Positions 1 through 64,000 are shown, counted from the first letter of the stretch. The stretch is 64,000 nt of DNA from a candidate division FCPU426 bacterium (GCA_040756875.1 JBFLYH010000002.1:1-64000); one strand, 5' to 3'. Notes: a model not told the origin generated them from the sequence alone. Translations and numbers: made by a program.

Positions 1-241
1 GGCGCGACGACAGCACCTGCGCCGCTTCCTCCGGGATCTCCAGCACTTTCCCCTCGACCTTCACCACGTTCCCGCTCCCTGGATATGCCTCGGCTTCGAA
101 CGCCCACGTCAGGTACGGGAACACGAAGGTCACCGTAACCATGAGCGAGATCGCCCGGGTAACGAGCCGCCAACTGGGCAAATGCCAGCAGCGCATGGGA
201 GATAGTTGACCTGTCCGAGGGAATGAATGAAGTCTCTGCAT
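1..241 (-). CDS. 5' fragment (runs off the window) of a probable large exported protein, paralogous to the N-terminus of 52439..60274
   Basis: Absent from the ORF track because it is truncated. My translation from the ATG at 241: MQRLHSFPRTGQLSPMRCWHLPSWRLVTRAISLMVTVTFVFPYLTWAFEAEAYPGSGNVVKVEGKVLEIPEEAAQVLSSR..., with no stop before the edge. An AAGGAG RBS lies upstream. P-x-x-x-WAF...Y...IP-x-E-x-AQ matches the 2611-aa protein. Confidence 0.8.
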   Translation of the reverse strand, partial: MQRLHSFPRTGQLSPMRCWHLPSWRLVTRAISLMVTVTFVFPYLTWAFEAEAYPGSGNVVKVEGKVLEIPEEAAQVLSSR

Positions 242-310
242 AGAGGCGTCACTCCTTAGAAATAGAGTAAACTATAATGAAATAGTTAGAAGGCTTTAGT
301 TGTACTAACA

Positions 311-339
311 AATTTATCATAAAATAAAACCCTAGTCAA
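311..339 (-). promoter_or_regulatory. sigma70-like promoter for the 1..241 gene
   Basis: TTGACT-17 bp-TAAATT with an extended -10 TG on the minus strand. The region is AT-rich, so chance matches are more likely. Confidence 0.5.
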
Positions 340-680
340 ATCGCAGACCAAATAAAAACATTTAATTTATTTAATAAAATGTATATGGTTTCATATTGAA
401 ACATATATTATTGGTTTTAGATATTAAACTGAATAAAAAATAATATTATTTTATAAGCTTATTAATAAAAATAGTTAACTTGACTAAAAATTTAATATCA
501 AAAAATAAATTCATCCTGGTTGGCTTCCAATTTACTAATAAGTAACAATTATTTATTAGGATTATTATCGGAAATCCCTAGAAAGGGTATACGGAAGGAA
601 TGGGATAAAGCAGGGTGAGCCCGCTGACCTGTGTTTCTCTTTGAAAACCAAAGTCCGGGATGTTTGCCAAGGGATGGAAC

Positions 681-1109
681 TTAGTCCACCAGATCGCCCA
701 GGCTCTGCATAATCATCAGGCTGGCGATCGGTCCGAAAACCGGGATCAGGGCGCACCCCAGATAAAGCCAATAGGCTTTGCGTTGCCAGGTTTTCAGCAG
801 CGGAAGCACGGATAGGATCGCCAGCACGTGAAGTCCAAAGGGCAGAAAAGAAACGGCCAGCATGACTCCCAGGGGCGACAGCCAGGGTTGGGCGCTCCAC
901 AGGACGGCGAGCATGGCAGCTTGCGGTTGGCGCCAAACGCTCAGATACAGCAAATGCGGCCAGGGGGTGTGCAGGCGCAGGTGGCTGATGGTGGTCAATA
1001 AAACAACAAACAGGCTGGCAGCCAGCACCGCCCAAGCAGAGGTGACAAAATCGTCCCACGCTTTTTTTTCGCTTTCAGGTGAAAACCGGGGGGCAAGACG
1101 CGGGCTCAT
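681..1109 (-). CDS. small multi-pass membrane protein, hypothetical
   Basis: Several hydrophobic segments. The ATG at 1109 overlaps the upstream TGA (ATGA coupling). Confidence 0.6.
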   Translation of the reverse strand: MSPRLAPRFSPESEKKAWDDFVTSAWAVLAASLFVVLLTTISHLRLHTPWPHLLYLSVWRQPQAAMLAVLWSAQPWLSPLGVMLAVSFLPFGLHVLAILSVLPLLKTWQRKAYWLYLGCALIPVFGPIASLMIMQSLGDLVD

Positions 1110-2071
1110 GGGCGCCTTTTCAACGGAAGCCACTTGCCGCCCAGCCAGCGCCGCAGGCGGCGCGCCTGGCGGCGGGGCGAAAGCAACTCAACCTGGATCC
1201 AGAAGGAGTAGGGCTCTCCGGGCAGCAACTGCAAGGAATGCTCCGGCTCCAGCAGATCGCGCTTGCTGGTGCAAGGCTCCAGGGCCGCGCAGATCCACTG
1301 TTCAGGGTCCGGATGCCGTTCGTCCAACGGAATTCCCAGCGATAACCATATGCCCAGGTAAGGAAGTTTTTCCGCGTCCCAGGTCCAGCGCAGGGCCTCG
1401 CCCGTGCGCGGGAAAGTGACCAAAGCCGGCCCTGGCGTTTTGGCGAACCATTTCCCGGCCAGTTGGCGGTCAGGAGTGAAATGCGTGTCCAAACGGACCG
1501 TGGTGCCGTCGGTCTCCGTGGCCACGGGCCAGGGCTGGCGCCGTCCGCTTTTCAGGCGTCCGTTCTGCCCCAGCACGAGAAGCTGGCGGATGTGCGAAAG
1601 CCTGATTCGGGAGTCAGGATCCACGGCCAGAATGGGATGGCTGGAATAAATGAACGGCAAAGGTTCCCGGCTCAGATTGAGGAACGTGTAGTCGAACAAC
1701 AGGCGGTTGGATTCCATCGGCGTGATAATGCGGGTCAGCATGACCGGCATGCCGTTCGGTTTGACCACCTTGGTGACCAGCTGCCGTTCGAACCGTTGCC
1801 CATGCCACGGCGTCCGCCACAGCACGCCGTGGTCCAGGGCCTGGGGCGCGGCGGAGGCGCCAACCGTGGGAAAGCATTCGTCCCACCCGCTGATGTCGTG
1901 CTCCAAATATTTTTCGCCCCGGGGGTTCCGCCGCGGATCGTGAAAAAGAAAATTCCGGCCGCTGCGCCGCGAGCGCAGGGCGCGGATTTTTCCGCCGTGC
2001 GCGAGATCCACGTCCGCGACCAGGTCGCCCGAAGAAATGCGCCAGCGGCGCTGGGAAAGACGGATGCTCAT
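1106..2071 (-). CDS. aldose 1-epimerase / galactose mutarotase-like protein
   Basis: GGKIRAL, GWDECFP, DHG, SSHP, LGIW and ALEPC motifs typical of the mutarotase-like beta-sandwich family; lies in a sugar cluster. Confidence 0.75.
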   Translation of the reverse strand: MSIRLSQRRWRISSGDLVADVDLAHGGKIRALRSRRSGRNFLFHDPRRNPRGEKYLEHDISGWDECFPTVGASAAPQALDHGVLWRTPWHGQRFERQLVTKVVKPNGMPVMLTRIITPMESNRLLFDYTFLNLSREPLPFIYSSHPILAVDPDSRIRLSHIRQLLVLGQNGRLKSGRRQPWPVATETDGTTVRLDTHFTPDRQLAGKWFAKTPGPALVTFPRTGEALRWTWDAEKLPYLGIWLSLGIPLDERHPDPEQWICAALEPCTSKRDLLEPEHSLQLLPGEPYSFWIQVELLSPRRQARRLRRWLGGKWLPLKRRP

Positions 2072-2087
2072 GCCGACGCCGCGCCCG

Positions 2088-5060
2088 TCAATACCCGATG
2101 CTGGTCCGCTGGCCCGGCTGGACGGTGACAGTGCGGTCGCCCACGGTCACTTTCATGGCCGAGGCGGCGCCCGGAGCCAGCGTGACCGTGACCTGGCGGT
2201 GGTTCAAGCTGACCTCCAGCCAGCGGTTGCGGTGCAGGAGCTTGAAACGCAGGCCTTTCCAGCGCTTGGGCAACTTGGGCGTGAAGGCAAACCCATTGTC
2301 CCTCAAGCGCATGCCCGCAAATCCCATGACCGCGGCCTGCCAGGTCCCTCCCACGCAGGCCGAATGCACGCCCAGATAGGAGTTCTCCATGGTGTCGTCC
2401 AAATCCAGGCGGGCGTTCAGGTCCCAGTATTTCAGGGCTTCCTCCGGCCGGTCAAGCTGGGCGGCCATGATGGCGTGGGTGTTGTAAGAAAGCGAAGAGT
2501 CGTGGCAGGTCTTGGGCTCGTAAAAATTCCACGCCGCTTCCTTCTGCTCCCGGGTGAAGTCGTCCGGGAACAGGGCCATGAGCAGCAGCACGTCGGCCTG
2601 CTTGACGATGTTCAGCCGCAGCAGGGTGTCCCAGGACACGCCGAGCTCGGTGATGATTTTCTTCCCGGGCTTCAGGGCCTTCATGTCGAAAGGTTCGCGG
2701 TCCAGAAACGAGTCGTCTTCGATGTAAAGCTTCTTCGCAGGGTCGTAGTTGATGAACATTCGGTCCGCGGCCTTTTTCCAGGAGGCGAGTTCCTCCTCGG
2801 TGAGCTTGAGTTTGGCGGCCAGGGCCTGCCAGCGTTTCGGCGCCTTGGCTTTAAGGGTTTCGGCCAGCTTGAGGCCCGAACGCAGGCAGTACCGGGCGTG
2901 CCAGTTGGTGTACGTGTTGTTATGGACCACGCCGTCGTACTCATTGGGCCCTTTGACCGTGTTGATCACCACGGCGTTGCGCCGGGGGTTGTCGTAGGAA
3001 CGGCTCTGCCAGAAGCGGGCGATTTCCAAAACGATCTCCGCGCCGTATTGGTCCATGAAGTCCTGGTCGCCCGTGGCCTGGTGGTAATGCTCCAGGGCGT
3101 AGTGCACGTCGCCCACGATGTGCACGGCGATGTTGGCGTACTCCCAGTAATCCGCCTGCTCCTTGCCCGGATAGGAAGACATCCACGGGAACATGGCGCC
3201 CCGGAAAAACAGCCGCTTGGCTTTGTTGCGGGCCTCGGGCAGGGTTTGGTAGCGGTATTCGGCCAGGGCGCGGGCGCTTTCCGGCCAGGTATAAATGTAA
3301 AACGGCATGATGAACAACTCGGTGTCCCAGAAGCAGTTGCCGTAGTGCATTTCCGCGGTCAAACCGCGCGAGCCGATGTTCACGCGGTTGTCGCGGGGGT
3401 TCGCGAACTGCACCAGGTGGAAAATGGAAAACCGCAGGGCTTGCTGGTCGCTGGCGTGCCCGTCCACGACCACGTCGCCCGCGCGCCAGCGCCGGCACCA
3501 GGCCGCGGCATGGGCCGCGGCCGCGGTTTCGAACCCGGCGGCCAGGGCCTGCTTGGCCACGGCATCCGCGGTTGTAACCAAGCGAGCGGCAGCCACGCCT
3601 TCCCGCGTGGCCGCGAACCCGACCATTTTTTCCAGCCGGTAGGCCTGGCCGCGCTTCACGCGCAGGCTGAGCTTCTTCGTTATTTGCTTGGCCGTTTTGG
3701 CCGCGGCGGACTTTGCCGGACAGGAAAGCCGCAGGCGAACCGCCTGGGCCACCTGGTGGGGATTGCGCTTGGTGCGGACAACCTGGTGGTAGGCGTCCTG
3801 CCCCAGGCTGCCGTTGGACACGGGCTCCACGAAATAATAGCGCTCGGGTCGCAGCTGGTAGCCGCCTTTATGAAAATCGATGTTGTCCACCCCGGCGTCC
3901 AGCTGGTTTTCGATTTCCACGCTGCCGGACCAGTTCAGGGGCTGGAAGACGGCCTCCATCGCGGCCAGATGCGGCTCGGCCAGGGACACCAACCGCCGGA
4001 AGGTAAAGGCCGTTTGCTTGCCTGTGGCGTCCTGCCAGACGAAGGAGCGCGTCAGGATTCCGCGGTACATGTCCAGCTCCCGGCGGTAGTTCTTCACTTT
4101 GCCCCTGGTCATGGACATGGCCTGCCCGTTAAGGCGGAAGCGGGTGATGAACGGAAAGGGCAGGTTGACGATCGCCTGGTACCAGGATTCATAGGCATCG
4201 AAGACGCCGGCCATGAAGGTGCCGGGCCTGGAATCCGGATACGGCAGGTCGTGTTCCTCCACGCTGCCGCGGACACCGATGGTGCCGTTGGCCAGGGCAA
4301 AGAGCGATTCATACAGCGCCTGCCCGGGCTGACGGAAGCCTTTTTCCTCGACGCACCAGGTGCTGTCCTTGAGCGCGGTTTGCACCGGGTGCAGGGCCGG
4401 GTCAGCAGGGACCGGCGCGCCTTCCAGCAAGTGCAGGATATCGGCCAGGCTGACATGGTCCAGCCCGGAAACCACCCGTTCGGCCTGCCCCAGGGACTCG
4501 GGCTTGCCCACGCCCAGGGTGTGCATGCCCGCGGCCGCGCCGGCTTCGATGCCAGACGCCGCGTCCTCCACCACCAGGCAGTCCTGCGGAGCTGCGCCCA
4601 GCCGCAGCGCGGACGTGATGAACAGTTCCGGGTCCGGCTTGCCCTTCTGAATGTCATTGCCGTCCACCACCGCGTCGAAGGCCTTTTCGAGCTGCAGGCG
4701 TTTGAGCACCAGGCGCGCGTTTTTCGAGGATGACGCCAGGGCGATCTTCAACCCCGCCTTCCGCAGCGCGGCCAAAAGGGGCCTGACGCCGGGCAGCGTG
4801 TCCGCCGGACGCAGGCGCGTAACCATGTCCAGGTAATAGCGGTTCTTGCGGTCCATGTACTCCTGGATCTTGTCCTCGCTGGGGGTGTATCCCAGCATGG
4901 CCAGCAGGGATTCCCGGCGCGGCACGCCGCGCAGCTTTTCATTCGCCTGTTCGTCGAAAGAAACGCCCAGTTCGTCGGCCAGGCGCTTCCAACCGCGGTA
5001 GTGGAACAGCGCCGTGTCCACGATCACTCCGTCCAGATCGAACAAAACCGCTTTACGCAT
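2088..5060 (-). CDS. beta-phosphoglucomutase (HAD) fused to a GH65 glycoside phosphorylase (kojibiose/maltose/trehalose phosphorylase-like)
   Basis: N-terminal FDLDGVIVDT, ASSSKNA, GKPDPE, VEDAASG (beta-PGM). C-terminal ESLFALANG, FWDTE, GPNEY, KQADV, HDSSLS (GH65). Confidence 0.9.
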   Translation of the reverse strand: MRKAVLFDLDGVIVDTALFHYRGWKRLADELGVSFDEQANEKLRGVPRRESLLAMLGYTPSEDKIQEYMDRKNRYYLDMVTRLRPADTLPGVRPLLAALRKAGLKIALASSSKNARLVLKRLQLEKAFDAVVDGNDIQKGKPDPELFITSALRLGAAPQDCLVVEDAASGIEAGAAAGMHTLGVGKPESLGQAERVVSGLDHVSLADILHLLEGAPVPADPALHPVQTALKDSTWCVEEKGFRQPGQALYESLFALANGTIGVRGSVEEHDLPYPDSRPGTFMAGVFDAYESWYQAIVNLPFPFITRFRLNGQAMSMTRGKVKNYRRELDMYRGILTRSFVWQDATGKQTAFTFRRLVSLAEPHLAAMEAVFQPLNWSGSVEIENQLDAGVDNIDFHKGGYQLRPERYYFVEPVSNGSLGQDAYHQVVRTKRNPHQVAQAVRLRLSCPAKSAAAKTAKQITKKLSLRVKRGQAYRLEKMVGFAATREGVAAARLVTTADAVAKQALAAGFETAAAAHAAAWCRRWRAGDVVVDGHASDQQALRFSIFHLVQFANPRDNRVNIGSRGLTAEMHYGNCFWDTELFIMPFYIYTWPESARALAEYRYQTLPEARNKAKRLFFRGAMFPWMSSYPGKEQADYWEYANIAVHIVGDVHYALEHYHQATGDQDFMDQYGAEIVLEIARFWQSRSYDNPRRNAVVINTVKGPNEYDGVVHNNTYTNWHARYCLRSGLKLAETLKAKAPKRWQALAAKLKLTEEELASWKKAADRMFINYDPAKKLYIEDDSFLDREPFDMKALKPGKKIITELGVSWDTLLRLNIVKQADVLLLMALFPDDFTREQKEAAWNFYEPKTCHDSSLSYNTHAIMAAQLDRPEEALKYWDLNARLDLDDTMENSYLGVHSACVGGTWQAAVMGFAGMRLRDNGFAFTPKLPKRWKGLRFKLLHRNRWLEVSLNHRQVTVTLAPGAASAMKVTVGDRTVTVQPGQRTSIGY

Positions 5061-5116
5061 GATTCCCTCTCCTCGTCAATTCTCTTTTTCGGGGGCAACC
5101 GCCATCGGCCGCCCGT

Positions 5117-7252
5117 TCACCGAAGCAAATCAAACACCTTGATCTCGCCTTCGCCCAGGGAGACGCTGGCTTTGACGCCGTTCTCATGGGGTTCCAGGGC
5201 GATTTCCTCGCCTGAAAACAACTCGCGCAGCCTGCCCGTGGCGGGAGCGGGCAGCCAGACATGCGGTTCGGCCGGGTGCTTTTTATCCAGGTTGCTGACG
5301 ATCAGCCATCCGCCCTGGTCATCGGTCAGGAGATCGGCCCGCACTTTGCCGCCGTGAACGCGGGGCTGGGGGCTGAGCGGCGCCAGGCCGACCAGCCCGC
5401 GCAGGAGCTGCATTTCATTCTCCCCGCGGTTTTTCCAAATCTCGTGCCCCAATACGGTGCCGATATAAACCGCTTGTCCCTGCCCGAAGGCATTCCGGGT
5501 CACCGCCGCTTCGCCGCCGGCGAATTCCGCCAGCACTTCCGCGCCTGCGGGGAGCAGGGTTTCCTCGCAGATCATCCCGTGCACGGTCTGGCCGGCCGCG
5601 ATCCCGGGCAATTCCTGCTTGATGAGCAGCTCGGCCCGCTCGCCGTTCCAGTCCCGTCGCGCGCGCACCAGGTCCTGACGGCAGCCGAATACTTCATGAA
5701 ACCCGAAGCCGGGGATGGCGGTTTGCCAGCGCCCGTCCCGGGGATTGACGGCCCCCCAGTGGCTCTCCGCGATGAGCGTGCCTCCGGCAGCCACCCACTC
5801 CTTGACGGCCGCGAGCAGCTCCGGCTCCAGATACATGGGCATGGCCGCGAGCAGGACTTTGTACTTTTTCAGTATTCCGGCGGCGATCTCCTTCGGGTGC
5901 ACCAGGTCCGTGACCAGCGACTGCTCGTACAGCGCCAGGTGCAGGCCCTGCAGGGAATCGTAGTAAAAATATTCGGAGCCGTAGGAGAGCCAGGAAAACA
6001 GTTGGCAGTCCGGAGACCACAGGAGCGCGATTTCCGCTGGCTGCCGGCGCAGGCGCCGGACCCGTTCCGTCTGCCCGATCAGGACGCGGAAATTCTTTTC
6101 CACCTCGCTCAGCCAGGGCGTTTCGGAGCCGTCCGGTTTGGTCAATCCCCAGGCCGGCGCCTCCCGCCCCAGCAGCTCCGGCCGGTACTGCCAATACTGG
6201 AAACCGGTGAAGCCGGCGGCCAAAGGCACGAAGGTGAAAAACTTGATGTCCCGCGCCGTGGGGGCGTAGGGAAAAAACATGGTCATGCCGGGCGTGGCGT
6301 GGATTTCCGAGCTCCACAGCGGCTTGCCCTTGGCCGCGCTCCGCATCAGGTCGCAGGCGAAAGGATCGTCCGTCAGTGTGGCGCCGTGCAGATCCCCCGG
6401 TTCGGCCATCCGCCAGATATCCACGGCCGTGGACATCAGGTCGAAGTATTTCGGAGAGTGGGTGTGGATCATGACCGGATGCTCCGCGTCGTCCGCGCGC
6501 ACCGCGGCCATGAAATCCTGGTTGGCCTGGCACATGCGGTCCATGTGGAAATGGCGCCAGTCCGTCATGGGCGTAAAGGTGTCGCGCGAGACCGGCGTCT
6601 CCACGTCCTGCCAGCGCCGGTAGTTCTTCGCCCAAGCGGCGTTGAGTTCGGCGATCGTACGGTACCGCGTCTCCAGCCAGGCAAGGAACTTGGACTGGCA
6701 GGAGTCGCAATAGCACGTAAGAAAATCAAGGTTGGTCTCAGTCCGCCCCACCATCCGGACCAGGGACTGGCCCAGGTCCGGTTCGCCCCAGGAGTTCCAC
6801 ACGGCCAGGGCCGGATGTTTGCGGTAGCGTTTCACCGTTTCACGGATGAACGCCAGCCGGATGCGGGCGCTGGCGTCGTGGTTGAGGCAAGCGCAGCCCA
6901 CGCCCCCGATCTGCCGGGCCGCCGTGTCCTGCGGCCCGAGGGTCCTGCCCCAGACGGTTTTGAGCGTGGCCTCAGGGAATTTTTGTATCACCCAGGCAGG
7001 CGCATTGTCGTGCTTAAGCGACAGGCCGACCTTGAGTCCCAGGCCGCCGGCCAGGTCCATCAGCCGGTCCAGTTCCGAAAATTGGTAAACCCCTTCGTCG
7101 GGGTTCTGCCAGCGCCACATGGCCCAAAACTGCACAAAGTTGAAACCCCTGGCCTTCATGGCCTTCAGGTCTTTTTCCCATTCGCCCGGCAGCGGCGAAG
7201 GCGGCCGGTAATAGTGCGCCCCGCAGGGGATATACTCTGGCAAACCCGCCAT
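5117..7252 (-). CDS. GH42-family beta-galactosidase-like glycoside hydrolase
   Basis: GAHYY...WEKDLKAMK, YQFSELDRLMD, W-N-S-W-G-E-P acid/base region, CYCDSC metal site, WSSE nucleophile region and a trimerisation-like C-terminus. Start placed at ATG 7252 after an AGAAAGGG RBS. Confidence 0.85.
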   Translation of the reverse strand: MAGLPEYIPCGAHYYRPPSPLPGEWEKDLKAMKARGFNFVQFWAMWRWQNPDEGVYQFSELDRLMDLAGGLGLKVGLSLKHDNAPAWVIQKFPEATLKTVWGRTLGPQDTAARQIGGVGCACLNHDASARIRLAFIRETVKRYRKHPALAVWNSWGEPDLGQSLVRMVGRTETNLDFLTCYCDSCQSKFLAWLETRYRTIAELNAAWAKNYRRWQDVETPVSRDTFTPMTDWRHFHMDRMCQANQDFMAAVRADDAEHPVMIHTHSPKYFDLMSTAVDIWRMAEPGDLHGATLTDDPFACDLMRSAAKGKPLWSSEIHATPGMTMFFPYAPTARDIKFFTFVPLAAGFTGFQYWQYRPELLGREAPAWGLTKPDGSETPWLSEVEKNFRVLIGQTERVRRLRRQPAEIALLWSPDCQLFSWLSYGSEYFYYDSLQGLHLALYEQSLVTDLVHPKEIAAGILKKYKVLLAAMPMYLEPELLAAVKEWVAAGGTLIAESHWGAVNPRDGRWQTAIPGFGFHEVFGCRQDLVRARRDWNGERAELLIKQELPGIAAGQTVHGMICEETLLPAGAEVLAEFAGGEAAVTRNAFGQGQAVYIGTVLGHEIWKNRGENEMQLLRGLVGLAPLSPQPRVHGGKVRADLLTDDQGGWLIVSNLDKKHPAEPHVWLPAPATGRLRELFSGEEIALEPHENGVKASVSLGEGEIKVFDLLR

Positions 7253-7362
7253 GTCACAACCCTTTCTCAGCCCTGTCCTATGTGCCGGTCTCTCGGCGAT
7301 CATCAGCAACAGGGTAAAAAAATTCCCTCCAAGGACTGGAGGGACGGGGAAAAACGTGTCAC

Positions 7363-7391
7363 ATAATAACCAACGGTTTCCGAATAGTCAA
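7363..7391 (-). promoter_or_regulatory. sigma70-like promoter of the sugar cluster
   Basis: TTGACT-17 bp-TATTAT on the minus strand. Confidence 0.55.
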
Positions 7392-7500
7392 GCGTTCATC
7401 CCGGCCGGGCCGCCCGCCGGAGCGCCCGAAAAACCCGCAGTCCGGGAGGGGTTGTATTATATAATGGAGCCCACATTCCATCGTCCGGCGAGGTGCCGCA

Positions 7501-9414
7501 ATGAATTCCACCCCCCAGCCCGCTTCACCCGCTTGGAGCGGACCCAAAACCTTTTTTCTGGCGTGCGCATTGCTCCTGTCCTTCGGATTGCAGGTGCACC
7601 CCCTGGCTGATCCGGACATCTACATGCACATGCGGGACGGGCGGTACTGGGTGGAGACCGGGTTCCAATTCGGCGCCGAGCCGTTCGTCTACACGGTGGC
7701 GGACAAGCCGATGGACAAAATCGAAGTCCTTTTTTCCGTGGGGCTCTACGGCCTGTGGCATCTGGGCGGGTTCCGCGCCTTGATTCTTGCGAAAGCCCTG
7801 ATCATGACCGCGGTCTTTTTCCTCCTGGGCCTCATCCTTTACCGGCGCTGGCCCAATCTGGCGGTCGCGGCCGGCGCGGCCATGGGGATTCAGCTGTTGC
7901 CCACCCTGTTGTTTTTCTTCCGCGAGCGCCCTTACCTTTTTACCTATCTGTTTCTCGTGCTCGCCATGTTCCTGCTCGAACGGTTCCGGCAGGCGCCCCG
8001 CGCCCCCCTGGGCCGTTCCCTGCTCCGCCTCTGGTGGCTGCCGGCCATCACCCTGGTCTGGGCGAATCTGCACCCCGGATTCATCGTCCTGTTCGTCCTG
8101 CTCGGCGCCCATGTGGCCGAGGAAGCGGTGACCCTTGTCCGCTCGGACCGCGACGACGGGGCCCGGGTTTGTTTCCAGGCCCTGGGCCTGGCCGCAGCTG
8201 CGGCCTTTTTAGCCGGCGCGCTCAACCCGCTGGGATTCGGCGTCTATACGTATGTGTTCCAGCATGTGGGTTCCGAAGCCTTCGCCGCTTTCATCTCGGA
8301 GTGGAACCCGCCCACCTTCGCCAAACACGGGGATTTCTTCGTACTGCTGACGCTGGTATGGCTGGGGCAGCTGGCCGGTTGGCGCCGTTGGCGCGTGTCC
8401 GACCTCCTGCCGCTGGCGGTGTTCTCGTATCTGGCCGTCCAATCGTACCGTCATATTCCTTTGTTCATTCTGGCCGCCTTGCCTCCGACCGTCAGCCAGG
8501 CCCGCAATTGGCTGCAGGCCGTCACCCGCAGGCAGCCGTGGCCCGCCCTCCCGGCCTGGTCCTGGCTGGCCGGCGGCGCGTTGGCCCTGCTGCTCCTGAC
8601 CGGGACCGCCGCCCTCGGCCGGGCCGGCCATCTGAGCGAACTGCCTGATTATTATCCCGTGGCGGGCGTGGCCTGGATCCAGCAGGAACCGAGCAGCGGA
8701 CGCTGGTTCACGCCCATGGCCTGGAGCGGCTATCTGGGCTGGGAAACGCACGGACAAAAGCAGGTGTTCATCGACGGCAGGCTCATGATGTTCGGCGGAA
8801 AAGTTTTCGAAGACTACATTCAAATCAGCACCGGCGAGCCCAAGCTGTGCCAGGCCCTGCTGGATCAATACGACGTCCAGGGCATCCTGTCCTACACCGA
8901 TGACCCCACGGGACATGAAAACCACCTGAAGCTTTTCTCCCGCCTGGAGGAGTCCGGGCAATGGGCGCTGGTGTATTGGGACCATATCTGCCACATTTAC
9001 GTCAGACGCGGCGGTCCCAACCAGGCGTTGATCGACCGTTTCGAATACCGGGCCGTCACGCCCTGGAAACCGCTGCCTTATTGTTTCACGTTATCGGACA
9101 TGGATGCGACGCTGAAAGAAATCCGGCACGCCCAGGAAACCACGCCTGCGTCCTATTTGCCGTGGTTTTTCGAGGGGCAAATCGCCCTCAACCGCAACCA
9201 GAACGAGGAGGCGGTCCGGGCGTTTCAGCTGGCGTTGAAATTGGAGCCCGGCTTGTATACGGCCTATTATAATTTGGGAATGATCGCGCTTAGAACGGGG
9301 GATTCGGCCGGGGCGGAAGCGATGCTGCGTAAATCCCTGTCCCTGAACCCCAAACCCGAACACCGCAAGGAAATCCTCAAACTGCTCGACCGCGCGCAGG
9401 GAAAATGGGATTAA
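7501..9414 (+). CDS. polytopic membrane protein, putative GT-C-fold glycosyltransferase, with C-terminal TPR repeats
   Basis: D-x-D-x-x-x-H-x-x-x-G after the first TM, then RP, WANLHPGF, ISEWNPP and FIDGR motifs, many TMs and TPR-like AYYNLG helices. Confidence 0.65.
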   Translation: MNSTPQPASPAWSGPKTFFLACALLLSFGLQVHPLADPDIYMHMRDGRYWVETGFQFGAEPFVYTVADKPMDKIEVLFSVGLYGLWHLGGFRALILAKALIMTAVFFLLGLILYRRWPNLAVAAGAAMGIQLLPTLLFFFRERPYLFTYLFLVLAMFLLERFRQAPRAPLGRSLLRLWWLPAITLVWANLHPGFIVLFVLLGAHVAEEAVTLVRSDRDDGARVCFQALGLAAAAAFLAGALNPLGFGVYTYVFQHVGSEAFAAFISEWNPPTFAKHGDFFVLLTLVWLGQLAGWRRWRVSDLLPLAVFSYLAVQSYRHIPLFILAALPPTVSQARNWLQAVTRRQPWPALPAWSWLAGGALALLLLTGTAALGRAGHLSELPDYYPVAGVAWIQQEPSSGRWFTPMAWSGYLGWETHGQKQVFIDGRLMMFGGKVFEDYIQISTGEPKLCQALLDQYDVQGILSYTDDPTGHENHLKLFSRLEESGQWALVYWDHICHIYVRRGGPNQALIDRFEYRAVTPWKPLPYCFTLSDMDATLKEIRHAQETTPASYLPWFFEGQIALNRNQNEEAVRAFQLALKLEPGLYTAYYNLGMIALRTGDSAGAEAMLRKSLSLNPKPEHRKEILKLLDRAQGKWD

Positions 9415-9423
9415 GCCGGGATC

Positions 9424-10101
9424 TCAGTGGATGACCTGCCAGCGGTTCAGCGGCCAGTACACCGCCCACGCCCGGCCTTCAATGAAAGGTTTCGGGAGGA
9501 AACCCCAATAACGGGAATCCGCTGATTCGTCACGATTGTCACCCAGCATGAAATACTGGCCTTCAGGCACCCGCACCGGCCCGAAATTATCGCGGGAAAA
9601 AGGCCAGGTCTGGACATTCTGATCGCGGTGAATGACATAAGGTTCGTCCACCGGCCGGTCATTGACATACAGCACCTTGTTCCGCATCTCGATCCGGTCG
9701 CCCGGCAAGCCGATGCAGCGCTTTACGTACTTGACCTTCGGATTCCGGGGGTAGCGGAAAACCACGATATCCCCCCGGTGCAATTCCTTGCCTGGCAGGA
9801 GCAGGCGGTGCGTGAACGGCAGGCGCACGCCATAAGTGAATTTATTGACCAGGATCTGGTCTTTGATCAGCAGGGTGGATTCCATGGAACCCGAAGGGAT
9901 AATGAATGTTTGCATCAGGAAGGACCGGATGACAAAGGCCAGCAAAATGGCGATGAAACCCGAATCCACGTACTCCAAAACCTTGTTGGTTTTGGAAACT
10001 TTCAACACCAGGCGCAGGATGATCTCCGCCAGGGCCAAGGCGGCAAAGAGTCCGTAAAAAATCGCGTCCGCATGTTCAGCCAGCCAGAATTGAGGGGTCA
10101 T
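9424..10101 (-). CDS. lepB: signal peptidase I
   Basis: IPSGSMESTL (catalytic Ser), YVKRCIG (Lys), GDNRDESADSRYWG. Confidence 0.95.
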   Translation of the reverse strand: MTPQFWLAEHADAIFYGLFAALALAEIILRLVLKVSKTNKVLEYVDSGFIAILLAFVIRSFLMQTFIIPSGSMESTLLIKDQILVNKFTYGVRLPFTHRLLLPGKELHRGDIVVFRYPRNPKVKYVKRCIGLPGDRIEMRNKVLYVNDRPVDEPYVIHRDQNVQTWPFSRDNFGPVRVPEGQYFMLGDNRDESADSRYWGFLPKPFIEGRAWAVYWPLNRWQVIH

Positions 10102-10171
10102 AGCAGCGAGTCAGTCTCCTCGTTCAATTGGAATTTTCCGGGTTTAAATTCACCAACGCCTCGGCGACCGG

Positions 10172-10322
10172 ATGGAGCCCCCCGGGCAAAGCCCGGGGTA
10201 CCCACTCCACCCCTTGTGACCCACTCCTGGCGACATCCCCGGAGCAACGATTCCGCATTCATCCCCCGAGCGACTGAAAGAAGTCCCTTCAGACAAGCTC
10301 GGGGTGCCCTGCGGAGGGGATT
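10172..10322. repeat. structured palindromic intergenic element (MITE/REP-like or ncRNA) upstream of lepB
   Basis: Hairpins CCCCGGGC-AAA-GCCCGGGG (10180-10198) and CCCCGAGC...GCTCGGGG (10264-10304), with nested CTGAAAG/CCTTCAG and flanking TCCGCA/TGCGGA. Confidence 0.6.
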
Positions 10323-10479
10323 GGCAACAGCACTTTTCGACATTATTATTTGTGTTGGACCCCGGCCATCCGGTTTTACCCTGCCATCAACAACGATTTC
10401 CGGCCGGCTGTCCCGGACCTTCCGGGCTCCGGGCTGAATGCCGCCGAAGCATTTTCATACGTTCATAGCCTGAAAGGGT

Positions 10480-11859
10480 TTAAAAAGCAAGGCTTTTATC
10501 CGGAAGTCCCCGGATTTTCTCCAGCCACTCCCGGAACAGGGGAATGTCCCGGCACCCTGCCGCGGGAATCGGCAAAGGCGCAACTTCGTCTGTTTGTCCC
10601 AAGGCTTGCAGCAGGATCTTCCAGGCGGAAAAAGCCCACACTTTCCCCTGGGAACGCGCCGCTTCATTGATATAACGGACGATCCGCAGGCTGTCGAACC
10701 AGTGTTGCACCGCCAGGGCGAACTGCGGCTCGCCGGGATAAAGGCGCCGGAATTTGTCAAAAACCTGCCAGGCGCCCTCCTGGTCCAGAAACCCGCGCAA
10801 GCGCGCGGAGAGGCTGTTCCAGATTTCAGGCCGCGCGAACGCCAGGCGGGCTTGGTTGAGCAACTCCCCCACTTCCAAAAAAGCCTCCGGGGGCTCGACT
10901 TGAAAATAGAGCCCTTCGCCTTCGGCCAGGCTGCGCTGCATGGCGCGGCCTGTGCCAAAAGGCACGCGTTCCGACACCCGGGCAGCAGGATGGACCTTGG
11001 CCCCGGGGATTCCGGGCAAGGGACGCAAACCGTTCAGTTTGGCCAGCTTCCTTAAGAAATGAAAGTCCTCAGCCGCTTTCCGCGGCTCCAGCCCGCTGAC
11101 CCGGGCATAGGCTTCGGCTGCAACGACCGTGCAGGAGCCAATGGCCGGAAAAGCGAACACCGAGCCCGCAGCCTTGAAGCCAGCCACCACATAGCGCAGC
11201 CACAATTCATAGGCGATCATGGGCACTTGCAGTTGCTCCTCTTGCGGCCAGGGATGCGAATAGGCGCACAGGGCGGCAGGCGGTTGGTCTTCCCGGCCGA
11301 AGCAATCCAGGATCGCATCCAGATATCCCGGGTCCACGGGCGAGTCAGCGTCCAGGCAAGCCAACGCGCCGTGGTCGACGCCGCCGGCCTGCAACAAGCG
11401 GCTCAGGCCCAGATCCATTCCCAAACGCCGGGCCAAACCCACGCCGGCCTGTCCTGTTGGCAGCGCGCGTCCGGCTGAAAAGCGGTCAACGAAATGAACC
11501 GGCAGAGGCGAAGCGGCATAGCTGGAACGCAGGTCAAACGTCGCCTGGTTGTCGTGCCCAACCGCGTCGGAAGCGTCTTCCGCCTGGTTGACAAGCACCA
11601 CGACTTCACATTCGCGCAAGCGCCGGCTGTGGATCAGGGAATCCAGCACCTTGGGAAGGACCCGGCTTTCAGCCAGGCTGGGAATGACCACGCACAATTT
11701 TAACCCCGGCTCAGGCGCAGGCAGGTGATCTTCCAGGACGGAAACCCAGGGATGGAACCGAAGGTAACGGCTGAAATCGACTGCGGCGCGCATCAGGAAA
11801 GCATCCAGGTGTTCATCGGTCGCCGGGCCTGCCTTGCAGGGTTTGCATCCATTCGCCAA
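10480..11859 (-). CDS. GT2-like (GT-A fold) glycosyltransferase; true start probably somewhat downstream
   Basis: VVIPSLAE, GVGLARRLGMD, LDADS (DxD), AEDFHFL, RVSERVPFGTG. Confidence 0.8.
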   Translation of the reverse strand: MANGCKPCKAGPATDEHLDAFLMRAAVDFSRYLRFHPWVSVLEDHLPAPEPGLKLCVVIPSLAESRVLPKVLDSLIHSRRLRECEVVVLVNQAEDASDAVGHDNQATFDLRSSYAASPLPVHFVDRFSAGRALPTGQAGVGLARRLGMDLGLSRLLQAGGVDHGALACLDADSPVDPGYLDAILDCFGREDQPPAALCAYSHPWPQEEQLQVPMIAYELWLRYVVAGFKAAGSVFAFPAIGSCTVVAAEAYARVSGLEPRKAAEDFHFLRKLAKLNGLRPLPGIPGAKVHPAARVSERVPFGTGRAMQRSLAEGEGLYFQVEPPEAFLEVGELLNQARLAFARPEIWNSLSARLRGFLDQEGAWQVFDKFRRLYPGEPQFALAVQHWFDSLRIVRYINEAARSQGKVWAFSAWKILLQALGQTDEVAPLPIPAAGCRDIPLFREWLEKIRGLPDKSLAF

Positions 11860-13144
11860 GCAGCGTTTCCTGGTTTTGGCCCAGAACGCGCTGGAAATCC
11901 GCGTCCCGGGCGGCGGTCCCGGTCAATTCCATGAACCGCGACTTGCCAAACCGGCGGATGAGATACCGGCTCCAGGAATGCGCCAACTGATACGCCAGCA
12001 CCCGCTGGTCCGTGTCGCGGGAGTCGATCCACTTTTGCCACTCCCGCCCGTCGAGCTGCAGCGGCCTGAGGCTGAGGCTGGCGCGGAGATCGTCATCTAC
12101 GTCGTCCAGCAATCCGCAGCGGTACAGCAAGTTCTGTTCGGCGCTCAGGTATTCCGCCAAGCCTTCGCCCAGCAGGCCTCCGCCCGTAAGCTCCAGACGG
12201 CTGATCAGCGATTTGAGTTTTTGAATAATGCCCGGTTCGTCGGCCGGATACGCCTGCAGCTGCTCGGGCGTCAAGCGGGCCAGAATGTAAATGACATGCG
12301 TCATTTCGTGAGTGAGCGTGGCCAGCGAAAGCGCGCCGGCGTACCTGAAGCTCATTTGCGCGTACAAACGGAATGTGCGGGTGCTTTCATCCATCCGGTA
12401 ACCGATGCTCGTCTGCGCGATGGCCGGAGAATCGCCGAAATACTCCTTGATGCGCGGAAAATCATCCAGCAAAAACACCAGGACTTTCTCCCGGAAAAGG
12501 CGTTCCCGGGCGGCTTCATACTTTTCGCGCAGATGCGGACTTTCGGCCAAATACTGGCGCAAGCCGTCGGCGTAGCGCAGAAGCTGGCGTTCGATGTACG
12601 GATATGCTCCGGAGACAACCGAGGTTTCGTCAAAAAACACCTCATAGTCCCCTGCCGCGTGCGGCAGCAAGGGACCGGCGGTTCGCGTGCGGTCCCGGGT
12701 AAGCGCGTGAATCGCTTCCGCGCCCAATTGATAGAGGCTTTTACGATAGACCTCCACGGCGGCCCGACCGGGCGTGCGGCCGCTTTCGACCTGAGCGAGC
12801 CACGCTGCCAGGCTTTTGGCTCCGTAACGCGCCTCCAGGTAGTAAACCATTTCATAGACGCTTTTTTCCACCAAGGCTCGTTCGGGATCGTTTTCACACA
12901 CAAGGCGGGCGGCGGCCAGCAGCCTTGCAACCGCCGACCGCGCGGCGGCATTGTCCTCGCGGAGGGCCAGCCGCGGCGCACAGCCTGTCAACAGTAACGC
13001 ACCCGCCAGGCAGGCTGCGACCGCAAAAGATCCGGCGCGAGCAGGGGATTTTTCAGGCACGAAGGCACTCTCCGGAACAGAACGCTCACTCCGCCGGCGC
13101 CCAGCCGGCACACGAGAATAGCACCAAGCCCGGGATGGTGCCAA
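11813..13144 (-). CDS. putative lipoprotein zinc metallopeptidase (gluzincin / peptidase MA-like); start uncertain
   Basis: LLLTGC lipobox, HEMTH followed by EGLAEY. Confidence 0.7.
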   Translation of the reverse strand: MAPSRAWCYSRVPAGRRRSERSVPESAFVPEKSPARAGSFAVAACLAGALLLTGCAPRLALREDNAAARSAVARLLAAARLVCENDPERALVEKSVYEMVYYLEARYGAKSLAAWLAQVESGRTPGRAAVEVYRKSLYQLGAEAIHALTRDRTRTAGPLLPHAAGDYEVFFDETSVVSGAYPYIERQLLRYADGLRQYLAESPHLREKYEAARERLFREKVLVFLLDDFPRIKEYFGDSPAIAQTSIGYRMDESTRTFRLYAQMSFRYAGALSLATLTHEMTHVIYILARLTPEQLQAYPADEPGIIQKLKSLISRLELTGGGLLGEGLAEYLSAEQNLLYRCGLLDDVDDDLRASLSLRPLQLDGREWQKWIDSRDTDQRVLAYQLAHSWSRYLIRRFGKSRFMELTGTAARDADFQRVLGQNQETLLGEWMQTLQGRPGDR

Positions 13145-13298
13145 GCGCTATTCGGCTGATTCCGGATGCGCCGGTGACGTTGGCGCCGCCGGCTGGTGTT
13201 ATATCCTTCATGGAAGACCGGCGGCCAAAAACAGAACCTTCCCGAAAAGCGCTTTCCGGCCGCTCCCAGGGATTCGTACTAAAACCGCTCAACAGTGC

Positions 13299-13326
13299 TT
13301 GACACGGGCCCGATCAGTGGTATAAT
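13299..13326 (+). promoter_or_regulatory. consensus sigma70 promoter of the efflux operon
   Basis: TTGACA-16 bp-TATAAT with an extended -10 TG. Confidence 0.8.
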
Positions 13327-13327
13327 T

Positions 13328-13345
13328 AGACTGACTAGTCGGTTT
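13328..13345. promoter_or_regulatory. putative TetR operator
   Basis: Near-palindrome AGACTGACTAGTCGGTTT (core GACTAGTC) immediately after the -10 box; the operon encodes a TetR. Confidence 0.65.
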
Positions 13346-13365
13346 GTTTACTCAGGAGGTGTGCC

Positions 13366-14859
13366 ATGCTGCACAAATGCATTCTCTGCCTGGGCCTGCT
13401 GGGAGCCGGATGGTTCTGCCCCCCTCTGCAGGCGGAAACCCTGAACCTCGACGCCTATGTCCAGCGGGTGGAGCAAAACAACCCGGCCCTGGCTGCCACC
13501 GGCCGGGCTTGCGCAGCCATGGCCGGAAAAATCAAGGAAGCCCATGCCGTTTATTCCCCCCTGCTGAATGCCGCCTATCGCCTGGACCTGGACCGCAGCG
13601 GCCTCAATCTTGAGTCCCCCATCCAGGCCAACGAGATCCAAAGCCACGCCTGGAACATCAGTCTCTCTGAGCGCTTCGCCACGGGCACGCTCATCAGCGC
13701 CGGTTACGCCGACACCTCCCTGACCCTGGACCTGCCCGCCCCCTACCCGATCGACGCAACGACGCTCCTGAGCCGTTTCACGGCCTATGACCTCAAACCC
13801 TACATCCGCCTGGAACAATCGCTGCTCCAGGAGCTGGTTGGCGGCATGACCGAGGCCGGCATCCGCAAAAGCGAGCTGGCGGCTGAATCAGGACAGTACC
13901 AGCAGCTTCTGAACCGGCAGCGCATCCTGCTCGACGCCCGCGCCGCCTACCTGCGCCTTTCCCTGTGCCGTGACATCGTCAATTTCCGCCAGGAGGCCCT
14001 GGTCCGGGCCGAGGACATCCTGAAATGGAACGAAAAAAAGCTGCAGTTGGATCTGGTCGATCCGGGCGACCTCCTGCAGGCCCGGGCCCAGCACCGTCAG
14101 AGCGCGTTGGAGCTGCTGAATGCGCTGGATGACGAGAAAAGCGCCTGCCGCGACTTCAACCGTTTTTGCAACCTCGACTCCGAAACCGTGGCCGAGGAGG
14201 TGCAAAGCCTGCCCGAGCTGCTTTCCCGCGACCTGAACCTGGAAAGCCTGTCACGCACCGGTCACCGGGCGGACGTGCTTTCTGCCCGGGCGGTGCTGGC
14301 CGGCAGCGAAGCGGCTGTGCGTGAATCCCGCTGGCGCCTGAGCCCCGAGCTGACCGCTTTTGGCCTGGCCTCCTGGCACGGCCTGCACACGGACCGCGCC
14401 GAGGCCTTCAACCAAGTGATCGGCGCTGAAAAACCGGCCTATGCCGTGGGCGCGGAACTGACCTTGCCTTTGGATTTCAGCCTCCAGGCCGCCACGGTCC
14501 GCGGATACGAGCAGGAACAGGAAGCTTCCGCCGCGCAACTGCGCGATGCCGAAATCGCGGCCGAAACCGACTGGAACAAATTATGCGAGCAATGGGTCCA
14601 TGCCAAAGCCAAACTGGAGGCGGCCCGCGAGGTGCGCGACCTCCAAGCCCGCCGGGTTGAGCTGGAGCGTTCCAAAATCCGGCGTGGAAAAACCACGACC
14701 TGGCAGGTGGTCATGGCTGAAAACGACCTGGACCTGGCGACCATGAGCCTGCACCACGTCATGTTCGAGGCTCTGATGACCCTGTTTCAATCCGACCTTT
14801 ACAACACCCAGCCGCTGCCGCTGGACAGCCGCAGCGCCAACCCGGAGGTGCAGCCATGA
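13366..14859 (+). CDS. TolC-family outer membrane efflux protein
   Basis: Signal peptide, QNNPAL start, two OEP-like helical repeats; AGGAGG RBS; ATGA overlap with the RND gene. Confidence 0.85.
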   Translation: MLHKCILCLGLLGAGWFCPPLQAETLNLDAYVQRVEQNNPALAATGRACAAMAGKIKEAHAVYSPLLNAAYRLDLDRSGLNLESPIQANEIQSHAWNISLSERFATGTLISAGYADTSLTLDLPAPYPIDATTLLSRFTAYDLKPYIRLEQSLLQELVGGMTEAGIRKSELAAESGQYQQLLNRQRILLDARAAYLRLSLCRDIVNFRQEALVRAEDILKWNEKKLQLDLVDPGDLLQARAQHRQSALELLNALDDEKSACRDFNRFCNLDSETVAEEVQSLPELLSRDLNLESLSRTGHRADVLSARAVLAGSEAAVRESRWRLSPELTAFGLASWHGLHTDRAEAFNQVIGAEKPAYAVGAELTLPLDFSLQAATVRGYEQEQEASAAQLRDAEIAAETDWNKLCEQWVHAKAKLEAAREVRDLQARRVELERSKIRRGKTTTWQVVMAENDLDLATMSLHHVMFEALMTLFQSDLYNTQPLPLDSRSANPEVQP

Positions 14860-17800
14860 ACCTGGCCGCCTTGTCCATCCGCCGCCCGTCCTTCATTATG
14901 TCCATCGTGGTTTTGACCCTGGTGGCCGGACTGCTTGCCATGAACCGCACCAGCGTGGAGTTTTCGCCGGATGTCTCCATGCCCGTCATCATGGTCAGCA
15001 CGATTTATCCAGGCGCCGGGCCTTCTGAAGTTGAATCCCAAGTCTCGAAACTGCTGGAGGAGCACATCAGCTCCATCGCCGGCCTTAAGAACGCCTACTC
15101 CATCAGCCAGGAGGGCGTTTCCATCGTCACGGCCGAATTTTCCCTGGATACAGACCCCAAACACGCCGAGCAGCAGGTACGGGATGTCCTCTCCGAAATC
15201 CGCAACCAGCTTCCGGCCGAGGTGCAGGAACCGGTCATTAAAAAGATGGATTTCGCCGACTATCCGATTTTCGCTTTAAACCTCACCGCGGACTTGCCGC
15301 CCATGCAGCTGTATGACCTGGCCGAAAACGAAATCAAGAACCGGCTTGAACAGGTGCCGAACGTGGGCAAAGTCGAGATCATCGGGGGGACCAAGCGTGA
15401 AATCCAAGTCCGTCTGGACCGCCGGCAATTGCGGGAATTCAACACCAGCGTTTCGGCGGTGGCAGCCAAATTGGCGGCCAACAGCCAGAACGTCCCCATC
15501 GGCAAAATCGAGCGCGGCGGCCGGGACAAATCCTTCCGGGCCATAGGCGAATTCCAGTCCCTGGAAAGCATCGGCAAGGTCGTGGTCAATTTCCTGGGCA
15601 GCGACGTGCCGGTCACGGTCCGCCAGTTGGGCGCCATTGTCGACGGCCCGGCTGAAACCAAAACCATCGGCACTTTGAACGGCAAGCCGGCCATGTTGAT
15701 CAATGTCTACAAACAATCACGGGCCAACGACGTGCAAGTCGCCGACCGCCTCCGCAAGCAAATCGACGCTCTGAACGCGCAGTTGAAAAATGCGCCGGGA
15801 ACCCCCCGGCTGAAGCTGATAATGGACATGTCCAAATTCGTGCGCTTGAACCTGATCGACATGGAAGACGCCATTGGCCTGGGCATATTACTGGCCATTA
15901 TCGTGGTTTACTTTTTCCTGGGCAATTGGAGCTCGACCTTCATCACCATCACCGCCCTGCCCAACAGCATGATCGGGGCCTTCATCTTCATGCGCCTGAC
16001 CGGCATTTCGGCCAACTTTTATGCCCTGATGGCCCTGACCCTGGCCGTGGGATTGCTCTTGGACGACGCGATCGTGGTGCGCGAGAACATCTACCGCCAT
16101 CTGGAGAGCGGCGAAAAACCCGAAACCGCGGCTCTGCGCGGAACCAACGAAGTGACGCTGGCCGTGATCGCCACCACGCTCACCATCATGGCCGTGCTGC
16201 TGCCGGGGGTTTTCCTGCCGGGCATTACGGGCATTTTCTTCAAAAACTTCGGGCTTCCGATCATCTTCGCCATGGGCATTTCCCTGTTCGATGCGCTCGC
16301 GGTGGCGCCTCTGCTTTCGGCCTACCTCCTGGCCAAAACCCGCAGCCAGCGCAAGCCCTCCGCTCTGCGCCAAACCCTCTCCCGCCTGTTCACCGCGCCG
16401 GTCAGGGGCTTCGGCCGTTTTCAGGACTGGCTGGAACGCGCTTATGGCTCGCTCATCAGCCTCACGATCAAGCACAAGCTGCTGGTTCTTTTCATCACTT
16501 TACTGGTGTTCCTCGGCAGCTTGGCGTCGGTATCCCGCATTCCCCAAACCATGGAACCCGAAATGGAATACGGCGAATTTATCGTCAGCCTGGAGGCGAA
16601 ACCAGGGACTTCGCTCACGCGGATGCAGGAAAACGCGGACAAAATCGATTTCCTGTTGCGTCAACAGAAAGAGATTGCAGAGGTTTCCGCCACAGTCGGC
16701 AATGCCAACGGCGAAAGCAACGTCGCCAACCTGTATGTCAAAATGGTTCCCTTGCGCCAGCGGACCGTGACCACTTCGACGATGAAAGAGCGGGTCAGAG
16801 ACCTTCTGGCCCCGTTCAAAGCCGAACTCAACCCCGCCGTGAACAACATCGACGCCGCGAACGAAGGCAAACCTTTTAACCTGCTGCTGCGCGGCGAAAA
16901 CCAGGACGACTTGGTCCGGGCGGCGATCACCGTGATGGATGAATTCAAGCGCATTCCGGGATTGGTCGATCTGGATTGCAATTATAAGACCGGCGAACCC
17001 GAATTTCAGATCCGCATGGATCCCGCGCGCATGGCAGCGGTGGGCGTGGATTCCATCCATGCCGGCATGGAGTTGCGTGCCATGGTGGAAGGCACGGTCC
17101 CGGCCACATTCCGCGAAAACGGGCAGGAGTACGATATCCGGGTGTGCCTGGCCGACGGGCAGAAAGACCTGGCACGGGATTTTTCGTCGGTGTATGTCCC
17201 CAATATGAACATGCAGCTGGTCAAACTCAAGCATTTCGCCGAGCCCGCCGTCGCGCAAGGGCCCTCCAAGATCTACCGTAAAAACCGCTCCCGCTGCATT
17301 GAAATCACGGCCAACCTCGGCAAAAACGCAGCCCTGGGCGGCATCACCAAAATCGCCCGTCAGATGTTGGACCAAGCCGGATTGCCCCGGGGCGTCAAAT
17401 ATGAGTTCAGCGGAAAATCCGAAATGCTTGATGAAATCAATTCCGGCATCACGGCGGCAGTCGTGTTGTCCATAGTGTTCATTTACCTCGTATTGGTCAG
17501 CCTTTACGAATCCCTGCTCGTACCCTTTACCATCATGATCGCCCTGCCGCTGTCCGTGATCGGCGGCCTGCTGGCCCTGCTGGTCACTGGTCTGTCGCTG
17601 GATGTCATGAGCATGATCGGATTCATCATGCTGCTGGGCCTGGCCACAAAAAACTCGATCCTCATGGTCGATTTCATCCAGCAATTGATGCGTTCCGGAT
17701 TGAGCCGCGACCAAGCCATCGTGAAAGCCGGCATGACCAGGCTGCGCCCCATTCTGATGACGACCTTCGCACTGATCGCGGGCATGATTCCCCTGGCCGT

Positions 17801-18011
17801 GGGGCTGAGCGAAATCAGCAGCTTCCGCCGTAGCATGGCCATTGCCGTGATCGGCGGGCTGATCAGCTCCACGTTCCTGACCCTGCTGGTAATCCCCGCC
17901 ATCTTCGGCTATCTGGACCGTTTACGGATTTGGACCCGGAAGCTTTTCGGCCGGCCGGAATTGAGAAAAATTGATGTTAAGGAAGGAGGCAAAGCAGCCA
18001 AAATAAGTTAA
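14856..18011 (+). CDS. RND efflux transporter (AcrB/AcrD/AcrF family)
   Basis: 1051 aa; YPGAGPSEVE, GLLLDDAIVVRENI, KNSIL, RLRPILMTT. Confidence 0.95.
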   Translation: MNLAALSIRRPSFIMSIVVLTLVAGLLAMNRTSVEFSPDVSMPVIMVSTIYPGAGPSEVESQVSKLLEEHISSIAGLKNAYSISQEGVSIVTAEFSLDTDPKHAEQQVRDVLSEIRNQLPAEVQEPVIKKMDFADYPIFALNLTADLPPMQLYDLAENEIKNRLEQVPNVGKVEIIGGTKREIQVRLDRRQLREFNTSVSAVAAKLAANSQNVPIGKIERGGRDKSFRAIGEFQSLESIGKVVVNFLGSDVPVTVRQLGAIVDGPAETKTIGTLNGKPAMLINVYKQSRANDVQVADRLRKQIDALNAQLKNAPGTPRLKLIMDMSKFVRLNLIDMEDAIGLGILLAIIVVYFFLGNWSSTFITITALPNSMIGAFIFMRLTGISANFYALMALTLAVGLLLDDAIVVRENIYRHLESGEKPETAALRGTNEVTLAVIATTLTIMAVLLPGVFLPGITGIFFKNFGLPIIFAMGISLFDALAVAPLLSAYLLAKTRSQRKPSALRQTLSRLFTAPVRGFGRFQDWLERAYGSLISLTIKHKLLVLFITLLVFLGSLASVSRIPQTMEPEMEYGEFIVSLEAKPGTSLTRMQENADKIDFLLRQQKEIAEVSATVGNANGESNVANLYVKMVPLRQRTVTTSTMKERVRDLLAPFKAELNPAVNNIDAANEGKPFNLLLRGENQDDLVRAAITVMDEFKRIPGLVDLDCNYKTGEPEFQIRMDPARMAAVGVDSIHAGMELRAMVEGTVPATFRENGQEYDIRVCLADGQKDLARDFSSVYVPNMNMQLVKLKHFAEPAVAQGPSKIYRKNRSRCIEITANLGKNAALGGITKIARQMLDQAGLPRGVKYEFSGKSEMLDEINSGITAAVVLSIVFIYLVLVSLYESLLVPFTIMIALPLSVIGGLLALLVTGLSLDVMSMIGFIMLLGLATKNSILMVDFIQQLMRSGLSRDQAIVKAGMTRLRPILMTTFALIAGMIPLAVGLSEISSFRRSMAIAVIGGLISSTFLTLLVIPAIFGYLDRLRIWTRKLFGRPELRKIDVKEGGKAAKIS

Positions 18012-18046
18012 AATGGAGGCATACTCACCAGACCGGGAAGGAGCTC

Positions 18047-18661
18047 ATGACTGCCAAAGGACTGCACCGTCCCAAAGAACCCGAAACCAGCAAGCGGGAA
18101 TTCCTGCAGGCGGCTTTGGAGCTTTTCTCCCAAAAAGGCTATTACCGGACTTCGGTGGACGACATCATCCGCAGAGCCGGCCGCTCCAAGGGCGGTTTTT
18201 ACCACCACTTTAAAAGCAAGAACTCCTTGCTGCATTCCATGTTCCACCAAATGATGCGCGAATTCGGAACCATCCTCCTGGACGAGATAAAAAGCGGCAA
18301 ATCCCTCGAAGCGGCCTTTAAAAATTACATCAACAGCCCGCCCATTCAGACCGTGCTCAATTCCTCCTATCTCAAGGCCATTGCCGAGCTTTATGCGCTG
18401 GCGCTCACCGACCGCAAGATGCGGGAGTTGCTGGTGCATTTCCACCAGGACACGTCCAAATTGTTTGAACAGGTGCTGGAAATCGCCCGCAGCCGGGGCG
18501 AGATCTCCTACGCCGCGCCGACCCGCACGCTCGCGGATTCGATCTACCACAGCATGCGCGGCTCCATGCTCATCAACATCATCTTGCACGAAGGCCGCGG
18601 TTTGCTCGAAGAGTTCGATTTCCTGCTGCAGCGGACCCTGCGGGAGCTAAGGGCGAAGTAA
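18047..18661 (+). CDS. TetR/AcrR family transcriptional regulator
   Basis: AALELFSQKGY..TSVDDI...AGRSKGGFYHHFKSK HTH. Confidence 0.95.
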   Translation: MTAKGLHRPKEPETSKREFLQAALELFSQKGYYRTSVDDIIRRAGRSKGGFYHHFKSKNSLLHSMFHQMMREFGTILLDEIKSGKSLEAAFKNYINSPPIQTVLNSSYLKAIAELYALALTDRKMRELLVHFHQDTSKLFEQVLEIARSRGEISYAAPTRTLADSIYHSMRGSMLINIILHEGRGLLEEFDFLLQRTLRELRAK

Positions 18662-18777
18662 AACCCTTTCAGGCCTGCCAGCGAAAATCCCGCCAGCCAT
18701 AAAAAGAACAAAACCCACACCTTAGAATGGGGGGCAGCGGCACGAATTGAGCTTTAGGATGGGATTATTGTTGGTCT

Positions 18778-18803
18778 TCATCCCGGCGAAAGCCGGGATT
18801 CAG
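18778..18803. repeat. REP-like palindrome; its inverted partner is at 19609-19633
   Basis: TCATCCCGGCGAAAGCCGGGATTCAG hairpin. Confidence 0.6.
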
Positions 18804-19360
18804 GAAGTTTCAGAGAAGTAAAGCTCATCGACAATTTCGCAGAGACTTTCTTTACCGATACTCGCAACAAAACCATTGTATTTGTCCTCAATAAATCTCA
18901 AAGCTTCAGGCAAATGAACATCATTATCTTCTGTTATTCTGCCCGACCGAGATCTATTTGGATTGATATTCTTCGCATCTTTTGTAGAAAATCTATGCAA
19001 CAGTGAATTTCTTAATTTATAGGTCTCATTAATTTCGGTATTTTCACTACTAAACCCCAAACCTTTTAATCCGTTCTGAAATATCAACCCAGGATAGATC
19101 TTACATACCTCCTTAAAAGAGGAAGAATTTATTATTTCCTTTTTAAAATTATTAAACCTTTCATCCGTTTCGCCGTATTTTTCAAATGTATAATTTCCTC
19201 TATTCTGATGAACGAAAACTTGCGATAGTATATCCAGAGCAATAACAACACCTGCAAAACAGAGCATATAGCATTTCTGTTCATGTGCATCCGAGAGTCT
19301 TTTTGCAATTTTAATTTGTTCTATTAGGTGTTCGATTGATTGTGAACCGGAATGATCCAT
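18800..19360 (-). CDS. AT-rich hypothetical protein with an RxxxxH (HEPN-like) motif
   Basis: Visibly lower GC than the flanks; GGAGG RBS; YKLRNSLLHRF motif. Confidence 0.6.
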   Translation of the reverse strand: MDHSGSQSIEHLIEQIKIAKRLSDAHEQKCYMLCFAGVVIALDILSQVFVHQNRGNYTFEKYGETDERFNNFKKEIINSSSFKEVCKIYPGLIFQNGLKGLGFSSENTEINETYKLRNSLLHRFSTKDAKNINPNRSRSGRITEDNDVHLPEALRFIEDKYNGFVASIGKESLCEIVDELYFSETS

Positions 19361-19443
19361 TTTTCCTCCTTTTTAAATCCTTGGTCCCCCTCAAGCTAAA
19401 GCCCGGGGCACCAAAACCATGCCGGGCGAAGCCTCATCAGGTA

Positions 19444-19545
19444 GTCATTGCGAGGAACCCCGCGTTTCTCGCGGGGAGACGCAGCAATCTGTATTTTATA
19501 AGAAAAACCGAGATTGCTTCGCTCCCTGCGGTCGCTCGCAATGAC
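19444..19545. repeat. composite REP/RPE-like palindromic element
   Basis: Terminal inverted repeat GTCATTGCGAG...CTCGCAATGAC, inner AGCAATCT/AGATTGCT, and an internal CCCCGCG-TTTCT-CGCGGGG hairpin. Confidence 0.8.
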
Positions 19546-19608
19546 CAACCTAATAAATCCTCTTACATTCACGCCTAGGCAAGCCCGGAGGGCCCTAGAC
19601 TCTGGCTG

Positions 19609-19633
19609 TGACCCTGGTTTTCTCCGGGATAAC
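19609..19633. repeat. degenerate REP-like palindrome, inverted partner of 18778-18803
   Basis: Reverse complement GTTATCCCGGAGAAAACCAGGGTC aligns to TTCATCCCGGCGAAAGCCGGGATT. Confidence 0.5.
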
Positions 19634-19645
19634 AACAGACGTATA

Positions 19646-20035
19646 TTAGACCTTACCTTGCTGGCCTGCAATTTCTTTATGCCTTTTTTCCAACCCATTT
19701 ATCAACCCGCAGATCATTTTGGCGATTTCCTCTAATTGTGTCTTGAGCGAAGCTGCTGCACTTGGCTCAATTAAACCCTGGCGCAGGCACATTTCCACCA
19801 AGGGCACGCACTCATACACCGATCCTCTGGCAATCCAGAAAAATTGCCTGCGCTCGTTGGTATGCCAGCGGCCATTGCCCTCAGCTAGATTGGCGGGTAT
19901 GGAAAGAATAGCCCGATTGATTTGGTCAGCTAAATAATAGTTCCCCCGCGGGAACTCCCTGCTCAACTTCTGTATTTGTTCAGCAACATTCAAGGCTTTT
20001 TGATAGACCTCCAATTTTTCAAACATAAAGGACAT
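19646..20035 (-). CDS. four-helix-bundle protein (23S rRNA intervening-sequence protein family)
   Basis: FEKLEVYQKA, LADQINRAILSIPANLAEG, FFWIARGSVYEC; GGAGG RBS before ATG 20035. Confidence 0.9.
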   Translation of the reverse strand: MSFMFEKLEVYQKALNVAEQIQKLSREFPRGNYYLADQINRAILSIPANLAEGNGRWHTNERRQFFWIARGSVYECVPLVEMCLRQGLIEPSAAASLKTQLEEIAKMICGLINGLEKRHKEIAGQQGKV

Positions 20036-20186
20036 AGACAGGCCTCCTGTGTTTATTGAATTAGACAGGATTTCTCTGAATATCATTCGAAAAAACGCAC
20101 GGGAGAATAACGGACTTAAGGCAGAGAAGATATTTACTAAAACAACCAGGGGACGAACAGGTATTTAAAACAATTAATTAAGATTT

Positions 20187-20296
20187 GATCAGGTGAACAG
20201 TAGATCAGGTGACCGCAGGTGAGCTTCTTGGTTGGCAATGGGTGTTTGGAGGGTGGCCTTAATCTCCTGTTCACCTGATCGCCTGCTCACCTGCTC
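20187..20296. repeat. long hairpin built of short CAGGTGA repeats
   Basis: GATCAGGTGAACAG / GATCAGGTGA / GCAGGTGAGC on the left; CTGTTCACCTGATC / GCTCACCTGC on the right. Confidence 0.7.
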
Positions 20297-20297
20297 T

Positions 20298-20328
20298 GCC
20301 AGTTTTTCGCCTGCGGCGAAAAACTGGC
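20298..20328 (-). terminator. hairpin immediately 3' of tRNA-Glu, overlapping its GCCA end
   Basis: GCCAGTTTTTCGCC-TGC-GGCGAAAAACTGGC, a perfect 14-bp stem. Confidence 0.55.
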
Positions 20329-20400
20329 GTCCCCGACGGGATTCGAACCCGTGTCATCGCCGTGAAAGGGCGATGTCCTAGGCCACTAGACGACGGGGAC
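20325..20400 (-). tRNA. tRNA-Glu (anticodon UUC)
   Basis: GTCCCCGTCGTCTAGTGGCCTAGGACATCGCCCTTTCACGGCGATGACACGGGTTCGAATCCCGTCGGGGACGCCA; cloverleaf, TTC anticodon, encoded CCA. Confidence 0.97.
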
Positions 20401-20424
20401 GTGGGGGTTATCGAAGGGTTGCCT

Positions 20425-20453
20425 AATATAAAAGAAGCCGGGGCAACTTGCAA
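20425..20453 (-). promoter_or_regulatory. sigma70-like promoter of tRNA-Glu
   Basis: TTGCAA-17 bp-TATATT on the minus strand. Confidence 0.55.
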
Positions 20454-20459
20454 GCTTTT

Positions 20460-21947
20460 TTAAGCTTCGGCTTGGGAGGCGCGTTTTCCCTTCCTGGGCG
20501 CAGCCTGGTTCGCGAGCTGCTGGTACAATTTTTCGTACTCCCGGGCCGAACGGTCCCAGGAAAAATCGTTTTTCATGGCCGTCTGCACCAGGCTATGCCA
20601 TTCGGATTTGCGGTGGTACACCTCCAGGGCCCGCCGCACGGACAGGAGCAGGGCCTCGCTGCTGTAAGCCTTGAAACTGAAGCCGTTGCCCTGCCCGTCC
20701 TGGTAGTTCACGATGGTGTCTGCCAGGCCCCCGGTGTGCCGCACCAGGGGAATGGTGCCGTAGCGCAGGCTGATGAGCTGGCCCAGGCCGCAGGGTTCGT
20801 AAAGGCTGGGCATAAGGAAAAGGTCCGAACCCGCGTAAATGCGATGGGCCATGGGATCGTTGAATTCCAGGACCAGGGCGAATTTACGGGGAAACTTCGC
20901 CTTCATTTTCAAAAAGAAATCATGATGTTTTTTGGCGCCCACGCCGAGCATCACCAGCTGCACGTCCAGCTGCATGATCTTTTCCATGGCTTCGGCCACC
21001 AGATCCAGCCCTTTCTGGTCATCCAGCCGGCTCACCATGCCCATGAGCGGGGCGCGCTCCAGGGGGTAAAGGCCGAGCTCGTGCAGCAGCGCGGTCTTCA
21101 CCTGCTGTTTGCCTTCGGGGGACTCAGGCCCGTACGAAACCGGCAGATGGGGGTCCCGGGCCGGGTCCCACAAGTCATAGTCCACCCCGTTGAGGATGCC
21201 CGACAGGTCGGCCCGGCGGTGACGCAGTACTCCGTCCAAGCCGCAACCGAATTCCGGCGTCTGGATCTCCCGCGCGTAAGTGGGCGAGACAGTGCTGATG
21301 GCGTCCGCGAACATGAGGCCGCCCTTGAGAAAATTCAATCCGCCGTAGAACTCTAAGCCGTCGGGCGTGAACAGGCCCGGGGGCAGGCCGGTGAGGTCGA
21401 AGCTTTTCGGAGGAAAATGCCCCTGGTACGCCAGATTATGGATCGTCATCAGGCTGTGCGCCCGGCGGTAAGCGGGTTCCTGCGCGTAGAGGGTCTTCAG
21501 ATAGGCGGGGATCAGCCCGGTGTGCCAGTCGTGCACATGCACCATGTCCCAATTCAGGCCAAGCTGTTTGCCCAGTTCCAGGGCGCCGCGGCACAGGAGA
21601 ATGAAGCGTTGGTCGTTGTCCGGATATTCGGAATCCATGGCCTGATACAGGCCGGGCCGGCTATAGAAGGGATCGTAGCGCAGGAAATAAACGCCGTGGC
21701 CGGCGGCGGTGTCGCGCGCCTGCCACACCTCGGTATGCACCCGGCCCGAACCCAGGGGCACGGGCAGGAACCGCGAGGGCTTGACCAGGGGCACGCCCGC
21801 GTCCCAGACGCGGCGGTACAGGGGCATGACCACGTGCACCGAATGGCCCAGACGGCGCAGGGCCCGGGGCAGCGCTTGCGCCACGTCCGCCAAGCCGCCG
21901 GTTTTGGCGAAGGGCACGCATTCGGAAACGGGAAAAAGGATATTCAT
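20460..21947 (-). CDS. glgA: glycogen synthase
   Basis: ECVPFAKTGGLADV, HVHDWHT, TIHNLAYQG, MPSLYEPCGLGQ, HTGGLADT; start at MNILF. Confidence 0.95.
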   Translation of the reverse strand: MNILFPVSECVPFAKTGGLADVAQALPRALRRLGHSVHVVMPLYRRVWDAGVPLVKPSRFLPVPLGSGRVHTEVWQARDTAAGHGVYFLRYDPFYSRPGLYQAMDSEYPDNDQRFILLCRGALELGKQLGLNWDMVHVHDWHTGLIPAYLKTLYAQEPAYRRAHSLMTIHNLAYQGHFPPKSFDLTGLPPGLFTPDGLEFYGGLNFLKGGLMFADAISTVSPTYAREIQTPEFGCGLDGVLRHRRADLSGILNGVDYDLWDPARDPHLPVSYGPESPEGKQQVKTALLHELGLYPLERAPLMGMVSRLDDQKGLDLVAEAMEKIMQLDVQLVMLGVGAKKHHDFFLKMKAKFPRKFALVLEFNDPMAHRIYAGSDLFLMPSLYEPCGLGQLISLRYGTIPLVRHTGGLADTIVNYQDGQGNGFSFKAYSSEALLLSVRRALEVYHRKSEWHSLVQTAMKNDFSWDRSAREYEKLYQQLANQAAPRKGKRASQAEA

Positions 21948-21989
21948 GTGTTCGGCATTCCCCACTGAAACAGTTCGGATGGCCCTAGC

Positions 21990-22165
21990 AGAGTGCTGAA
22001 AAATCCCATTATCTTCCGCTAGCACCCTGCACTGGCCCTCCATAATAGATACGACTGGTAGGGCCAGCACCTGACGGCTATCCCTTGAAAAACCTCCGGT
22101 TTTTCAAGGGATATTCAACGCAGTGCGAGCGAAAAAGCCCGCTGGGCGGGCTTTTTCACAAGCCT
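21990..22165. mobile_element. putative MITE / multi-hairpin element, including a terminator-like hairpin
   Basis: Imperfect terminal IR (GTGCTGAAAAATCCC vs GGGCTTTTTCACAAGCC). Internal hairpins CTGGCCCT..AGGGCCAG, TATCCCTTGAAAAACC-TCC-GGTTTTTCAAGGGATA and GAAAAAGCCCGC-TGG-GCGGGCTTTTTC. Confidence 0.5.
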
Positions 22166-22166
22166 A

Positions 22167-23240
22167 CTAGCGGTATTTCTGGGTGTCCAGGACAATCACG
22201 GTATTATTATTCACCCGGCTGGAGGCTCCGGTGCCCAGGGTCAGCTGGGGCCCGGATATTTCCAAGCGGTTTTGGTTCGTCCATTTATCCAGATAATTGG
22301 CGACATAAGCCCGGCTGCCGTCCGGCAGAAACACCACGCCCCAGGGCGTGACATCCAGCTTGATCCGGTATACCACTGTATGCTGGTCCGTGTCCAGGAT
22401 CGCCACCGTATTATCGAACTGACAGGTGACGTAGACATACCGTCCGCTCGGCGCCACGGCCAGGTCCATGGGGGCCTGGCCCACGGGAATGGTCAGCACG
22501 GGGTGTTGGGTGGGCACGTGGATCACGGTCACATCGTCTGAATCGTGGTTGGCGACATAGGCGTACTCGCCCGCTGAACCGAAGGCGATCGCGTCGGGTA
22601 CCGAGCCGGCGTTGGTCCGCGACACCACGGTTTGCTCGCTGGTGGAAAAAACCAGCAGGTTGTAGCGCGGCGACCGCGTGCTCACATACACGAACCGGCC
22701 GTCCGGCGAGACGGCCACGCCCAGGCATTCCGAGCTGGTGGATATGGTCTGCCGCACGCGCTGGTTGACCAGGTCCACGACGGTCAGATAGGGCGCGAAA
22801 CCGCTGGTCACATAAGCCAGCTTTTCCTCCGGGTCCACCGCGACTTTTTCCGGCGGATAAGGCAGATCGATGGCCGCGATCAGATAATTGCCGTCCTGGC
22901 TGACGAGGTTGAGGCTGCGCCCCTGGCGGGCGGTGACGTACACCGTCTTCTGGCTGGCGCCCAAGGCCACCCAGACGGGATTGCCGTTCACCTGGATGGT
23001 GGAAACCACCGTCAGGGTTTGGGTGTCGATTTTGGAAACGGAATTGCTGCCGCTGTTGGCCGCGTACAGCCACCGGCCGTCGGCGGTGACCGCCAGGCCG
23101 ATGGGATTGTAACCCACGCGCACGCGCTGCCGCACCAAGGGATCGCATTCAGGCTGGCATTCCAGGGGTGGAACGGCGGGCGCGGCGCAGCCGCCAAGCA
23201 GCAACAGCACCCACCAGACGTTTAAAACCCGTTTTGACAT
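22167..23240 (-). CDS. YVTN/YncE-type beta-propeller lipoprotein
   Basis: LLLGGC lipobox; about seven repeats of P..vAvspDG..vYVtn. Confidence 0.9.
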   Translation of the reverse strand: MSKRVLNVWWVLLLLGGCAAPAVPPLECQPECDPLVRQRVRVGYNPIGLAVTADGRWLYAANSGSNSVSKIDTQTLTVVSTIQVNGNPVWVALGASQKTVYVTARQGRSLNLVSQDGNYLIAAIDLPYPPEKVAVDPEEKLAYVTSGFAPYLTVVDLVNQRVRQTISTSSECLGVAVSPDGRFVYVSTRSPRYNLLVFSTSEQTVVSRTNAGSVPDAIAFGSAGEYAYVANHDSDDVTVIHVPTQHPVLTIPVGQAPMDLAVAPSGRYVYVTCQFDNTVAILDTDQHTVVYRIKLDVTPWGVVFLPDGSRAYVANYLDKWTNQNRLEISGPQLTLGTGASSRVNNNTVIVLDTQKYR

Positions 23241-23296
23241 GAAGGTCCTTCTGCAGCGGTTTTTCCCCTCCGGCCCGGCCTGCGTCGGGGAGTCTC

Positions 23297-23326
23297 ATTA
23301 TACTGCCGCCGGTTTTAGGGTGTCAA
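23297..23326 (-). promoter_or_regulatory. sigma70-like promoter for the YVTN gene
   Basis: TTGACA-18 bp-TATAAT on the minus strand. Confidence 0.65.
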
Positions 23327-24474
23327 TTGGCCTTCTCGGAGAGCCGCTCGCGGTAATAACCGGTCAAGCCGCGGTCAATGACTTCAGCCAGCCGCTTGCA
23401 AAAAGCGCGGCTGCGCAGCTTGCTTTCCTCGGTGTTGTTGCTGATGAAGGCGGTCTCAACCAGGATCGAGGGCATATGGGACTTGGCCAGCACATAAAAC
23501 GGCGCCCGCTCGATGCGCTTGGCGTTCAGCCCCACGGTCTCAAAATGCTGGCTGACCAGGCCGCCGGCCGTAATGCTTGCTTCCTCGTGGATGGCCTGGC
23601 GCAGGTCGTCCTTGATGATTTCCAGGTAGTTGGCGTCCTGGTTTTCCAGTCGCGCCGCTTCCGCGGCCTGGCGGGACGAAGCCTCCCGGTTGTAGATAAA
23701 CACCTGGCTGCCCGACGCCTCCGCGTTCCGGGAGGCGTTGGCGTGGATGGAAACAAACAGGTCGGCCTTGGCCTCGTTGGCGATTTCAGCCCGGCGCTGG
23801 AGGGAAATAAAAGTATCGTCGGACCGCGTCATAAGCACGCGGAAGCCGCGCGCGGCCAGCAGGTCCCGCAGTTTAAGGCCGACTTCCAACGTCACGACCT
23901 TTTCCTTCAGGCCCGACGGGCCGATGGCGCCCGGGTCCTTGCCGCCGTGTCCGGGATCGAGGACAACCAGGGGTTTGCCGCGCGACGGCGCGGCTTTGGG
24001 TTCCTCCGCCGGTTCCGCGGCCCCCGCCCCGATGGTCAGCAAGCGGCGCTGGGAATCATAGGCCGGAGCCTGCTGGCCAACCTGCCGCCAGATCGTCACC
24101 AGTGTCTCGGGCGTCACCACCACCTGGCCCCGCACCAGGCGGGGACTGGCGGGCAGGCGCAGCAAGGAGGTCCGGTCCACCACGGATTTGGGCAGCCCGA
24201 GGTTCAGGCTGGCCGTGCGACCGTTCGTGCCCTGCACCAGCACCCGCTGGCTTGAAGCCTGCCAGCTGGTCTTCCCGCCCAAATACTCCACGGCCTGCCT
24301 GAGCGGCACATACACCCGTTCCCCTTCGGACTGCAGGGGCAACGCCACGCCCGGCCGGCCCGAGGCCTCGAGCCGGAGCACAGCGGTGTCCACCGCCAGG
24401 GCCTGCAGCGCCGGCCAGAGGGCGAGCAGGCCGGCTGCCAGCAGGACAGCCGCCGGTCGGGAAACCGCCGGCAT
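23323..24474 (-). CDS. N-acetylmuramoyl-L-alanine amidase (Amidase_3) with an N-terminal copper-amine-oxidase-like domain
   Basis: Signal peptide; YVPLRQAVEYLGG; LDPGHGGKDPGA, EK, SIHANA, SILVETAFISN. Confidence 0.92.
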   Translation of the reverse strand: MPAVSRPAAVLLAAGLLALWPALQALAVDTAVLRLEASGRPGVALPLQSEGERVYVPLRQAVEYLGGKTSWQASSQRVLVQGTNGRTASLNLGLPKSVVDRTSLLRLPASPRLVRGQVVVTPETLVTIWRQVGQQAPAYDSQRRLLTIGAGAAEPAEEPKAAPSRGKPLVVLDPGHGGKDPGAIGPSGLKEKVVTLEVGLKLRDLLAARGFRVLMTRSDDTFISLQRRAEIANEAKADLFVSIHANASRNAEASGSQVFIYNREASSRQAAEAARLENQDANYLEIIKDDLRQAIHEEASITAGGLVSQHFETVGLNAKRIERAPFYVLAKSHMPSILVETAFISNNTEESKLRSRAFCKRLAEVIDRGLTGYYRERLSEKAN

Positions 24475-24477
24475 GTC

Positions 24478-25641
24478 TTACTTCACCTCGATTTTGCGCC
24501 GGAGAAACGTCGGGATGTCGAGGTCGAGCTCCAGCGTCTCCGCATCAAGCGCCAGCTGGTCCGGAACGCCGCTACGCCGCTGCGCTTCCCGGGCCTTCAG
24601 GTAGGACTGCAGGTCCAGGGAACGGCTGCTGCGATAGCGCAGGGGTTCCTTTTCTTTTTCCTTTTCCTGCGCTTCGGCGTGGGTCTCGAACCCTGTGGCG
24701 ATCACCGTGATCTTCACCTCGTCGTTCAGGCTTTCGTCGATCACCGTGCCGAAAATGACATTGGCGTCCTTGCCGGCGCATTCGTACACTTCGTTGGACG
24801 CCTCGGTGGCCTCATGCAGGGTCAGCGTCTTTCCGCCGGTGATGTTGATCAAAAGACCCTTGGCCCCTGAAATATTTACGTCCTCCAGCAGGGGACTGGA
24901 GATGGCGGCCCGGGCGGCTTTCAGCGACCGTTGTTCGCCGGATGCAGTGCCGGTGCCCATCAGGGCACCGCCCATTTCCGACATGACGGTTTTGATGTCA
25001 GCAAAATCCAGGTTGATTATCCCGGGAACCGTTATCAGCTCGGCGATGCTCTGCACCGCCTGCCGGAGGACGTCATCTGCATAGCGAAACGCGTCGATCA
25101 GGGTGGTCTGGCGGTTCACCACCTGCAACAAGCGTTCGTTGGGCACCGCGATTACGGTGTCCGCCGCCTCGCGCAGCGCCGCGTAGCCCGTATCAGCCTG
25201 CTGCTTGCGGGTGCGGCCTTCAAAGGCGAACGGCCGGCTCACCACGGCCACGACCAGCGAACCCTGTTTGCGCGCCAGTTCGGCAACCACCGGCGCCGCG
25301 CCGGTGCCCGTGCCGCCGCCCAGGCCCGCGGTGATGAAGACCATGTGCGCGCCGGCGATGGCGGTGGACAGCTCTTCCATGCTCTCCAGGGCCGCCTTGC
25401 GCCCCACCTCGGGGTCCGCGCCCGCGCCCAGGCCGCTGGTCAGCTGCTGGCCGATCTGAATGCGGTGCGTGGCCTTGGAACCCACCAGGTCCTGGGCGTC
25501 CGTATTGACGGCCACGAACTCCACCCCCCGGATGCCGATTTCGATCATGCGGTTGACAGCATTGTTGCCGGCTCCGCCCACTCCGATGACCTTGATCTTC
25601 GCGGACAATTCCGAAAGATCTTCTGCCATATCAAAACGCAT
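24478..25641 (-). CDS. ftsZ: cell division protein FtsZ
   Basis: IKVIGVGGAGNNA, GGGTGTG, NLDFAD, C-terminal DIPTFLRR; start at MRFDM after a GGAGG RBS. Confidence 0.98.
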   Translation of the reverse strand: MRFDMAEDLSELSAKIKVIGVGGAGNNAVNRMIEIGIRGVEFVAVNTDAQDLVGSKATHRIQIGQQLTSGLGAGADPEVGRKAALESMEELSTAIAGAHMVFITAGLGGGTGTGAAPVVAELARKQGSLVVAVVSRPFAFEGRTRKQQADTGYAALREAADTVIAVPNERLLQVVNRQTTLIDAFRYADDVLRQAVQSIAELITVPGIINLDFADIKTVMSEMGGALMGTGTASGEQRSLKAARAAISSPLLEDVNISGAKGLLINITGGKTLTLHEATEASNEVYECAGKDANVIFGTVIDESLNDEVKITVIATGFETHAEAQEKEKEKEPLRYRSSRSLDLQSYLKAREAQRRSGVPDQLALDAETLELDLDIPTFLRRKIEVK

Positions 25642-25773
25642 GGTGGTGAACCCTCCTGGAAGATGTGCGGCCCCTGGCCAGCCAGCCAGGAAGACCGTAA
25701 CTCTGTTCTTTGCTCCCCCCCAACCCCCTTCGAAAAGCCAACACCGGTTGGGATGCAATCCGCCACTGCTCAA

Positions 25774-25924
25774 GTGGTTTTGATCTGGGTGAAAGGGCGT
25801 TTGCGAAAAGGACTTTTATTCTAACCTTTTCGCCCCGACCGGAAGGATATTGGGACTTCCTGCGGTCGCAAGCCGAGGCGGCCGACCCTAGGGCCGCCGT
25901 CCCTTGAACCCAGATCAAAACCAC
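25774..25924. repeat. 151-bp structured element between ftsA and ftsZ
   Basis: Perfect 17-bp terminal IR GTGGTTTTGATCTGGGT/ACCCAGATCAAAACCAC enclosing three hairpins. Confidence 0.8.
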
Positions 25925-25959
25925 CCAGTACCACCGGCAATCAATATTTGCGGTGGCTT

Positions 25960-27207
25960 TTAGAAATAATCCGAAAACCACTCCTTCATCCGCACCAGCG
26001 TGCGGTTGAAAAGGTTCTTTTCATTGGCGAACCGGGGCTGGCGCCCGGCCGGCCGGCTCTGGGCCCCAAAGTGGACCAGCCCGACGGCTGTGGCGTACTG
26101 CGGCGCGGTTACGCTGTCGATCAGGCCCGTGATGTTCCTGGGCACGCCGATCCGCACCGGGACTTTCAAAATCTCTTCGGCCAAGGCTTCGGCCCCGGCC
26201 AGCATGGAAGCGCCGCCGGTCAGGACCACCCCGGCCGCGGCTTTCTCCTCGAAACCGTTTTTCTTGATCTCCATGTCCACCAGCTCGAAAATTTCTTCCA
26301 TGCGCGGCTGGATGATTTCGGCCAGCTCCCGCCGCAGCAGGGCGCGCTGCGGCCTGCCGCCCACGCCCGGCACCATGATCTCCTGCCCTTCCTCGGCCAT
26401 CGAAACCATGGCGCATCCGTACTTGCGCTTGATTTCCTCGGCTTCGTGGTTGGGAGTGCGCAGGCCGATGGCCACGTCCGCGGTAAGCTGGTTGCCGCCG
26501 ATGGCGATCACGCTGGAGTGCCACAGCGAGCCCTCGATGAACACCGCGATGTCCGTGGTGCCGCCGCCGATGTCCACCAGCACCACGCCCAGTTCGCGCT
26601 CGTCCGGCGTCAGCACGGCCTCGGCGCTGGCCAGGGGCTGCAGCACGATGTCCTCGACCGCGTAACCGGCGCGTTCCACGCTCTTGATGATGTTCTGCAC
26701 GCTGGTCACGGCGCCGGTGACGATGTGCACCTCCGCCTCCAGCCGCACGCCGGACATGCCCACCGGCTCCTTGATGCCGTCCTGGCTGTCCACGATGAAT
26801 TCCTGGGGAATGACGTGGATCACTTCCCGGTCCAGCGGCAGGGCGATGGCCTTGGCCGCGTCGATCACGCGGTCCACGTCCTCCTGGCTGATCTCCTTGT
26901 CCTTGCGGGAGACCGCGATCACGCCGTGGGAATTCAGGCCCTTGATGTGTCCGCCCGCGATGCCCGTGAACACCGAGCCCACGGACACGCCGGCCATGCG
27001 CTCGGCCTCGGCCACCGCGGACTTGACGGAATCGATGGTGTTCTCGATGTTGACCACCACGCCCTTGCGCAGGCCCCGGGAAGGCTTGACCCCCACGCCC
27101 AGCACGTTGATCAGCCCCTGGGGCTGGACTTCGGCGATCAGGGCGCAGATCTTGGTTGTGCCCAGATCCAAGCCGACGATGATGTTCTCGTGCGTGTCTC
27201 TCGCCAT
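25960..27207 (-). CDS. ftsA: cell division protein FtsA
   Basis: GLDLGTTKI, GMSGVRLEAEVH, VDIGGGTTD, LTGGAS, YATAVGL. Confidence 0.98.
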   Translation of the reverse strand: MARDTHENIIVGLDLGTTKICALIAEVQPQGLINVLGVGVKPSRGLRKGVVVNIENTIDSVKSAVAEAERMAGVSVGSVFTGIAGGHIKGLNSHGVIAVSRKDKEISQEDVDRVIDAAKAIALPLDREVIHVIPQEFIVDSQDGIKEPVGMSGVRLEAEVHIVTGAVTSVQNIIKSVERAGYAVEDIVLQPLASAEAVLTPDERELGVVLVDIGGGTTDIAVFIEGSLWHSSVIAIGGNQLTADVAIGLRTPNHEAEEIKRKYGCAMVSMAEEGQEIMVPGVGGRPQRALLRRELAEIIQPRMEEIFELVDMEIKKNGFEEKAAAGVVLTGGASMLAGAEALAEEILKVPVRIGVPRNITGLIDSVTAPQYATAVGLVHFGAQSRPAGRQPRFANEKNLFNRTLVRMKEWFSDYF

Positions 27208-27226
27208 GCCCTCACCTCGCTCTCCG

Positions 27227-27330
27227 GGAGTTTGGGCCCGATCGGCTCAAACTCCAGAGCAATTGAGAGTTGGGCAGTTGAACAGCAGAAACCTCAATTG
27301 CGGCCAACTGTCTGCTGATCAACTGCTCAT
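27227..27330. repeat. palindromic element between ftsQ and ftsA
   Basis: GGAGTTTGGGCC/GGCTCAAACTCC hairpin; GCAGTTGA-A-CAGCAGA vs TCTGCTG-A-TCAACTGC; GCAATTGAG/CTCAATTGC. Confidence 0.6.
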
Positions 27331-27374
27331 GCTCAAAACCAAAGGACAAGCCTCGTTCATCTCTAGCGCGAACC

Positions 27375-28139
27375 CTACTTCGTTCCTTTCGGCCGCACGA
27401 CCACCTGCTGCTCATAGCGCAGGTCCACGACCGCGATCCGTTTCTGTTTGGCCCGGATGTCTCCCAGCACGGCTCCCAGCCGGTGCAGATCCCGCGCCAG
27501 CGAAGGGCCGGGGTCGAGCCAGACTTTCACGCCGTCCCGCATGAAGATCACCAGGCCTTCGGGCTCGCCCCAGTGGATCTCCGAAATCTGCGATTGATAC
27601 GGCACCGCCAGCAGCCGGGACAGCAGGGCCCGGTCCAGGTCGGTCCGCAGCACCATGCCCATGTTTCCGGGCTCTTCCCTCACCGTCAAGCCGGTCAGGA
27701 CCGGCAAATCGGCCGGCAGCGAGCCGGGCAAGGGCCACAAGCCCCCTTGATCGTCCAGCAAAAACAAACCCTTGTCCGAAACCAGGGCCACCGGCCTGAC
27801 CGCCGGGGTGGTTGTTTCGGGAACAGGCGCCGCGGACTCGGCCGCGCCTTCCGGCAGAAAATACCGCCGCCCCGCTTCCAACCAGCCGGCCACCAGCCGC
27901 TCCGCCTCCTGGCGCAGGGCCTCTTCCTTGCCCAGCACCACCACGCTCAGGACCAACAGGGTCAGGGCCACGAACACCCGGCTGGTCCGGCCCAGCATCT
28001 CCCCGTGCGTGCGGCGGGCCGGCGTCATGTCCATGCGCAGCCGCTTGACCCGGCGGTTGCCTTTTTTGGCCGGGCGGCGCCGGTCCGGCGCGGCGGCTAC
28101 GCTGGCGCTGGCGTAACTCCAGCCGTAGCTATACTTCAA
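27375..28139 (-). CDS. ftsQ: divergent FtsQ/DivIB-like protein
   Basis: Position between ddl and ftsA; basic N-terminus, single TM, LPVLTG and VDLRY motifs; TTG start overlaps the ddl stop. Confidence 0.75.
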   Translation of the reverse strand: MKYSYGWSYASASVAAAPDRRRPAKKGNRRVKRLRMDMTPARRTHGEMLGRTSRVFVALTLLVLSVVVLGKEEALRQEAERLVAGWLEAGRRYFLPEGAAESAAPVPETTTPAVRPVALVSDKGLFLLDDQGGLWPLPGSLPADLPVLTGLTVREEPGNMGMVLRTDLDRALLSRLLAVPYQSQISEIHWGEPEGLVIFMRDGVKVWLDPGPSLARDLHRLGAVLGDIRAKQKRIAVVDLRYEQQVVVRPKGTK

Positions 28140-29101
28140 TTCCGGCCCTCCAAAGCATCCGCGATCAGCCACAGGACCAGGTGGCCGAAATCGACTCCCA
28201 CGCAGCGCGCCGCTTCGGGCAGCAGGCTGGTGGCGGTCATGCCCGGAATGGTGTTGACTTCCAGAACCACCATGCGGCCCGAAGCCCCGGCGATGAGGTC
28301 CACCCGCGTGGCGCCCCGGCACCCCAGGGCCCGGTGGCTGGCCACGGCCAGGGCCTGCGCCCGCCGCGTCCAGGACCCGGGCAACTGGGCCGGCAGGATG
28401 TGATCCGACATACCGGCCACGTATTTCGCTTCGTAATCGTAAAATTCCTTTTTAGGCTTGATCTCGATCACCGGTAGCGCCTGGCCGGCCATTACGCCGA
28501 CCGACAGTTCCCGTCCCGGCACGAAACGCTCGACCAGCACTTCGTCGCCGAAACGGCGCGCCTGCGCCAGGGCCCGTTCCAGGGCGGCCGCGGTTTTTAC
28601 GATGGTCACGCCGATGGCCGATCCCTGGGCATTGGGCTTGACCACCAGCGGCAGCCGCAGGCCCCGCGGCAGGGCGCGGTCTCCGCGCGCCAGCAGCACG
28701 CCCGGCGCGGTCGGAATGCCGGCTTGGTTCAATACCTGTTTCGCGCGGTATTTGTCCATGGCCAGGGCCGAGGCCAGCACCCGCGAATCCGTGTGCGGAA
28801 TCTCCATCCACTCCAGCCAGCCCTGGATTTTACCGTCCTCGCCGCCCGGCCCGTGCAGGCACAACACCGCCACAGCCGGTTTAAGCGCGGCCAGGCGCAG
28901 CACGTCCTGCGGCCGCTTCAGGTCCAGGCCCAGGGCGCGGACGCCCCGTTCCCGCAGGGCTTTCACAACCGCCTGGCCGGAAAGCAGGGAGATTTCGCGT
29001 TCAGCCGAACGGCCGCCCATGAGCACCGCCACCCGGCGCCGGCCCAAACGGCTGCGCAGGGTTTCGGCGTCCGGAATCTTTAAAGCGGGTGCGGGCTTCA
29101 T
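28136..29101 (-). CDS. ddl: D-alanine--D-alanine ligase
   Basis: GGRSAEREISL, LHGPGGEDG, MDK, GSAIG, YDYEAKY, EVNTIPGMT; start at MKPAP. Confidence 0.96.
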   Translation of the reverse strand: MKPAPALKIPDAETLRSRLGRRRVAVLMGGRSAEREISLLSGQAVVKALRERGVRALGLDLKRPQDVLRLAALKPAVAVLCLHGPGGEDGKIQGWLEWMEIPHTDSRVLASALAMDKYRAKQVLNQAGIPTAPGVLLARGDRALPRGLRLPLVVKPNAQGSAIGVTIVKTAAALERALAQARRFGDEVLVERFVPGRELSVGVMAGQALPVIEIKPKKEFYDYEAKYVAGMSDHILPAQLPGSWTRRAQALAVASHRALGCRGATRVDLIAGASGRMVVLEVNTIPGMTATSLLPEAARCVGVDFGHLVLWLIADALEGRN

Positions 29102-30543
29102 TTTTTCCTCCCGGACCGTGCGCCGGCCACCAGGGCCCGGCCCAGCTGCCAGACATCGCCGGCGCCGAGGGTCACCACCAAATCGCCCTGGCGCAAATCG
29201 GCCCGTATCTTCCTCTGCAAAGCGGCCAGGGGCAGCGGTCCGGCGTCCGCGGCGCGGCCTTCCAGACGAAGCTGGTCCGCGATCAGCTGGGCGGTCACGC
29301 CCGGCAGGGGCCGCTCCCGCGCCGGATAAATGTCCGCCAGGTAGATCCGGTCCGCCAGCAACAGGGCGCGAGCGAATTGGCGGTAAAGCCGCTGCGTGCG
29401 GGAGAACAAATGGGGCTGGAACACCGCCACCAGGCGCCCGGGATTCAGGGACCGGGCCGCGGTGAGCGTGGCCGCCACCTCCGTGGGATGATGGGCGTAA
29501 TCGTCGACCACCGCGGCGCCCTGGACCACGCCCACGCGTTCGAACCGGCGCTTGACGCCGGTGAATCCGGCCAGCGCCTTCTGGATCACGGCGAACGGGA
29601 TGCCGAGTTCCAAGGCCATGCCGGCCGCGGCCAGGGCGTTGGAAACGTTGAAGCGGCCCGGCTGGCTGAGCTGGACGCGGCCGAGCCGCCGTCCGTTCCG
29701 CAGCAGCAAGAAGCTTTGACGCTGCCGTTCCACCAGCAAAGCTTCGGCACGCAGTTCGGCCTCGGCGCCGAACCCGTACATGATCTTGCGGCTGGTGATC
29801 CGGGGCAGCAAGGCGCGGATTCCCGGATCGTCCGCGTTCAGAACCGCGAAACCCCAGAACGGCACGCGGTTGATGAAAGCCAAAAACGCCTCGTCCAGGG
29901 CCGACCGGGACCCGTAATTTTCCAGGTGGTCGTCGTCCACGTTGGTCACGGCCACGGCCACCGGGAACAGATGCAGGAAGGAGCTGAACGCCTCGCATGC
30001 CTCCACCACGAAATAATCGCCGCGGCCGCGCCGCGCGCCCTGGTTGATGTTGTTGAGAATGCCGCCGATCACCATGGTGGGGTCCCAGCCGGCCTGCGCC
30101 AGGATCCAGGCCACCATGGAGGTGGTCGTGGTCTTGCCGTGGGTTCCGGCAATGGCCAGGCCCTGCTTGAGCCGCATCAGGTCGTTGAGCACCTGGGCCC
30201 GCGGCATCACGGCCAGGCGCCGGTCGCGGGCCGCCACCAATTCGACGTTGGTGTCCGGCACGGCGTTGGAGACCACGACCAAGTCCACGGTCTCGGGCAG
30301 GTTCTCCGCACGGTGCCCGATGCCGACCCGGGCGCCCAGGCGCTGCAGCCGGCGGGTCGCGTCCGTGGCTTTCAGGTCCGAACCTGAAACCCGGTAGCCG
30401 AGGTTGAGCAGCACCTCGGCGATGCCGCTCATGCCCGCGCCGCCGATGCCCACGAAGTGGATGGAGCCCCGGGAGCGCAGACCGACTTTTTTCCCGGTCC
30501 GGTTTTCGGTTTTTTTCTTGATCGCCATGGTTCTTTTCCTCAA
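29098..30543 (-). CDS. murC: UDP-N-acetylmuramate--L-alanine ligase
   Basis: HFVGIGGAGMSGIA, GTHGKTTT, DDYAHHPTE, FQPH. Confidence 0.97.
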   Translation of the reverse strand: MRKRTMAIKKKTENRTGKKVGLRSRGSIHFVGIGGAGMSGIAEVLLNLGYRVSGSDLKATDATRRLQRLGARVGIGHRAENLPETVDLVVVSNAVPDTNVELVAARDRRLAVMPRAQVLNDLMRLKQGLAIAGTHGKTTTTSMVAWILAQAGWDPTMVIGGILNNINQGARRGRGDYFVVEACEAFSSFLHLFPVAVAVTNVDDDHLENYGSRSALDEAFLAFINRVPFWGFAVLNADDPGIRALLPRITSRKIMYGFGAEAELRAEALLVERQRQSFLLLRNGRRLGRVQLSQPGRFNVSNALAAAGMALELGIPFAVIQKALAGFTGVKRRFERVGVVQGAAVVDDYAHHPTEVAATLTAARSLNPGRLVAVFQPHLFSRTQRLYRQFARALLLADRIYLADIYPARERPLPGVTAQLIADQLRLEGRAADAGPLPLAALQRKIRADLRQGDLVVTLGAGDVWQLGRALVAGARSGRKK

Positions 30544-31652
30544 CGCGCTTTAAGCGCCAGCTTGATCATCAGGCGCGCCAGCACCTGCGATGCATGCTTG
30601 GGATAATCCGCCGCCAGCACGGCGGCGCACTCCTTCATGAACGACAGCCGCTTCGTCAGTTTAAGCAGGCGCGCCAGCAGGCGCCGGGGGCTGACCTCCT
30701 GGTCCAGCAGCACTTCGGCCGCCCCCAGCTTTTGCATCACCTCGGCGTTTTGTAGCTGGTGGTTGGCCGTGGCGTGCGGATAAGGCACCAGCAAAGCCGG
30801 CGTGCCTGTGGCCGACAGTTCGGCCACTGTGCCGGCGCCGGCCCGGGCCAGGACCAGGTCCGCCGCCGCGTAGGCTTCGGGCACCGCCGTAATGAAGGGA
30901 TGCGCCGCGCCGTCCATTCCCGACCGCGCCATGGCTCCCTGCGCCAGTTCCAAATCCGCCTCCCCGGTCATCCACAGCAATTGCAGCTCGGGTTTCCGCT
31001 GCTTCAGGCCCGGCAGCAGTTCAGCCATCGCCTGGTTGATGCGGCGCGCGCCGGCGCTGCCCGGAAACACGAACAGCACCGGGCGGTTCGGATCCAGCCC
31101 GTAAGCCAGACAGCCTTCGTTCCGCGTCGGCACGTTCAAGCCTTCACGCAGGGGGAACCCGGTCACGGTCACCCGCTCGGCCGGGAAATATTCCGCGGTC
31201 TGGGGATAATTCACGCACACCTTCGTCACCCAGGCGCCGGCCCAGCGGTTGGCCAGGCCGGGAATCAGGTTGCTTTCATGGATGATCGTGGGCAGCCCCA
31301 GGCTGACCGCGGCCATCATCACCGGCCCGCAGACATATCCGCCCGTGCCCAATACCACCCGCACGTTCAGGCGCCGCAGCTCCCGGCGGGCCTGTCCCCA
31401 GCCCTGCGAAGCCTGCCAGAGGCTCTTCACGTTCTTCAAGGTCAGGCGCCGTTCCAATCCGCTCAAGACCAGCCCGCAAAAAGGGATCTGCTGCCGCGTT
31501 GCCAGTTCCTCCTCCCGGCCGCCTGCGCGGCCGAAATAGCACAGCGACACGTCCGGATCCTCCCGGCGCAGCGCCTGGATCACGGCCAGGGCGGGAAAGA
31601 TGTGGCCCCCGGTCCCTCCGCCGCAAATCCCGAATGTGTTTCCACGCGCCAT
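30540..31652 (-). CDS. murG: undecaprenyl-PP-MurNAc-pentapeptide GlcNAc transferase
   Basis: GGGTGGHIFPA, TGGYV, HESNLIPGLAN, RAGAGTVAE, HQLQNA; start ATG 31652. Confidence 0.96.
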   Translation of the reverse strand: MARGNTFGICGGGTGGHIFPALAVIQALRREDPDVSLCYFGRAGGREEELATRQQIPFCGLVLSGLERRLTLKNVKSLWQASQGWGQARRELRRLNVRVVLGTGGYVCGPVMMAAVSLGLPTIIHESNLIPGLANRWAGAWVTKVCVNYPQTAEYFPAERVTVTGFPLREGLNVPTRNEGCLAYGLDPNRPVLFVFPGSAGARRINQAMAELLPGLKQRKPELQLLWMTGEADLELAQGAMARSGMDGAAHPFITAVPEAYAAADLVLARAGAGTVAELSATGTPALLVPYPHATANHQLQNAEVMQKLGAAEVLLDQEVSPRRLLARLLKLTKRLSFMKECAAVLAADYPKHASQVLARLMIKLALKAR

Positions 31653-32770
31653 CAGCCGGTCTCCTCCGGCAGGGTGCGGGACACGGAGAGCAGGATGCCG
31701 ATCCCCACCAGCGTGAAAAACAGCGACGAGCCGCCCGAGCTCACGAGCGGCAGCGGCGTCCCCTTGGTGGGAAACAGGCCGGCGGTCACGCCCATGTTGA
31801 TGACGGCCTGCAGCCCGAACAGGAGCGCCAAGCCGCCGGCCAGCAGCTTGCCGAACCGGTCCGGGCAGCGCCGGGCGATGCTGAAGCATTTCCAAATCAA
31901 CAGGCCGAAGAGCAGCAGCAGGCCGAAGGCCCCCACGAACCCCAGCTCCTCGCCCACGATGCTGAAAATGAAATCCGTATGCGGCGCGGGCAGGTAAAAA
32001 AGTTTTTGCTGGCTCTCGCCCAAGCCGCGCCCCCACAACCCGCCGCTGCCCAGGGCCAGGAACGACTGGATCACCTGGAAGCCCTTGCCCAGCGGCTCCT
32101 GCCAGGGATTGAAGAAGGCGTCCAGCCGCCGGCGGCGGTAGTCCACCTGGAACACCAGGTAAAAAACCACGGGCAGCGCCGCCAGCAGCAGGGTGAGCAA
32201 ATGGGTGAAACGCACGCCCGCCGCATACATCAGGGCCAGGCTGACGGCCAGCAGGATCACCGCGGTCCCCAAATCCGGCTGGAGCAGCAGCAAGCCCGCG
32301 AATCCGGCCACCACCAGCAGGGGCGGCAGGAAGCCCTCGGTCCAGGATTCGAGTTTGCCTTCTTTACGCGCCAGCGCGTCGGCCAAATACACCACGATCG
32401 CGACCTTGAGCAGCTCCGCCGGCTGGAAGGACAGCGGGCCCAGCGCCAGCCAGCGGCGGGCGCCGCCCGCGGTTTTCCCCATCGGGAAAAACAGCACAGC
32501 CAGCAGGCACAGCCCGCAGGCGAGCAGGACCGGCTTGGCCCAGGGACGCAGCCGCGGATAAGGATATTGGGCCAGCACCCACAGGGCGCCGAACCCCAGC
32601 AGCGCCCAGACCAGCTGGCGCTTGATGAAATAATAGAAGTCGCCGTAGGTCTTCATGGCCAGGATGCTGGAGGCCGAATACACCATGATCAGGCCGAACC
32701 CCACCAGCACCGTGGTCACCGCGAGCAAAGTGATGTCCACATTGCCCCCGGCGCCGTGGCGGACGTTCAT
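31652..32770 (-). CDS. ftsW: SEDS peptidoglycan polymerase FtsW
   Basis: GARRW, FQPAE, QPDLGT, PHTDFIF, GEELG, PTKG. Confidence 0.97.
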   Translation of the reverse strand: MNVRHGAGGNVDITLLAVTTVLVGFGLIMVYSASSILAMKTYGDFYYFIKRQLVWALLGFGALWVLAQYPYPRLRPWAKPVLLACGLCLLAVLFFPMGKTAGGARRWLALGPLSFQPAELLKVAIVVYLADALARKEGKLESWTEGFLPPLLVVAGFAGLLLLQPDLGTAVILLAVSLALMYAAGVRFTHLLTLLLAALPVVFYLVFQVDYRRRRLDAFFNPWQEPLGKGFQVIQSFLALGSGGLWGRGLGESQQKLFYLPAPHTDFIFSIVGEELGFVGAFGLLLLFGLLIWKCFSIARRCPDRFGKLLAGGLALLFGLQAVINMGVTAGLFPTKGTPLPLVSSGGSSLFFTLVGIGILLSVSRTLPEETG

Positions 32771-34152
32771 GAGGCCGCTCCCCTTTCTCCGGCTTCCTTT
32801 TCCAGCCGCCTGACCACCGCCTTGAACACCTCGCCGCGCTCCTCGTAATTCGCGAATTGGTCGAAGCTGGCGCAGCCGGGCGAGAGCAGCACGATGTCGC
32901 CCTCCCGGGCCAGGCCGGCCGCCGCGCGCACCGCCTCCTCCATGCGTTCCGCCGGGTGGACGGGCACGGTGCCCTGGACCTGCTTGGCGATCTTGTCCGC
33001 CGCCTCGCCCGTCACCACCACGGCGCGGACCCGCTGCTGGATCAGTTCCCGCAGAGCGGTAAAATCGCCGTTCTTGTCCCGGCCGCCGAGGATCAGCACC
33101 AGCGGCGCCTGGAAGCTTTGCAGCGCCTTGGACACCGCGTCCACATTGGTGCCCTTGGAGTCGTTGACGTAGCGCACGCCCCTGACCAGCGCCACGGGCT
33201 CCAGCCGGTGGGCCACGCCCCGGAACTCCCGCAGCGTCTTGGCCAGGCTCGCCGGTTTCACGCCCTGGCTGAGGGCCAGGGCCGCGGCCGCCAGGGCGTT
33301 CTCCTGGTTGTGGGGGCCGGGAATGAGCAGTTCGTCGGCCAAAACCAGTTCGCCCTGGCCGAGGCCGAACAGGCGGTACTGCAGAATTCCCTTCTCGATC
33401 CAGGTGCCCTCGATTTCCGGCGGGCGCAGCCGGGAAAAGGTCAGCACCCGCGACTGCGCCTGGGTGGAAAGCAGCGGCGTGTACTTGTCGTCGGCGTTGA
33501 GCACCAGGAAATCATGCGGTTCCTGGTTGCGCATGATGCGCGCCTTGGCTTCCACGTACGCCTGCATGTGCGGGTACCGGTCCAGATGGTCCGGCGTGAT
33601 GTTCAGGATGGCCGCGGCCTGCGGCCTGAAGGTCTGAATGGTCTCGAGCTGGAAACTTGAGACTTCCAGAACGATGACCCCGTTTTCCGGCGCCTCGCCG
33701 GCCACCTGGCACAGCGGCAGGCCCACGTTGCCGGCCAGGATCGTCGGGAACCCCGCGTCTGCGAAGATCTTGGCCAGCAGGTTGACCGTGGTGGTCTTGC
33801 CGTTGGTGCCGGTCACCGCGACGATCCGGCCCCGGCAAAACCGGTAGCCCAGCTCCATTTCCGAAATCACGGGGATCTGCAGCTCCTGGGCCTCCTTCAG
33901 CAGCGGCACCGTAAGCGGCACGCCCGGCGACAGCACGATCAGTTCCGCCTCCTTGACGCTGTCCGGATGGTGGCCGCCGGTCTCCACGGCCGCCCCCAGG
34001 CTCCGGAGCTTCTCCGCGGCGCCGGCCAGCGCTTCGGCCGGTTTCTGATCCGTCACCGTGACGCGAGCGCCCTCGCGCACGAGCAACGCCGCGGCCGCGA
34101 GGCCGCTGCGCGCCATGCCCACCACCAAGACCCGTTTCCCTTTCACGTCCAC
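32767..34152 (-). CDS. murD: UDP-MurNAc-L-Ala--D-glutamate ligase
   Basis: GTNGKTTT, EVSSFQL, DHLDRY, NDSKGTN, LSPGCASFDQF. Confidence 0.97.
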   Translation of the reverse strand: MDVKGKRVLVVGMARSGLAAAALLVREGARVTVTDQKPAEALAGAAEKLRSLGAAVETGGHHPDSVKEAELIVLSPGVPLTVPLLKEAQELQIPVISEMELGYRFCRGRIVAVTGTNGKTTTVNLLAKIFADAGFPTILAGNVGLPLCQVAGEAPENGVIVLEVSSFQLETIQTFRPQAAAILNITPDHLDRYPHMQAYVEAKARIMRNQEPHDFLVLNADDKYTPLLSTQAQSRVLTFSRLRPPEIEGTWIEKGILQYRLFGLGQGELVLADELLIPGPHNQENALAAAALALSQGVKPASLAKTLREFRGVAHRLEPVALVRGVRYVNDSKGTNVDAVSKALQSFQAPLVLILGGRDKNGDFTALRELIQQRVRAVVVTGEAADKIAKQVQGTVPVHPAERMEEAVRAAAGLAREGDIVLLSPGCASFDQFANYEERGEVFKAVVRRLEKEAGERGAAS

Positions 34153-34190
34153 TTCGCTTCTCCTTGACCCGTTGATCCGCTTGCGTTTCC

Positions 34191-35276
34191 CTACCTGACT
34201 TTAAGCGTGCTGAGGGTGATGACCGCCAGCATGATGGCCACGATCCAAAAGCGCGTGATGATCTTCGGCTCGGACCAGCCCGCAAGCTCGAAATGATGGT
34301 GCAAGGGCGCCATGCGGAACACCCGTTTTTTCGTCAGCTTGAACACCGTCACCTGGATCACGACCGACATCAATTCGGCCACGAATACGCCGCCCACGAC
34401 CAGGAGCAGCAATTCCTGCTTGATCAGGACCGCCAGGGTGCCCAGCATCCCGCCCAGGGAGAGGGACCCCGTGTCGCCCATGAACACCTCGGCCGGGTGG
34501 GCGTTAAACCAGAGAAACCCCAGGGCCGCGCCCACCATCGCGCTGCCCACCACGGTCAGCTCCCCGCCGGCGGGGATGAAAATCACCTTCAGGTAGCTGG
34601 CGAACTTGGCGTTGGCCACGACGTAACTCATCACGCTGAACGTGCCGGCCACCAGGGCCAGGGAGCCGATGGCCAGCCCGTCAAGCCCGTCGGTCAGGTT
34701 GACCCCGTTGCTCGATCCGGTGATGATCAGCATGCCGAAGAGAAAATACAGCCAGACCGGCAGGCACACCGGGTGCGACACGAACGGGACGTTCAGGCAG
34801 GCGGCATGGGGCCACAGCTGTCCGTCCCGCATGATCCAGAGCATGATCAGCGCGCTGCCCGCGAGCTGAAGGACCAGTTTGGCCCGGGCGAACAGCCCCT
34901 TGGACTGCCGCCGCCGGGTCTTGATCACATCGTCCAGCATCCCCACCAGGCCGAACCACAGCAGCGAAAAGGTCAGGATGCCGATGCCCGACTGCTCCCA
35001 GCGCGCCCAGAGCAGCAGGCTGCTCAGGATGGCGGCCAGAATGATCAGGCCGCCCATGGTCGGCGTGCCGGCCTTCTGCTGGTGCCGGTCCGGGCCTTCT
35101 TCGCGGATGTTCTGGCCGATGCCGCGCCGCCTGAGCCAGCGGATGACCGGCGGGCCGATGAACAGGCACACGGCAAAGGCCGTAAGCGCAGCGTACACCG
35201 AACGGAACGTGATGTACCTGAACAGGTTGAACGCGGTCCAGGTCTCGGCCAGCGGGTACAGCAGGTAATACAGCAC
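34191..35276 (-). CDS. mraY: phospho-MurNAc-pentapeptide transferase
   Basis: KAGTPTMGG, NLTDGLDGL, FMGDTGSL, APLHHHFE; GTG start after GGGAGG. Confidence 0.97.
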   Translation of the reverse strand: MLYYLLYPLAETWTAFNLFRYITFRSVYAALTAFAVCLFIGPPVIRWLRRRGIGQNIREEGPDRHQQKAGTPTMGGLIILAAILSSLLLWARWEQSGIGILTFSLLWFGLVGMLDDVIKTRRRQSKGLFARAKLVLQLAGSALIMLWIMRDGQLWPHAACLNVPFVSHPVCLPVWLYFLFGMLIITGSSNGVNLTDGLDGLAIGSLALVAGTFSVMSYVVANAKFASYLKVIFIPAGGELTVVGSAMVGAALGFLWFNAHPAEVFMGDTGSLSLGGMLGTLAVLIKQELLLLVVGGVFVAELMSVVIQVTVFKLTKKRVFRMAPLHHHFELAGWSEPKIITRFWIVAIMLAVITLSTLKVR

Positions 35277-35325
35277 TACAGCCTCCCACGTCGGAACATT
35301 GAGGCGTCTTTCCCCTCTCGCAAGG

Positions 35326-35473
35326 GTTGAATGTTGAATGGGGGCGGCGGAGGCGTGGGCGACGTCGGCGTCGGAGGCGTCATCGGGCGTCGTCGGCAAC
35401 GGGTCGGCGTGGCACGGGCGTCGTTAGGGTGGATGACGTGGCGTCGATACGGGTCGTCCATTCAACATTCAAC
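35326..35473. repeat. hairpin element with heptamer-repeat arms between murF and mraY
   Basis: Perfect 16-bp IR GTTGAATGTTGAATGG/CCATTCAACATTCAAC around a low-complexity GGCGTC/GGCGTG-rich loop. Confidence 0.8.
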
Positions 35474-35489
35474 GCTTACGAGAGTGCGA

Positions 35490-36866
35490 TCACCGCCTTA
35501 ACCAGCGTTTCATTTCTTCCACCACCGCCTCCAGCCCGATGCGGCGCGACCCTTTGATTAAAATCAGGTCGCCCTGCACGGACAGGCGGAGTTTGAGCCA
35601 GGCAAACACTTCCTCGGCCGAATCCACCTTGGCGATCCATTCCATGCCCCCGGCCTGGCGCGCGCCCACGGCGATGCCGCGGGCCTCCTCGCCGACCGTG
35701 ATCAGGCCCTGCACGCCGGCCTGGGCCGCCAACCGGCCCAGGGCGTGGTGCGCCGGCGCGGACTGGGCGCCGAGTTCCAGCATGCTGCCGGCCACGAAGA
35801 ACTTGCGTCCGGGCGAAGGCAGCTCGGCCAGCAGCTCCAGGGCCTTGGCGGCGGACTGGGGATTGCTGTTGTAGGCATCGTTCAGCACGCGGTGCTGCCC
35901 GACGCGCAGCAATTCCAGGCGCATGGGCGTCTTCTGGTGAAACCCTTCCAGCGCGCGGCACGCCGTCTTGAAAGGCTGGCCCAGGGCCACGGCGCCCGCC
36001 ACCGCGGCCGCCGCGTTCCAAGCCTGGTGGGCGCCGAGCACCCCCAGGCGCACGGATTGCTTCTCGCCCTCGTACGCCAGTATAAAGTGCGTGCCCGAAA
36101 GCCGCACCGCCACTTCCCCGATCCGGAGGTGCGCCTGCGGCGATTGCCCGAAAGTGATCACGTGCTTGCGCCCGCGCGCCGCCTTGGCCAAATGGGGGTC
36201 GTCCGCATTCAAAACGGCGATGCCGTCGGCCGGAAGCTCGGCCAGCAGTTCGAGCTTGGCCGTGACCAGCGCCTGTTTGCTGCGGAAACGGCCCAGGTGC
36301 GCGTCGCCGATATTGGTGATGATGCCCACCAGGGGCCGGGCCAGGCGGGCCAGGCGCCGGATTTCGCCGGGGGCGTTCATGCCCATTTCCACCACGCCCA
36401 GTTTCAGCTTTGAAGTGAGGCGCAGCAGGGTCAGGGGCAGTCCCAGGTCGTTGTTATTGTTGCCGCGGCTTTCCAGGATGCTCTCGCGCCGGCCCAGGAT
36501 GACGGCCAGCATTTCCTTGGTCGCGGTTTTGCCGCTGCTGCCCGTGACCGCCGCCAGGCGCAAACCCGGGAACTGCTGGCGGTAAGCGCCGGCCAAGTCG
36601 CCCAGGGCTTTGCGGCTGTCGGAGACCAGCACCTGCGGCAGGTTCGGCAGCGGACGTTCGCACAGCACGGCGCCGGCGCCGGATGAAACCGCCAGGCCGG
36701 CATAGTCCTGGCCGTCCACCCGTTCCCCGCGCAGGGCCACGAACAACTGGCCCGGCAGGATTTGGCGCGAATCGATCGAGACGCCTGAAATTTTCCGGCT
36801 GCGGGGCGCGTGCAGCAGCTGGCCGCTGACCGCGTTGACCACCTTGCCCAGCGTCATGTCCTCCAT
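35490..36866 (-). CDS. murF: UDP-MurNAc-tripeptide--D-Ala-D-Ala ligase
   Basis: IDSR, TGSSGKT, NNDLGLP, EMGMN, NDAYNSNP, KGSR; start at MEDMT. Confidence 0.96.
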   Translation of the reverse strand: MEDMTLGKVVNAVSGQLLHAPRSRKISGVSIDSRQILPGQLFVALRGERVDGQDYAGLAVSSGAGAVLCERPLPNLPQVLVSDSRKALGDLAGAYRQQFPGLRLAAVTGSSGKTATKEMLAVILGRRESILESRGNNNNDLGLPLTLLRLTSKLKLGVVEMGMNAPGEIRRLARLARPLVGIITNIGDAHLGRFRSKQALVTAKLELLAELPADGIAVLNADDPHLAKAARGRKHVITFGQSPQAHLRIGEVAVRLSGTHFILAYEGEKQSVRLGVLGAHQAWNAAAAVAGAVALGQPFKTACRALEGFHQKTPMRLELLRVGQHRVLNDAYNSNPQSAAKALELLAELPSPGRKFFVAGSMLELGAQSAPAHHALGRLAAQAGVQGLITVGEEARGIAVGARQAGGMEWIAKVDSAEEVFAWLKLRLSVQGDLILIKGSRRIGLEAVVEEMKRWLRR

Positions 36867-38362
36867 CCGCCCCTCCGTTTCCTTTGGGCCAGCCAGGCGG
36901 CGGCCACGGCCCGGTCGTCGAACGGCAGCGTCCGGCCACCCACCAGCTGGTACGTCTCGTGCCCTTTGCCCGCCAGGAGCACCGTATCGCCCCGGCGCGC
37001 GGCGGACAGCGCCAGGCCGATGGCGCGCTTGCGGTCCGGCTCCACCGTGCATTTCGCCCGGCGGCAGCCTTCCAGAATCTGACCGATGATTTTGCCCGGC
37101 GCTTCCCGCCGGGGATTGTCCGTGGTCACCACCACGTGGTCCGCCAGCCGCGACGCGATCTCGCCCATGGGCGCCCGCTTGCCGGCGTCCCGGTCGCCGC
37201 CGCAGCCGAAAACCACGAACAGGCGGCCGGGCGTGAACTCACGCGCCGCGGTCAGGATTTTTTCCAGCGCATCGGGCGTGTGGGCGTAATCCACCAGCAC
37301 CTGAAACGGCTGGGGCCCGGGAACGCGCTGCATGCGGCCCGGCACGCCGGCCACGGCCGCAAGCCCCTGCTGGACGGCCGCCGGCTTCGATCCCAGGCAC
37401 AAAGCCGCCGCAGCCGCGGCCAGGGCGTTCTGCACGTTGTGCCGGCCGGGCAGGCGGAGTTCGATGCGCGCGGAGCCGAAAGGCGTGCGCAGAAAAAAGC
37501 TGCTCCCGGACGGCCGCAGGCGCAGGCGCTCGGCGGTCACGGCCGCGCCGCGCCCCAGGCCGTAGGTAACCACCCGGGCGCCGCGGGCCGCGCGGCCCAT
37601 GGACGGGCCACAGGGATCGTCCGCGTTGACCACGGCCCATTTGGGCCCGGGTTTGCCTCCGGGCCGCGCCAGCTGGCGGAACAGCAGCCGCTTGGCCGCC
37701 GCGTAGCGGGCCAGGGTCCGGTGGAAATCCAGGTGTTCGGAAGTCAAGTTGGTGAACACCGCCACATCGTACTCGCACTCCGCCACGCGCCCTTCCACCA
37801 GCGCATGGGAGGAGACTTCCATGACCGCGGCCGAACAGCTCCGCTCGGTCATCTCGTGCAGCAGCCGCTGCACGTCCCAGGCCATGGGCGTGGTGTTCGG
37901 CGCCGGACGGCGCTCGCCGCCCAGGTCATAGACAATGGTTCCCAGCAGGCCGACGGGCGCCGGTCCGCGTCCCAAAATGGCCTGAATGAAATACGTCGCC
38001 GTGGTCTTGCCGTTGGTGCCGGTCACGCCCACCAGGCGCAGGCGCCGGGAAGGCTGATTGTAGAAAACCGGCGCGAGCCCGGCCAGCGCACGGGCCACGT
38101 CCGGCACCAGCAGCTGGGCCGTGCGCCGGGAATCCAGCCCGGCCACGCGCCGCGAAAGCATGACGGCGCTCGCGCCCTGCTTCACGGCCGCAGCAGCAAA
38201 GCCATGGCCGTCCGTCCGGCGCCCGCGCACGCAGGCGAACAGGTCGCCCGGTTGCGCCTCCCGCGAGTCGGCCGTGAGCCGGCGGATAAAAACCGGCGGA
38301 GCGCCGAGAACCCGGGCACCCGGCGTGCTGGCCGCCAGCAATCCGAAAGGCACGCTGATCAT
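36854..38362 (-). CDS. murE: UDP-MurNAc-dipeptide--diaminopimelate ligase
   Basis: GTNGKTT, MEVSSH, DYAHTPDA, GGDRD, DNPR (the meso-DAP-type motif), AGKGHE. Confidence 0.97.
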   Translation of the reverse strand: MISVPFGLLAASTPGARVLGAPPVFIRRLTADSREAQPGDLFACVRGRRTDGHGFAAAAVKQGASAVMLSRRVAGLDSRRTAQLLVPDVARALAGLAPVFYNQPSRRLRLVGVTGTNGKTTATYFIQAILGRGPAPVGLLGTIVYDLGGERRPAPNTTPMAWDVQRLLHEMTERSCSAAVMEVSSHALVEGRVAECEYDVAVFTNLTSEHLDFHRTLARYAAAKRLLFRQLARPGGKPGPKWAVVNADDPCGPSMGRAARGARVVTYGLGRGAAVTAERLRLRPSGSSFFLRTPFGSARIELRLPGRHNVQNALAAAAAALCLGSKPAAVQQGLAAVAGVPGRMQRVPGPQPFQVLVDYAHTPDALEKILTAAREFTPGRLFVVFGCGGDRDAGKRAPMGEIASRLADHVVVTTDNPRREAPGKIIGQILEGCRRAKCTVEPDRKRAIGLALSAARRGDTVLLAGKGHETYQLVGGRTLPFDDRAVAAAWLAQRKRRGGWRT

Positions 38363-40563
38363 TCGGCTTCCCTCCGGTCGCAGCTGGCGGTCTGGAGCGT
38401 GAACTTCAATTCATCGCGGCGGGCGACCCCGTCCCGGTTTGTCCTGCCGGCGGAGGCTTCCGGATCCTCGCAATGCAATGTGCAGACCTCCCCGGTGCGG
38501 ACCAGGGCCAGCGGCCGCGGTTCCTGCAGGTACACCATGCCGCTGCCCGTGACTTCGACCCGGAGTCCGTACCCGTCGAGAATGCGCAGCGCGTCCCGCA
38601 GGGAGTGGCCGGAGACCCGCGGCATCACGACCTGGGTCCGCTCGCCGGCCTGCTGCTGGTCGCCGCAATACAGCATAACCGGCGAATCCGCGTTGGTGGC
38701 AAGCCCCGCGGCCGGACGCTGGCCCAGGACTTTTTCGCCGCCGCCCACCCGCCGGGCGCGCAGGCCCGCTTTCCGCAACCGGTTCTCGGCCTCCGCGGCC
38801 GGCAAGCCGCTGCATGCCGGGACTTTCAGCGTACCACCCACCAGCGCGCCGTCCGGCGGGCAGGCCGGGGTGGCCAAGGTGTAGACCTTGCCGCTGTTCG
38901 GCGGCAGGCCCGCATACGCCACCAGCTGGCGGGTGATTTCGCGGAACACCGGGCCGGCCACCGTGCCGCCCCACTGCACGCCCCGGGGCTCGTCCATGAC
39001 GACCGTGATCAAATACTGGGGGCGTTCGGCCGGCAGGAAACCGATGAACGACGCCACGTGGTGAACCGGATCGTACCCGCCACCCCGGGCCAGGGATTTC
39101 TGGGCCGTGCCGGTTTTGCCCGCAATGCTGTAGGGCTGCAGGTCCGCCTCCACGCCCGTGCCCTCGCGCACCACGTCCGCCAGCAGGGTGCGCAGGCGGG
39201 AGGCGGTCTGGGCCGAGATCACGCGCTCCTCGGGCAGCGGCCGGTTGACGGTGGATTTCAAGTCATCCGGCCGCCGGAGTTCCTTGACGATCCACGGCCG
39301 GACGCGCAGGCCGTCATTGGCCACGGTCGCGTAGGCCGAAGCCATTTGCATGGTGGTCACGGCCACGCCCTGGCCGAAGGGAACGGACACGGCCGTCCAG
39401 CGGCGCCACTCCCGGAAGGGCCGCAGCAGTCCGGACACCTCGCCCGGCAGGTCCACCTGCGTGGGCCGTCCGAAACCGAACGCCTGCGCATAGCGGGACA
39501 ATTTCTCGGCGCCGACCTTGAGCCCGATCTTGACCGCCCCGATGTTGCTCGAGTACCTCAGGATCTCAGCCACCGTGATCCGGCCGCGGGGTTCGTGGTC
39601 CCGGACCACCAGGCCTGAAAAAACCGCATGGCCCTCCTCGCAATCGATCACGTCGCTTTCAACCACCGCCCGCTCTTCCAGGGCCGCGGCCAGGGTCACC
39701 AGCTTGAACGTGGAGCCGGGCTCGTAAATGTCGCAGATCGCCCGGTTGCGCCGGACGCCGGCCGGAAACCGCCCGAAATCGTTCGGGTCAAAATCCGGCT
39801 GGTTGGCCAGCGCCAGGATTTCCCCGGTGCGGGGATCCATGATCAGCGCCGACCCGGCCTTGGCCCCGCTGCGCTCCAGGCCCTGCGCCAGCTCCCGCTC
39901 GGCGATGTGCTGCAGCACCTTGTCCAGGGTCAGGTACACGTCCAGCCCGGGATGGGACGTCTTGTGGACGCGGGTCGTGGCCGGCAAGGCCTGACCACGC
40001 GCGTCCCGGGCGATGCGGATCCAGCCGCTCTGGCCGCGAATGTCCCGGTCCAGGCTGAGTTCGATCCCCGCCAGTCCCTGGTTGTCGAGGCCTGCGAACC
40101 CCAGCACGTGGCAGGCCAGGCGCCCCTCGGGATAGACGCGCTCGGTTTCCTTGAGCGCATGAATGCCCGGAAGCTTCAAGGCCAGCACCTGCGAGGAGAC
40201 GTTGTCCTCCACCTTGCGCTTGATCCACACGAACGCTTTGCGGCTGCGGAGGCGCTGCTCGAGCCGGGGCGCGGACACGCCCAACAGCCCGGATAAACGC
40301 GCCGCCGTCTCCCGCGGATGCTTGATTTCCGCCGGCACGGCGTAAAAGGACCGGACCTCGCGGTTCAGGGCCAGCGGCCTGCCCTGGCGGTCGAAAATCC
40401 GGCCGCGTGCGGGCTGGACCTCGATGGTCCGCTCCTGCTGCCGGAAGGCGAGCTGGGAAAGGTGCTGATGCTGGATGATCTGCAAATAAAACAGGCGCCC
40501 GGTCAGCAGCACGAACACCGCGCCGAAACCGGCCGCCAGCACCACCAGCCTGCGATTGCTCAT
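38359..40563 (-). CDS. ftsI: class B penicillin-binding protein with two PASTA domains
   Basis: RGRIFDR, EPGSTFK (SxxK), SSN, KTG; two PASTA-like repeats; start at MSNRR. Confidence 0.93.
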   Translation of the reverse strand: MSNRRLVVLAAGFGAVFVLLTGRLFYLQIIQHQHLSQLAFRQQERTIEVQPARGRIFDRQGRPLALNREVRSFYAVPAEIKHPRETAARLSGLLGVSAPRLEQRLRSRKAFVWIKRKVEDNVSSQVLALKLPGIHALKETERVYPEGRLACHVLGFAGLDNQGLAGIELSLDRDIRGQSGWIRIARDARGQALPATTRVHKTSHPGLDVYLTLDKVLQHIAERELAQGLERSGAKAGSALIMDPRTGEILALANQPDFDPNDFGRFPAGVRRNRAICDIYEPGSTFKLVTLAAALEERAVVESDVIDCEEGHAVFSGLVVRDHEPRGRITVAEILRYSSNIGAVKIGLKVGAEKLSRYAQAFGFGRPTQVDLPGEVSGLLRPFREWRRWTAVSVPFGQGVAVTTMQMASAYATVANDGLRVRPWIVKELRRPDDLKSTVNRPLPEERVISAQTASRLRTLLADVVREGTGVEADLQPYSIAGKTGTAQKSLARGGGYDPVHHVASFIGFLPAERPQYLITVVMDEPRGVQWGGTVAGPVFREITRQLVAYAGLPPNSGKVYTLATPACPPDGALVGGTLKVPACSGLPAAEAENRLRKAGLRARRVGGGEKVLGQRPAAGLATNADSPVMLYCGDQQQAGERTQVVMPRVSGHSLRDALRILDGYGLRVEVTGSGMVYLQEPRPLALVRTGEVCTLHCEDPEASAGRTNRDGVARRDELKFTLQTASCDRREAE

Positions 40564-40601
40564 GTCCGCTCGCAAATAACGCTCCTTGGCCAGGCTCGGC
40601 T

Positions 40602-41036
40602 CTAGGGCCGGGGGCCTGATGGCTTCATCCAGGCGGCCACCCGCTGCCACCAGGAAGACATGCCGCCCCTCGGGGCGGCCGGATCCACCAAAAAAACCAC
40701 CTGTTCGCTGCGCGGCGGGGCGAGCTTCAATTCCTCCCGCGCCAGCGCTTCCACGCGCTGGAGGCTGATGAGCGCGTTCCGCTGGCTGAGCAGGCGGCGG
40801 TGCTCCTCGGCCAGCTGCTGCACCTGCTGCTGGTGCTGGTTCAGCAGATACCCCAGCTTCATCACCTGCATCTGCTGCCAGGCCCGCACGAAAAACAGCC
40901 CCAGCGCCAGGGCGATCACGCCCAGGACCAGGGTCAGCCGCCGGACCGCCAGCCCGCCGCGCTGCTGCTGCTCCTGCAGGAAATAAATCGTCACGAATTC
41001 GCGGTCCAGCCGGCTGGTGAGCCTGCGCACGTTCAC
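40602..41036 (-). CDS. ftsL: cell division protein FtsL
   Basis: Single TM plus coiled coil, RVEALAREELKL..P; lies between rsmH and ftsI. Confidence 0.8.
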   Translation of the reverse strand: MNVRRLTSRLDREFVTIYFLQEQQQRGGLAVRRLTLVLGVIALALGLFFVRAWQQMQVMKLGYLLNQHQQQVQQLAEEHRRLLSQRNALISLQRVEALAREELKLAPPRSEQVVFLVDPAAPRGGMSSWWQRVAAWMKPSGPRP

Positions 41037-41037
41037 G

Positions 41038-41931
41038 TCAGCCCTCCCTGCGGCGCGCGGCCCGCAGGCGGGCGCTGCGGGCGCGCGGATTTTCGCGCCG
41101 CTCCGCTTCGCCGGGCCGCACCACGTGCGGCGTCAGCCGCTCCCAGCCTTCTTCCCGCAACGCCAGCTTCACAATGCGGTCCTCCAAGCTGTGAAAGCTG
41201 ATGACCACCAGCCTCCCGCCCGGTGCGATGAGGCCGCGGGCGTCGGCCATGGCTTCGCGCAGCCCTTCCAGCTCCTCGTTCACCGCCAGGCGCAGCGCCT
41301 GGAAGGCCCGCGTGGCAGGGTGGATTTTGCCCCTGCGGCCTCCGCAGGCCCGCGCGGCCAGGGCCGCGAACTCGGTGGTCAGGCGCAGCGGGCGGTGGTG
41401 GACCACCGCCTGCGCCAGCCGCCTGGACCTCGGCTCCTCGCCGAGCGTATAGAACAAATCGGCCAATTCGCGTTCTGAGGCGTGGTTGAGGATGTCGGCC
41501 GCCGTGCGCGCCTGGCGTTGATCCATGCGCATGTCCAAAGGACCGGGTTGGAGGAAGGAGAAACCGCGCGTCGCGTTGTCGAGTTGAAAGGAGGAGACGC
41601 CCAAGTCCATGATCATGCCGCGCACGGCCGGAATCCCCTGCTCCCGGATGACCCGCGGCAATTCCCTGTAATTCGCCTGCACCAGCACCAACCGCCCGCC
41701 GTATCCGGCGAGGCGTTCCGAAGCCACGGCTAGCGCGTCGCGGTCACGGTCGATTCCCAGCACCCGTCCGCCGGGCGCCACCGCTTCCAACAAGGCCGCC
41801 GTGTGCCCGCCCCCGCCCACGGTGGCATCCACCCACCACCCTTCGGGCCGCGGGTCGAGCCACTGCAGCGTTTCGGCGAGCAAAACCGACCGATGCCGCC
41901 CCGCATTCGGCCCCGGATCCGTGGGGACCAT
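41038..41931 (-). CDS. rsmH: 16S rRNA m4C1402 methyltransferase
   Basis: HRSVLLAE, DATVGGGGH, DLGVSS, LDMRMD, FHSLEDR, NPRARSARLR. Confidence 0.97.
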   Translation of the reverse strand: MVPTDPGPNAGRHRSVLLAETLQWLDPRPEGWWVDATVGGGGHTAALLEAVAPGGRVLGIDRDRDALAVASERLAGYGGRLVLVQANYRELPRVIREQGIPAVRGMIMDLGVSSFQLDNATRGFSFLQPGPLDMRMDQRQARTAADILNHASERELADLFYTLGEEPRSRRLAQAVVHHRPLRLTTEFAALAARACGGRRGKIHPATRAFQALRLAVNEELEGLREAMADARGLIAPGGRLVVISFHSLEDRIVKLALREEGWERLTPHVVRPGEAERRENPRARSARLRAARRREG

Positions 41932-41934
41932 GGT

Positions 41935-42291
41935 TCAGGCGGCCATGACTTTATCGACCCGCATGGCGCCAAGCGCGGCTTCGCGGTCGTTGTAGATGCG
42001 AAACATTTTCGCCATCCCCGTCAGTTCGAAAACGCTGTGCAGGATAGGATTAAGCCCGGTCAGAACGACGTCGCCTTTCTGCCAGCGCGCCCGACGGACG
42101 CTTTCAGCCAAAATACCCAGGCCGGTGGCATTGATATGGCCGACCCGCGAAAAATCCAGGACAATGTGCGCGCAACCGCGTTGCAGCAGCGTCGTCAGGG
42201 TATTGCGGACATTCACCACTTCCGGCATATCCAGGTCGCACAGCGGCGTCACCACCGCCGTCTCCTCGGTGCACTGGGTTTTCATCGCCAC
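41935..42291 (-). CDS. STAS-domain (anti-anti-sigma-like) protein
   Basis: DLD, IVLDFSRVGHINATGLGIL, VFELTG; SpoIIAA/RsbV-like; AAGGAGG upstream. Confidence 0.88.
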   Translation of the reverse strand: MAMKTQCTEETAVVTPLCDLDMPEVVNVRNTLTTLLQRGCAHIVLDFSRVGHINATGLGILAESVRRARWQKGDVVLTGLNPILHSVFELTGMAKMFRIYNDREAALGAMRVDKVMAA

Positions 42292-42331
42292 GTTTTCTCC
42301 ACCTCCTTCCTTGGCATGAATGGCTCTCGGC

Positions 42332-42769
42332 TCACAGATCCTGAATATTTTCCGCGATCTCTTCCAGCGATTTTCCGTCTTTCAAGTAGGCCTGCCATCT
42401 TTCGGGCGACCAGATTTCGAAACGGTTCGACACGCCCACGATGACGACTTCCCTCGTCAGCCCGGCGTATTGGCGCAAGCCGGCCGGAAGCATAATGCGG
42501 CCCTGTTTGTCCAGCGGACATTCCACGGCGCCGGCCAGCAGGCGGCGCACGAAATAACGGTCATCGCCGCGGTTCAAGGGACGGTGAATGATTTTTTCTT
42601 GGAAGGATTTCCATTCGTCCAGCGGATAGCCGAACAGGCAGGTATCCAGGCCCTGGGTGATGATGAGTTTTTCCGGGAGTTGTTTTTCTGCAAGGATTTC
42701 GCGGAAACGCGAAGGGACGGAGAGCCGGCCCTTGTCATCCATTATATATTCGTATGTGCCTAGGAACAT
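42332..42769 (-). CDS. mraZ: transcriptional regulator MraZ
   Basis: MFLGTY...DDKGR, LDKQGRI, EIW. Confidence 0.97.
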   Translation of the reverse strand: MFLGTYEYIMDDKGRLSVPSRFREILAEKQLPEKLIITQGLDTCLFGYPLDEWKSFQEKIIHRPLNRGDDRYFVRRLLAGAVECPLDKQGRIMLPAGLRQYAGLTREVVIVGVSNRFEIWSPERWQAYLKDGKSLEEIAENIQDL

Positions 42770-42772
42770 ACG

Positions 42773-42802
42773 TTTTCCCCACTTTCCACCACTTTTCCCC
42801 AC
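42773..42802 (-). promoter_or_regulatory. MraZ-binding repeats
   Basis: GTGGGGAAAA-GTGGTGGAAA-GTGGGGAAAA: three GTGG boxes at 10-bp spacing upstream of mraZ. Confidence 0.85.
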
Positions 42803-42812
42803 TACATGGGTT

Positions 42813-42841
42813 AATTTACCCCCCGGGCCATATTTTGTCAA
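42813..42841 (-). promoter_or_regulatory. dcw operon promoter
   Basis: TTGACA-17 bp-TAAATT on the minus strand. Confidence 0.75.
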
Positions 42842-42989
42842 TAAATAAAAGTGAATTGACCCACTTTTTTTCTAATAAAATCAAAACAAAACCAGAATCA
42901 GGCCAGGTGGGTCAGGCTTAAAAACAGGGGTTTGGAGGAAGGGAGGAGCCATGTGGAAAACCTGGGAAAACCGCGAAAATCACGAATCA

Positions 42990-43070
42990 GCCACAGATAC
43001 ACACTGATGCACTCAGATAAAATCCTGGTTTATTATCCTAAACCTTATTGTATCTGTGTTTATCTGTGGC
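42990..43070. repeat. hairpin with CACAGAT-type tandem-repeat arms
   Basis: GCCACAGATACACACTGATGCA vs TGTATCTGTGTTTATCTGTGGC (imperfect IR). Confidence 0.7.
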
Positions 43071-43095
43071 AATTTTTGCGATTTTGGCAGGAAAT

Positions 43096-43137
43096 AAAAA
43101 AGCGTTGCCCGGCCGCAGGGAGCAGCCGGACAACGCT
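43096..43137 (-). terminator. rho-independent terminator of rplM-rpsI
   Basis: AGCGTTG...CAACGCT stem followed by a T run on the minus strand. Confidence 0.7.
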
Positions 43138-43152
43138 GGGACTGCCAAAAAA

Positions 43153-43590
43153 TTATCTCTTGGAGAACTGGAACCGCTTGCGCGCGCCTGGACGGCCGTA
43201 TTTTTTGCGTTCCACCATGCGCGCATCGCGCGTCAGCATGCCCGCTTTGGACAGCGCCGCGCGCAAATCCGGGTCCGCGTTCACCAGGGCCCGCGCCACG
43301 CCGTGCTGAATGGCGCCGGTCTGGCCGTTGAGGCCGCCGCCGGTGACCGTGACGTGCACGTCGAACTGGCTGCCCGTGGAAGTCAGTTCCAGCGGCAACC
43401 GCACCAACAGGCGCTGATTCGCGAAGGGAAAGTACTCTTCCAAGGGACGGTCGTTAATGAAGAAATTTCCCTGGCCCGGCTCCAACAGCACGCGGGCAAT
43501 GGCTGTTTTACGCCTGCCGGTGCCCATGAATTTTTTGTGATTTTTTTCTTCGCTCACGGCCGGGGTGGCGTTGGACTCTGACATTGTCAA
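43153..43590 (-). CDS. rpsI: 30S ribosomal protein S9
   Basis: [30 protein letters not shown]. Confidence 0.98.
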
Positions 43591-44015
43591 ATCTCCACTT
43601 TTTCAGGTTTCTGCGCCTGCTGCTGATGCTCGGCGCCGCGGTAAACGATCAGTTTGCGGAACATGGCCCGCCCGATCGAATTTTTGGGAAGCATGCCTTT
43701 CACCGCCAGCTCGAAGACCCGTTCCGGGTGTTCGGCCAGCAGGCGCTCATACGGGGTGTGGCGGTCGCCACCCGGCCAGCCGGAATGGCGGTAATCCAGT
43801 TTTTGGGTCAGTTTCTTTCCGGTCAGGCGGATTTTGGAAGCGTTGACCGCCACCACGTGGTCGCCCGTGTCCAGATGGGGTGTGTACATGGGATTGTTTT
43901 TGCCCTTGAGAATCGCGGCCACGCGGCTGGCTGCCCGGCCCAGGACCTTGCCGTCCAGGTCGACCAAATACCACTTGCGAGCCACCTTCCCTTTTTTGGG
44001 AAAAGGTGTAGACAT
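43587..44015 (-). CDS. rplM: 50S ribosomal protein L13
   Basis: [33 protein letters not shown]. Confidence 0.98.
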
Positions 44016-44104
44016 ATCCTGCCTCCTGCGTCATGAACGAATGAACCACCCTGCAGCCAACTGCCGCTGATGTGCGGTGGAGAGAGAGGGTTAGAGAAGC
44101 CGGT

Positions 44105-44133
44105 AATTTACCCAATTCGCCCCATTCTGTCAA
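44105..44133 (-). promoter_or_regulatory. rplM promoter
   Basis: TTGACA-17 bp-TAAATT on the minus strand. Confidence 0.7.
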
Positions 44134-44150
44134 GATAAAAAATGGAACAA

Positions 44151-45437
44151 CTATCTCTTCCGGGACTGTAAAAAACCTCCGGGGCAAAGCGGGGCTTTCC
44201 GGGCAAATAGATCAGCCTCGGCCGCCGCACGCAGGCGGTCCAACCGTGGCGGTTTTCTCCCGTCGAAGAAATCGCTGGCTAAAAAATAACGCAGATCCCG
44301 CAACCACATGCGAAAATAAGGGTAATCGCTCCGCAGGCGTCGAAGCCACCCCCGCGGATCGCGCCAAGAATGCCGCGCAAATCCCAGCAGCTCCGAGGGG
44401 TCGCGAAAGCATTCCCAGTCGCAAGCCCGGCAATCGCCCGGCGGATTGGTTTTCCAGCGCTTTTCCCAAAAAGGTCCCAACGAATCCGGCAGGTATCCGC
44501 AGGCATAGGTCAAGTGATCGCGGGCCGAGATAAAAAAGAAGTGCGAACCTCCCAGGCAGGGGTATGGGGCTGGAGTGCGGCCTGCATGCTGCCTAACCAG
44601 GGCCTGGAGCGAAACCCGCGGGGAAAAAATGCGCACACGCCCCCGGAACTCGGGCACTGTGTCCTGCCAGGCTTGCAGCAGCCACTGCCTCTCCACCCGG
44701 TTGTAATCCATAATGGCATCCGCGGACGCCGCGGCATACACCGGAGCCTGGCCTCCCTCTTCCAGGCCCATGGGGTAGCAGGCGTTGACCAGGGTGAAGC
44801 CCAAGTCCAGAATCAGGTTGAGGTAACCGCGAAACGCCCGGCAATAGCCTTGGTAAAAAGCGGCGATGGCCGCAGGATCCGGCTCTGGCTCTAGGCGCAG
44901 GTGTTCGGTTTCCTTGCCGCCTATCAGACGGTTGAGTCCCAGATTGGCCGCCGGATACAACCCCCAGGCATGAAACCGCGGCAGGTTTTTTTCCAGGCTG
45001 CGGATCAGCCCCGGCAATCCCCGCAGTTGCTCATGCACGCGGGGTTCGGCGGAATCCAGGCTGATCCAAAAATTCCGCACCGGCGAGGACGCCAACTCGG
45101 CAATGCGGTCAGCCACGCGGGACGGCTCGTCGCTCAGCCAGAAGCCATTGGTGCCGGTGCGTAAAAACGGAATGCCCAGGCTGCCGGCGTAGCGCAGCAA
45201 AGCAACCACGTCGTCAAAATGGAGAAAGGGTTCGCCGCCCGTCAGCGAAACAATTCCCACGCCCTCTTCCGCTGCCGTATCCAAAATGCGGCGTGCGGTG
45301 TCGAGGGAAAGCCGGCGGCGGGCCCCGGGCTGCGAAGCTCTCATGCCGCATTGCGGGCAACTGGCATTGCAATGCTCGGTCAGCTGGATGATTACTTGGC
45401 GGGGCAGGCCGGGATGAAACATTTGCCGCAAACGCAT
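44151..45437 (-). CDS. radical SAM protein with a Cys-rich C-terminal (SPASM/twitch-like) region
   Basis: CNASCPQC, TGGEP, TNG, ISLDS; CLGG...ACG...CRACDWECFRDP; start placed at MRLRQ. Confidence 0.88.
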   Translation of the reverse strand: MRLRQMFHPGLPRQVIIQLTEHCNASCPQCGMRASQPGARRRLSLDTARRILDTAAEEGVGIVSLTGGEPFLHFDDVVALLRYAGSLGIPFLRTGTNGFWLSDEPSRVADRIAELASSPVRNFWISLDSAEPRVHEQLRGLPGLIRSLEKNLPRFHAWGLYPAANLGLNRLIGGKETEHLRLEPEPDPAAIAAFYQGYCRAFRGYLNLILDLGFTLVNACYPMGLEEGGQAPVYAAASADAIMDYNRVERQWLLQAWQDTVPEFRGRVRIFSPRVSLQALVRQHAGRTPAPYPCLGGSHFFFISARDHLTYACGYLPDSLGPFWEKRWKTNPPGDCRACDWECFRDPSELLGFARHSWRDPRGWLRRLRSDYPYFRMWLRDLRYFLASDFFDGRKPPRLDRLRAAAEADLFARKAPLCPGGFLQSRKR

Positions 45438-45445
45438 GACCAGGC

Positions 45446-46378
45446 CTATTTGGCCAAAGAACGGCGAAAACGCTGCAGCCGCCGCAAGAACCTGGCCCTG
45501 CGGCGTTCGCAGTCCAAACGGCCCAGGCGCACACCCTCCTGCAGGTGGCGGATCATAACCATGACCAGCAACCCCTCTTCCACGTTGGTTTGAAAACGGT
45601 CGGCCGTGGCGACCAGGTTCTCCAACAGTGCGATATGCGAAACGCCGTCCTGGCAGGCGCCAAGCCGGTCTTGCATCTCCTTCCAGGCGCGGCTGCTTTT
45701 TTTTATTTTTTTTGAAAACAGCGGGGCATAAAATTCGCACGCGTCGCGCAGGCGCCCGCAGGCGATCCGCAGGTGGTGGAGTTCGCGGGGAGCCATGCCC
45801 GTTATTGGCCGCGCGGATTTTTTCGCGGTTTTTTTAGCCAGCTTGCGCAGAAGGCGGGCAGCTTTGGCAGCGGCCGGCAAGGTTTTACGGCCGGAACCCG
45901 CCTCCGCCTGGCAGAGCAAATCCACAACCAGCTTCCGAAACCGTGCGGACTGCAAATCCGGCAGCACCCGGGCCAGCAAGTCTTCCCGGTGGCTGCTCAT
46001 CTTGGCCAGCAACGCCTCCCCCGCCGGAGTGGGTTGATGCCCGTGCTGCAGCAGTTCGGCGAAGCGCTGCGTCAGGACGTCCCACTCCCTAATCGGCGCG
46101 GCCAGGTCGGCGAATTCCCGCAGCGTGTGCAGGCATTCGTCCGGACTTCCAGCCCAAGCCCAGGGCCCGCCGGTCCGAAGCAGCAGTCCGATTCTATGCA
46201 AAGCCACACGCAGATCGCGGATGCCGTCGCGGCTGCCCCCGGCCGCCACCTGCGCCTGCTGCCACAGCCGCCAGGTTTGCCGCGCAAGCTCTTTGCGGCA
46301 AATCAGGGACCAGTCCTCTTTGCCTTCCAGCCGGAAGGCTGCTGGTTCCCGTCCCCACAGCGCCGCTTTCCCGCTCAT
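45446..46378 (-). CDS. CHAD domain protein
   Basis: DLRVALHR, IREWDV, LHHLRIACGRLR..CE, MQDRLGACQD. Confidence 0.88.
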   Translation of the reverse strand: MSGKAALWGREPAAFRLEGKEDWSLICRKELARQTWRLWQQAQVAAGGSRDGIRDLRVALHRIGLLLRTGGPWAWAGSPDECLHTLREFADLAAPIREWDVLTQRFAELLQHGHQPTPAGEALLAKMSSHREDLLARVLPDLQSARFRKLVVDLLCQAEAGSGRKTLPAAAKAARLLRKLAKKTAKKSARPITGMAPRELHHLRIACGRLRDACEFYAPLFSKKIKKSSRAWKEMQDRLGACQDGVSHIALLENLVATADRFQTNVEEGLLVMVMIRHLQEGVRLGRLDCERRRARFLRRLQRFRRSLAK

Positions 46379-46800
46379 TCGGATATTTTGTCGGAAAGCG
46401 CGTCGAGCAGGCGGGTTAAATGCACCAAATCTTTGAGCCGGCCCTTTTTCGGTTTGAGTTTCAACTCTTGGATTTTTTTGAGCATGGCGGCCAGGCGCTT
46501 GGTGGCCGGCAGCGTGGATTCAGGCGCCTGACCCCGGCTGCCTCCCAGCATCTGAATCAAGTGCATCAGATGCGCATCCTGTTTCAGCGTCAACTGCTGG
46601 GTAATCTCCTTCAGTTCCGCCCGCAGGTTGTTCAGTTCCTGAATCAGGGAGGCCTTGGCCTGTTCCCGGCGTTCCTGGCGCAGCTGCTTCTTGGCGGCTT
46701 TTTTCCGGAACTGCCCGCCTTTCTTTTCAGCTCCACCGTTTTCCTTGCTTTCTTCCCCTTCAACTGCGATCCATGTCATTTCCCGCACCTCCTCCGACAT
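46375..46800 (-). CDS. small basic coiled-coil hypothetical protein
   Basis: Its stop overlaps the CHAD start (ATGA); helical and Lys-rich; start uncertain. Confidence 0.6.
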   Translation of the reverse strand: MSEEVREMTWIAVEGEESKENGGAEKKGGQFRKKAAKKQLRQERREQAKASLIQELNNLRAELKEITQQLTLKQDAHLMHLIQMLGGSRGQAPESTLPATKRLAAMLKKIQELKLKPKKGRLKDLVHLTRLLDALSDKISE

Positions 46801-47503
46801 TGGGATAATAGCGGCCGAGCACTTGTTCGACAGCCGCGCGCAACTCCCGCTCCACCCTGGGGATGGAACGGTTGGCGTTAATCAACTGGAATTGGTATTT
46901 CAGCTGCAGACGCTTGAACTCCAGTGCCATTTTTTTTTGATAGCGGATAAAACTTTCGAACCAATCGCGGGACAATCCCAGATCCATGCCCGATTCCCAG
47001 TAATCCAAGCCTTGGCGCGATTTTAGGGTGCGGGCCACCAGGATCTTCCAGCTTGCCTGTAAAAAAACCACCGCGTTCGGCACTACGGCCATGGAGTAAA
47101 GCGATTCGAGCCACGCCGGATCGGCGCCCCGGACCGAATCGCGGGCCATGAGGGTGAAAATATACCGGTCCGCCAGCACGATCGACCCCGCGCGCATGGC
47201 GGGCACGATGACGTTTTCCAACTGGTCGTAAAAATCGGTGGCGTAAAACAAAGACAGGGTCCGGGGATTAAGAATATTCCCCTGTTTGGCCCGCTCCAGG
47301 GCTTCACCCACCAGCACCGAACGCCGCAGCTTCACCTGGCTGACCGAATGGCCTTTGCGCTCCAGCCAATCGGTCAGACGCTCGATTTGGGTCGAGCGCC
47401 CCGAGGAGTCCATGCCTTCAATGACGATCAGCAGGCCTTTGAGCGCGGAGGGATCGACCCCCGGCGGAGCTTTGTAAAAGCAACGATGGGTCACGGTGTT
47501 CAC
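46760..47503 (-). CDS. thymidylate kinase-like P-loop kinase, copy 2 (variant P-loop)
   Basis: IEGMDSSGRSTQ, LADRY, YWESGMDLGLS. Confidence 0.85.
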   Translation of the reverse strand: MNTVTHRCFYKAPPGVDPSALKGLLIVIEGMDSSGRSTQIERLTDWLERKGHSVSQVKLRRSVLVGEALERAKQGNILNPRTLSLFYATDFYDQLENVIVPAMRAGSIVLADRYIFTLMARDSVRGADPAWLESLYSMAVVPNAVVFLQASWKILVARTLKSRQGLDYWESGMDLGLSRDWFESFIRYQKKMALEFKRLQLKYQFQLINANRSIPRVERELRAAVEQVLGRYYPNVGGGAGNDMDRS

Positions 47504-48189
47504 GCTTTACGCTCCTTAAAGCAGGCCAGGTCGACGGTCCGGCTGACGATCTCGCGAACCTGGCGCTGTTGTTCGTGGATACTCAAGGTGGCATCCACGG
47601 TCGTGAAGTGGTAGGCGGTCGCCAGGCGGTCGTATTGGGCCATGACGCGCTCCTGGAAAAGCCGGAAGCTTTCCTGTATGTCACTCGACAACCCCAGGTC
47701 CATGCCCGCTTCGAAATATTTCAGGCTCGGCCGGCCGGTCAAAATGCGGCCGAGGGCGGTTTGCAGGGGCAGGCGAAAATAGAAAGTCAGGTCCGGCCGC
47801 CGTGCGAAACCATAGAGGTTTTCCAGCCAGGAATCGGCGCACCCCCGCACGGCATCGCGCGCGAAGGCGGTGAACATGTAGCGGTCGCACAGCACCAGGT
47901 AGCCGCCCTTGAGCATGGTCAGAATCTGGCGCTCATAGCGGTCTGCGAAATCGGTGGCGTGGATCAGGCTGAACGTGGCGGGGGTGAGCAGCTGCTGTTT
48001 TTTGCCTTTGCGCGTGGCTTCCCGCACCAGTTGGCTGGAGTTCCATTCGGTAAAGAACACTTTGCAGCCAAGGCCGCTCAGCCAGCGGTATAAAAGATAG
48101 ACCTGGGTCGATTTTCCCGAACCATCCAGACCCTCGACCGCGATCAGCTTGCCGGTAATCGGCGATTCATCCATGGATGGGCCTCCCAA
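47500..48189 (-). CDS. thymidylate kinase-like P-loop kinase, copy 1
   Basis: VEGLDGSGKSTQ, LCDRY, YFEAGMDLGLS. Confidence 0.88.
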   Translation of the reverse strand: MGGPSMDESPITGKLIAVEGLDGSGKSTQVYLLYRWLSGLGCKVFFTEWNSSQLVREATRKGKKQQLLTPATFSLIHATDFADRYERQILTMLKGGYLVLCDRYMFTAFARDAVRGCADSWLENLYGFARRPDLTFYFRLPLQTALGRILTGRPSLKYFEAGMDLGLSSDIQESFRLFQERVMAQYDRLATAYHFTTVDATLSIHEQQRQVREIVSRTVDLACFKERKA

Positions 48190-49735
48190 GGTATTCCAAT
48201 CGGACCGGGTATCCGAACAGATCGGTAAACAACCGTGCCTTGCGCTTTAGCGACCAGACTTCGAGGGGTCTGATCCGCCGCCCTTCCAGGCTCAGCACCA
48301 GCGCGTTTTTTTCGATTCGGGCGGCTGCGGCGCGCACATTTTGCGTGTGGTCGCGGTCCAGCGCGTCTGCCAGGCGCAGCAACGAGGCGAGCACCGCAAC
48401 CCGCCGCTGGTCGTCCGAAGAAAGCCGGGCGAAATGCTCGTGCCGCAGTTGGGGATGACTCTTGCGGTGGTAGCGGGCCACATTGGCGATCATCAGCATG
48501 TCGCTCTCGGTGCACCCGGGCAGTTCGGACTGCAGCACCAGGTACAGGGAGTGCTTGTGGTGCTTTTTTAAGCTGACAAAGCCGCCCACATCGTGCAGCA
48601 GGCTCGCGGCCATCAGCAGCCGCCCGTCGTCGCGCCGCAACTGGTGCAGGCTGCGCAATTGTTCGAAGATCGACATGGCCAGACGCGTCACCTGCCGGCA
48701 ATGGGCTTCGTCAATGCGGTAATGCCGGCCCAAGGCCAGGGCCGCACGAAACAATTCCTGCTCCCGCTCCTGGTCGTGCCGCTCGTCCGGAAACAGACGG
48801 GCAACGACGTCCAGCAGCAAGCCTTCCTTGGTGCCCCAGTCGCTGACTAAAATCTGGCGTTTGCCGCCCAGCCGGCCGATGCGGTCGTGGACCAATGCGG
48901 CCGGCAGAATCACATCCGCCCGGTCGGGCCGAAGTCCCAGCGTGCGGATGCGTTGTTCAACCGTGAGCCGGGCCAGGCGCCGGGTGATGGCCCCGAGCGC
49001 GTTCAGCCTCAGCACGCGCATGCCTGGGCGCAGCTGGGGTGCGCCGGCCAGCCGGGCCAAGACTTCGCTGTTGCCTCCGGTGGCCACAATGCCGGCCAGC
49101 GGCCGGGAGGCTTTGGTCAGCGCGGTGCGCAGGGGCTTGAGGTAATCCTTCACCAGGCGCTGCAGGTTTTGCGGCGGCTGGTGCGGCGCGCCAAGCTCGG
49201 CCAGTAGGCGCACCGTGCCCAGGGTGTGCGATTCGCTCCAGTGAATTCTGTCTTGGTCCGCCAGGCACAGTTCCAGGCTGCCGCCGCCTAAATTCATGAC
49301 CAGCCAGGGTTTGCTGCCCAGGGGCTGCAGCTGCCTGACGGCTCGCACCACCAACCGGGCTTCTTCCGAACCTGAAACCACGTCCACAGCCAGCTTCAGC
49401 CGCTCCTCGGCCAGACGCAGAAAATCGCGCCGGTTTTTGCTTTCGCGCACCGCGCTGGTGGCGATGGCGCGGTAATGGGTGATTTGCAGCGCTTGCAATC
49501 GGCGGCGGAAAAAAGCCAGGGCCCGAAGCGACGCAGCCAGGGCTTTGGGGTCCAGCCGCCCGTCCCGGAACACACTGGCACCTAGGCGCACTGGAACCCG
49601 CTTGCTTTCGAGCACCTGAAAGCGGGTCGGCGACGAGAATTCGGCGGCAATAAAACGCATGGCATTGGAACCGATGTCAATCCCCGCGGCGCGCAGCGGA
49701 AACCAGGGATGCAGCGGCGCAGACAGGGCAGTCAT
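48167..49735 (-). CDS. ppx: Ppx/GppA exopolyphosphatase with a C-terminal HD domain
   Basis: IDIGSNA, ATSAVRES, GSEEA, GGGSLE, RADVI, LLHDVG, HHKHS, RLADALD. Confidence 0.9.
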   Translation of the reverse strand: MTALSAPLHPWFPLRAAGIDIGSNAMRFIAAEFSSPTRFQVLESKRVPVRLGASVFRDGRLDPKALAASLRALAFFRRRLQALQITHYRAIATSAVRESKNRRDFLRLAEERLKLAVDVVSGSEEARLVVRAVRQLQPLGSKPWLVMNLGGGSLELCLADQDRIHWSESHTLGTVRLLAELGAPHQPPQNLQRLVKDYLKPLRTALTKASRPLAGIVATGGNSEVLARLAGAPQLRPGMRVLRLNALGAITRRLARLTVEQRIRTLGLRPDRADVILPAALVHDRIGRLGGKRQILVSDWGTKEGLLLDVVARLFPDERHDQEREQELFRAALALGRHYRIDEAHCRQVTRLAMSIFEQLRSLHQLRRDDGRLLMAASLLHDVGGFVSLKKHHKHSLYLVLQSELPGCTESDMLMIANVARYHRKSHPQLRHEHFARLSSDDQRRVAVLASLLRLADALDRDHTQNVRAAAARIEKNALVLSLEGRRIRPLEVWSLKRKARLFTDLFGYPVRLEYLGRPIHG

Positions 49736-49820
49736 GGGACGATTCCTGGGTTCACGTCATTCAAAGAGGTCATGGGGGTGGAGTCTAGACCAGAAAGGTT
49801 GCCGCCTGATGCGGAAATGA

Positions 49821-52295
49821 TTAAGAATGTGTGAGCCGTCCGCCGGCCGCCCCCGCCAGTTCCGATTCACGCTCCAGCTGCGAACGCACGGCAGCGGCTG
49901 TTGGCGTCGGCTCCGCTCCAGCGCCGAACGCGCCGCCCAGCAAACCGCCCAGGACATCTTCAGGGCAATAACGGTCTAAAACTTCCCGGCGGGCGCGCTG
50001 CCTCATTCGCAGGTACCGTTCCGGCTGCAGTTTGCGCCAGGCCAGCACCTCCAGAAGCGCCTGCTCCCAGGCGGCTGTTTGTCCGGCCGGGACCACCAGC
50101 CCGGTTTCCTGATGCCGGACGATTTCCTGCGGCCCGCCCTGGTTCGAGACCACGGCCGGCAACCCGCAGGCTTGGGCTTCCAGCACAACCATACCGAAGG
50201 TATCGGTCGTGCTGGGAAAAACCAGAACATCGGCCGCGCTGTAGGTCCAGGGTAATTCTTCCCGCGGCTGTCTTCCGAGAAACCGCACACCCGGCCACGA
50301 AGCGGTTTTGGCCTGCATTTCTTCTTTATACGGCCCATCGCCGACAATGAGCAGGTTGAGGCGCTGGTCCTGCCCCATCAGGCGGCGGTAGAGCCCCAGC
50401 ATAAAATCCATATTTTTATCCTGCGACAATCGTCCCACATATAAAAGCAGCGGCGCCTCAGGGAACGTCAGGCGGGACTTCAGGCGCTGACGGGCATCGG
50501 GCCGGGGGCTGAACAACCCGGTGTCCAAGCCTTTGCGGTAATGAACCAGCTTGCTGGCGTCGTATCCCCGGTCCCGCAAAATGCGCAGGTAGTTCTGCGA
50601 GGACACTTTAATCTGCCCGCACGCCTGGTAAAACCAGCGGATATAATTTTCCACGAACCGGCCGAGGTCTTCGTCCAGGCTGAGGGAATGGATTTGGGCG
50701 GAGAAATCGGTGTGATAGACGCCAATGCAGGGTATGTTCAGAAGGCGGCCGGCCAGCAACCCCACCAAACCGACCGGCCCGGGTGTCGAGACGATGATCT
50801 CTTCCGGATCGGCCCGGTAAATCAAGTCAATCGCCTTCAGCAGCGACGGTATCCGCAAACTGACTTTTTCGTAGTACGGCAGCTTCATTTCGCGGATGTA
50901 CGGAAGCGCCAGCACGATGGGCGGCAGCTGGCCGGATTGTTCCTGCCGCGTGTCCACGGCCGCCGCGATCTGGAGCGGCAGCCGCTGCTGGTGCGCCAGC
51001 CAGGCCGTCTGCTTGATGGTCTCGGCCACGCCGTTGAGATCGCTGTGTGTGTCGGTGAACCACAGAATCCGTTTGGGGGCTTTTGGCGCGTTTGGAAACA
51101 AGGATTGCTTCAGCTCACCGATCAGCGGACGGCCTTGAAACATGTGCCCGACGCTGGTAAAAAACGGAGCCGATAAAAATAAGCCGGGGATCAGCGAGGA
51201 CAGATCCTTGATCAGTTCGATGGCGTCCAGGTGGCGCAGGCTTTTTTCCAGCGATTCGAACAAGGTTCGAAAAAAGGCATCGGCCAGTTCGGCCAGTTGC
51301 TCGTACACCACCCGGAGCTTATCCTCGATATCCCGGTGCGCGTCGCGCCGGATCCGTTCCACCAGGTCCAGCAGGGCTTTTTGGATTTTGTCCTGCCGGG
51401 CTCCGTTTTTCCAAGCCTTCAGCCGCAATCGGTCCGCCAGAGGCATTTGTCGGCTGTGAAACAGCAGCTCGTTCAATTGATGGACGAGCGAGCGGGACAG
51501 TCCCGTGGATTTTTCCCTCGAAAAATCGTAGGCGATTTTATAGATGGCGAAAGTGAACCCCTGATAATTGTTGTGCCGGCCGCCCGGAACCGTCAGCTTG
51601 TTCTTGAGTTGCTGTAAAAACTCCTCGGGTGTCGACGCGCCGGCTTGCGTATAGGTCCGTCCCACAAACAAACCCGCGTGGTCGTCGCTGCCCCCGATGA
51701 TACCCTTGACCCAGGGGTCCCGGCTGGTGGGCTCGATGCCGTGCCGACGGGCCAGGTCCTCGGTCTGCCGGGGGGTGATCTGGCGGAGTATGTCCATCCA
51801 CCCCAGGTTGCTCATTTTATCGCGGCTGCCGTTGATGCCCTCAAAAACGTCAAACAGCAGAAGCAATTTCTCCAGGTGTTCGCGCCGCAGGCGGTCGTTT
51901 ACGGAATAGGTTGCATGCGCCACCGCGTGGGCCAGGTCGCGCGCCTTGAGATAATCGCGGAGCTCATAGATGCTGCCGCGCCGCCGCTCGATCTCGGCGA
52001 AATCCTTTTCGTCCAACCCGTATATCAGCACGTGGACTTTGCAGCCGTCTTCCGGGAAATAGGCCGTAGCCTCCATGCCCGTAAAGACTTCACCGGGATA
52101 TTTCGCCTGCAGCCGCATAACGCCGTCAATGCGGTTGTGATCCGTGAGCGTGACAAAACGCATGCCATTGGCCTTGGCCAGGCGAAAAACCTCTTCGGGC
52201 TCGGAGTACGATTCGTTGGCTCCGAGCTTTTTCAAGAACCATTCCGACGCATGCCGGGAATATTTAGAGTGCACATGTAAATCCGCTCGGGCCAT
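49821..52295 (-). CDS. PHP-domain / GT4 glycosyltransferase fusion
   Basis: DLHVHS, TDHN, AHA, GGSDDH (PHP); NGVA, YHTDF, VGRLSQDKN, DTFGMVVLEAQACGLP (GT-B/GT4). Confidence 0.9.
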   Translation of the reverse strand: MARADLHVHSKYSRHASEWFLKKLGANESYSEPEEVFRLAKANGMRFVTLTDHNRIDGVMRLQAKYPGEVFTGMEATAYFPEDGCKVHVLIYGLDEKDFAEIERRRGSIYELRDYLKARDLAHAVAHATYSVNDRLRREHLEKLLLLFDVFEGINGSRDKMSNLGWMDILRQITPRQTEDLARRHGIEPTSRDPWVKGIIGGSDDHAGLFVGRTYTQAGASTPEEFLQQLKNKLTVPGGRHNNYQGFTFAIYKIAYDFSREKSTGLSRSLVHQLNELLFHSRQMPLADRLRLKAWKNGARQDKIQKALLDLVERIRRDAHRDIEDKLRVVYEQLAELADAFFRTLFESLEKSLRHLDAIELIKDLSSLIPGLFLSAPFFTSVGHMFQGRPLIGELKQSLFPNAPKAPKRILWFTDTHSDLNGVAETIKQTAWLAHQQRLPLQIAAAVDTRQEQSGQLPPIVLALPYIREMKLPYYEKVSLRIPSLLKAIDLIYRADPEEIIVSTPGPVGLVGLLAGRLLNIPCIGVYHTDFSAQIHSLSLDEDLGRFVENYIRWFYQACGQIKVSSQNYLRILRDRGYDASKLVHYRKGLDTGLFSPRPDARQRLKSRLTFPEAPLLLYVGRLSQDKNMDFMLGLYRRLMGQDQRLNLLIVGDGPYKEEMQAKTASWPGVRFLGRQPREELPWTYSAADVLVFPSTTDTFGMVVLEAQACGLPAVVSNQGGPQEIVRHQETGLVVPAGQTAAWEQALLEVLAWRKLQPERYLRMRQRARREVLDRYCPEDVLGGLLGGAFGAGAEPTPTAAAVRSQLERESELAGAAGGRLTHS

Positions 52296-52438
52296 GGAAC
52301 CCTCCTCGGGCATCTTTTGCATGCCGCAACCGGCCCAGCATATACCAGGTTCAGCCGCCGCGGGTTATGGCGAGGATAATTCCGGGTTAGATTATGGTTT
52401 GGAAGTTATGTCCGGCAGCGGCCGGGCTGCCGGCGGAT

Positions 52439-55400
52439 TTAAGCGGCTTGGCCGGCCAGGCGGAAATACCGGCGCCGCAGAGGTTCCAAAGGGTTGAGAT
52501 CAAGCTGTATTGGCAGGGCCCGGACCCGGTCAAGCAACGCTCCCAGCAAGCCGGACTGCCCGGGTTTGAGCAGCAGTTCCGGCACCAAAAGAGCTAACCC
52601 GGTGCTTTCGGCAATCTCGGGTTCCCACTTTCCGATCGGTGTGCCGCGAAGCAACGGCATTTGTTCGACCAGGCGGCTGAAGGTGCGCAAGGCTTCCTCC
52701 TGCTCCCTGGGTTGTTTCAGGTTCGTAACCACCCTGACCAAGCTGCGAACCAGGGTTTGAAGCTGGATTTCATTCTGCTGAAGGGTGAAACGCAGGTACG
52801 CCTGGCCGAGGGGGCTGTCGGGTTTTTGCAGGAGTGCGGCCAGCGGGGAATGGTCGCCGCGTAAAACAGCGGCCAGGTAGGCTTCCGGAGATCGCGCCAG
52901 CCACATCTGGTCCAACGCCCACTGCCAGGACTTCGGCCAGCGCCGGCTGAGGCGGAATACGGCGGCGGAAAACAGCCAGCGGCCGCCTGCGGGCGCGCCG
53001 ACCCGCTCCGGTTTCCCCCCCTGATACGGCCTGCTCTGCGTTTCCTCGGGCACGCGCCCAATGGCCAGGTCTTCGGCGGCCACCTGCCTTGCGCTGCTGA
53101 CTTCCAGAACCTGGCGCACAGGCAGGAGCACGCCCGATTTTTCATGCCACTCCAGCCGGCCGGTGGCCACGCCCAGACAGATCCTGCCCAAGTCGCTGGC
53201 TAGGGGCAGGGTGTGCACGGCTTCGTCCTGCATCAGAAATCCGCTCTGCAACCACAGCGACTGGCCGAGTGCGGCATCCAAACGCGCCAAGCTGCCGGGA
53301 GCCGCGGTTTCGGCGCCGGCCAACGCCCGCTCGATTTCCTGCCAGCGTTTACACAGCGCCCGCACCGGCCGCGTGGCACGCAGTGCGCTCAGTGCCTGCA
53401 GGCGCGCCTGGGACTGCATCCGCAGGCGGCGGATGGTTTCCGGCATCGCATACACGTACACTTCGCGCACAAACTCTTCTTCGGTTCGGGTCACCTGCGC
53501 CCGCACGGCCGGCGCCTGGGCCTGGATCAGGGCGGCCATGAGATCGCGGCGCACCCAGCCTTGCTCGGTTTGCGGCAGCTGGTCGGCTTCTCGAATGGCG
53601 GTGGCCACCAAGGCCGTGCGGACGTCCCACGGCTCGTCCGCATTCCCCAGTACGCCGGCCAGCGTGGTGAAGTTCGGCTCGGCGCCCGCCTCCACCTGCC
53701 GCGCCAACGCTTCCACCCAGGCATCGCTTCCCTGCCCGGCGGACGTTGGCCCGGCCAGGAGGACCCTGCTTTCGGATTCCAATTGATCTACGAGTCGCAG
53801 CAGGTCGAAAACGCTCAGGCACACCCGCTTGCCGGCCGCGCGCCAAGCCAGGGAGGCCGGTTCTCCGGCGTGCAGGTCGACCAGCAGGCGGGTCCGCGGC
53901 ACACCGGCTTGGGCCCAGGTCCAGTCCCCGGGTTCAAGCCTGGGCCACTCGCGGTCCTGCTGGTAATAATCGTGAGCATGATACTCCAGAATAAGCCCGA
54001 GCAAAAAACGTTTGGCCATAAACGCCAGCCTTCGCCAGCGACGATTGAGGCTGTCATCGTCGGCAGGCATGCCATTCAGCAGACTGCGCAGTAGCGCAGC
54101 GGGCACATACAGCGTGGGACGGCCGTTTTCACCCTGCTCGCGGTAGCGCCCAAAAAACGCCGGCAATCTGCGGCCTTCGGATTCGAGCGCCCGCACCTGG
54201 ATGGATTGCAGGCGCAGGCCTGTGTGCCGGGCGAACAAGCGCAAAGCCATCGGATCAGGCAGCTGATACTGTCTGAGAAGATCGGCCACTTCGGGCCGCC
54301 GTTCCGGCAGTTCTTCACCGTCGAAGCGCGGAACCGGGCGGCTGGCGATCCAGAGCCAGACGGCGCCCCGCCACAAGCGCAGGGGCAGCTGGAAGAAAAA
54401 GCCGGCCAGTTGCCAGGGTTGCTTCAGTCTGGCGGGCGCTTGGGCCTCGGGCAGGCGGTCGAACAACGTGGCGAGCATGAACCAGCGCCAGGCTCGCGCC
54501 AGCCGGCTGCGGGAGGGTGCAACCGGCTGGTTGGCGCCGGGGTCGTCCTGCGCTGCGTGCGCCTGCCAGGCCTGCAAGGCTTGGGCTTCAGCCTGCGCCT
54601 CCCGGGTATTGGCCGGGGGACGTTGGGCTGCGCTTTCCACAGGCGCCTGCTGTTCGGCCAAACCAGCGGCCAGCGGCCACCCGGCCGGACGGGTGGCCAG
54701 CAGGGCTTCGCGGTACAGACGCAAAGAAAGCGGCGCGCCGCCTTCCCGGCGCAACTGAATGTAAACCGCGGCCTGTTCGATCCGTTCGGCCGGATGCCGC
54801 ATGATCAGGGGATGCGCCTCCAAACCATAGCGCCGCAATATGCGAACCTTGGCGCGCGGGCTGTTGTCCGTCTGCAGCCTGGTTTTTTCCACCCCTGACC
54901 GGCCCTGCCAGGGCAGGGTCAGAAGCATGAACGTCACCTCCCACAGCCAGGCCATTCCGGCCCATGGCTGCCGCGGCTGCCAGGCTTCCAGCGGCGTGGC
55001 CGGCGGCCGGAAAAACAGCGGACGCACGGGAAACCACACACGCTGCCAGCGGGTCCGCGGCTGGACAATGCGCGGGCCTGCCTGGCCGGCGTGATAGCTT
55101 TCAATAATGTCTTCGACCTCTTCTTCCTCGGTCGCCGGCATGAGGCCGGTTTCAGCAGGCACCTGCCGGGTCAGGTTCAGGGCTTCGCGGTAGAGTTTGA
55201 CGGTTTCAAGCTCGCCCATCTTAACGCGCTGGTAAATATACTTGGCCGCGGTTTCGAGCTTGGCGCGGCTGGTGCGGAACAGAAAGGGATGGGGGATCAG
55301 CCCGTACTTCAGCAGCACCACGACTTTTTCGTTGACCTGGTCCCAGCGTCCGTTGAATTCGCGCACATAAGTTCCTGGGCGGATGGGAAAACGGACGCCG

Positions 55401-58400
55401 TAACGGCGTTCCAATACCTGCCGCAGGTATTCCGCCCGTTTTCCGGGATCCTGGGCCGCGCTGTGCAGTTCGAATTCCAGCGCCACGTCAGCCTCGCGCC
55501 GGTTGCCGGCCTCCAGTATCCGCTTGCCGATGAGGGCCAGGGTTTGGGGATCGGCCGCCGTGACTTCAGCCACCAGGTGTTGCACGCGTTCAAGCGGCAG
55601 ACCGGCCTGAATCAGCGCCTCGCGAAAGATCATAGCAGCCACGGTGCGGTTGCTGAGCAGGTTGAACATGCGGCGGCGGAAATAGATCTCCTGGTCCAGG
55701 GAAAACACCCCTCCCTCGAGCAGGCTGGACATCCAGGTGGGTTGGCTTTTCTTGGGAACCAGAATGACGCGGCTGGCTTGGCAGACTTTGCGCAGCCGCT
55801 CCCAATCCACGACTTCGTCCGGTTTAAGATAATGATCGAGGTTTTTAATGTACCGGTTGAGAGTTTCCTGCAGGACGTGCAGCCGGTCAGGCGCCGCCTC
55901 GGACACCTGGCTGACTTTATCCTGGTCTTTCAGCACGCTGGAAAAGCCGAGCAGCGAATACATGAAGCTGACGAAAATGACCAGCTCCTGCAGGTGCGAC
56001 CGTAAAAAAGACAGGGCAGCTTGCAATTCAATGACTCGGGTGGAAACGAACGCCGGCAGCAGACCCGGCCATATCGCGTGCACGCTGGACAAGGCAAAGG
56101 CCAGGGACATGGAAAACACCACCAATGCGGCGGGCAGCAGGCTGGCCAGAATAATGACCTTGACCTGCTGGCTGATTTTGGGGTTTTTCGCCATCTGCAG
56201 CCATTGTCCCAGCATAAAGGCCAGCAACACGGTTTGGCCGGCCAGCATGACCGGCAGGGGCAGCGAAAGATAGAAACTGAGTAATAGCATGCTGGACAAC
56301 ATAAATACAAACAAGATCTGGCGCAGGGGTTGGCCCCGGCCAAAGCTGTCGCGCACGCGCTGGCGGAAAGGTTTGGGGCCTTGGGTGCGGGCGGGCCGCT
56401 TGTTCAGCTGCAGTTCCTTGCGTTTAATGCGATGGAGCCATTCGAGTAAATGCAAAAAGAACTGGGCAAACGAAAGCACACCCACGACTTTTTTCAACAT
56501 GCGCAGAGAAATGGTGGTGCTGTTGCTGGCCAGCACGCTGCTGCCGAAGAAGAGCACGAAGAAAAAACTGGTGGGAAATTTACACACCTCAATCAGCACG
56601 ACCGCGCACACGATGCGCAGGGCCTTGGAAACGACGCCATCCAGCCATTCGGTCTTGTTTTTCAGTTTCAACAAACGCAGGCCGATGATCACCAGAAAGC
56701 CTCCGGCCAGGGCAAAGAGCATGACCGCGTTGAAGTTGACCGTGTAGCCCAGCACGGTGCTGTAGTCAAGCAGGCGCGCCAGGATCATCAGCGCGACAGC
56801 CAGCATGGCGGCCAGCGGGGTTTGCTGTTTGGTCAGGCGGTACTCCTTGAGATTCTTCACCAGGGCCGATTTTTGCGCTTTCCATTCCTCCCGCAAGCCG
56901 CCGACCACCTCGTACCACGACAGCAACCGGCGCTGGCGGAGCAGCGCGGTGGCGTAGTTGGAGACAAACGTGAACAGGCCCAGGGCCAGCAGTACGCCGG
57001 CCAAGGCGCCCAGGGTCCAAGCCCAGGTCGGCGGCGCGGGTGACAGGTGCAGCAGGATAGGAACCAGACCCACAGCGAGTTTGATGTCCCCCAACAGTTC
57101 GCCGTAGATGGGCCAGAGCGTAAACCGGCTCTGTCTGCGCTTGGCGATCTGGTCCCGCAGAAACTTCAAGGACGGTTCCTCGGGCGCCGGGCCGGCCCGG
57201 ATCGGCGCAGGCCGCCCATTTAAATAGGAAGCAATCAGCAGCAGGCCGGCCAAGCCGGCGCTGGTGCCCCAGGAAACCAGCGGCGAAATACCCAGACTGA
57301 GCGGCAAAGCGGGCTGGAGCACGCCCACGGCTATCACCGCGCCCGCGGCAACCAGGAACACGGCGCCGCGCAGCGGGCTGACCCGGCTGGTCAGTGTGGA
57401 CCAGTTGCCGCTTGCCGCGGCTGCAGCTTTGCCGGCAACAGTGCTTCCCCACAGATAGAGCCGGATTTGGCGATCATGGACCTGCGCCTGCCAGCGGGTC
57501 CAGGCCTGACCCATGCGTTCAGCCAGACGGAAGCGCTTTCCGGTTTCGGTCCCACGCTGGCGCCACCAAGACCAGGCGAGCCATGCGGCCACAGCTGCCA
57601 GCAGCACCCAAATGCCAATGCCGGCAGCTGGCTGAAGCGCGGGATCGGAAAACCAGGTTTGCCAACCCTCGGTCATTGCCCCTGGCTGGGCGGCAGCTGC
57701 TGCGCCTGGGTCCACTGTCGGCGCAAGGATCGAAGGATCTGGCGTTTGGGGCGCTACCGGCTCTGCTGCCGTTTGCGCAATTGGTTCCGGCGCTATTTCC
57801 ACCAGCTGCCCGTGAATCGGCGTTGTCCCGGTTTGCTGGGGATCGAAATCCACCTTCAGCGTAGTGCCGTAGGCGCTGGGTTCCCCAGCCGGGTTGAACG
57901 AGTGATAGCGGATTTTATTCGGATCCGCCAGTTGGTTGGCCGCCGCAAGTTTGGCAACACCTTCGGGCGCCGGCAAGTTGGGATAAAGGTGTTTGGCCAG
58001 CGCCCACAGGGTGTCGCCCTTGCCTACGTAATACAGCCCTTCGGCGGCGTGTGCAATGCCCTGCAAAGCCAGCGATCCCAGCGACCCGGCCAGCAGAACG
58101 GGCAGAACCCGCAATACGATTCGAACGCCCCGGCGCAGCCAGCGGCGCCACGCCGGATGGTTAGCCGCCGCTTCCGCGGCCGGCGCCGGACCCCGCCGGA
58201 GTCTGGAAGCCAGTCCGTCAAGCGCGCCCAAGGAGATAAAATACGCGTGCAGACTGATATCGCGCGCCTTGGACCGCACAAGGTCCGCGCGTTTGGCCGC
58301 GCCCTGCCACAGCGGCAGGAGGGGCAGCCGGTTAAAATTGACAAAAGGGATCATGCCGGCCAGCAATGCAAAACTCGGCACTGCGCCCATGCCCACGGGG

Positions 58401-60274
58401 ATAAACCCCTGCAGCAACGGCACCGGCAGCGCGACGCGGCCGAACAGGCCGGGCTGGGTTTCCTGCAGCCGGGCTTCGACCGTGCGTCGTTGGTCCAGCG
58501 GATGGAAACTGACCTCGAAGTCATCCAAGACCAGGGGTTCGGCCAGAGCTTGGGGCAGCTTGACCGCTCGGCGCAGAGGTTGCAGCACCGCGATAAATTG
58601 ACGGCCGGCCAAGGGCAGCACCAACGTTTGGCCGATGGTGCGGGCTTGCTTCATATCGAATCGGATTAGCCCGCTGTCTGCGGCGTACCGGCGCAATTCG
58701 GCGTCCAGAGCAGCCGCCATTTTCCGGACCGAGCCGGTCTTGGCCCACAAACGCTGTACCGAGCCTAATTTAAGGACCATTTCCAGCATCTGGTAGGCTT
58801 GGCGCGTTTCCTCCGGCAGGTCGTTTTCCTGCAGAATGGCTTCCGGCTCGGCATGCTGCGCAAAAAAAGGCGGCAGGGCCAACTGCATTTGGTTGCGGGC
58901 CACCAACCGCTCCCAGGGCGTCTGGCGACGGCGCAGCAGGCTGAGGTAGGGGTTGTACACCACCGCTTCGCTCATGCGCGGCCGCACGGAGATATAACCA
59001 GCGCCCGCGTCTTCCAGCGCTTCACAAATCAGCGCGGTATGATAGCCGCCGCTGATGATCACCGCCAACGGGGACCGGTGGCGTTCGAGCGCTTCCAAGG
59101 CGCGGCGCACAAAGGTGCGGCTCCGCTGATCGGCCTTCCGGTAGAATTCCAGGGCTTCCAGACGCTTTGCATCCAGCGCCGGCAGGTCGCCGGTGGGTTC
59201 CAATTGCAAGCCCGAGGCCAGGGGTTGCAAAAAATCCAAAAACCGTCCGATTGCCAACTGCTCCGGATGGGCGCGCACTTCGTTTAATTCTTCGGGCGTC
59301 AAAGCGATGTTCAGCAACCCTTCGAGCAAATCGAGGCGGTGGAGCATGCCGTCAAGTTCGGCTTGCAAAGGCTGGGTATAGAGCTCGCGGCGTAAAACCA
59401 GGTCTATGACCTGCATTTCCCGGTACAGGTTTTCGGCTTCCACCTCCGGAGGAAATTCGGCTTGTGAAGATCGTGTGTAGCAAAGCAGGTTGGGATACCC
59501 GGCCAAATCCAGCGACCCTTGTGCAAACCCCAGCAGCTGGCGGCAATACTGTTTGAGCGAAATCTGCCCGTTTTGCGTCGCGGTTTTCAAATCGTCCAGT
59601 TTCAGCAGCGGCAGCGAGTACAAGCGCGGCTTGAGGCTTTCCAGGGCTTGACGCAGATCGCACAAGAGCCCCTCGCTTTCGTCGGTTAAAAAACGGAGCG
59701 CCAGCTCGTGCGATGCGCGGTATTCGCCGTCTTCTTCCATGCCCTCCAGAATCACTTGCCCGGGATGCTGGGCCGCGAAATATTCCGCGCCGGACAGGCG
59801 TCCGCTTCTCAGCAGCAGCTCGGCGGCCAGCTGCCTGACATGCGGATCCGGAAAACTGGAGAGCTTGGTCACATTGACCGGCAAATGAGCGCCTTCGATC
59901 AGCACCAGGCTTACGGCCCGAGTGCGCGCCAAGTGCGACAGCAGCTCGGCGATGTTTTTCTGGATGGGATAGTGACAGTGAAGGTCCTGAATATGAATGA
60001 TACGCACGGGCAGACGGCGGTCGGAAACGTGGGTGGCCTGGGCCAGCTCCCGTGGAATGTCAAACCCACCGGGCTTGAAGGCGGCAGCGGCTGAAGCCGG
60101 GGCGTAGGTATCAGGCGCAAACGCCCACCCAAACAACGGATTGATCAGCGCCAGGTTCAGTATAAAGACTAAAACCCGGATCGCGCCCGCATGCCTGGGC
60201 TCGCGCCAGACGCGCAGCCACTGTAATCGCGTTGACAAGGATTTGTCGCATCCCGGCCGCTGAAAGATATTCAT
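52439..60274 (-). CDS. 2611-aa modular membrane protein: exported N-terminal IQDLH/EGA/GGYHT domain, LysM, multi-TM block, tandem repeats, family C-terminal domain ending GQAA
   Basis: Long ORF with an AAGGGG RBS. LysM-like YYVGKGDTLWALAK...AAANQLADPNKI and many TM segments. N-terminal similarity to 1..241 and C-terminal similarity to 60453..64000 are visible by eye. Confidence 0.85.
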   Translation of the reverse strand: MNIFQRPGCDKSLSTRLQWLRVWREPRHAGAIRVLVFILNLALINPLFGWAFAPDTYAPASAAAAFKPGGFDIPRELAQATHVSDRRLPVRIIHIQDLHCHYPIQKNIAELLSHLARTRAVSLVLIEGAHLPVNVTKLSSFPDPHVRQLAAELLLRSGRLSGAEYFAAQHPGQVILEGMEEDGEYRASHELALRFLTDESEGLLCDLRQALESLKPRLYSLPLLKLDDLKTATQNGQISLKQYCRQLLGFAQGSLDLAGYPNLLCYTRSSQAEFPPEVEAENLYREMQVIDLVLRRELYTQPLQAELDGMLHRLDLLEGLLNIALTPEELNEVRAHPEQLAIGRFLDFLQPLASGLQLEPTGDLPALDAKRLEALEFYRKADQRSRTFVRRALEALERHRSPLAVIISGGYHTALICEALEDAGAGYISVRPRMSEAVVYNPYLSLLRRRQTPWERLVARNQMQLALPPFFAQHAEPEAILQENDLPEETRQAYQMLEMVLKLGSVQRLWAKTGSVRKMAAALDAELRRYAADSGLIRFDMKQARTIGQTLVLPLAGRQFIAVLQPLRRAVKLPQALAEPLVLDDFEVSFHPLDQRRTVEARLQETQPGLFGRVALPVPLLQGFIPVGMGAVPSFALLAGMIPFVNFNRLPLLPLWQGAAKRADLVRSKARDISLHAYFISLGALDGLASRLRRGPAPAAEAAANHPAWRRWLRRGVRIVLRVLPVLLAGSLGSLALQGIAHAAEGLYYVGKGDTLWALAKHLYPNLPAPEGVAKLAAANQLADPNKIRYHSFNPAGEPSAYGTTLKVDFDPQQTGTTPIHGQLVEIAPEPIAQTAAEPVAPQTPDPSILAPTVDPGAAAAAQPGAMTEGWQTWFSDPALQPAAGIGIWVLLAAVAAWLAWSWWRQRGTETGKRFRLAERMGQAWTRWQAQVHDRQIRLYLWGSTVAGKAAAAASGNWSTLTSRVSPLRGAVFLVAAGAVIAVGVLQPALPLSLGISPLVSWGTSAGLAGLLLIASYLNGRPAPIRAGPAPEEPSLKFLRDQIAKRRQSRFTLWPIYGELLGDIKLAVGLVPILLHLSPAPPTWAWTLGALAGVLLALGLFTFVSNYATALLRQRRLLSWYEVVGGLREEWKAQKSALVKNLKEYRLTKQQTPLAAMLAVALMILARLLDYSTVLGYTVNFNAVMLFALAGGFLVIIGLRLLKLKNKTEWLDGVVSKALRIVCAVVLIEVCKFPTSFFFVLFFGSSVLASNSTTISLRMLKKVVGVLSFAQFFLHLLEWLHRIKRKELQLNKRPARTQGPKPFRQRVRDSFGRGQPLRQILFVFMLSSMLLLSFYLSLPLPVMLAGQTVLLAFMLGQWLQMAKNPKISQQVKVIILASLLPAALVVFSMSLAFALSSVHAIWPGLLPAFVSTRVIELQAALSFLRSHLQELVIFVSFMYSLLGFSSVLKDQDKVSQVSEAAPDRLHVLQETLNRYIKNLDHYLKPDEVVDWERLRKVCQASRVILVPKKSQPTWMSSLLEGGVFSLDQEIYFRRRMFNLLSNRTVAAMIFREALIQAGLPLERVQHLVAEVTAADPQTLALIGKRILEAGNRREADVALEFELHSAAQDPGKRAEYLRQVLERRYGVRFPIRPGTYVREFNGRWDQVNEKVVVLLKYGLIPHPFLFRTSRAKLETAAKYIYQRVKMGELETVKLYREALNLTRQVPAETGLMPATEEEEVEDIIESYHAGQAGPRIVQPRTRWQRVWFPVRPLFFRPPATPLEAWQPRQPWAGMAWLWEVTFMLLTLPWQGRSGVEKTRLQTDNSPRAKVRILRRYGLEAHPLIMRHPAERIEQAAVYIQLRREGGAPLSLRLYREALLATRPAGWPLAAGLAEQQAPVESAAQRPPANTREAQAEAQALQAWQAHAAQDDPGANQPVAPSRSRLARAWRWFMLATLFDRLPEAQAPARLKQPWQLAGFFFQLPLRLWRGAVWLWIASRPVPRFDGEELPERRPEVADLLRQYQLPDPMALRLFARHTGLRLQSIQVRALESEGRRLPAFFGRYREQGENGRPTLYVPAALLRSLLNGMPADDDSLNRRWRRLAFMAKRFLLGLILEYHAHDYYQQDREWPRLEPGDWTWAQAGVPRTRLLVDLHAGEPASLAWRAAGKRVCLSVFDLLRLVDQLESESRVLLAGPTSAGQGSDAWVEALARQVEAGAEPNFTTLAGVLGNADEPWDVRTALVATAIREADQLPQTEQGWVRRDLMAALIQAQAPAVRAQVTRTEEEFVREVYVYAMPETIRRLRMQSQARLQALSALRATRPVRALCKRWQEIERALAGAETAAPGSLARLDAALGQSLWLQSGFLMQDEAVHTLPLASDLGRICLGVATGRLEWHEKSGVLLPVRQVLEVSSARQVAAEDLAIGRVPEETQSRPYQGGKPERVGAPAGGRWLFSAAVFRLSRRWPKSWQWALDQMWLARSPEAYLAAVLRGDHSPLAALLQKPDSPLGQAYLRFTLQQNEIQLQTLVRSLVRVVTNLKQPREQEEALRTFSRLVEQMPLLRGTPIGKWEPEIAESTGLALLVPELLLKPGQSGLLGALLDRVRALPIQLDLNPLEPLRRRYFRLAGQAA

Positions 60275-60452
60275 GAACGCTCATTCCCCTTATGGCTTGA
60301 CTGCCGGGCCAAGCATAGCCAAAAAGGGTTAATGGCGCGTGCGGTTTCTATTGATTCTCGATTAGAAGTGGGTTAAAGGAAAGCGGCCACAAACCAACCG
60401 GGAGGCAACACTGCCGCAGCCGGCGCTTGGGTGCAAAAAATCACTCAGGCAG

Positions 60453-63400
60453 CTAGGCCGCGCTGCCGGGCGTGCGGCGCAGGCGGCGCAGCTCGGGACG
60501 GAATTTCCGTTCGTCCAGGGTGACCGGCGCCAGCCGCAGTCTTTCCTGCAAAGCCAGCCACAGGGACCGGTACCCGGGCGCCAGGAACAGTCCGGGCACG
60601 AGCACAGGCCGTCCATCCTGCCGGAGGCCGATGCGCTCGCCCGCCAGCTCGGGCATGCGGGCCAGGCGCTCCAGCGTGTTCAGTCCGGCGTCCAGCGCTT
60701 CCGCCGGCTGCGCTTGCAGCAGTTCCACGAGCGTTTCCAACAGGCGGTATTGGGTTTCCGGCGTCGGCGCCAGCGCAAAGAACCGATAGGCCCGGCCGGC
60801 GTCCGCCTCCCGGTCCCGCAGGGCCTGCGCCAGGGGCGAAGTGTCCTCGGCCAGCAGTTCGTTCAAATACGCTTCGGGCTGCGATCGGCGCAGGCTCCGG
60901 TGAATGCGAAGGTTCAGACCCGCAGGCAGACGAACGGCCAGTTTCAGGAGGTTGCGCAGCACCGGCAGATCGGCGGCTGCCGCGTCGCCGCGCCCAAAAC
61001 CACGGAGCAGCGCCGCCAGCAACAAGTCCATTCTGCCCCGTTCCTGCTGGTCCGCGCCGGCCTGGCTGACCACCACGTCCAGCCAGTATTGATAAGCGCG
61101 GTAGCGTCCGAGTTGCCAGGCATCCCGCATGGTGTTCACTTCCTCCGGCGGCCCCTGCATGAGGTTGCGCAGCAGGAATTCCGGAGCCGCGACCACGGAC
61201 CGGTTCCCCCGCTCGACCAGGCCGCCCAGCCAGCGCCGGCTTACAGGCAAACTGCGGCGGTTCGCGGCGTCCAGCGCGCGCACGGGCAAAGGCTGCAGCC
61301 GCAGACGCTGCGCTCCGGCCAGGCGCAGGGTCGTGTCGTCAGGCAGTCCGTGGCGCCGCAGCAGGGCCTGCACGGCGGGGTGCGCGGCATCCACTTCCAA
61401 ACCGGATTCTGCCCGCGTCCCGGCGATCAGCCAGGCCAAGCCCCGGGCCAGACCCATCCCTGCGGCCAGCAGGCTGACCGCGGCAGCCACGGGCGTCAAG
61501 CGCGCCGGGAACATCAGGCGGCGGAAGAACGAGACCAGCAGGCGGCTCCCGGCCGAAAGGCGCGGGGTCAGCGGCTGGTTGGGCGCTTCCACCCAGGCGC
61601 GTTCAGCCTGCACGGAGGCAATGGCCTCGGGAACCGGACCGGGCAATTCCCTGCCCAGCCCCAGCGGGAAGGCGTTCGGCGACACGTCGTCCTCCTGGCC
61701 TGCGGCGCGCCTGGCGGCGGAGACGGGCTGGATTGTCCCCGTGCGGCCGAACCAGCGCGATCCGTACTCAGCCAGGGACGCCCGCCAGTGGCTGCCGGTG
61801 TAACCTTCCCATATTTCGTGCCGCAGCAGCAGCGCGAGCTCAGGCAGGCTGAGGGCATTGGCTTGGGGATGCACGCGGACCACCAGGTCCCCGCCCACGC
61901 GCTGGACCTGGCCGAGAAGCAGGCGCTGCCAAAAGCGGGGCCTGGCGTCCGGCAAGACTTCGAACCGGATGCGTTCGGGCGCAAAACCCGCGGGCAGACC
62001 GCCCTGGCGCTCCAGATAGGCCAGCAGCGATTCCCGCCGGGCCGCGAGCGCTTCGTTGGTCAGCGGAGGCAGCTTTGAACCAAGCACGCGCCGCCGCATC
62101 AGAAGCCGCGGCAATTGTACGCCGACCAATGCCAGTCCGGAGACCGCGCCGGCCAGGCTCAGCGTGGTCAGGGCCGGGTCTTGCAGCAACGCGAAACCGA
62201 AGAACAGGCCGGCCAGGGCGGCGCCCAGGGCCTGGAGCAGGACCGCGCCGGGCGACACGGCCAGCGCGCCGGGGCGTTCGGGCTGCAGGATTTCCCGGGT
62301 GGAGAACATGTCAAACAAAGCCTGGTTGCCGAGCGGGGCGCTGACCCGGCTGGCAATGCGCAGGGTGTTTACCCAGCGGAAATCATACCGGGGCAGGCCG
62401 TCATTGGCCAGGGTCAGCAGTTCGTGCTCCAAGGCGGTCAACTGCGGCCGGCTGGCGCGCCGCATCTGGGCCGCGTTCACGAAATCCGCCACGGAAATGG
62501 CCCGGCTCACGCCGGACAGGGCGGTGCGGCGCAACCCGCGGGGATACCCGCGGCCATTGAGCCATTCGTGGTGATTGGTGCTTTGCAGGATCTCCGGCTT
62601 GTAGCCGAACGCCGAGAGCAGCATTTCGCCCAGACGCGCATGGCTGCGGAGCAGCGACTTTTCTTCCGGACTCAGGGGATCCAGGCGCAGGAGCAAGGCC
62701 GGCGGCAGGAGCAGCTTGCCCGCGTCGTGCAGCCAGCCGCCGCGGCGGAACAACTCGACCGCCGCCGGGCCGTACGCCGGGGCCCGGTTGACCAGCCCGT
62801 ACACCGCCGCCATTTCCGCGGCCAGGTTCCCCACTTCCCACGAATGGCTGAAGGTGAAACCCTGATCATGCCGGTACAGCAGCGTGAGCAGCACCCAGTC
62901 CCAGAACGCAGGCCGCAGCCCCGCGGGCATGGCTTTCAAATCCTCGCTGTCCACTTTCCGGACCAGTTCCCGCATTTCAACGACCATCCGCCGCACCCGA
63001 TTCTGCAAGCGGCCGGACCAGTTGGCTTCCATTTCCTGCGGCGCGCGGATATCGTCGAGCGAGGCCTGGTGCTTCACCAAAATCTTTTCCACGTCCGCGA
63101 TGATCTCCATGCGCCTGGGCAGGGAGACCAGGCGGCTGGCGGACACCAGTTGCTGGTAGGAGGTGCTGTCTTCGCCGGCGCGCGCGGCCAAGGGGCGCCA
63201 GGTGCGGATCCAGGCGGCCAGGGCCAGACGGATGCCCTGGAACGGACGGGCCAGGCGGTTGCGCACCTCGGAGGCCATCCAGGCTTCAATGACCGCTTCG
63301 GGATTCGAGTCCGCGTTGGGATCCACGAAGTACCGGTAGCCGTGGGGCTGGTCCTTGGCGTCGCCCAGGAACAAGCCGTCCTCGGGAACCAGCTGGTTTT

Positions 63401-64000
63401 TATTGTCCGCGATCAGGGGCTGCAGGTCGTCCTCGATGACCTCGCCGGTAAACACGCCGCGGGTGTTGAAAACCAGGCGGTTGCCCCTGACCTCGGATAC
63501 CACGACGCCGCGCGTCTCCAGGGTCCGGTTGATTTCTCCCCGGTTGAAGAACATCTGCAGCGATTGCTCGCTGCTACGGCTGCGCACGGCCACCTGGATG
63601 TCCTTGGCGCCGGTCGCGACCCGCAGCCGGTCCGTCAACTCCAGGAAACGCCCGTTAAGCTGCCAGGATGCGGCCTGGCGCCGCAGATGTCCGAGCGTCA
63701 GGCGGTCTTTGAGCACCGCCAGATAATTGCGGTACGCAGGGGCGGAAACCTCGGCGTCGAACCGCTGCCGGGCCTGGTTGTACGCCGTGGTGAACGTTTC
63801 GCGTTCCTCCGGATTGCGGATGGACACGGCGGCAATGTCGCGCAGGCTGAAGCCTTGCTCGGACCGGGGCAAGGTGATGGTTTCGTTGAAATCCGCGTAA
63901 ATCGTGATCGGCTGGCCGGCGTGGAGCAGCCGGAAAGCCAGCTTGAGCGCCCCGCGCCGCACCCGCCTTCCCCACTCACGCCAGTCCAGGGCCCGGTTGC
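60453..64000 (-). CDS. 3' part of another large modular protein (5'-truncated by the window): HAD-like, HD-GYP, TMs, HExxE motif, family C-terminal domain ending GSAA
   Basis: The frame stays open past the GTG at 63962 to the edge (NRALDWREWGRR). Motifs: YADFNETIT...FLGD; HSWEV, LHDAGK, HHEWLNGRGYP, VADF; RHEIWE...H. Confidence 0.85.
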   Translation of the reverse strand, partial: NRALDWREWGRRVRRGALKLAFRLLHAGQPITIYADFNETITLPRSEQGFSLRDIAAVSIRNPEERETFTTAYNQARQRFDAEVSAPAYRNYLAVLKDRLTLGHLRRQAASWQLNGRFLELTDRLRVATGAKDIQVAVRSRSSEQSLQMFFNRGEINRTLETRGVVVSEVRGNRLVFNTRGVFTGEVIEDDLQPLIADNKNQLVPEDGLFLGDAKDQPHGYRYFVDPNADSNPEAVIEAWMASEVRNRLARPFQGIRLALAAWIRTWRPLAARAGEDSTSYQQLVSASRLVSLPRRMEIIADVEKILVKHQASLDDIRAPQEMEANWSGRLQNRVRRMVVEMRELVRKVDSEDLKAMPAGLRPAFWDWVLLTLLYRHDQGFTFSHSWEVGNLAAEMAAVYGLVNRAPAYGPAAVELFRRGGWLHDAGKLLLPPALLLRLDPLSPEEKSLLRSHARLGEMLLSAFGYKPEILQSTNHHEWLNGRGYPRGLRRTALSGVSRAISVADFVNAAQMRRASRPQLTALEHELLTLANDGLPRYDFRWVNTLRIASRVSAPLGNQALFDMFSTREILQPERPGALAVSPGAVLLQALGAALAGLFFGFALLQDPALTTLSLAGAVSGLALVGVQLPRLLMRRRVLGSKLPPLTNEALAARRESLLAYLERQGGLPAGFAPERIRFEVLPDARPRFWQRLLLGQVQRVGGDLVVRVHPQANALSLPELALLLRHEIWEGYTGSHWRASLAEYGSRWFGRTGTIQPVSAARRAAGQEDDVSPNAFPLGLGRELPGPVPEAIASVQAERAWVEAPNQPLTPRLSAGSRLLVSFFRRLMFPARLTPVAAAVSLLAAGMGLARGLAWLIAGTRAESGLEVDAAHPAVQALLRRHGLPDDTTLRLAGAQRLRLQPLPVRALDAANRRSLPVSRRWLGGLVERGNRSVVAAPEFLLRNLMQGPPEEVNTMRDAWQLGRYRAYQYWLDVVVSQAGADQQERGRMDLLLAALLRGFGRGDAAAADLPVLRNLLKLAVRLPAGLNLRIHRSLRRSQPEAYLNELLAEDTSPLAQALRDREADAGRAYRFFALAPTPETQYRLLETLVELLQAQPAEALDAGLNTLERLARMPELAGERIGLRQDGRPVLVPGLFLAPGYRSLWLALQERLRLAPVTLDERKFRPELRRLRRTPGSAA

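What the first reader, a model, noticed from the sequence alone, without database searches (positions are those of the whole stretch)
52439..64000. Family of very large modular proteins with conserved termini and swappable cargo (best candidate for a new system)
Seen: two tandem large ORFs share two homologous blocks near their C-termini. Block 1: RPEVADLLRQYQLPDPMALRL..LRLQSIQVRALE..PAALLRSLLNGMP vs HPAVQALLRRHGLPDDTTLRL..LRLQPLPVRALD..PEFLLRNLMQGPP. Block 2: SPEAYLAAVLRGDHSPLA..GQAY..LLVPELLLKPG..LDRVRALPIQLD vs QPEAYLNELLAEDTSPLA..GRAY..VLVPGLFLAPG..QERLRLAPVTLD. Their middles are unrelated (LysM/TM/repeats vs HAD/HD-GYP/HExxE). A third member, matching the N-terminus of the 2611-aa protein, starts at 241. 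Inference: a polymorphic protein class in which fixed terminal modules handle targeting, export or processing of variable enzymatic cargo. It is reminiscent of giant proteins reported from Omnitrophota-like lineages, but the assignment is unverified.
Basis: partly seen in the sequence, partly recalled or inferred. Interest (0 to 1): 0.9.

Follow-up and report, generated by a model that had tools for sequence, protein, structure and literature searches.

The report
Giant membrane proteins with matching ends
The window holds members of a large, unnamed family of giant membrane proteins that keep the same enzyme-like head and the same short tail while the enzymes in between differ, and a structure model suggests that the head grips the tail.

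Summary
ORF A (52439-60274, minus strand) is complete at 2,611 aa. ORF B (60453-64000) is only the last 1,181 aa of a 12,426-aa ORF. The two C-terminal blocks are significant (E 1e-12 and 3e-13). The 80-aa fragment at 2-241 is a third N-terminus (E 2e-16).

The genome holds about 10-11 members, roughly 6% of its DNA. All start with a signal sequence and a ~450-aa domain that has no Pfam, NCBIfam or PDB sequence match. That domain carries invariant D-x-H-C...E(+28)...R...H residues, and its best, weak, fold matches are erythromycin-esterase/Tiki-superfamily hydrolases.

Seven of the 8 complete members end in a basic stretch plus Ala-Ala-COOH. Middles differ in their enzyme domains and carry 4-42 membrane segments; paralogs align over only 8-51% of their length.

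The head occurs in 9,525 cluster representatives, in all 15 genomes of this order, and more distantly in Omnitrophota- and Endomicrobium-labelled genomes. Both ends are predicted periplasmic. A complex model places the tail in the head's conserved pocket (ipSAE 0.69, best control 0.00).

Verdict: a new, sharply defined variant of the known giant multi-enzyme proteins. Head-tail docking is predicted, not shown.

The parts
52439..60274 (-). Complete family member A (2,611 aa, P0001): signal sequence, N-domain, LysM-like segment, polytopic membrane block, internal repeats, C-module, Ala-Ala tail
60116..60274 (-). N-terminal basic stretch plus hydrophobic segment ending ...P..GWA|FA (residues 1-53). 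Signal peptide or signal anchor, inferred.
   Evidence: alignment A1, (P46, A51, F52 invariant in 9 paralogs); hydrophobic segment at residue 36
58805..60100 (-). Conserved N-domain (residues ~59-490) with D97-x-H99-C100, E127, R384, G409-G410-x-H412. Erythromycin-esterase/Tiki-like fold, weakly supported.
57908..58033 (-). LysM-like segment (residues 748-789), just below the Pfam cut-off
55919..57622 (-). Polytopic membrane block (residues ~885-1452, about 10 hydrophobic segments)
   Evidence: (Kyte-Doolittle scan) and reading of the sequence
54344..55327 (-). Internal ~130-aa repeats (residues 1650-1778 against 1811-1977, 30.5% identity, E 1e-4)
52442..54322 (-). C-terminal module of A (residues ~1985-2611): block 1, ~320-aa insert, block 2
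52442..52480 (-). Extreme C-terminal tail LRRRYFRLAGQAA-COOH (residues 2599-2611), predicted to lie in the N-domain pocket
60453..64000 (-). 3' end (last 1,181 codons plus stop) of the 12,426-aa member B. The gene runs on to C2:97733, outside the window.
62424..62855 (-). HD-GYP-type HD domain of B (P0002 residues 382-525)
   Evidence: motif HHEWLNGRGYP
61032..61643 (-). Block 1 of B's short-form C-module (P0002 786-989), preceded by a membrane helix
60456..60950 (-). Block 2 and tail of B (P0002 1017-1181), ending RRLRRTPGSAA-COOH
2..241 (-). First 80 codons of a third member, cut by the contig start (signal sequence and start of the N-domain)
   Evidence: E 2.3e-16

Best explanation
These genes belong to a lineage-expanded family of giant (0.6 to about 13.7 thousand aa) polytopic inner-membrane proteins, defined by their two ends.

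The head is a Sec-type signal sequence followed by a ~450-aa periplasmic domain of the erythromycin-esterase/Tiki/ChaN superfamily. It keeps a full hydrolase-type residue set (Asp-x-His, Glu 28 residues later, Arg, a second His) plus a family-specific invariant Cys.

The tail is a basic stretch ending in small-Ala/Ser-Ala-COOH. In a subset it is preceded by a ~740-aa periplasmic C-module that has no known fold.

Between the ends lie membrane hairpins and differing sets of cytoplasm-type enzymes. These are mainly sugar-nucleotide and glycan enzymes, kinases, methyl- and acetyltransferases, and HD/HAD hydrolases.

I infer that the head binds the tail in its active-site cleft, either within one molecule (closing it) or between molecules (linking or processing them). 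The tail would then be the head's substrate or pseudo-substrate.

Shown: the family, its conserved ends, the invariant residues and the variable middles. Inferred: the fold assignment, the periplasmic location of both ends, the docking and any catalysis.
For: Family and ends:
- The N-domain HMM hits 11 ORFs in the genome, 9 full-length and 2 cut by contig ends.
- 7 of the 8 complete members end in Ala-Ala after a basic stretch; the eighth ends QAI. Among all ORFs of 300 aa or more in the genome, 58 of 2,676 end in AA.
- Of 150 profile-found representatives from public data, 68 end AA and 18 end SA.
- In two other genomes of the order, 11 of 20 N-domain ORFs end AA and 4 more end SA.
- Giant N-domain ORFs in an Endomicrobium-labelled genome end AA in 4 of 5 cases, and in an Omnitrophota-labelled genome in 2 of 3.

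Head chemistry and fold:
- D97, H99 and C100 are each kept in 148 of 150 unbiased representatives. E127, R384, H412, F377 and Y378 are each kept in 150 of 150.
[quoted passage not shown] RRSP also has an E-x-H (passages of PMC6254334).
- The AF2 model has pLDDT 88.3 and pTM 0.86.
- Its five best PDB fold matches are Bcr135 and EreC. ChaN is rank 23 and HopBA1 rank 27. That paper lists Bcr135, ChaN and HopBA1 as TIKI-superfamily proteins and describes the erythromycin esterase (Ere) family, to which EreC belongs, as sharing the active-site architecture.

Topology:
- The N-termini have a basic stretch, a hydrophobic stretch and a conserved P..(T/G)WA|F(E/A).
- At the helix preceding the C-module, 15 homologues sum to K+R 31 / D+E 5 on the N-side and K+R 17 / D+E 44 on the C-side. 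By the positive-inside rule the C-module is outside.
- The LysM-like segment in A fits an outside loop.

Docking:
- Complex prediction gave ipSAE 0.69 (runs 0.61, 0.69, 0.73) against a best of 3 controls of 0.00.
- That mark was reached by 58 of 80 solved complexes and 2 of 110 mismatched pairs. The counts hold only roughly here because my own alignments were used.
- The runs agree in at least 50% of contacts, and partner pLDDT is at least 75.
- The interface pairs Q96-H99, F377/Y378/A381 and G409-T413 with the last 13 residues, LRRRYFRLAGQAA. It also pairs residues 197-210 with the tail motif PGQSGLLGALLD.

Split form: in two probably orthologous Omnitrophota-labelled loci, a stand-alone N-domain gene (531 or 536 aa) is followed 4 nt later by a gene ending IAA.

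Variable middles.
Against: - The fold match is weak: Foldseek E 0.02-0.08, probability 0.57-0.66, TM about 0.2.
- No Pfam, NCBIfam or PDB sequence match supports the fold. ChaN scores E 0.16 in 1 of 9 members.
- I could not inspect model coordinates. Clustering of the invariant residues is therefore inferred only from their shared contact with the tail.
- The docking rests on one model of one paralog, made with unpaired alignments of my own.
- A tail HMM built only from C-module bearers does not find the tails of the 10,037-, 12,520-, 6,130- and 2,236-aa members at E <= 10. Only about 12 residues are shared family-wide.
- The Ala-Ala end is not universal: 64 of the 150 representatives end otherwise. 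Some of these are probably truncated, but I could not tell which.
- In genome G023 only 3 of 11 ends are AA.
- Of the stand-alone heads, one is followed by a gene ending EAV, one showed no AA-ended ORF of 200 aa or more downstream, and a 990-aa form ends RRKK.
- In member A itself the helix before the C-module is only weakly hydrophobic (maximum Kyte-Doolittle 0.98).
- Topology comes from hydropathy and charge counts, not from a trained predictor.
Confidence: 0.55

Rival explanations
1. The Ala-Ala tail is a degradation or processing tag read by a separate protease. Candidates are a periplasmic tail-specific S41 protease (Prc/CtpA type) or a cytoplasmic AAA+ protease that reads ssrA-like ends. 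On this view the N-domain acts on something else, such as envelope or prey molecules.
For: - The genome's tmRNA tag is AEPEFALAA, so the Ala-Ala-COOH end resembles it.
- One S41 peptidase is encoded at C3:344751-345242 (E 7e-58).
- From recall, not checked in any call: non-polar C-terminal ends and basic-plus-Ala ends are known ClpX and Tsp recognition signals.
- A 6,963-aa ORF without the N-domain also ends GSAA.
Against: - The charge bias at the preceding helix places the C-module outside the cytoplasm. This argues against ClpXP or FtsH, but not against Prc/CtpA.
- The tail co-occurs with the N-domain across several phylum labels.
- The model places the tail in the N-domain's invariant pocket, with controls at 0.00.
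- A constitutive degron on proteins of 10,000 aa or more would be costly (inference).
Confidence: 0.2
2. The ends are conserved only because the paralogs share ancestry, and they have independent roles. For example, the signal sequence plus a ChaN-like binding or esterase domain could serve the envelope, and the C-module could be a separate anchoring domain. The predicted head-tail contact would then be a false positive.
For: - In the tool's calibration, 2 of 110 mismatched pairs reached the mark.
- The fold evidence is weak.
- Stand-alone heads exist without an AA-tailed partner nearby in 2 of 4 loci.
- The tail's longer homology is limited to a subset of members.
Against: - The middles have diverged beyond recognition while a short terminal motif persists. 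This holds even in members that lack the C-module and in distant phylum labels, which argues for selection on the very end.
- The invariant N-domain residues are the ones contacting the tail.
Confidence: 0.18
3. This is a polymorphic toxin or effector delivery system, the closest concrete form of the first reader's idea. Fixed ends would mediate export, and the swappable middle domains would be delivered cargo, as in MARTX toxins.
For: - Conserved ends flank variable enzymatic middles.
- Members sit in tandem pairs: 12.4k then 2.6k aa on C2, 6.1k then 2.2k aa on C3, and a member's end followed by a new member on C7.
- MARTX toxins carry a TIKI-family effector (abstract and passages of PMC6254334).
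Against: - The members have 4-42 hydrophobic segments spread along their length.
- Cargo domains are housekeeping types: NTP_transferase, PGM/PMM, glycosyltransferases, cytidylate kinase, DnaJ, GNAT, methyltransferases.
- Pfam reported no RTX repeats, no C80 cysteine protease and no toxin family in any scanned member. All members were scanned except the last 3,506 aa of the C4 fragment.
- No recurrent neighbour genes were found. The neighbours of A are a GT4, Ppx/GppA, thymidylate-kinase-like genes, CHAD, a radical SAM enzyme and the dcw cluster.
Confidence: 0.05

Closest known systems
Giant multi-enzyme, many-helix membrane proteins of Omnitrophota ('Archaeovorins' of West-Roberts et al. 2023, bioRxiv 10.1101/2023.11.21.568195; 'multi-enzyme metabolic cluster' class of Nielsen & Lui 2026, bioRxiv 10.64898/2026.06.07.730766)
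   Same: - Very long ORFs: 3 of the 8 complete members here are 10,000 aa or longer.
- Many membrane segments.
- A signal sequence, mostly Pfam-dark sequence, and the same kinds of enzyme domains: PGM/PMM, GT1, methyltransferase, HATPase_c, GNAT, HAD, HD (against section 8 of Nielsen & Lui).
- The N-domain has homologues at the start of 2,000-7,861-aa ORFs in Omnitrophota-labelled genomes.
   Different: - No SecA_DEAD, C39 or S8 domain was reported by Pfam in any member scanned.
- The nearest relatives are labelled Firestonebacteria, Goldiibacteriota and FCPU426, not Omnitrophota.
- Sizes here go down to about 1,250 aa.
- Neither preprint mentions this N-domain, a Tiki/esterase-like head or an Ala-Ala tail, in the sections and term searches I read. 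I could not see their supplementary catalogues.
TIKI / erythromycin esterase / ChaN / TraB-PrgY superfamily (Bcr135 3B55, EreC 6XCS, ChaN 2G5G, HopBA1 5T09, RRSP)
   Same: - The best fold matches belong to this superfamily.
- An acid-x-His motif, a Glu 28 residues later, a conserved Arg and a second His match the 2His/2Glu plus basic-residue description.
- From recall: members act on peptide ends (Tiki on the Wnt N-terminus, PrgY on a heptapeptide) or on esters.
   Different: - No significant sequence match to any Pfam model of the superfamily.
- The first acid is Asp, not Glu.
- There is an invariant Cys after the first His.
- A helical insert of about 220 residues is present.
- The domain is fixed at the N-terminus of giant membrane proteins.
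MARTX toxins (conserved terminal repeat regions flanking swappable effector domains)
   Same: Giant size, conserved ends, and modular, exchangeable enzymatic middles. This is an analogy of layout only.
   Different: No RTX repeats or autoprocessing C80 protease were reported by Pfam. The proteins are polytopic membrane proteins with housekeeping-type enzymes and no type I secretion genes next to them.
ssrA-type C-terminal tags and tail-specific protease (Prc/CtpA) substrates
   Same: A non-polar Ala-Ala-COOH end, like the genome's own tmRNA tag AEPEFALAA.
   Different: The end is genetically encoded, preceded by a conserved basic stretch, predicted to be periplasmic, and tied to one protein family and its own N-domain.

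Membership tests
TIKI / erythromycin-esterase superfamily (N-domain) | Alpha/beta fold with a parallel beta-sheet core, similar to Bcr135, Ere, ChaN | tested here: inconclusive
   AF2 model pLDDT 88.3. Foldseek ranks 1-5 are Bcr135 and EreC; ChaN is rank 23 and HopBA1 rank 27. Scores are weak: E 0.02-0.08, probability 0.25-0.66, TM 0.13-0.24.
TIKI / erythromycin-esterase superfamily (N-domain) | 2His/2Glu catalytic set: acid-x-His, a Glu about 28 residues later, and a second His (PMC6254334 passages) | tested here: met
   D97-L98-H99, E127 (+28) and H412. Conserved in 148, 148, 150 and 150 of 150 representatives. The first acid is Asp rather than Glu.
TIKI / erythromycin-esterase superfamily (N-domain) | Conserved basic residue near the active site | tested here: inconclusive
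   R384 is kept in 150 of 150. Its position relative to the pocket could not be checked, and it is not in the interface list.
TIKI / erythromycin-esterase superfamily (N-domain) | Significant match to a Pfam model of the superfamily (ChaN PF04187; from recall also TraB_PrgY_gumN and Erythro_esteras) | tested here: not met
   0 of 9 paralogs match at E <= 0.1. ChaN scores E 0.16 in 1 of 9. The PDB profile search gave 0 hits at E <= 10.
Omnitrophota giant proteins (Archaeovorin / multi-enzyme class) | Very long ORF (10,000 aa or more in Nielsen & Lui; over 30,000 aa in West-Roberts) | tested here: inconclusive
   3 of 8 complete members are 10,000 aa or longer, and none exceeds 30,000. Member A is 2,611 aa.
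Omnitrophota giant proteins (Archaeovorin / multi-enzyme class) | Numerous transmembrane regions | tested here: met
   4-42 hydrophobic segments per member by a Kyte-Doolittle scan. No trained predictor was available.
Omnitrophota giant proteins (Archaeovorin / multi-enzyme class) | Divergent SecA DEAD-like domain; C39 or S8 peptidase near the N-terminus | tested here: not met
   None was reported by Pfam at E <= 0.001 in the members scanned. The last 3,506 aa of the C4 fragment were not scanned.
Omnitrophota giant proteins (Archaeovorin / multi-enzyme class) | Many different metabolic enzyme domains tiled along the protein | tested here: met
   Domains found:
- NTP_transferase, DnaJ, CheR, Phosphorylase, HD
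- PPDK_N, PEP-utilizers, Metallophos, TreT/GT1, HATPase_c
- GNAT, Aldose_epim, methyltransferase, HAD
- Cytidylate_kin, GH99, GH130, PGM_PMM
. Four members had no Pfam hit at all.
Polymorphic toxin systems | Variable C-terminal toxin domain behind a conserved trafficking region, with an adjacent immunity gene | tested here: not met
   The C-terminus is the conserved part. No toxin family was reported by Pfam. No recurrent neighbour genes were found, and the neighbours are housekeeping genes.
ClpX/ssrA-like cytoplasmic degron | C-terminal Ala-Ala-COOH exposed in the cytoplasm | tested here: inconclusive
   The Ala-Ala end is present. The charge bias at the preceding helix predicts a periplasmic C-module (K+R 31 / D+E 5 inside against 17 / 44 outside, 15 homologues). 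There is no experimental topology.

The most novel reading that the evidence does not exclude
The head may be a Cys/His-dependent enzyme rather than a mere binder. It would take the family's own Ala-Ala tail as an acyl donor, as sortases and penicillin-binding transpeptidases do with their C-terminal signals. The giant proteins would then be covalently closed head-to-tail, concatenated into chains or meshes, or attached to the cell wall.

The evidence does not exclude this:
- An invariant Cys sits next to the catalytic-type His (148 of 150).
- The modelled tail contacts exactly that stretch.
- Both ends are predicted periplasmic.
- Member A carries a LysM-like wall-binding segment.
- The one relative seen with Thr in place of the Cys ends RRKK rather than AA (n = 1).
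Probability: 0.12. Interest if true: 0.9.

Novelty: new variant of a known kind. Interest (0 to 1): 0.72.

Why it matters
Giant bacterial proteins in Omnitrophota and sibling phyla are known mainly as a list of very long, mostly unannotated ORFs. No shared handle has been available for classifying or testing them.

This family supplies such a handle:
- a compact, highly conserved N-terminal domain (9,525 cluster representatives) with a hydrolase-type residue set;
- a short encoded C-terminal motif;
- a concrete, cheap, testable prediction that the two bind.

If the prediction holds, it would say how these proteins are closed, linked, processed or checked for completeness. It would also allow family-wide cataloguing of the enzyme modules placed between the ends. 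The members take up about 6% of this genome, so they should matter to the organism.

Tried and rejected
Searches that gave nothing usable:
- Pfam, NCBIfam and a PDB profile search of the N-domain and C-module gave nothing significant.
- A fold search of the C-module model (pLDDT 81.6) found no credible match; the best probability was 0.16.
- ESM Atlas matched the N-domain only to an unnamed 'hypothetical protein' cluster and gave no usable hit for the C-module.
- The search for homologous proteins at 'near' lengths returned only 2 partial hypothetical proteins.
- Earlier findings of this scan: nothing by place or by sequence.
- Sequencing runs: no RNA holder was listed, so there is nothing on expression.

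Tests that did not support an idea:
- Conserved neighbours: an all-against-all comparison of ORFs within 8 kb of each member found no recurrent partner other than other family members.
- Tail homology beyond about 12 residues: a leave-out HMM failed for the four members without the C-module. My first tail HMM was circular and is not used as evidence.
- The QDLHC invariance in alignment A2 is biased, because the loci were found with that very pattern. I use instead.
- The promoter/terminator scan of 52200-60700 was at chance level.

Ideas considered and rejected:
- The giant ORFs as assembly or annotation artefacts. They are open without stops and are conserved across all 15 genomes of the order.

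Full report
**1. What is at the coordinates**

The window is the first 64 kb of contig C2 of a 3.22-Mb, 7-contig genome with about 60% G+C.
- ORF A (52439..60274, minus strand) is a complete 2,611-aa ORF.
- The second ORF (60453..63998, minus strand) runs off the window. On the contig it is the last 1,181 aa of a 12,426-aa ORF, C2:60453-97733.

- A 1887-2108 against B 786-989, E 1e-12.
- A 2439-2611 against B 1017-1181, E 3e-13.
Nothing else is significant.

The 'third member' is window 2..241 (minus strand), 80 codons cut by the contig start. It matches an HMM of the family's N-domain at E 2.3e-16.

**2. The family in this genome**

BLASTP and an HMM of the first ~490 aa of A find the same domain, at 29-40% identity, at the very start of nine full ORFs. 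Their lengths are 2,611, 12,426, 10,037, 8,793, 12,520, 6,130, 1,256 and 2,236 aa, plus a 1,136-aa fragment. Two pieces cut by contig ends also match.

The small contigs C4-C7 are almost entirely fragments of such genes. C4 and C6 are 79% identical over their last 627 aa, so the assembly breaks inside this family.

The eight complete genes plus the fragments add up to about 205 kb, or 6.4% of the genome (my sum of the lengths).

Members sit in tandem pairs: 12.4k then 2.6k aa on C2, 6.1k then 2.2k aa on C3, and the end of one member followed by a new member on C7.

**3. The middles differ**

Paralogs align with any other paralog over only 8-51% of their length, mainly at the ends. Pfam content differs from member to member:

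| Member | Pfam domains |
|---|---|
| A (2,611 aa) | weak LysM only |
| 12.4k | NTP_transferase with ManC beta-helix, DnaJ, CheR, carbohydrate phosphorylase, HD/HD_5 |
| 8.8k | PPDK_N, PEP-utilizers, Metallophos, TreT/GT1, phosphorylase, HATPase_c |
| 10.0k | GNAT, aldose epimerase, methyltransferase, HAD |
| 6.1k | two cytidylate-kinase segments |
| C6 fragment | GH99, GH130 |
| C4 fragment | PGM/PMM |
| 12.5k, 2.2k, 1.26k, C7 fragment | none |

The last 3,506 aa of C4 were not scanned.

A hydropathy scan finds 4-42 hydrophobic segments per member, often in pairs along the whole length.

This layout and enzyme repertoire match the 'multi-enzyme metabolic cluster' class of Omnitrophota long proteins (section 8 of Nielsen & Lui 2026). 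They also match the 'numerous transmembrane regions' of West-Roberts et al. 2023 (abstract and section 7).

**4. The head**

Each member begins with a basic stretch and a hydrophobic segment ending in a conserved P..(T/G)WA|F(E/A). I read this as a signal peptide or signal anchor (inference).

The following ~450 aa have no match in any annotated resource:
- Pfam (0 of 9 at E <= 0.1; ChaN at E 0.16 in one member).
- NCBIfam.
- PDB sequences.
- ESM Atlas finds only an unnamed cluster.

A profile search of 1.84 billion representatives finds 9,525 proteins at E <= 1e-3 and 5,806 at E <= 1e-30. In all 150 listed, the domain lies within the first ~560 residues (within the first ~500 in 149 of them). 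Their lengths run from 408 to 7,768 aa.

Conservation in these 150, which were not selected by any motif:
- D97, H99 and C100 are each kept in 148.
- E127, R384, H412, F377 and Y378 are each kept in all 150.

An AF2 model from 56 sequences is confident (pLDDT 88.3, pTM 0.86). Its PDB fold matches are weak but consistent:
- Ranks 1-5 are Bcr135 and erythromycin esterase EreC (E 0.02-0.08).
- ChaN is rank 23 and HopBA1 rank 27.

The RRSP structure paper lists Bcr135, ChaN and HopBA1 as TIKI-superfamily proteins. It describes the erythromycin esterase (Ere) family, to which EreC belongs, as sharing the same active-site architecture and proposed mechanism. It also describes a 2His/2Glu set and a conserved basic residue: Bcr135 His-85/Glu-113, and RRSP Glu-3900, His-3902, Glu-3930 and His-4030 (passages).

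Here D97-x-H99, E127 (also +28), R384 and H412 fit that description. I therefore call the head a probable divergent Ere/Tiki-superfamily hydrolase domain with a large helical insert. The residue test is met. The fold test is only weakly met, and the Pfam test is not met.

**5. The tail**

All eight complete members end in a basic stretch followed by a small residue and Ala-Ala. The endings are QAA, SAA, QAA, QAA, TAA, SAA, AAA and one QAI. The C7 fragment ends VAA. Among all stop-to-stop ORFs of 300 aa or more in the genome, 58 of 2,676 end AA.

Independent sets agree:
- 68 of 150 public representatives end AA and 18 end SA. The rest include fragments that I cannot separate out.
- In genome G022 (another family of the order), 8 of 9 N-domain ORFs end AA. 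In G023, 3 of 11 end AA and 4 end SA.
- Giant N-domain ORFs in an Endomicrobium-labelled genome end AA in 4 of 5 cases, and in an Omnitrophota-labelled genome in 2 of 3.
- Stand-alone heads of 531-570 aa do not end AA.

- It is present in 5 of the 11 ORFs or fragments here, plus the C7 end.
- The 12.4k protein has the insert-less short form.
- Both forms recur in all 15 genomes of the order.
- Its AF2 model is fairly confident (pLDDT 81.6) but has no credible PDB fold match.

A tail HMM built only from module bearers does not detect the tails of the four members that lack the module. Family-wide, only the last ~12 residues are shared.

**6. Distribution**

With the paralog profile, 15 of 15 genomes of the window's order have 7 to 15 or more copies each, at the start of open frames of up to 13,678 aa. 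None of the 84 other genomes sampled from the phylum has a match at E <= 1e-5.

Records with the closest matches are labelled Firestonebacteria, Goldiibacteriota and FCPU426. More distant matches (25-30% identity) are labelled Omnitrophota, Endomicrobium/Endomicrobiales and 'Planctomycetia'.

**7. Topology**

At the membrane helix that precedes the C-module, 15 homologues sum to K+R 31 / D+E 5 on the N-side and K+R 17 / D+E 44 on the C-side. By the positive-inside rule the module and tail are outside the cytoplasm. The head, coming after a signal sequence, should be outside too.

In A, a LysM-like segment follows a second signal-like helix, which is consistent with an outside loop.

All of this is inference from hydropathy and charge. 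In A itself the pre-module helix is weak.

**8. Head meets tail**

Both ends are conserved together and predicted to share a compartment, so I used the one complex job on the head (A 59-489, 56-row alignment) and block 2 plus tail (A 2439-2611, 20-row alignment). Results:
- ipSAE was 0.69 (runs 0.61, 0.69, 0.73), against a best of three controls of 0.00.
- The tool's mark was reached by 58 of 80 solved complexes and 2 of 110 mismatched pairs. These counts hold only roughly, because my own alignments were used.
- The runs share at least 50% of contacts, and partner pLDDT is at least 75.

The confident contacts are:
- Q96-H99, F377/Y378/A381 and G409-T413 with the last 13 residues, LRRRYFRLAGQAA.
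- Residues 197-210 (the conserved ES.G..DL region) with the tail motif PGQSGLLGALLD.

In short, the invariant, catalytic-type residues of the head are the ones that touch the conserved end of the tail. No related complex is solved, so this is not a recalled structure. It is still a model, not a measurement.

A gene-fission hint comes from two Omnitrophota-labelled loci, which look orthologous and so count as about one case. There a stand-alone head gene is followed 4 nt later by a gene ending IAA. A third locus has a downstream gene ending EAV, and a fourth shows none.

**9. Mechanism**

Best reading, about 0.55: these are giant inner-membrane scaffolds that carry many cytoplasmic enzymes. Their periplasmic N-terminal Ere/Tiki-like domain docks the periplasmic C-terminal tail, in cis or in trans, as substrate or pseudo-substrate. 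The docking would close, link or process the protein.

Rivals:
- The tail is read by another protease. One S41 Prc/CtpA-type gene is present, and the tmRNA tag ends LAA. Confidence 0.2.
- The ends have no functional coupling. Confidence 0.18.
- This is a toxin or effector delivery system. Confidence 0.05, because of the membrane segments, the housekeeping-type domains and the ordinary neighbours.

**10. Novelty**

Giant multi-enzyme membrane proteins are already described for Omnitrophota and mentioned for sibling clades (passages of PMC12057145).

I did not find the head domain, its Ere/Tiki-like residue set, the Ala-Ala tail or a head-tail contact in any of the following:
- the two preprints, in the sections and term searches I read;
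- searches for 'Tiki' + 'giant protein', 'Firestonebacteria' + 'giant', and 'Goldbacteria' + 'large proteins'.

Statements about ClpX and Tsp recognition of Ala-Ala ends, about PrgY and Tiki acting on peptide ends, and about sortase-like chemistry are from recall.

Noticed in passing
G000 C2:1078294-1099182 (+), outside the window: A 6,963-aa ORF has a similar basic-plus-hydrophobic N-terminus but an acidic low-complexity region in place of the N-domain. It ends ...KLKTTGSAA. It may be an Ala-Ala-tailed protein without its own head, and so a possible substrate in trans.
   Followed up: partly
G000 C1:187304-188146 (+): A 281-aa ORF has a segment resembling block 2 of the C-module (E 4e-6, 2.4e-6). 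It ends ...WFDSAV.
   Followed up: no
L152:6882-10544 and L153:6710-12655 (Omnitrophota-labelled genomes G101, G100): A stand-alone N-domain gene (531 or 536 aa) is followed 4 nt later by a gene ending IAA (689 or 1,445 aa). Upstream lies a ~1,300-aa ORF ending ...GG(Q/L)YRF. This looks like a split form of the head-tail pair.
   Followed up: partly
G000 contigs C4, C5, C6, C7: The four small contigs are almost wholly single giant open frames or fragments of them. C4 and C6 share 79% identity over 627 aa and stop at the same point. The assembly breaks inside these paralogs, so the copy number is a minimum.
   Followed up: partly
G000, several ORFs of 1,500-3,200 aa (for example C1:1403915-1413469, C1:1414806-1423499, C2:353126-360487): A second set of large proteins share C-termini ending ...KKKVALIK or ...GKIFLVR. 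From recall this resembles type IX secretion sorting domains. It was not tested.
   Followed up: no
G000, other giant ORFs without the N-domain: C1:1007257-1030323 (7,689 aa), C2:1101430-1119828 (6,133 aa), C3:94818-108479 (4,554 aa), C2:1120118-1134622 and C5:4713-17894: These are further giant ORFs unrelated to the family's ends. Two pairs are paralogous to each other.
   Followed up: no
window 44151-52322 (-): Downstream of member A lie a GT4 glycosyltransferase (833 aa), Ppx/GppA, two thymidylate-kinase-like genes, a CHAD protein and a radical SAM enzyme. The Ppx/GppA and CHAD genes give the stretch a polyphosphate-related flavour.
   Followed up: partly
window 35490-41931 (-): Start of a division/cell-wall (dcw) cluster: MraW methyltransferase, an FtsI-type PBP with PASTA domains, and two Mur ligases.
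   Followed up: partly
window 18001-20000: G+C drops to 0.474, against 0.58-0.70 around it.
   Followed up: no
window 2088-5060 (-): A 990-aa ORF begins with a HAD-like LFDLDGVIVDT motif and is fused to a long C-terminal part. It was read from the translation only and not scanned.
   Followed up: no
G000 C1:1505058-1505409 (-): tmRNA gene with tag peptide AEPEFALAA.
   Followed up: yes
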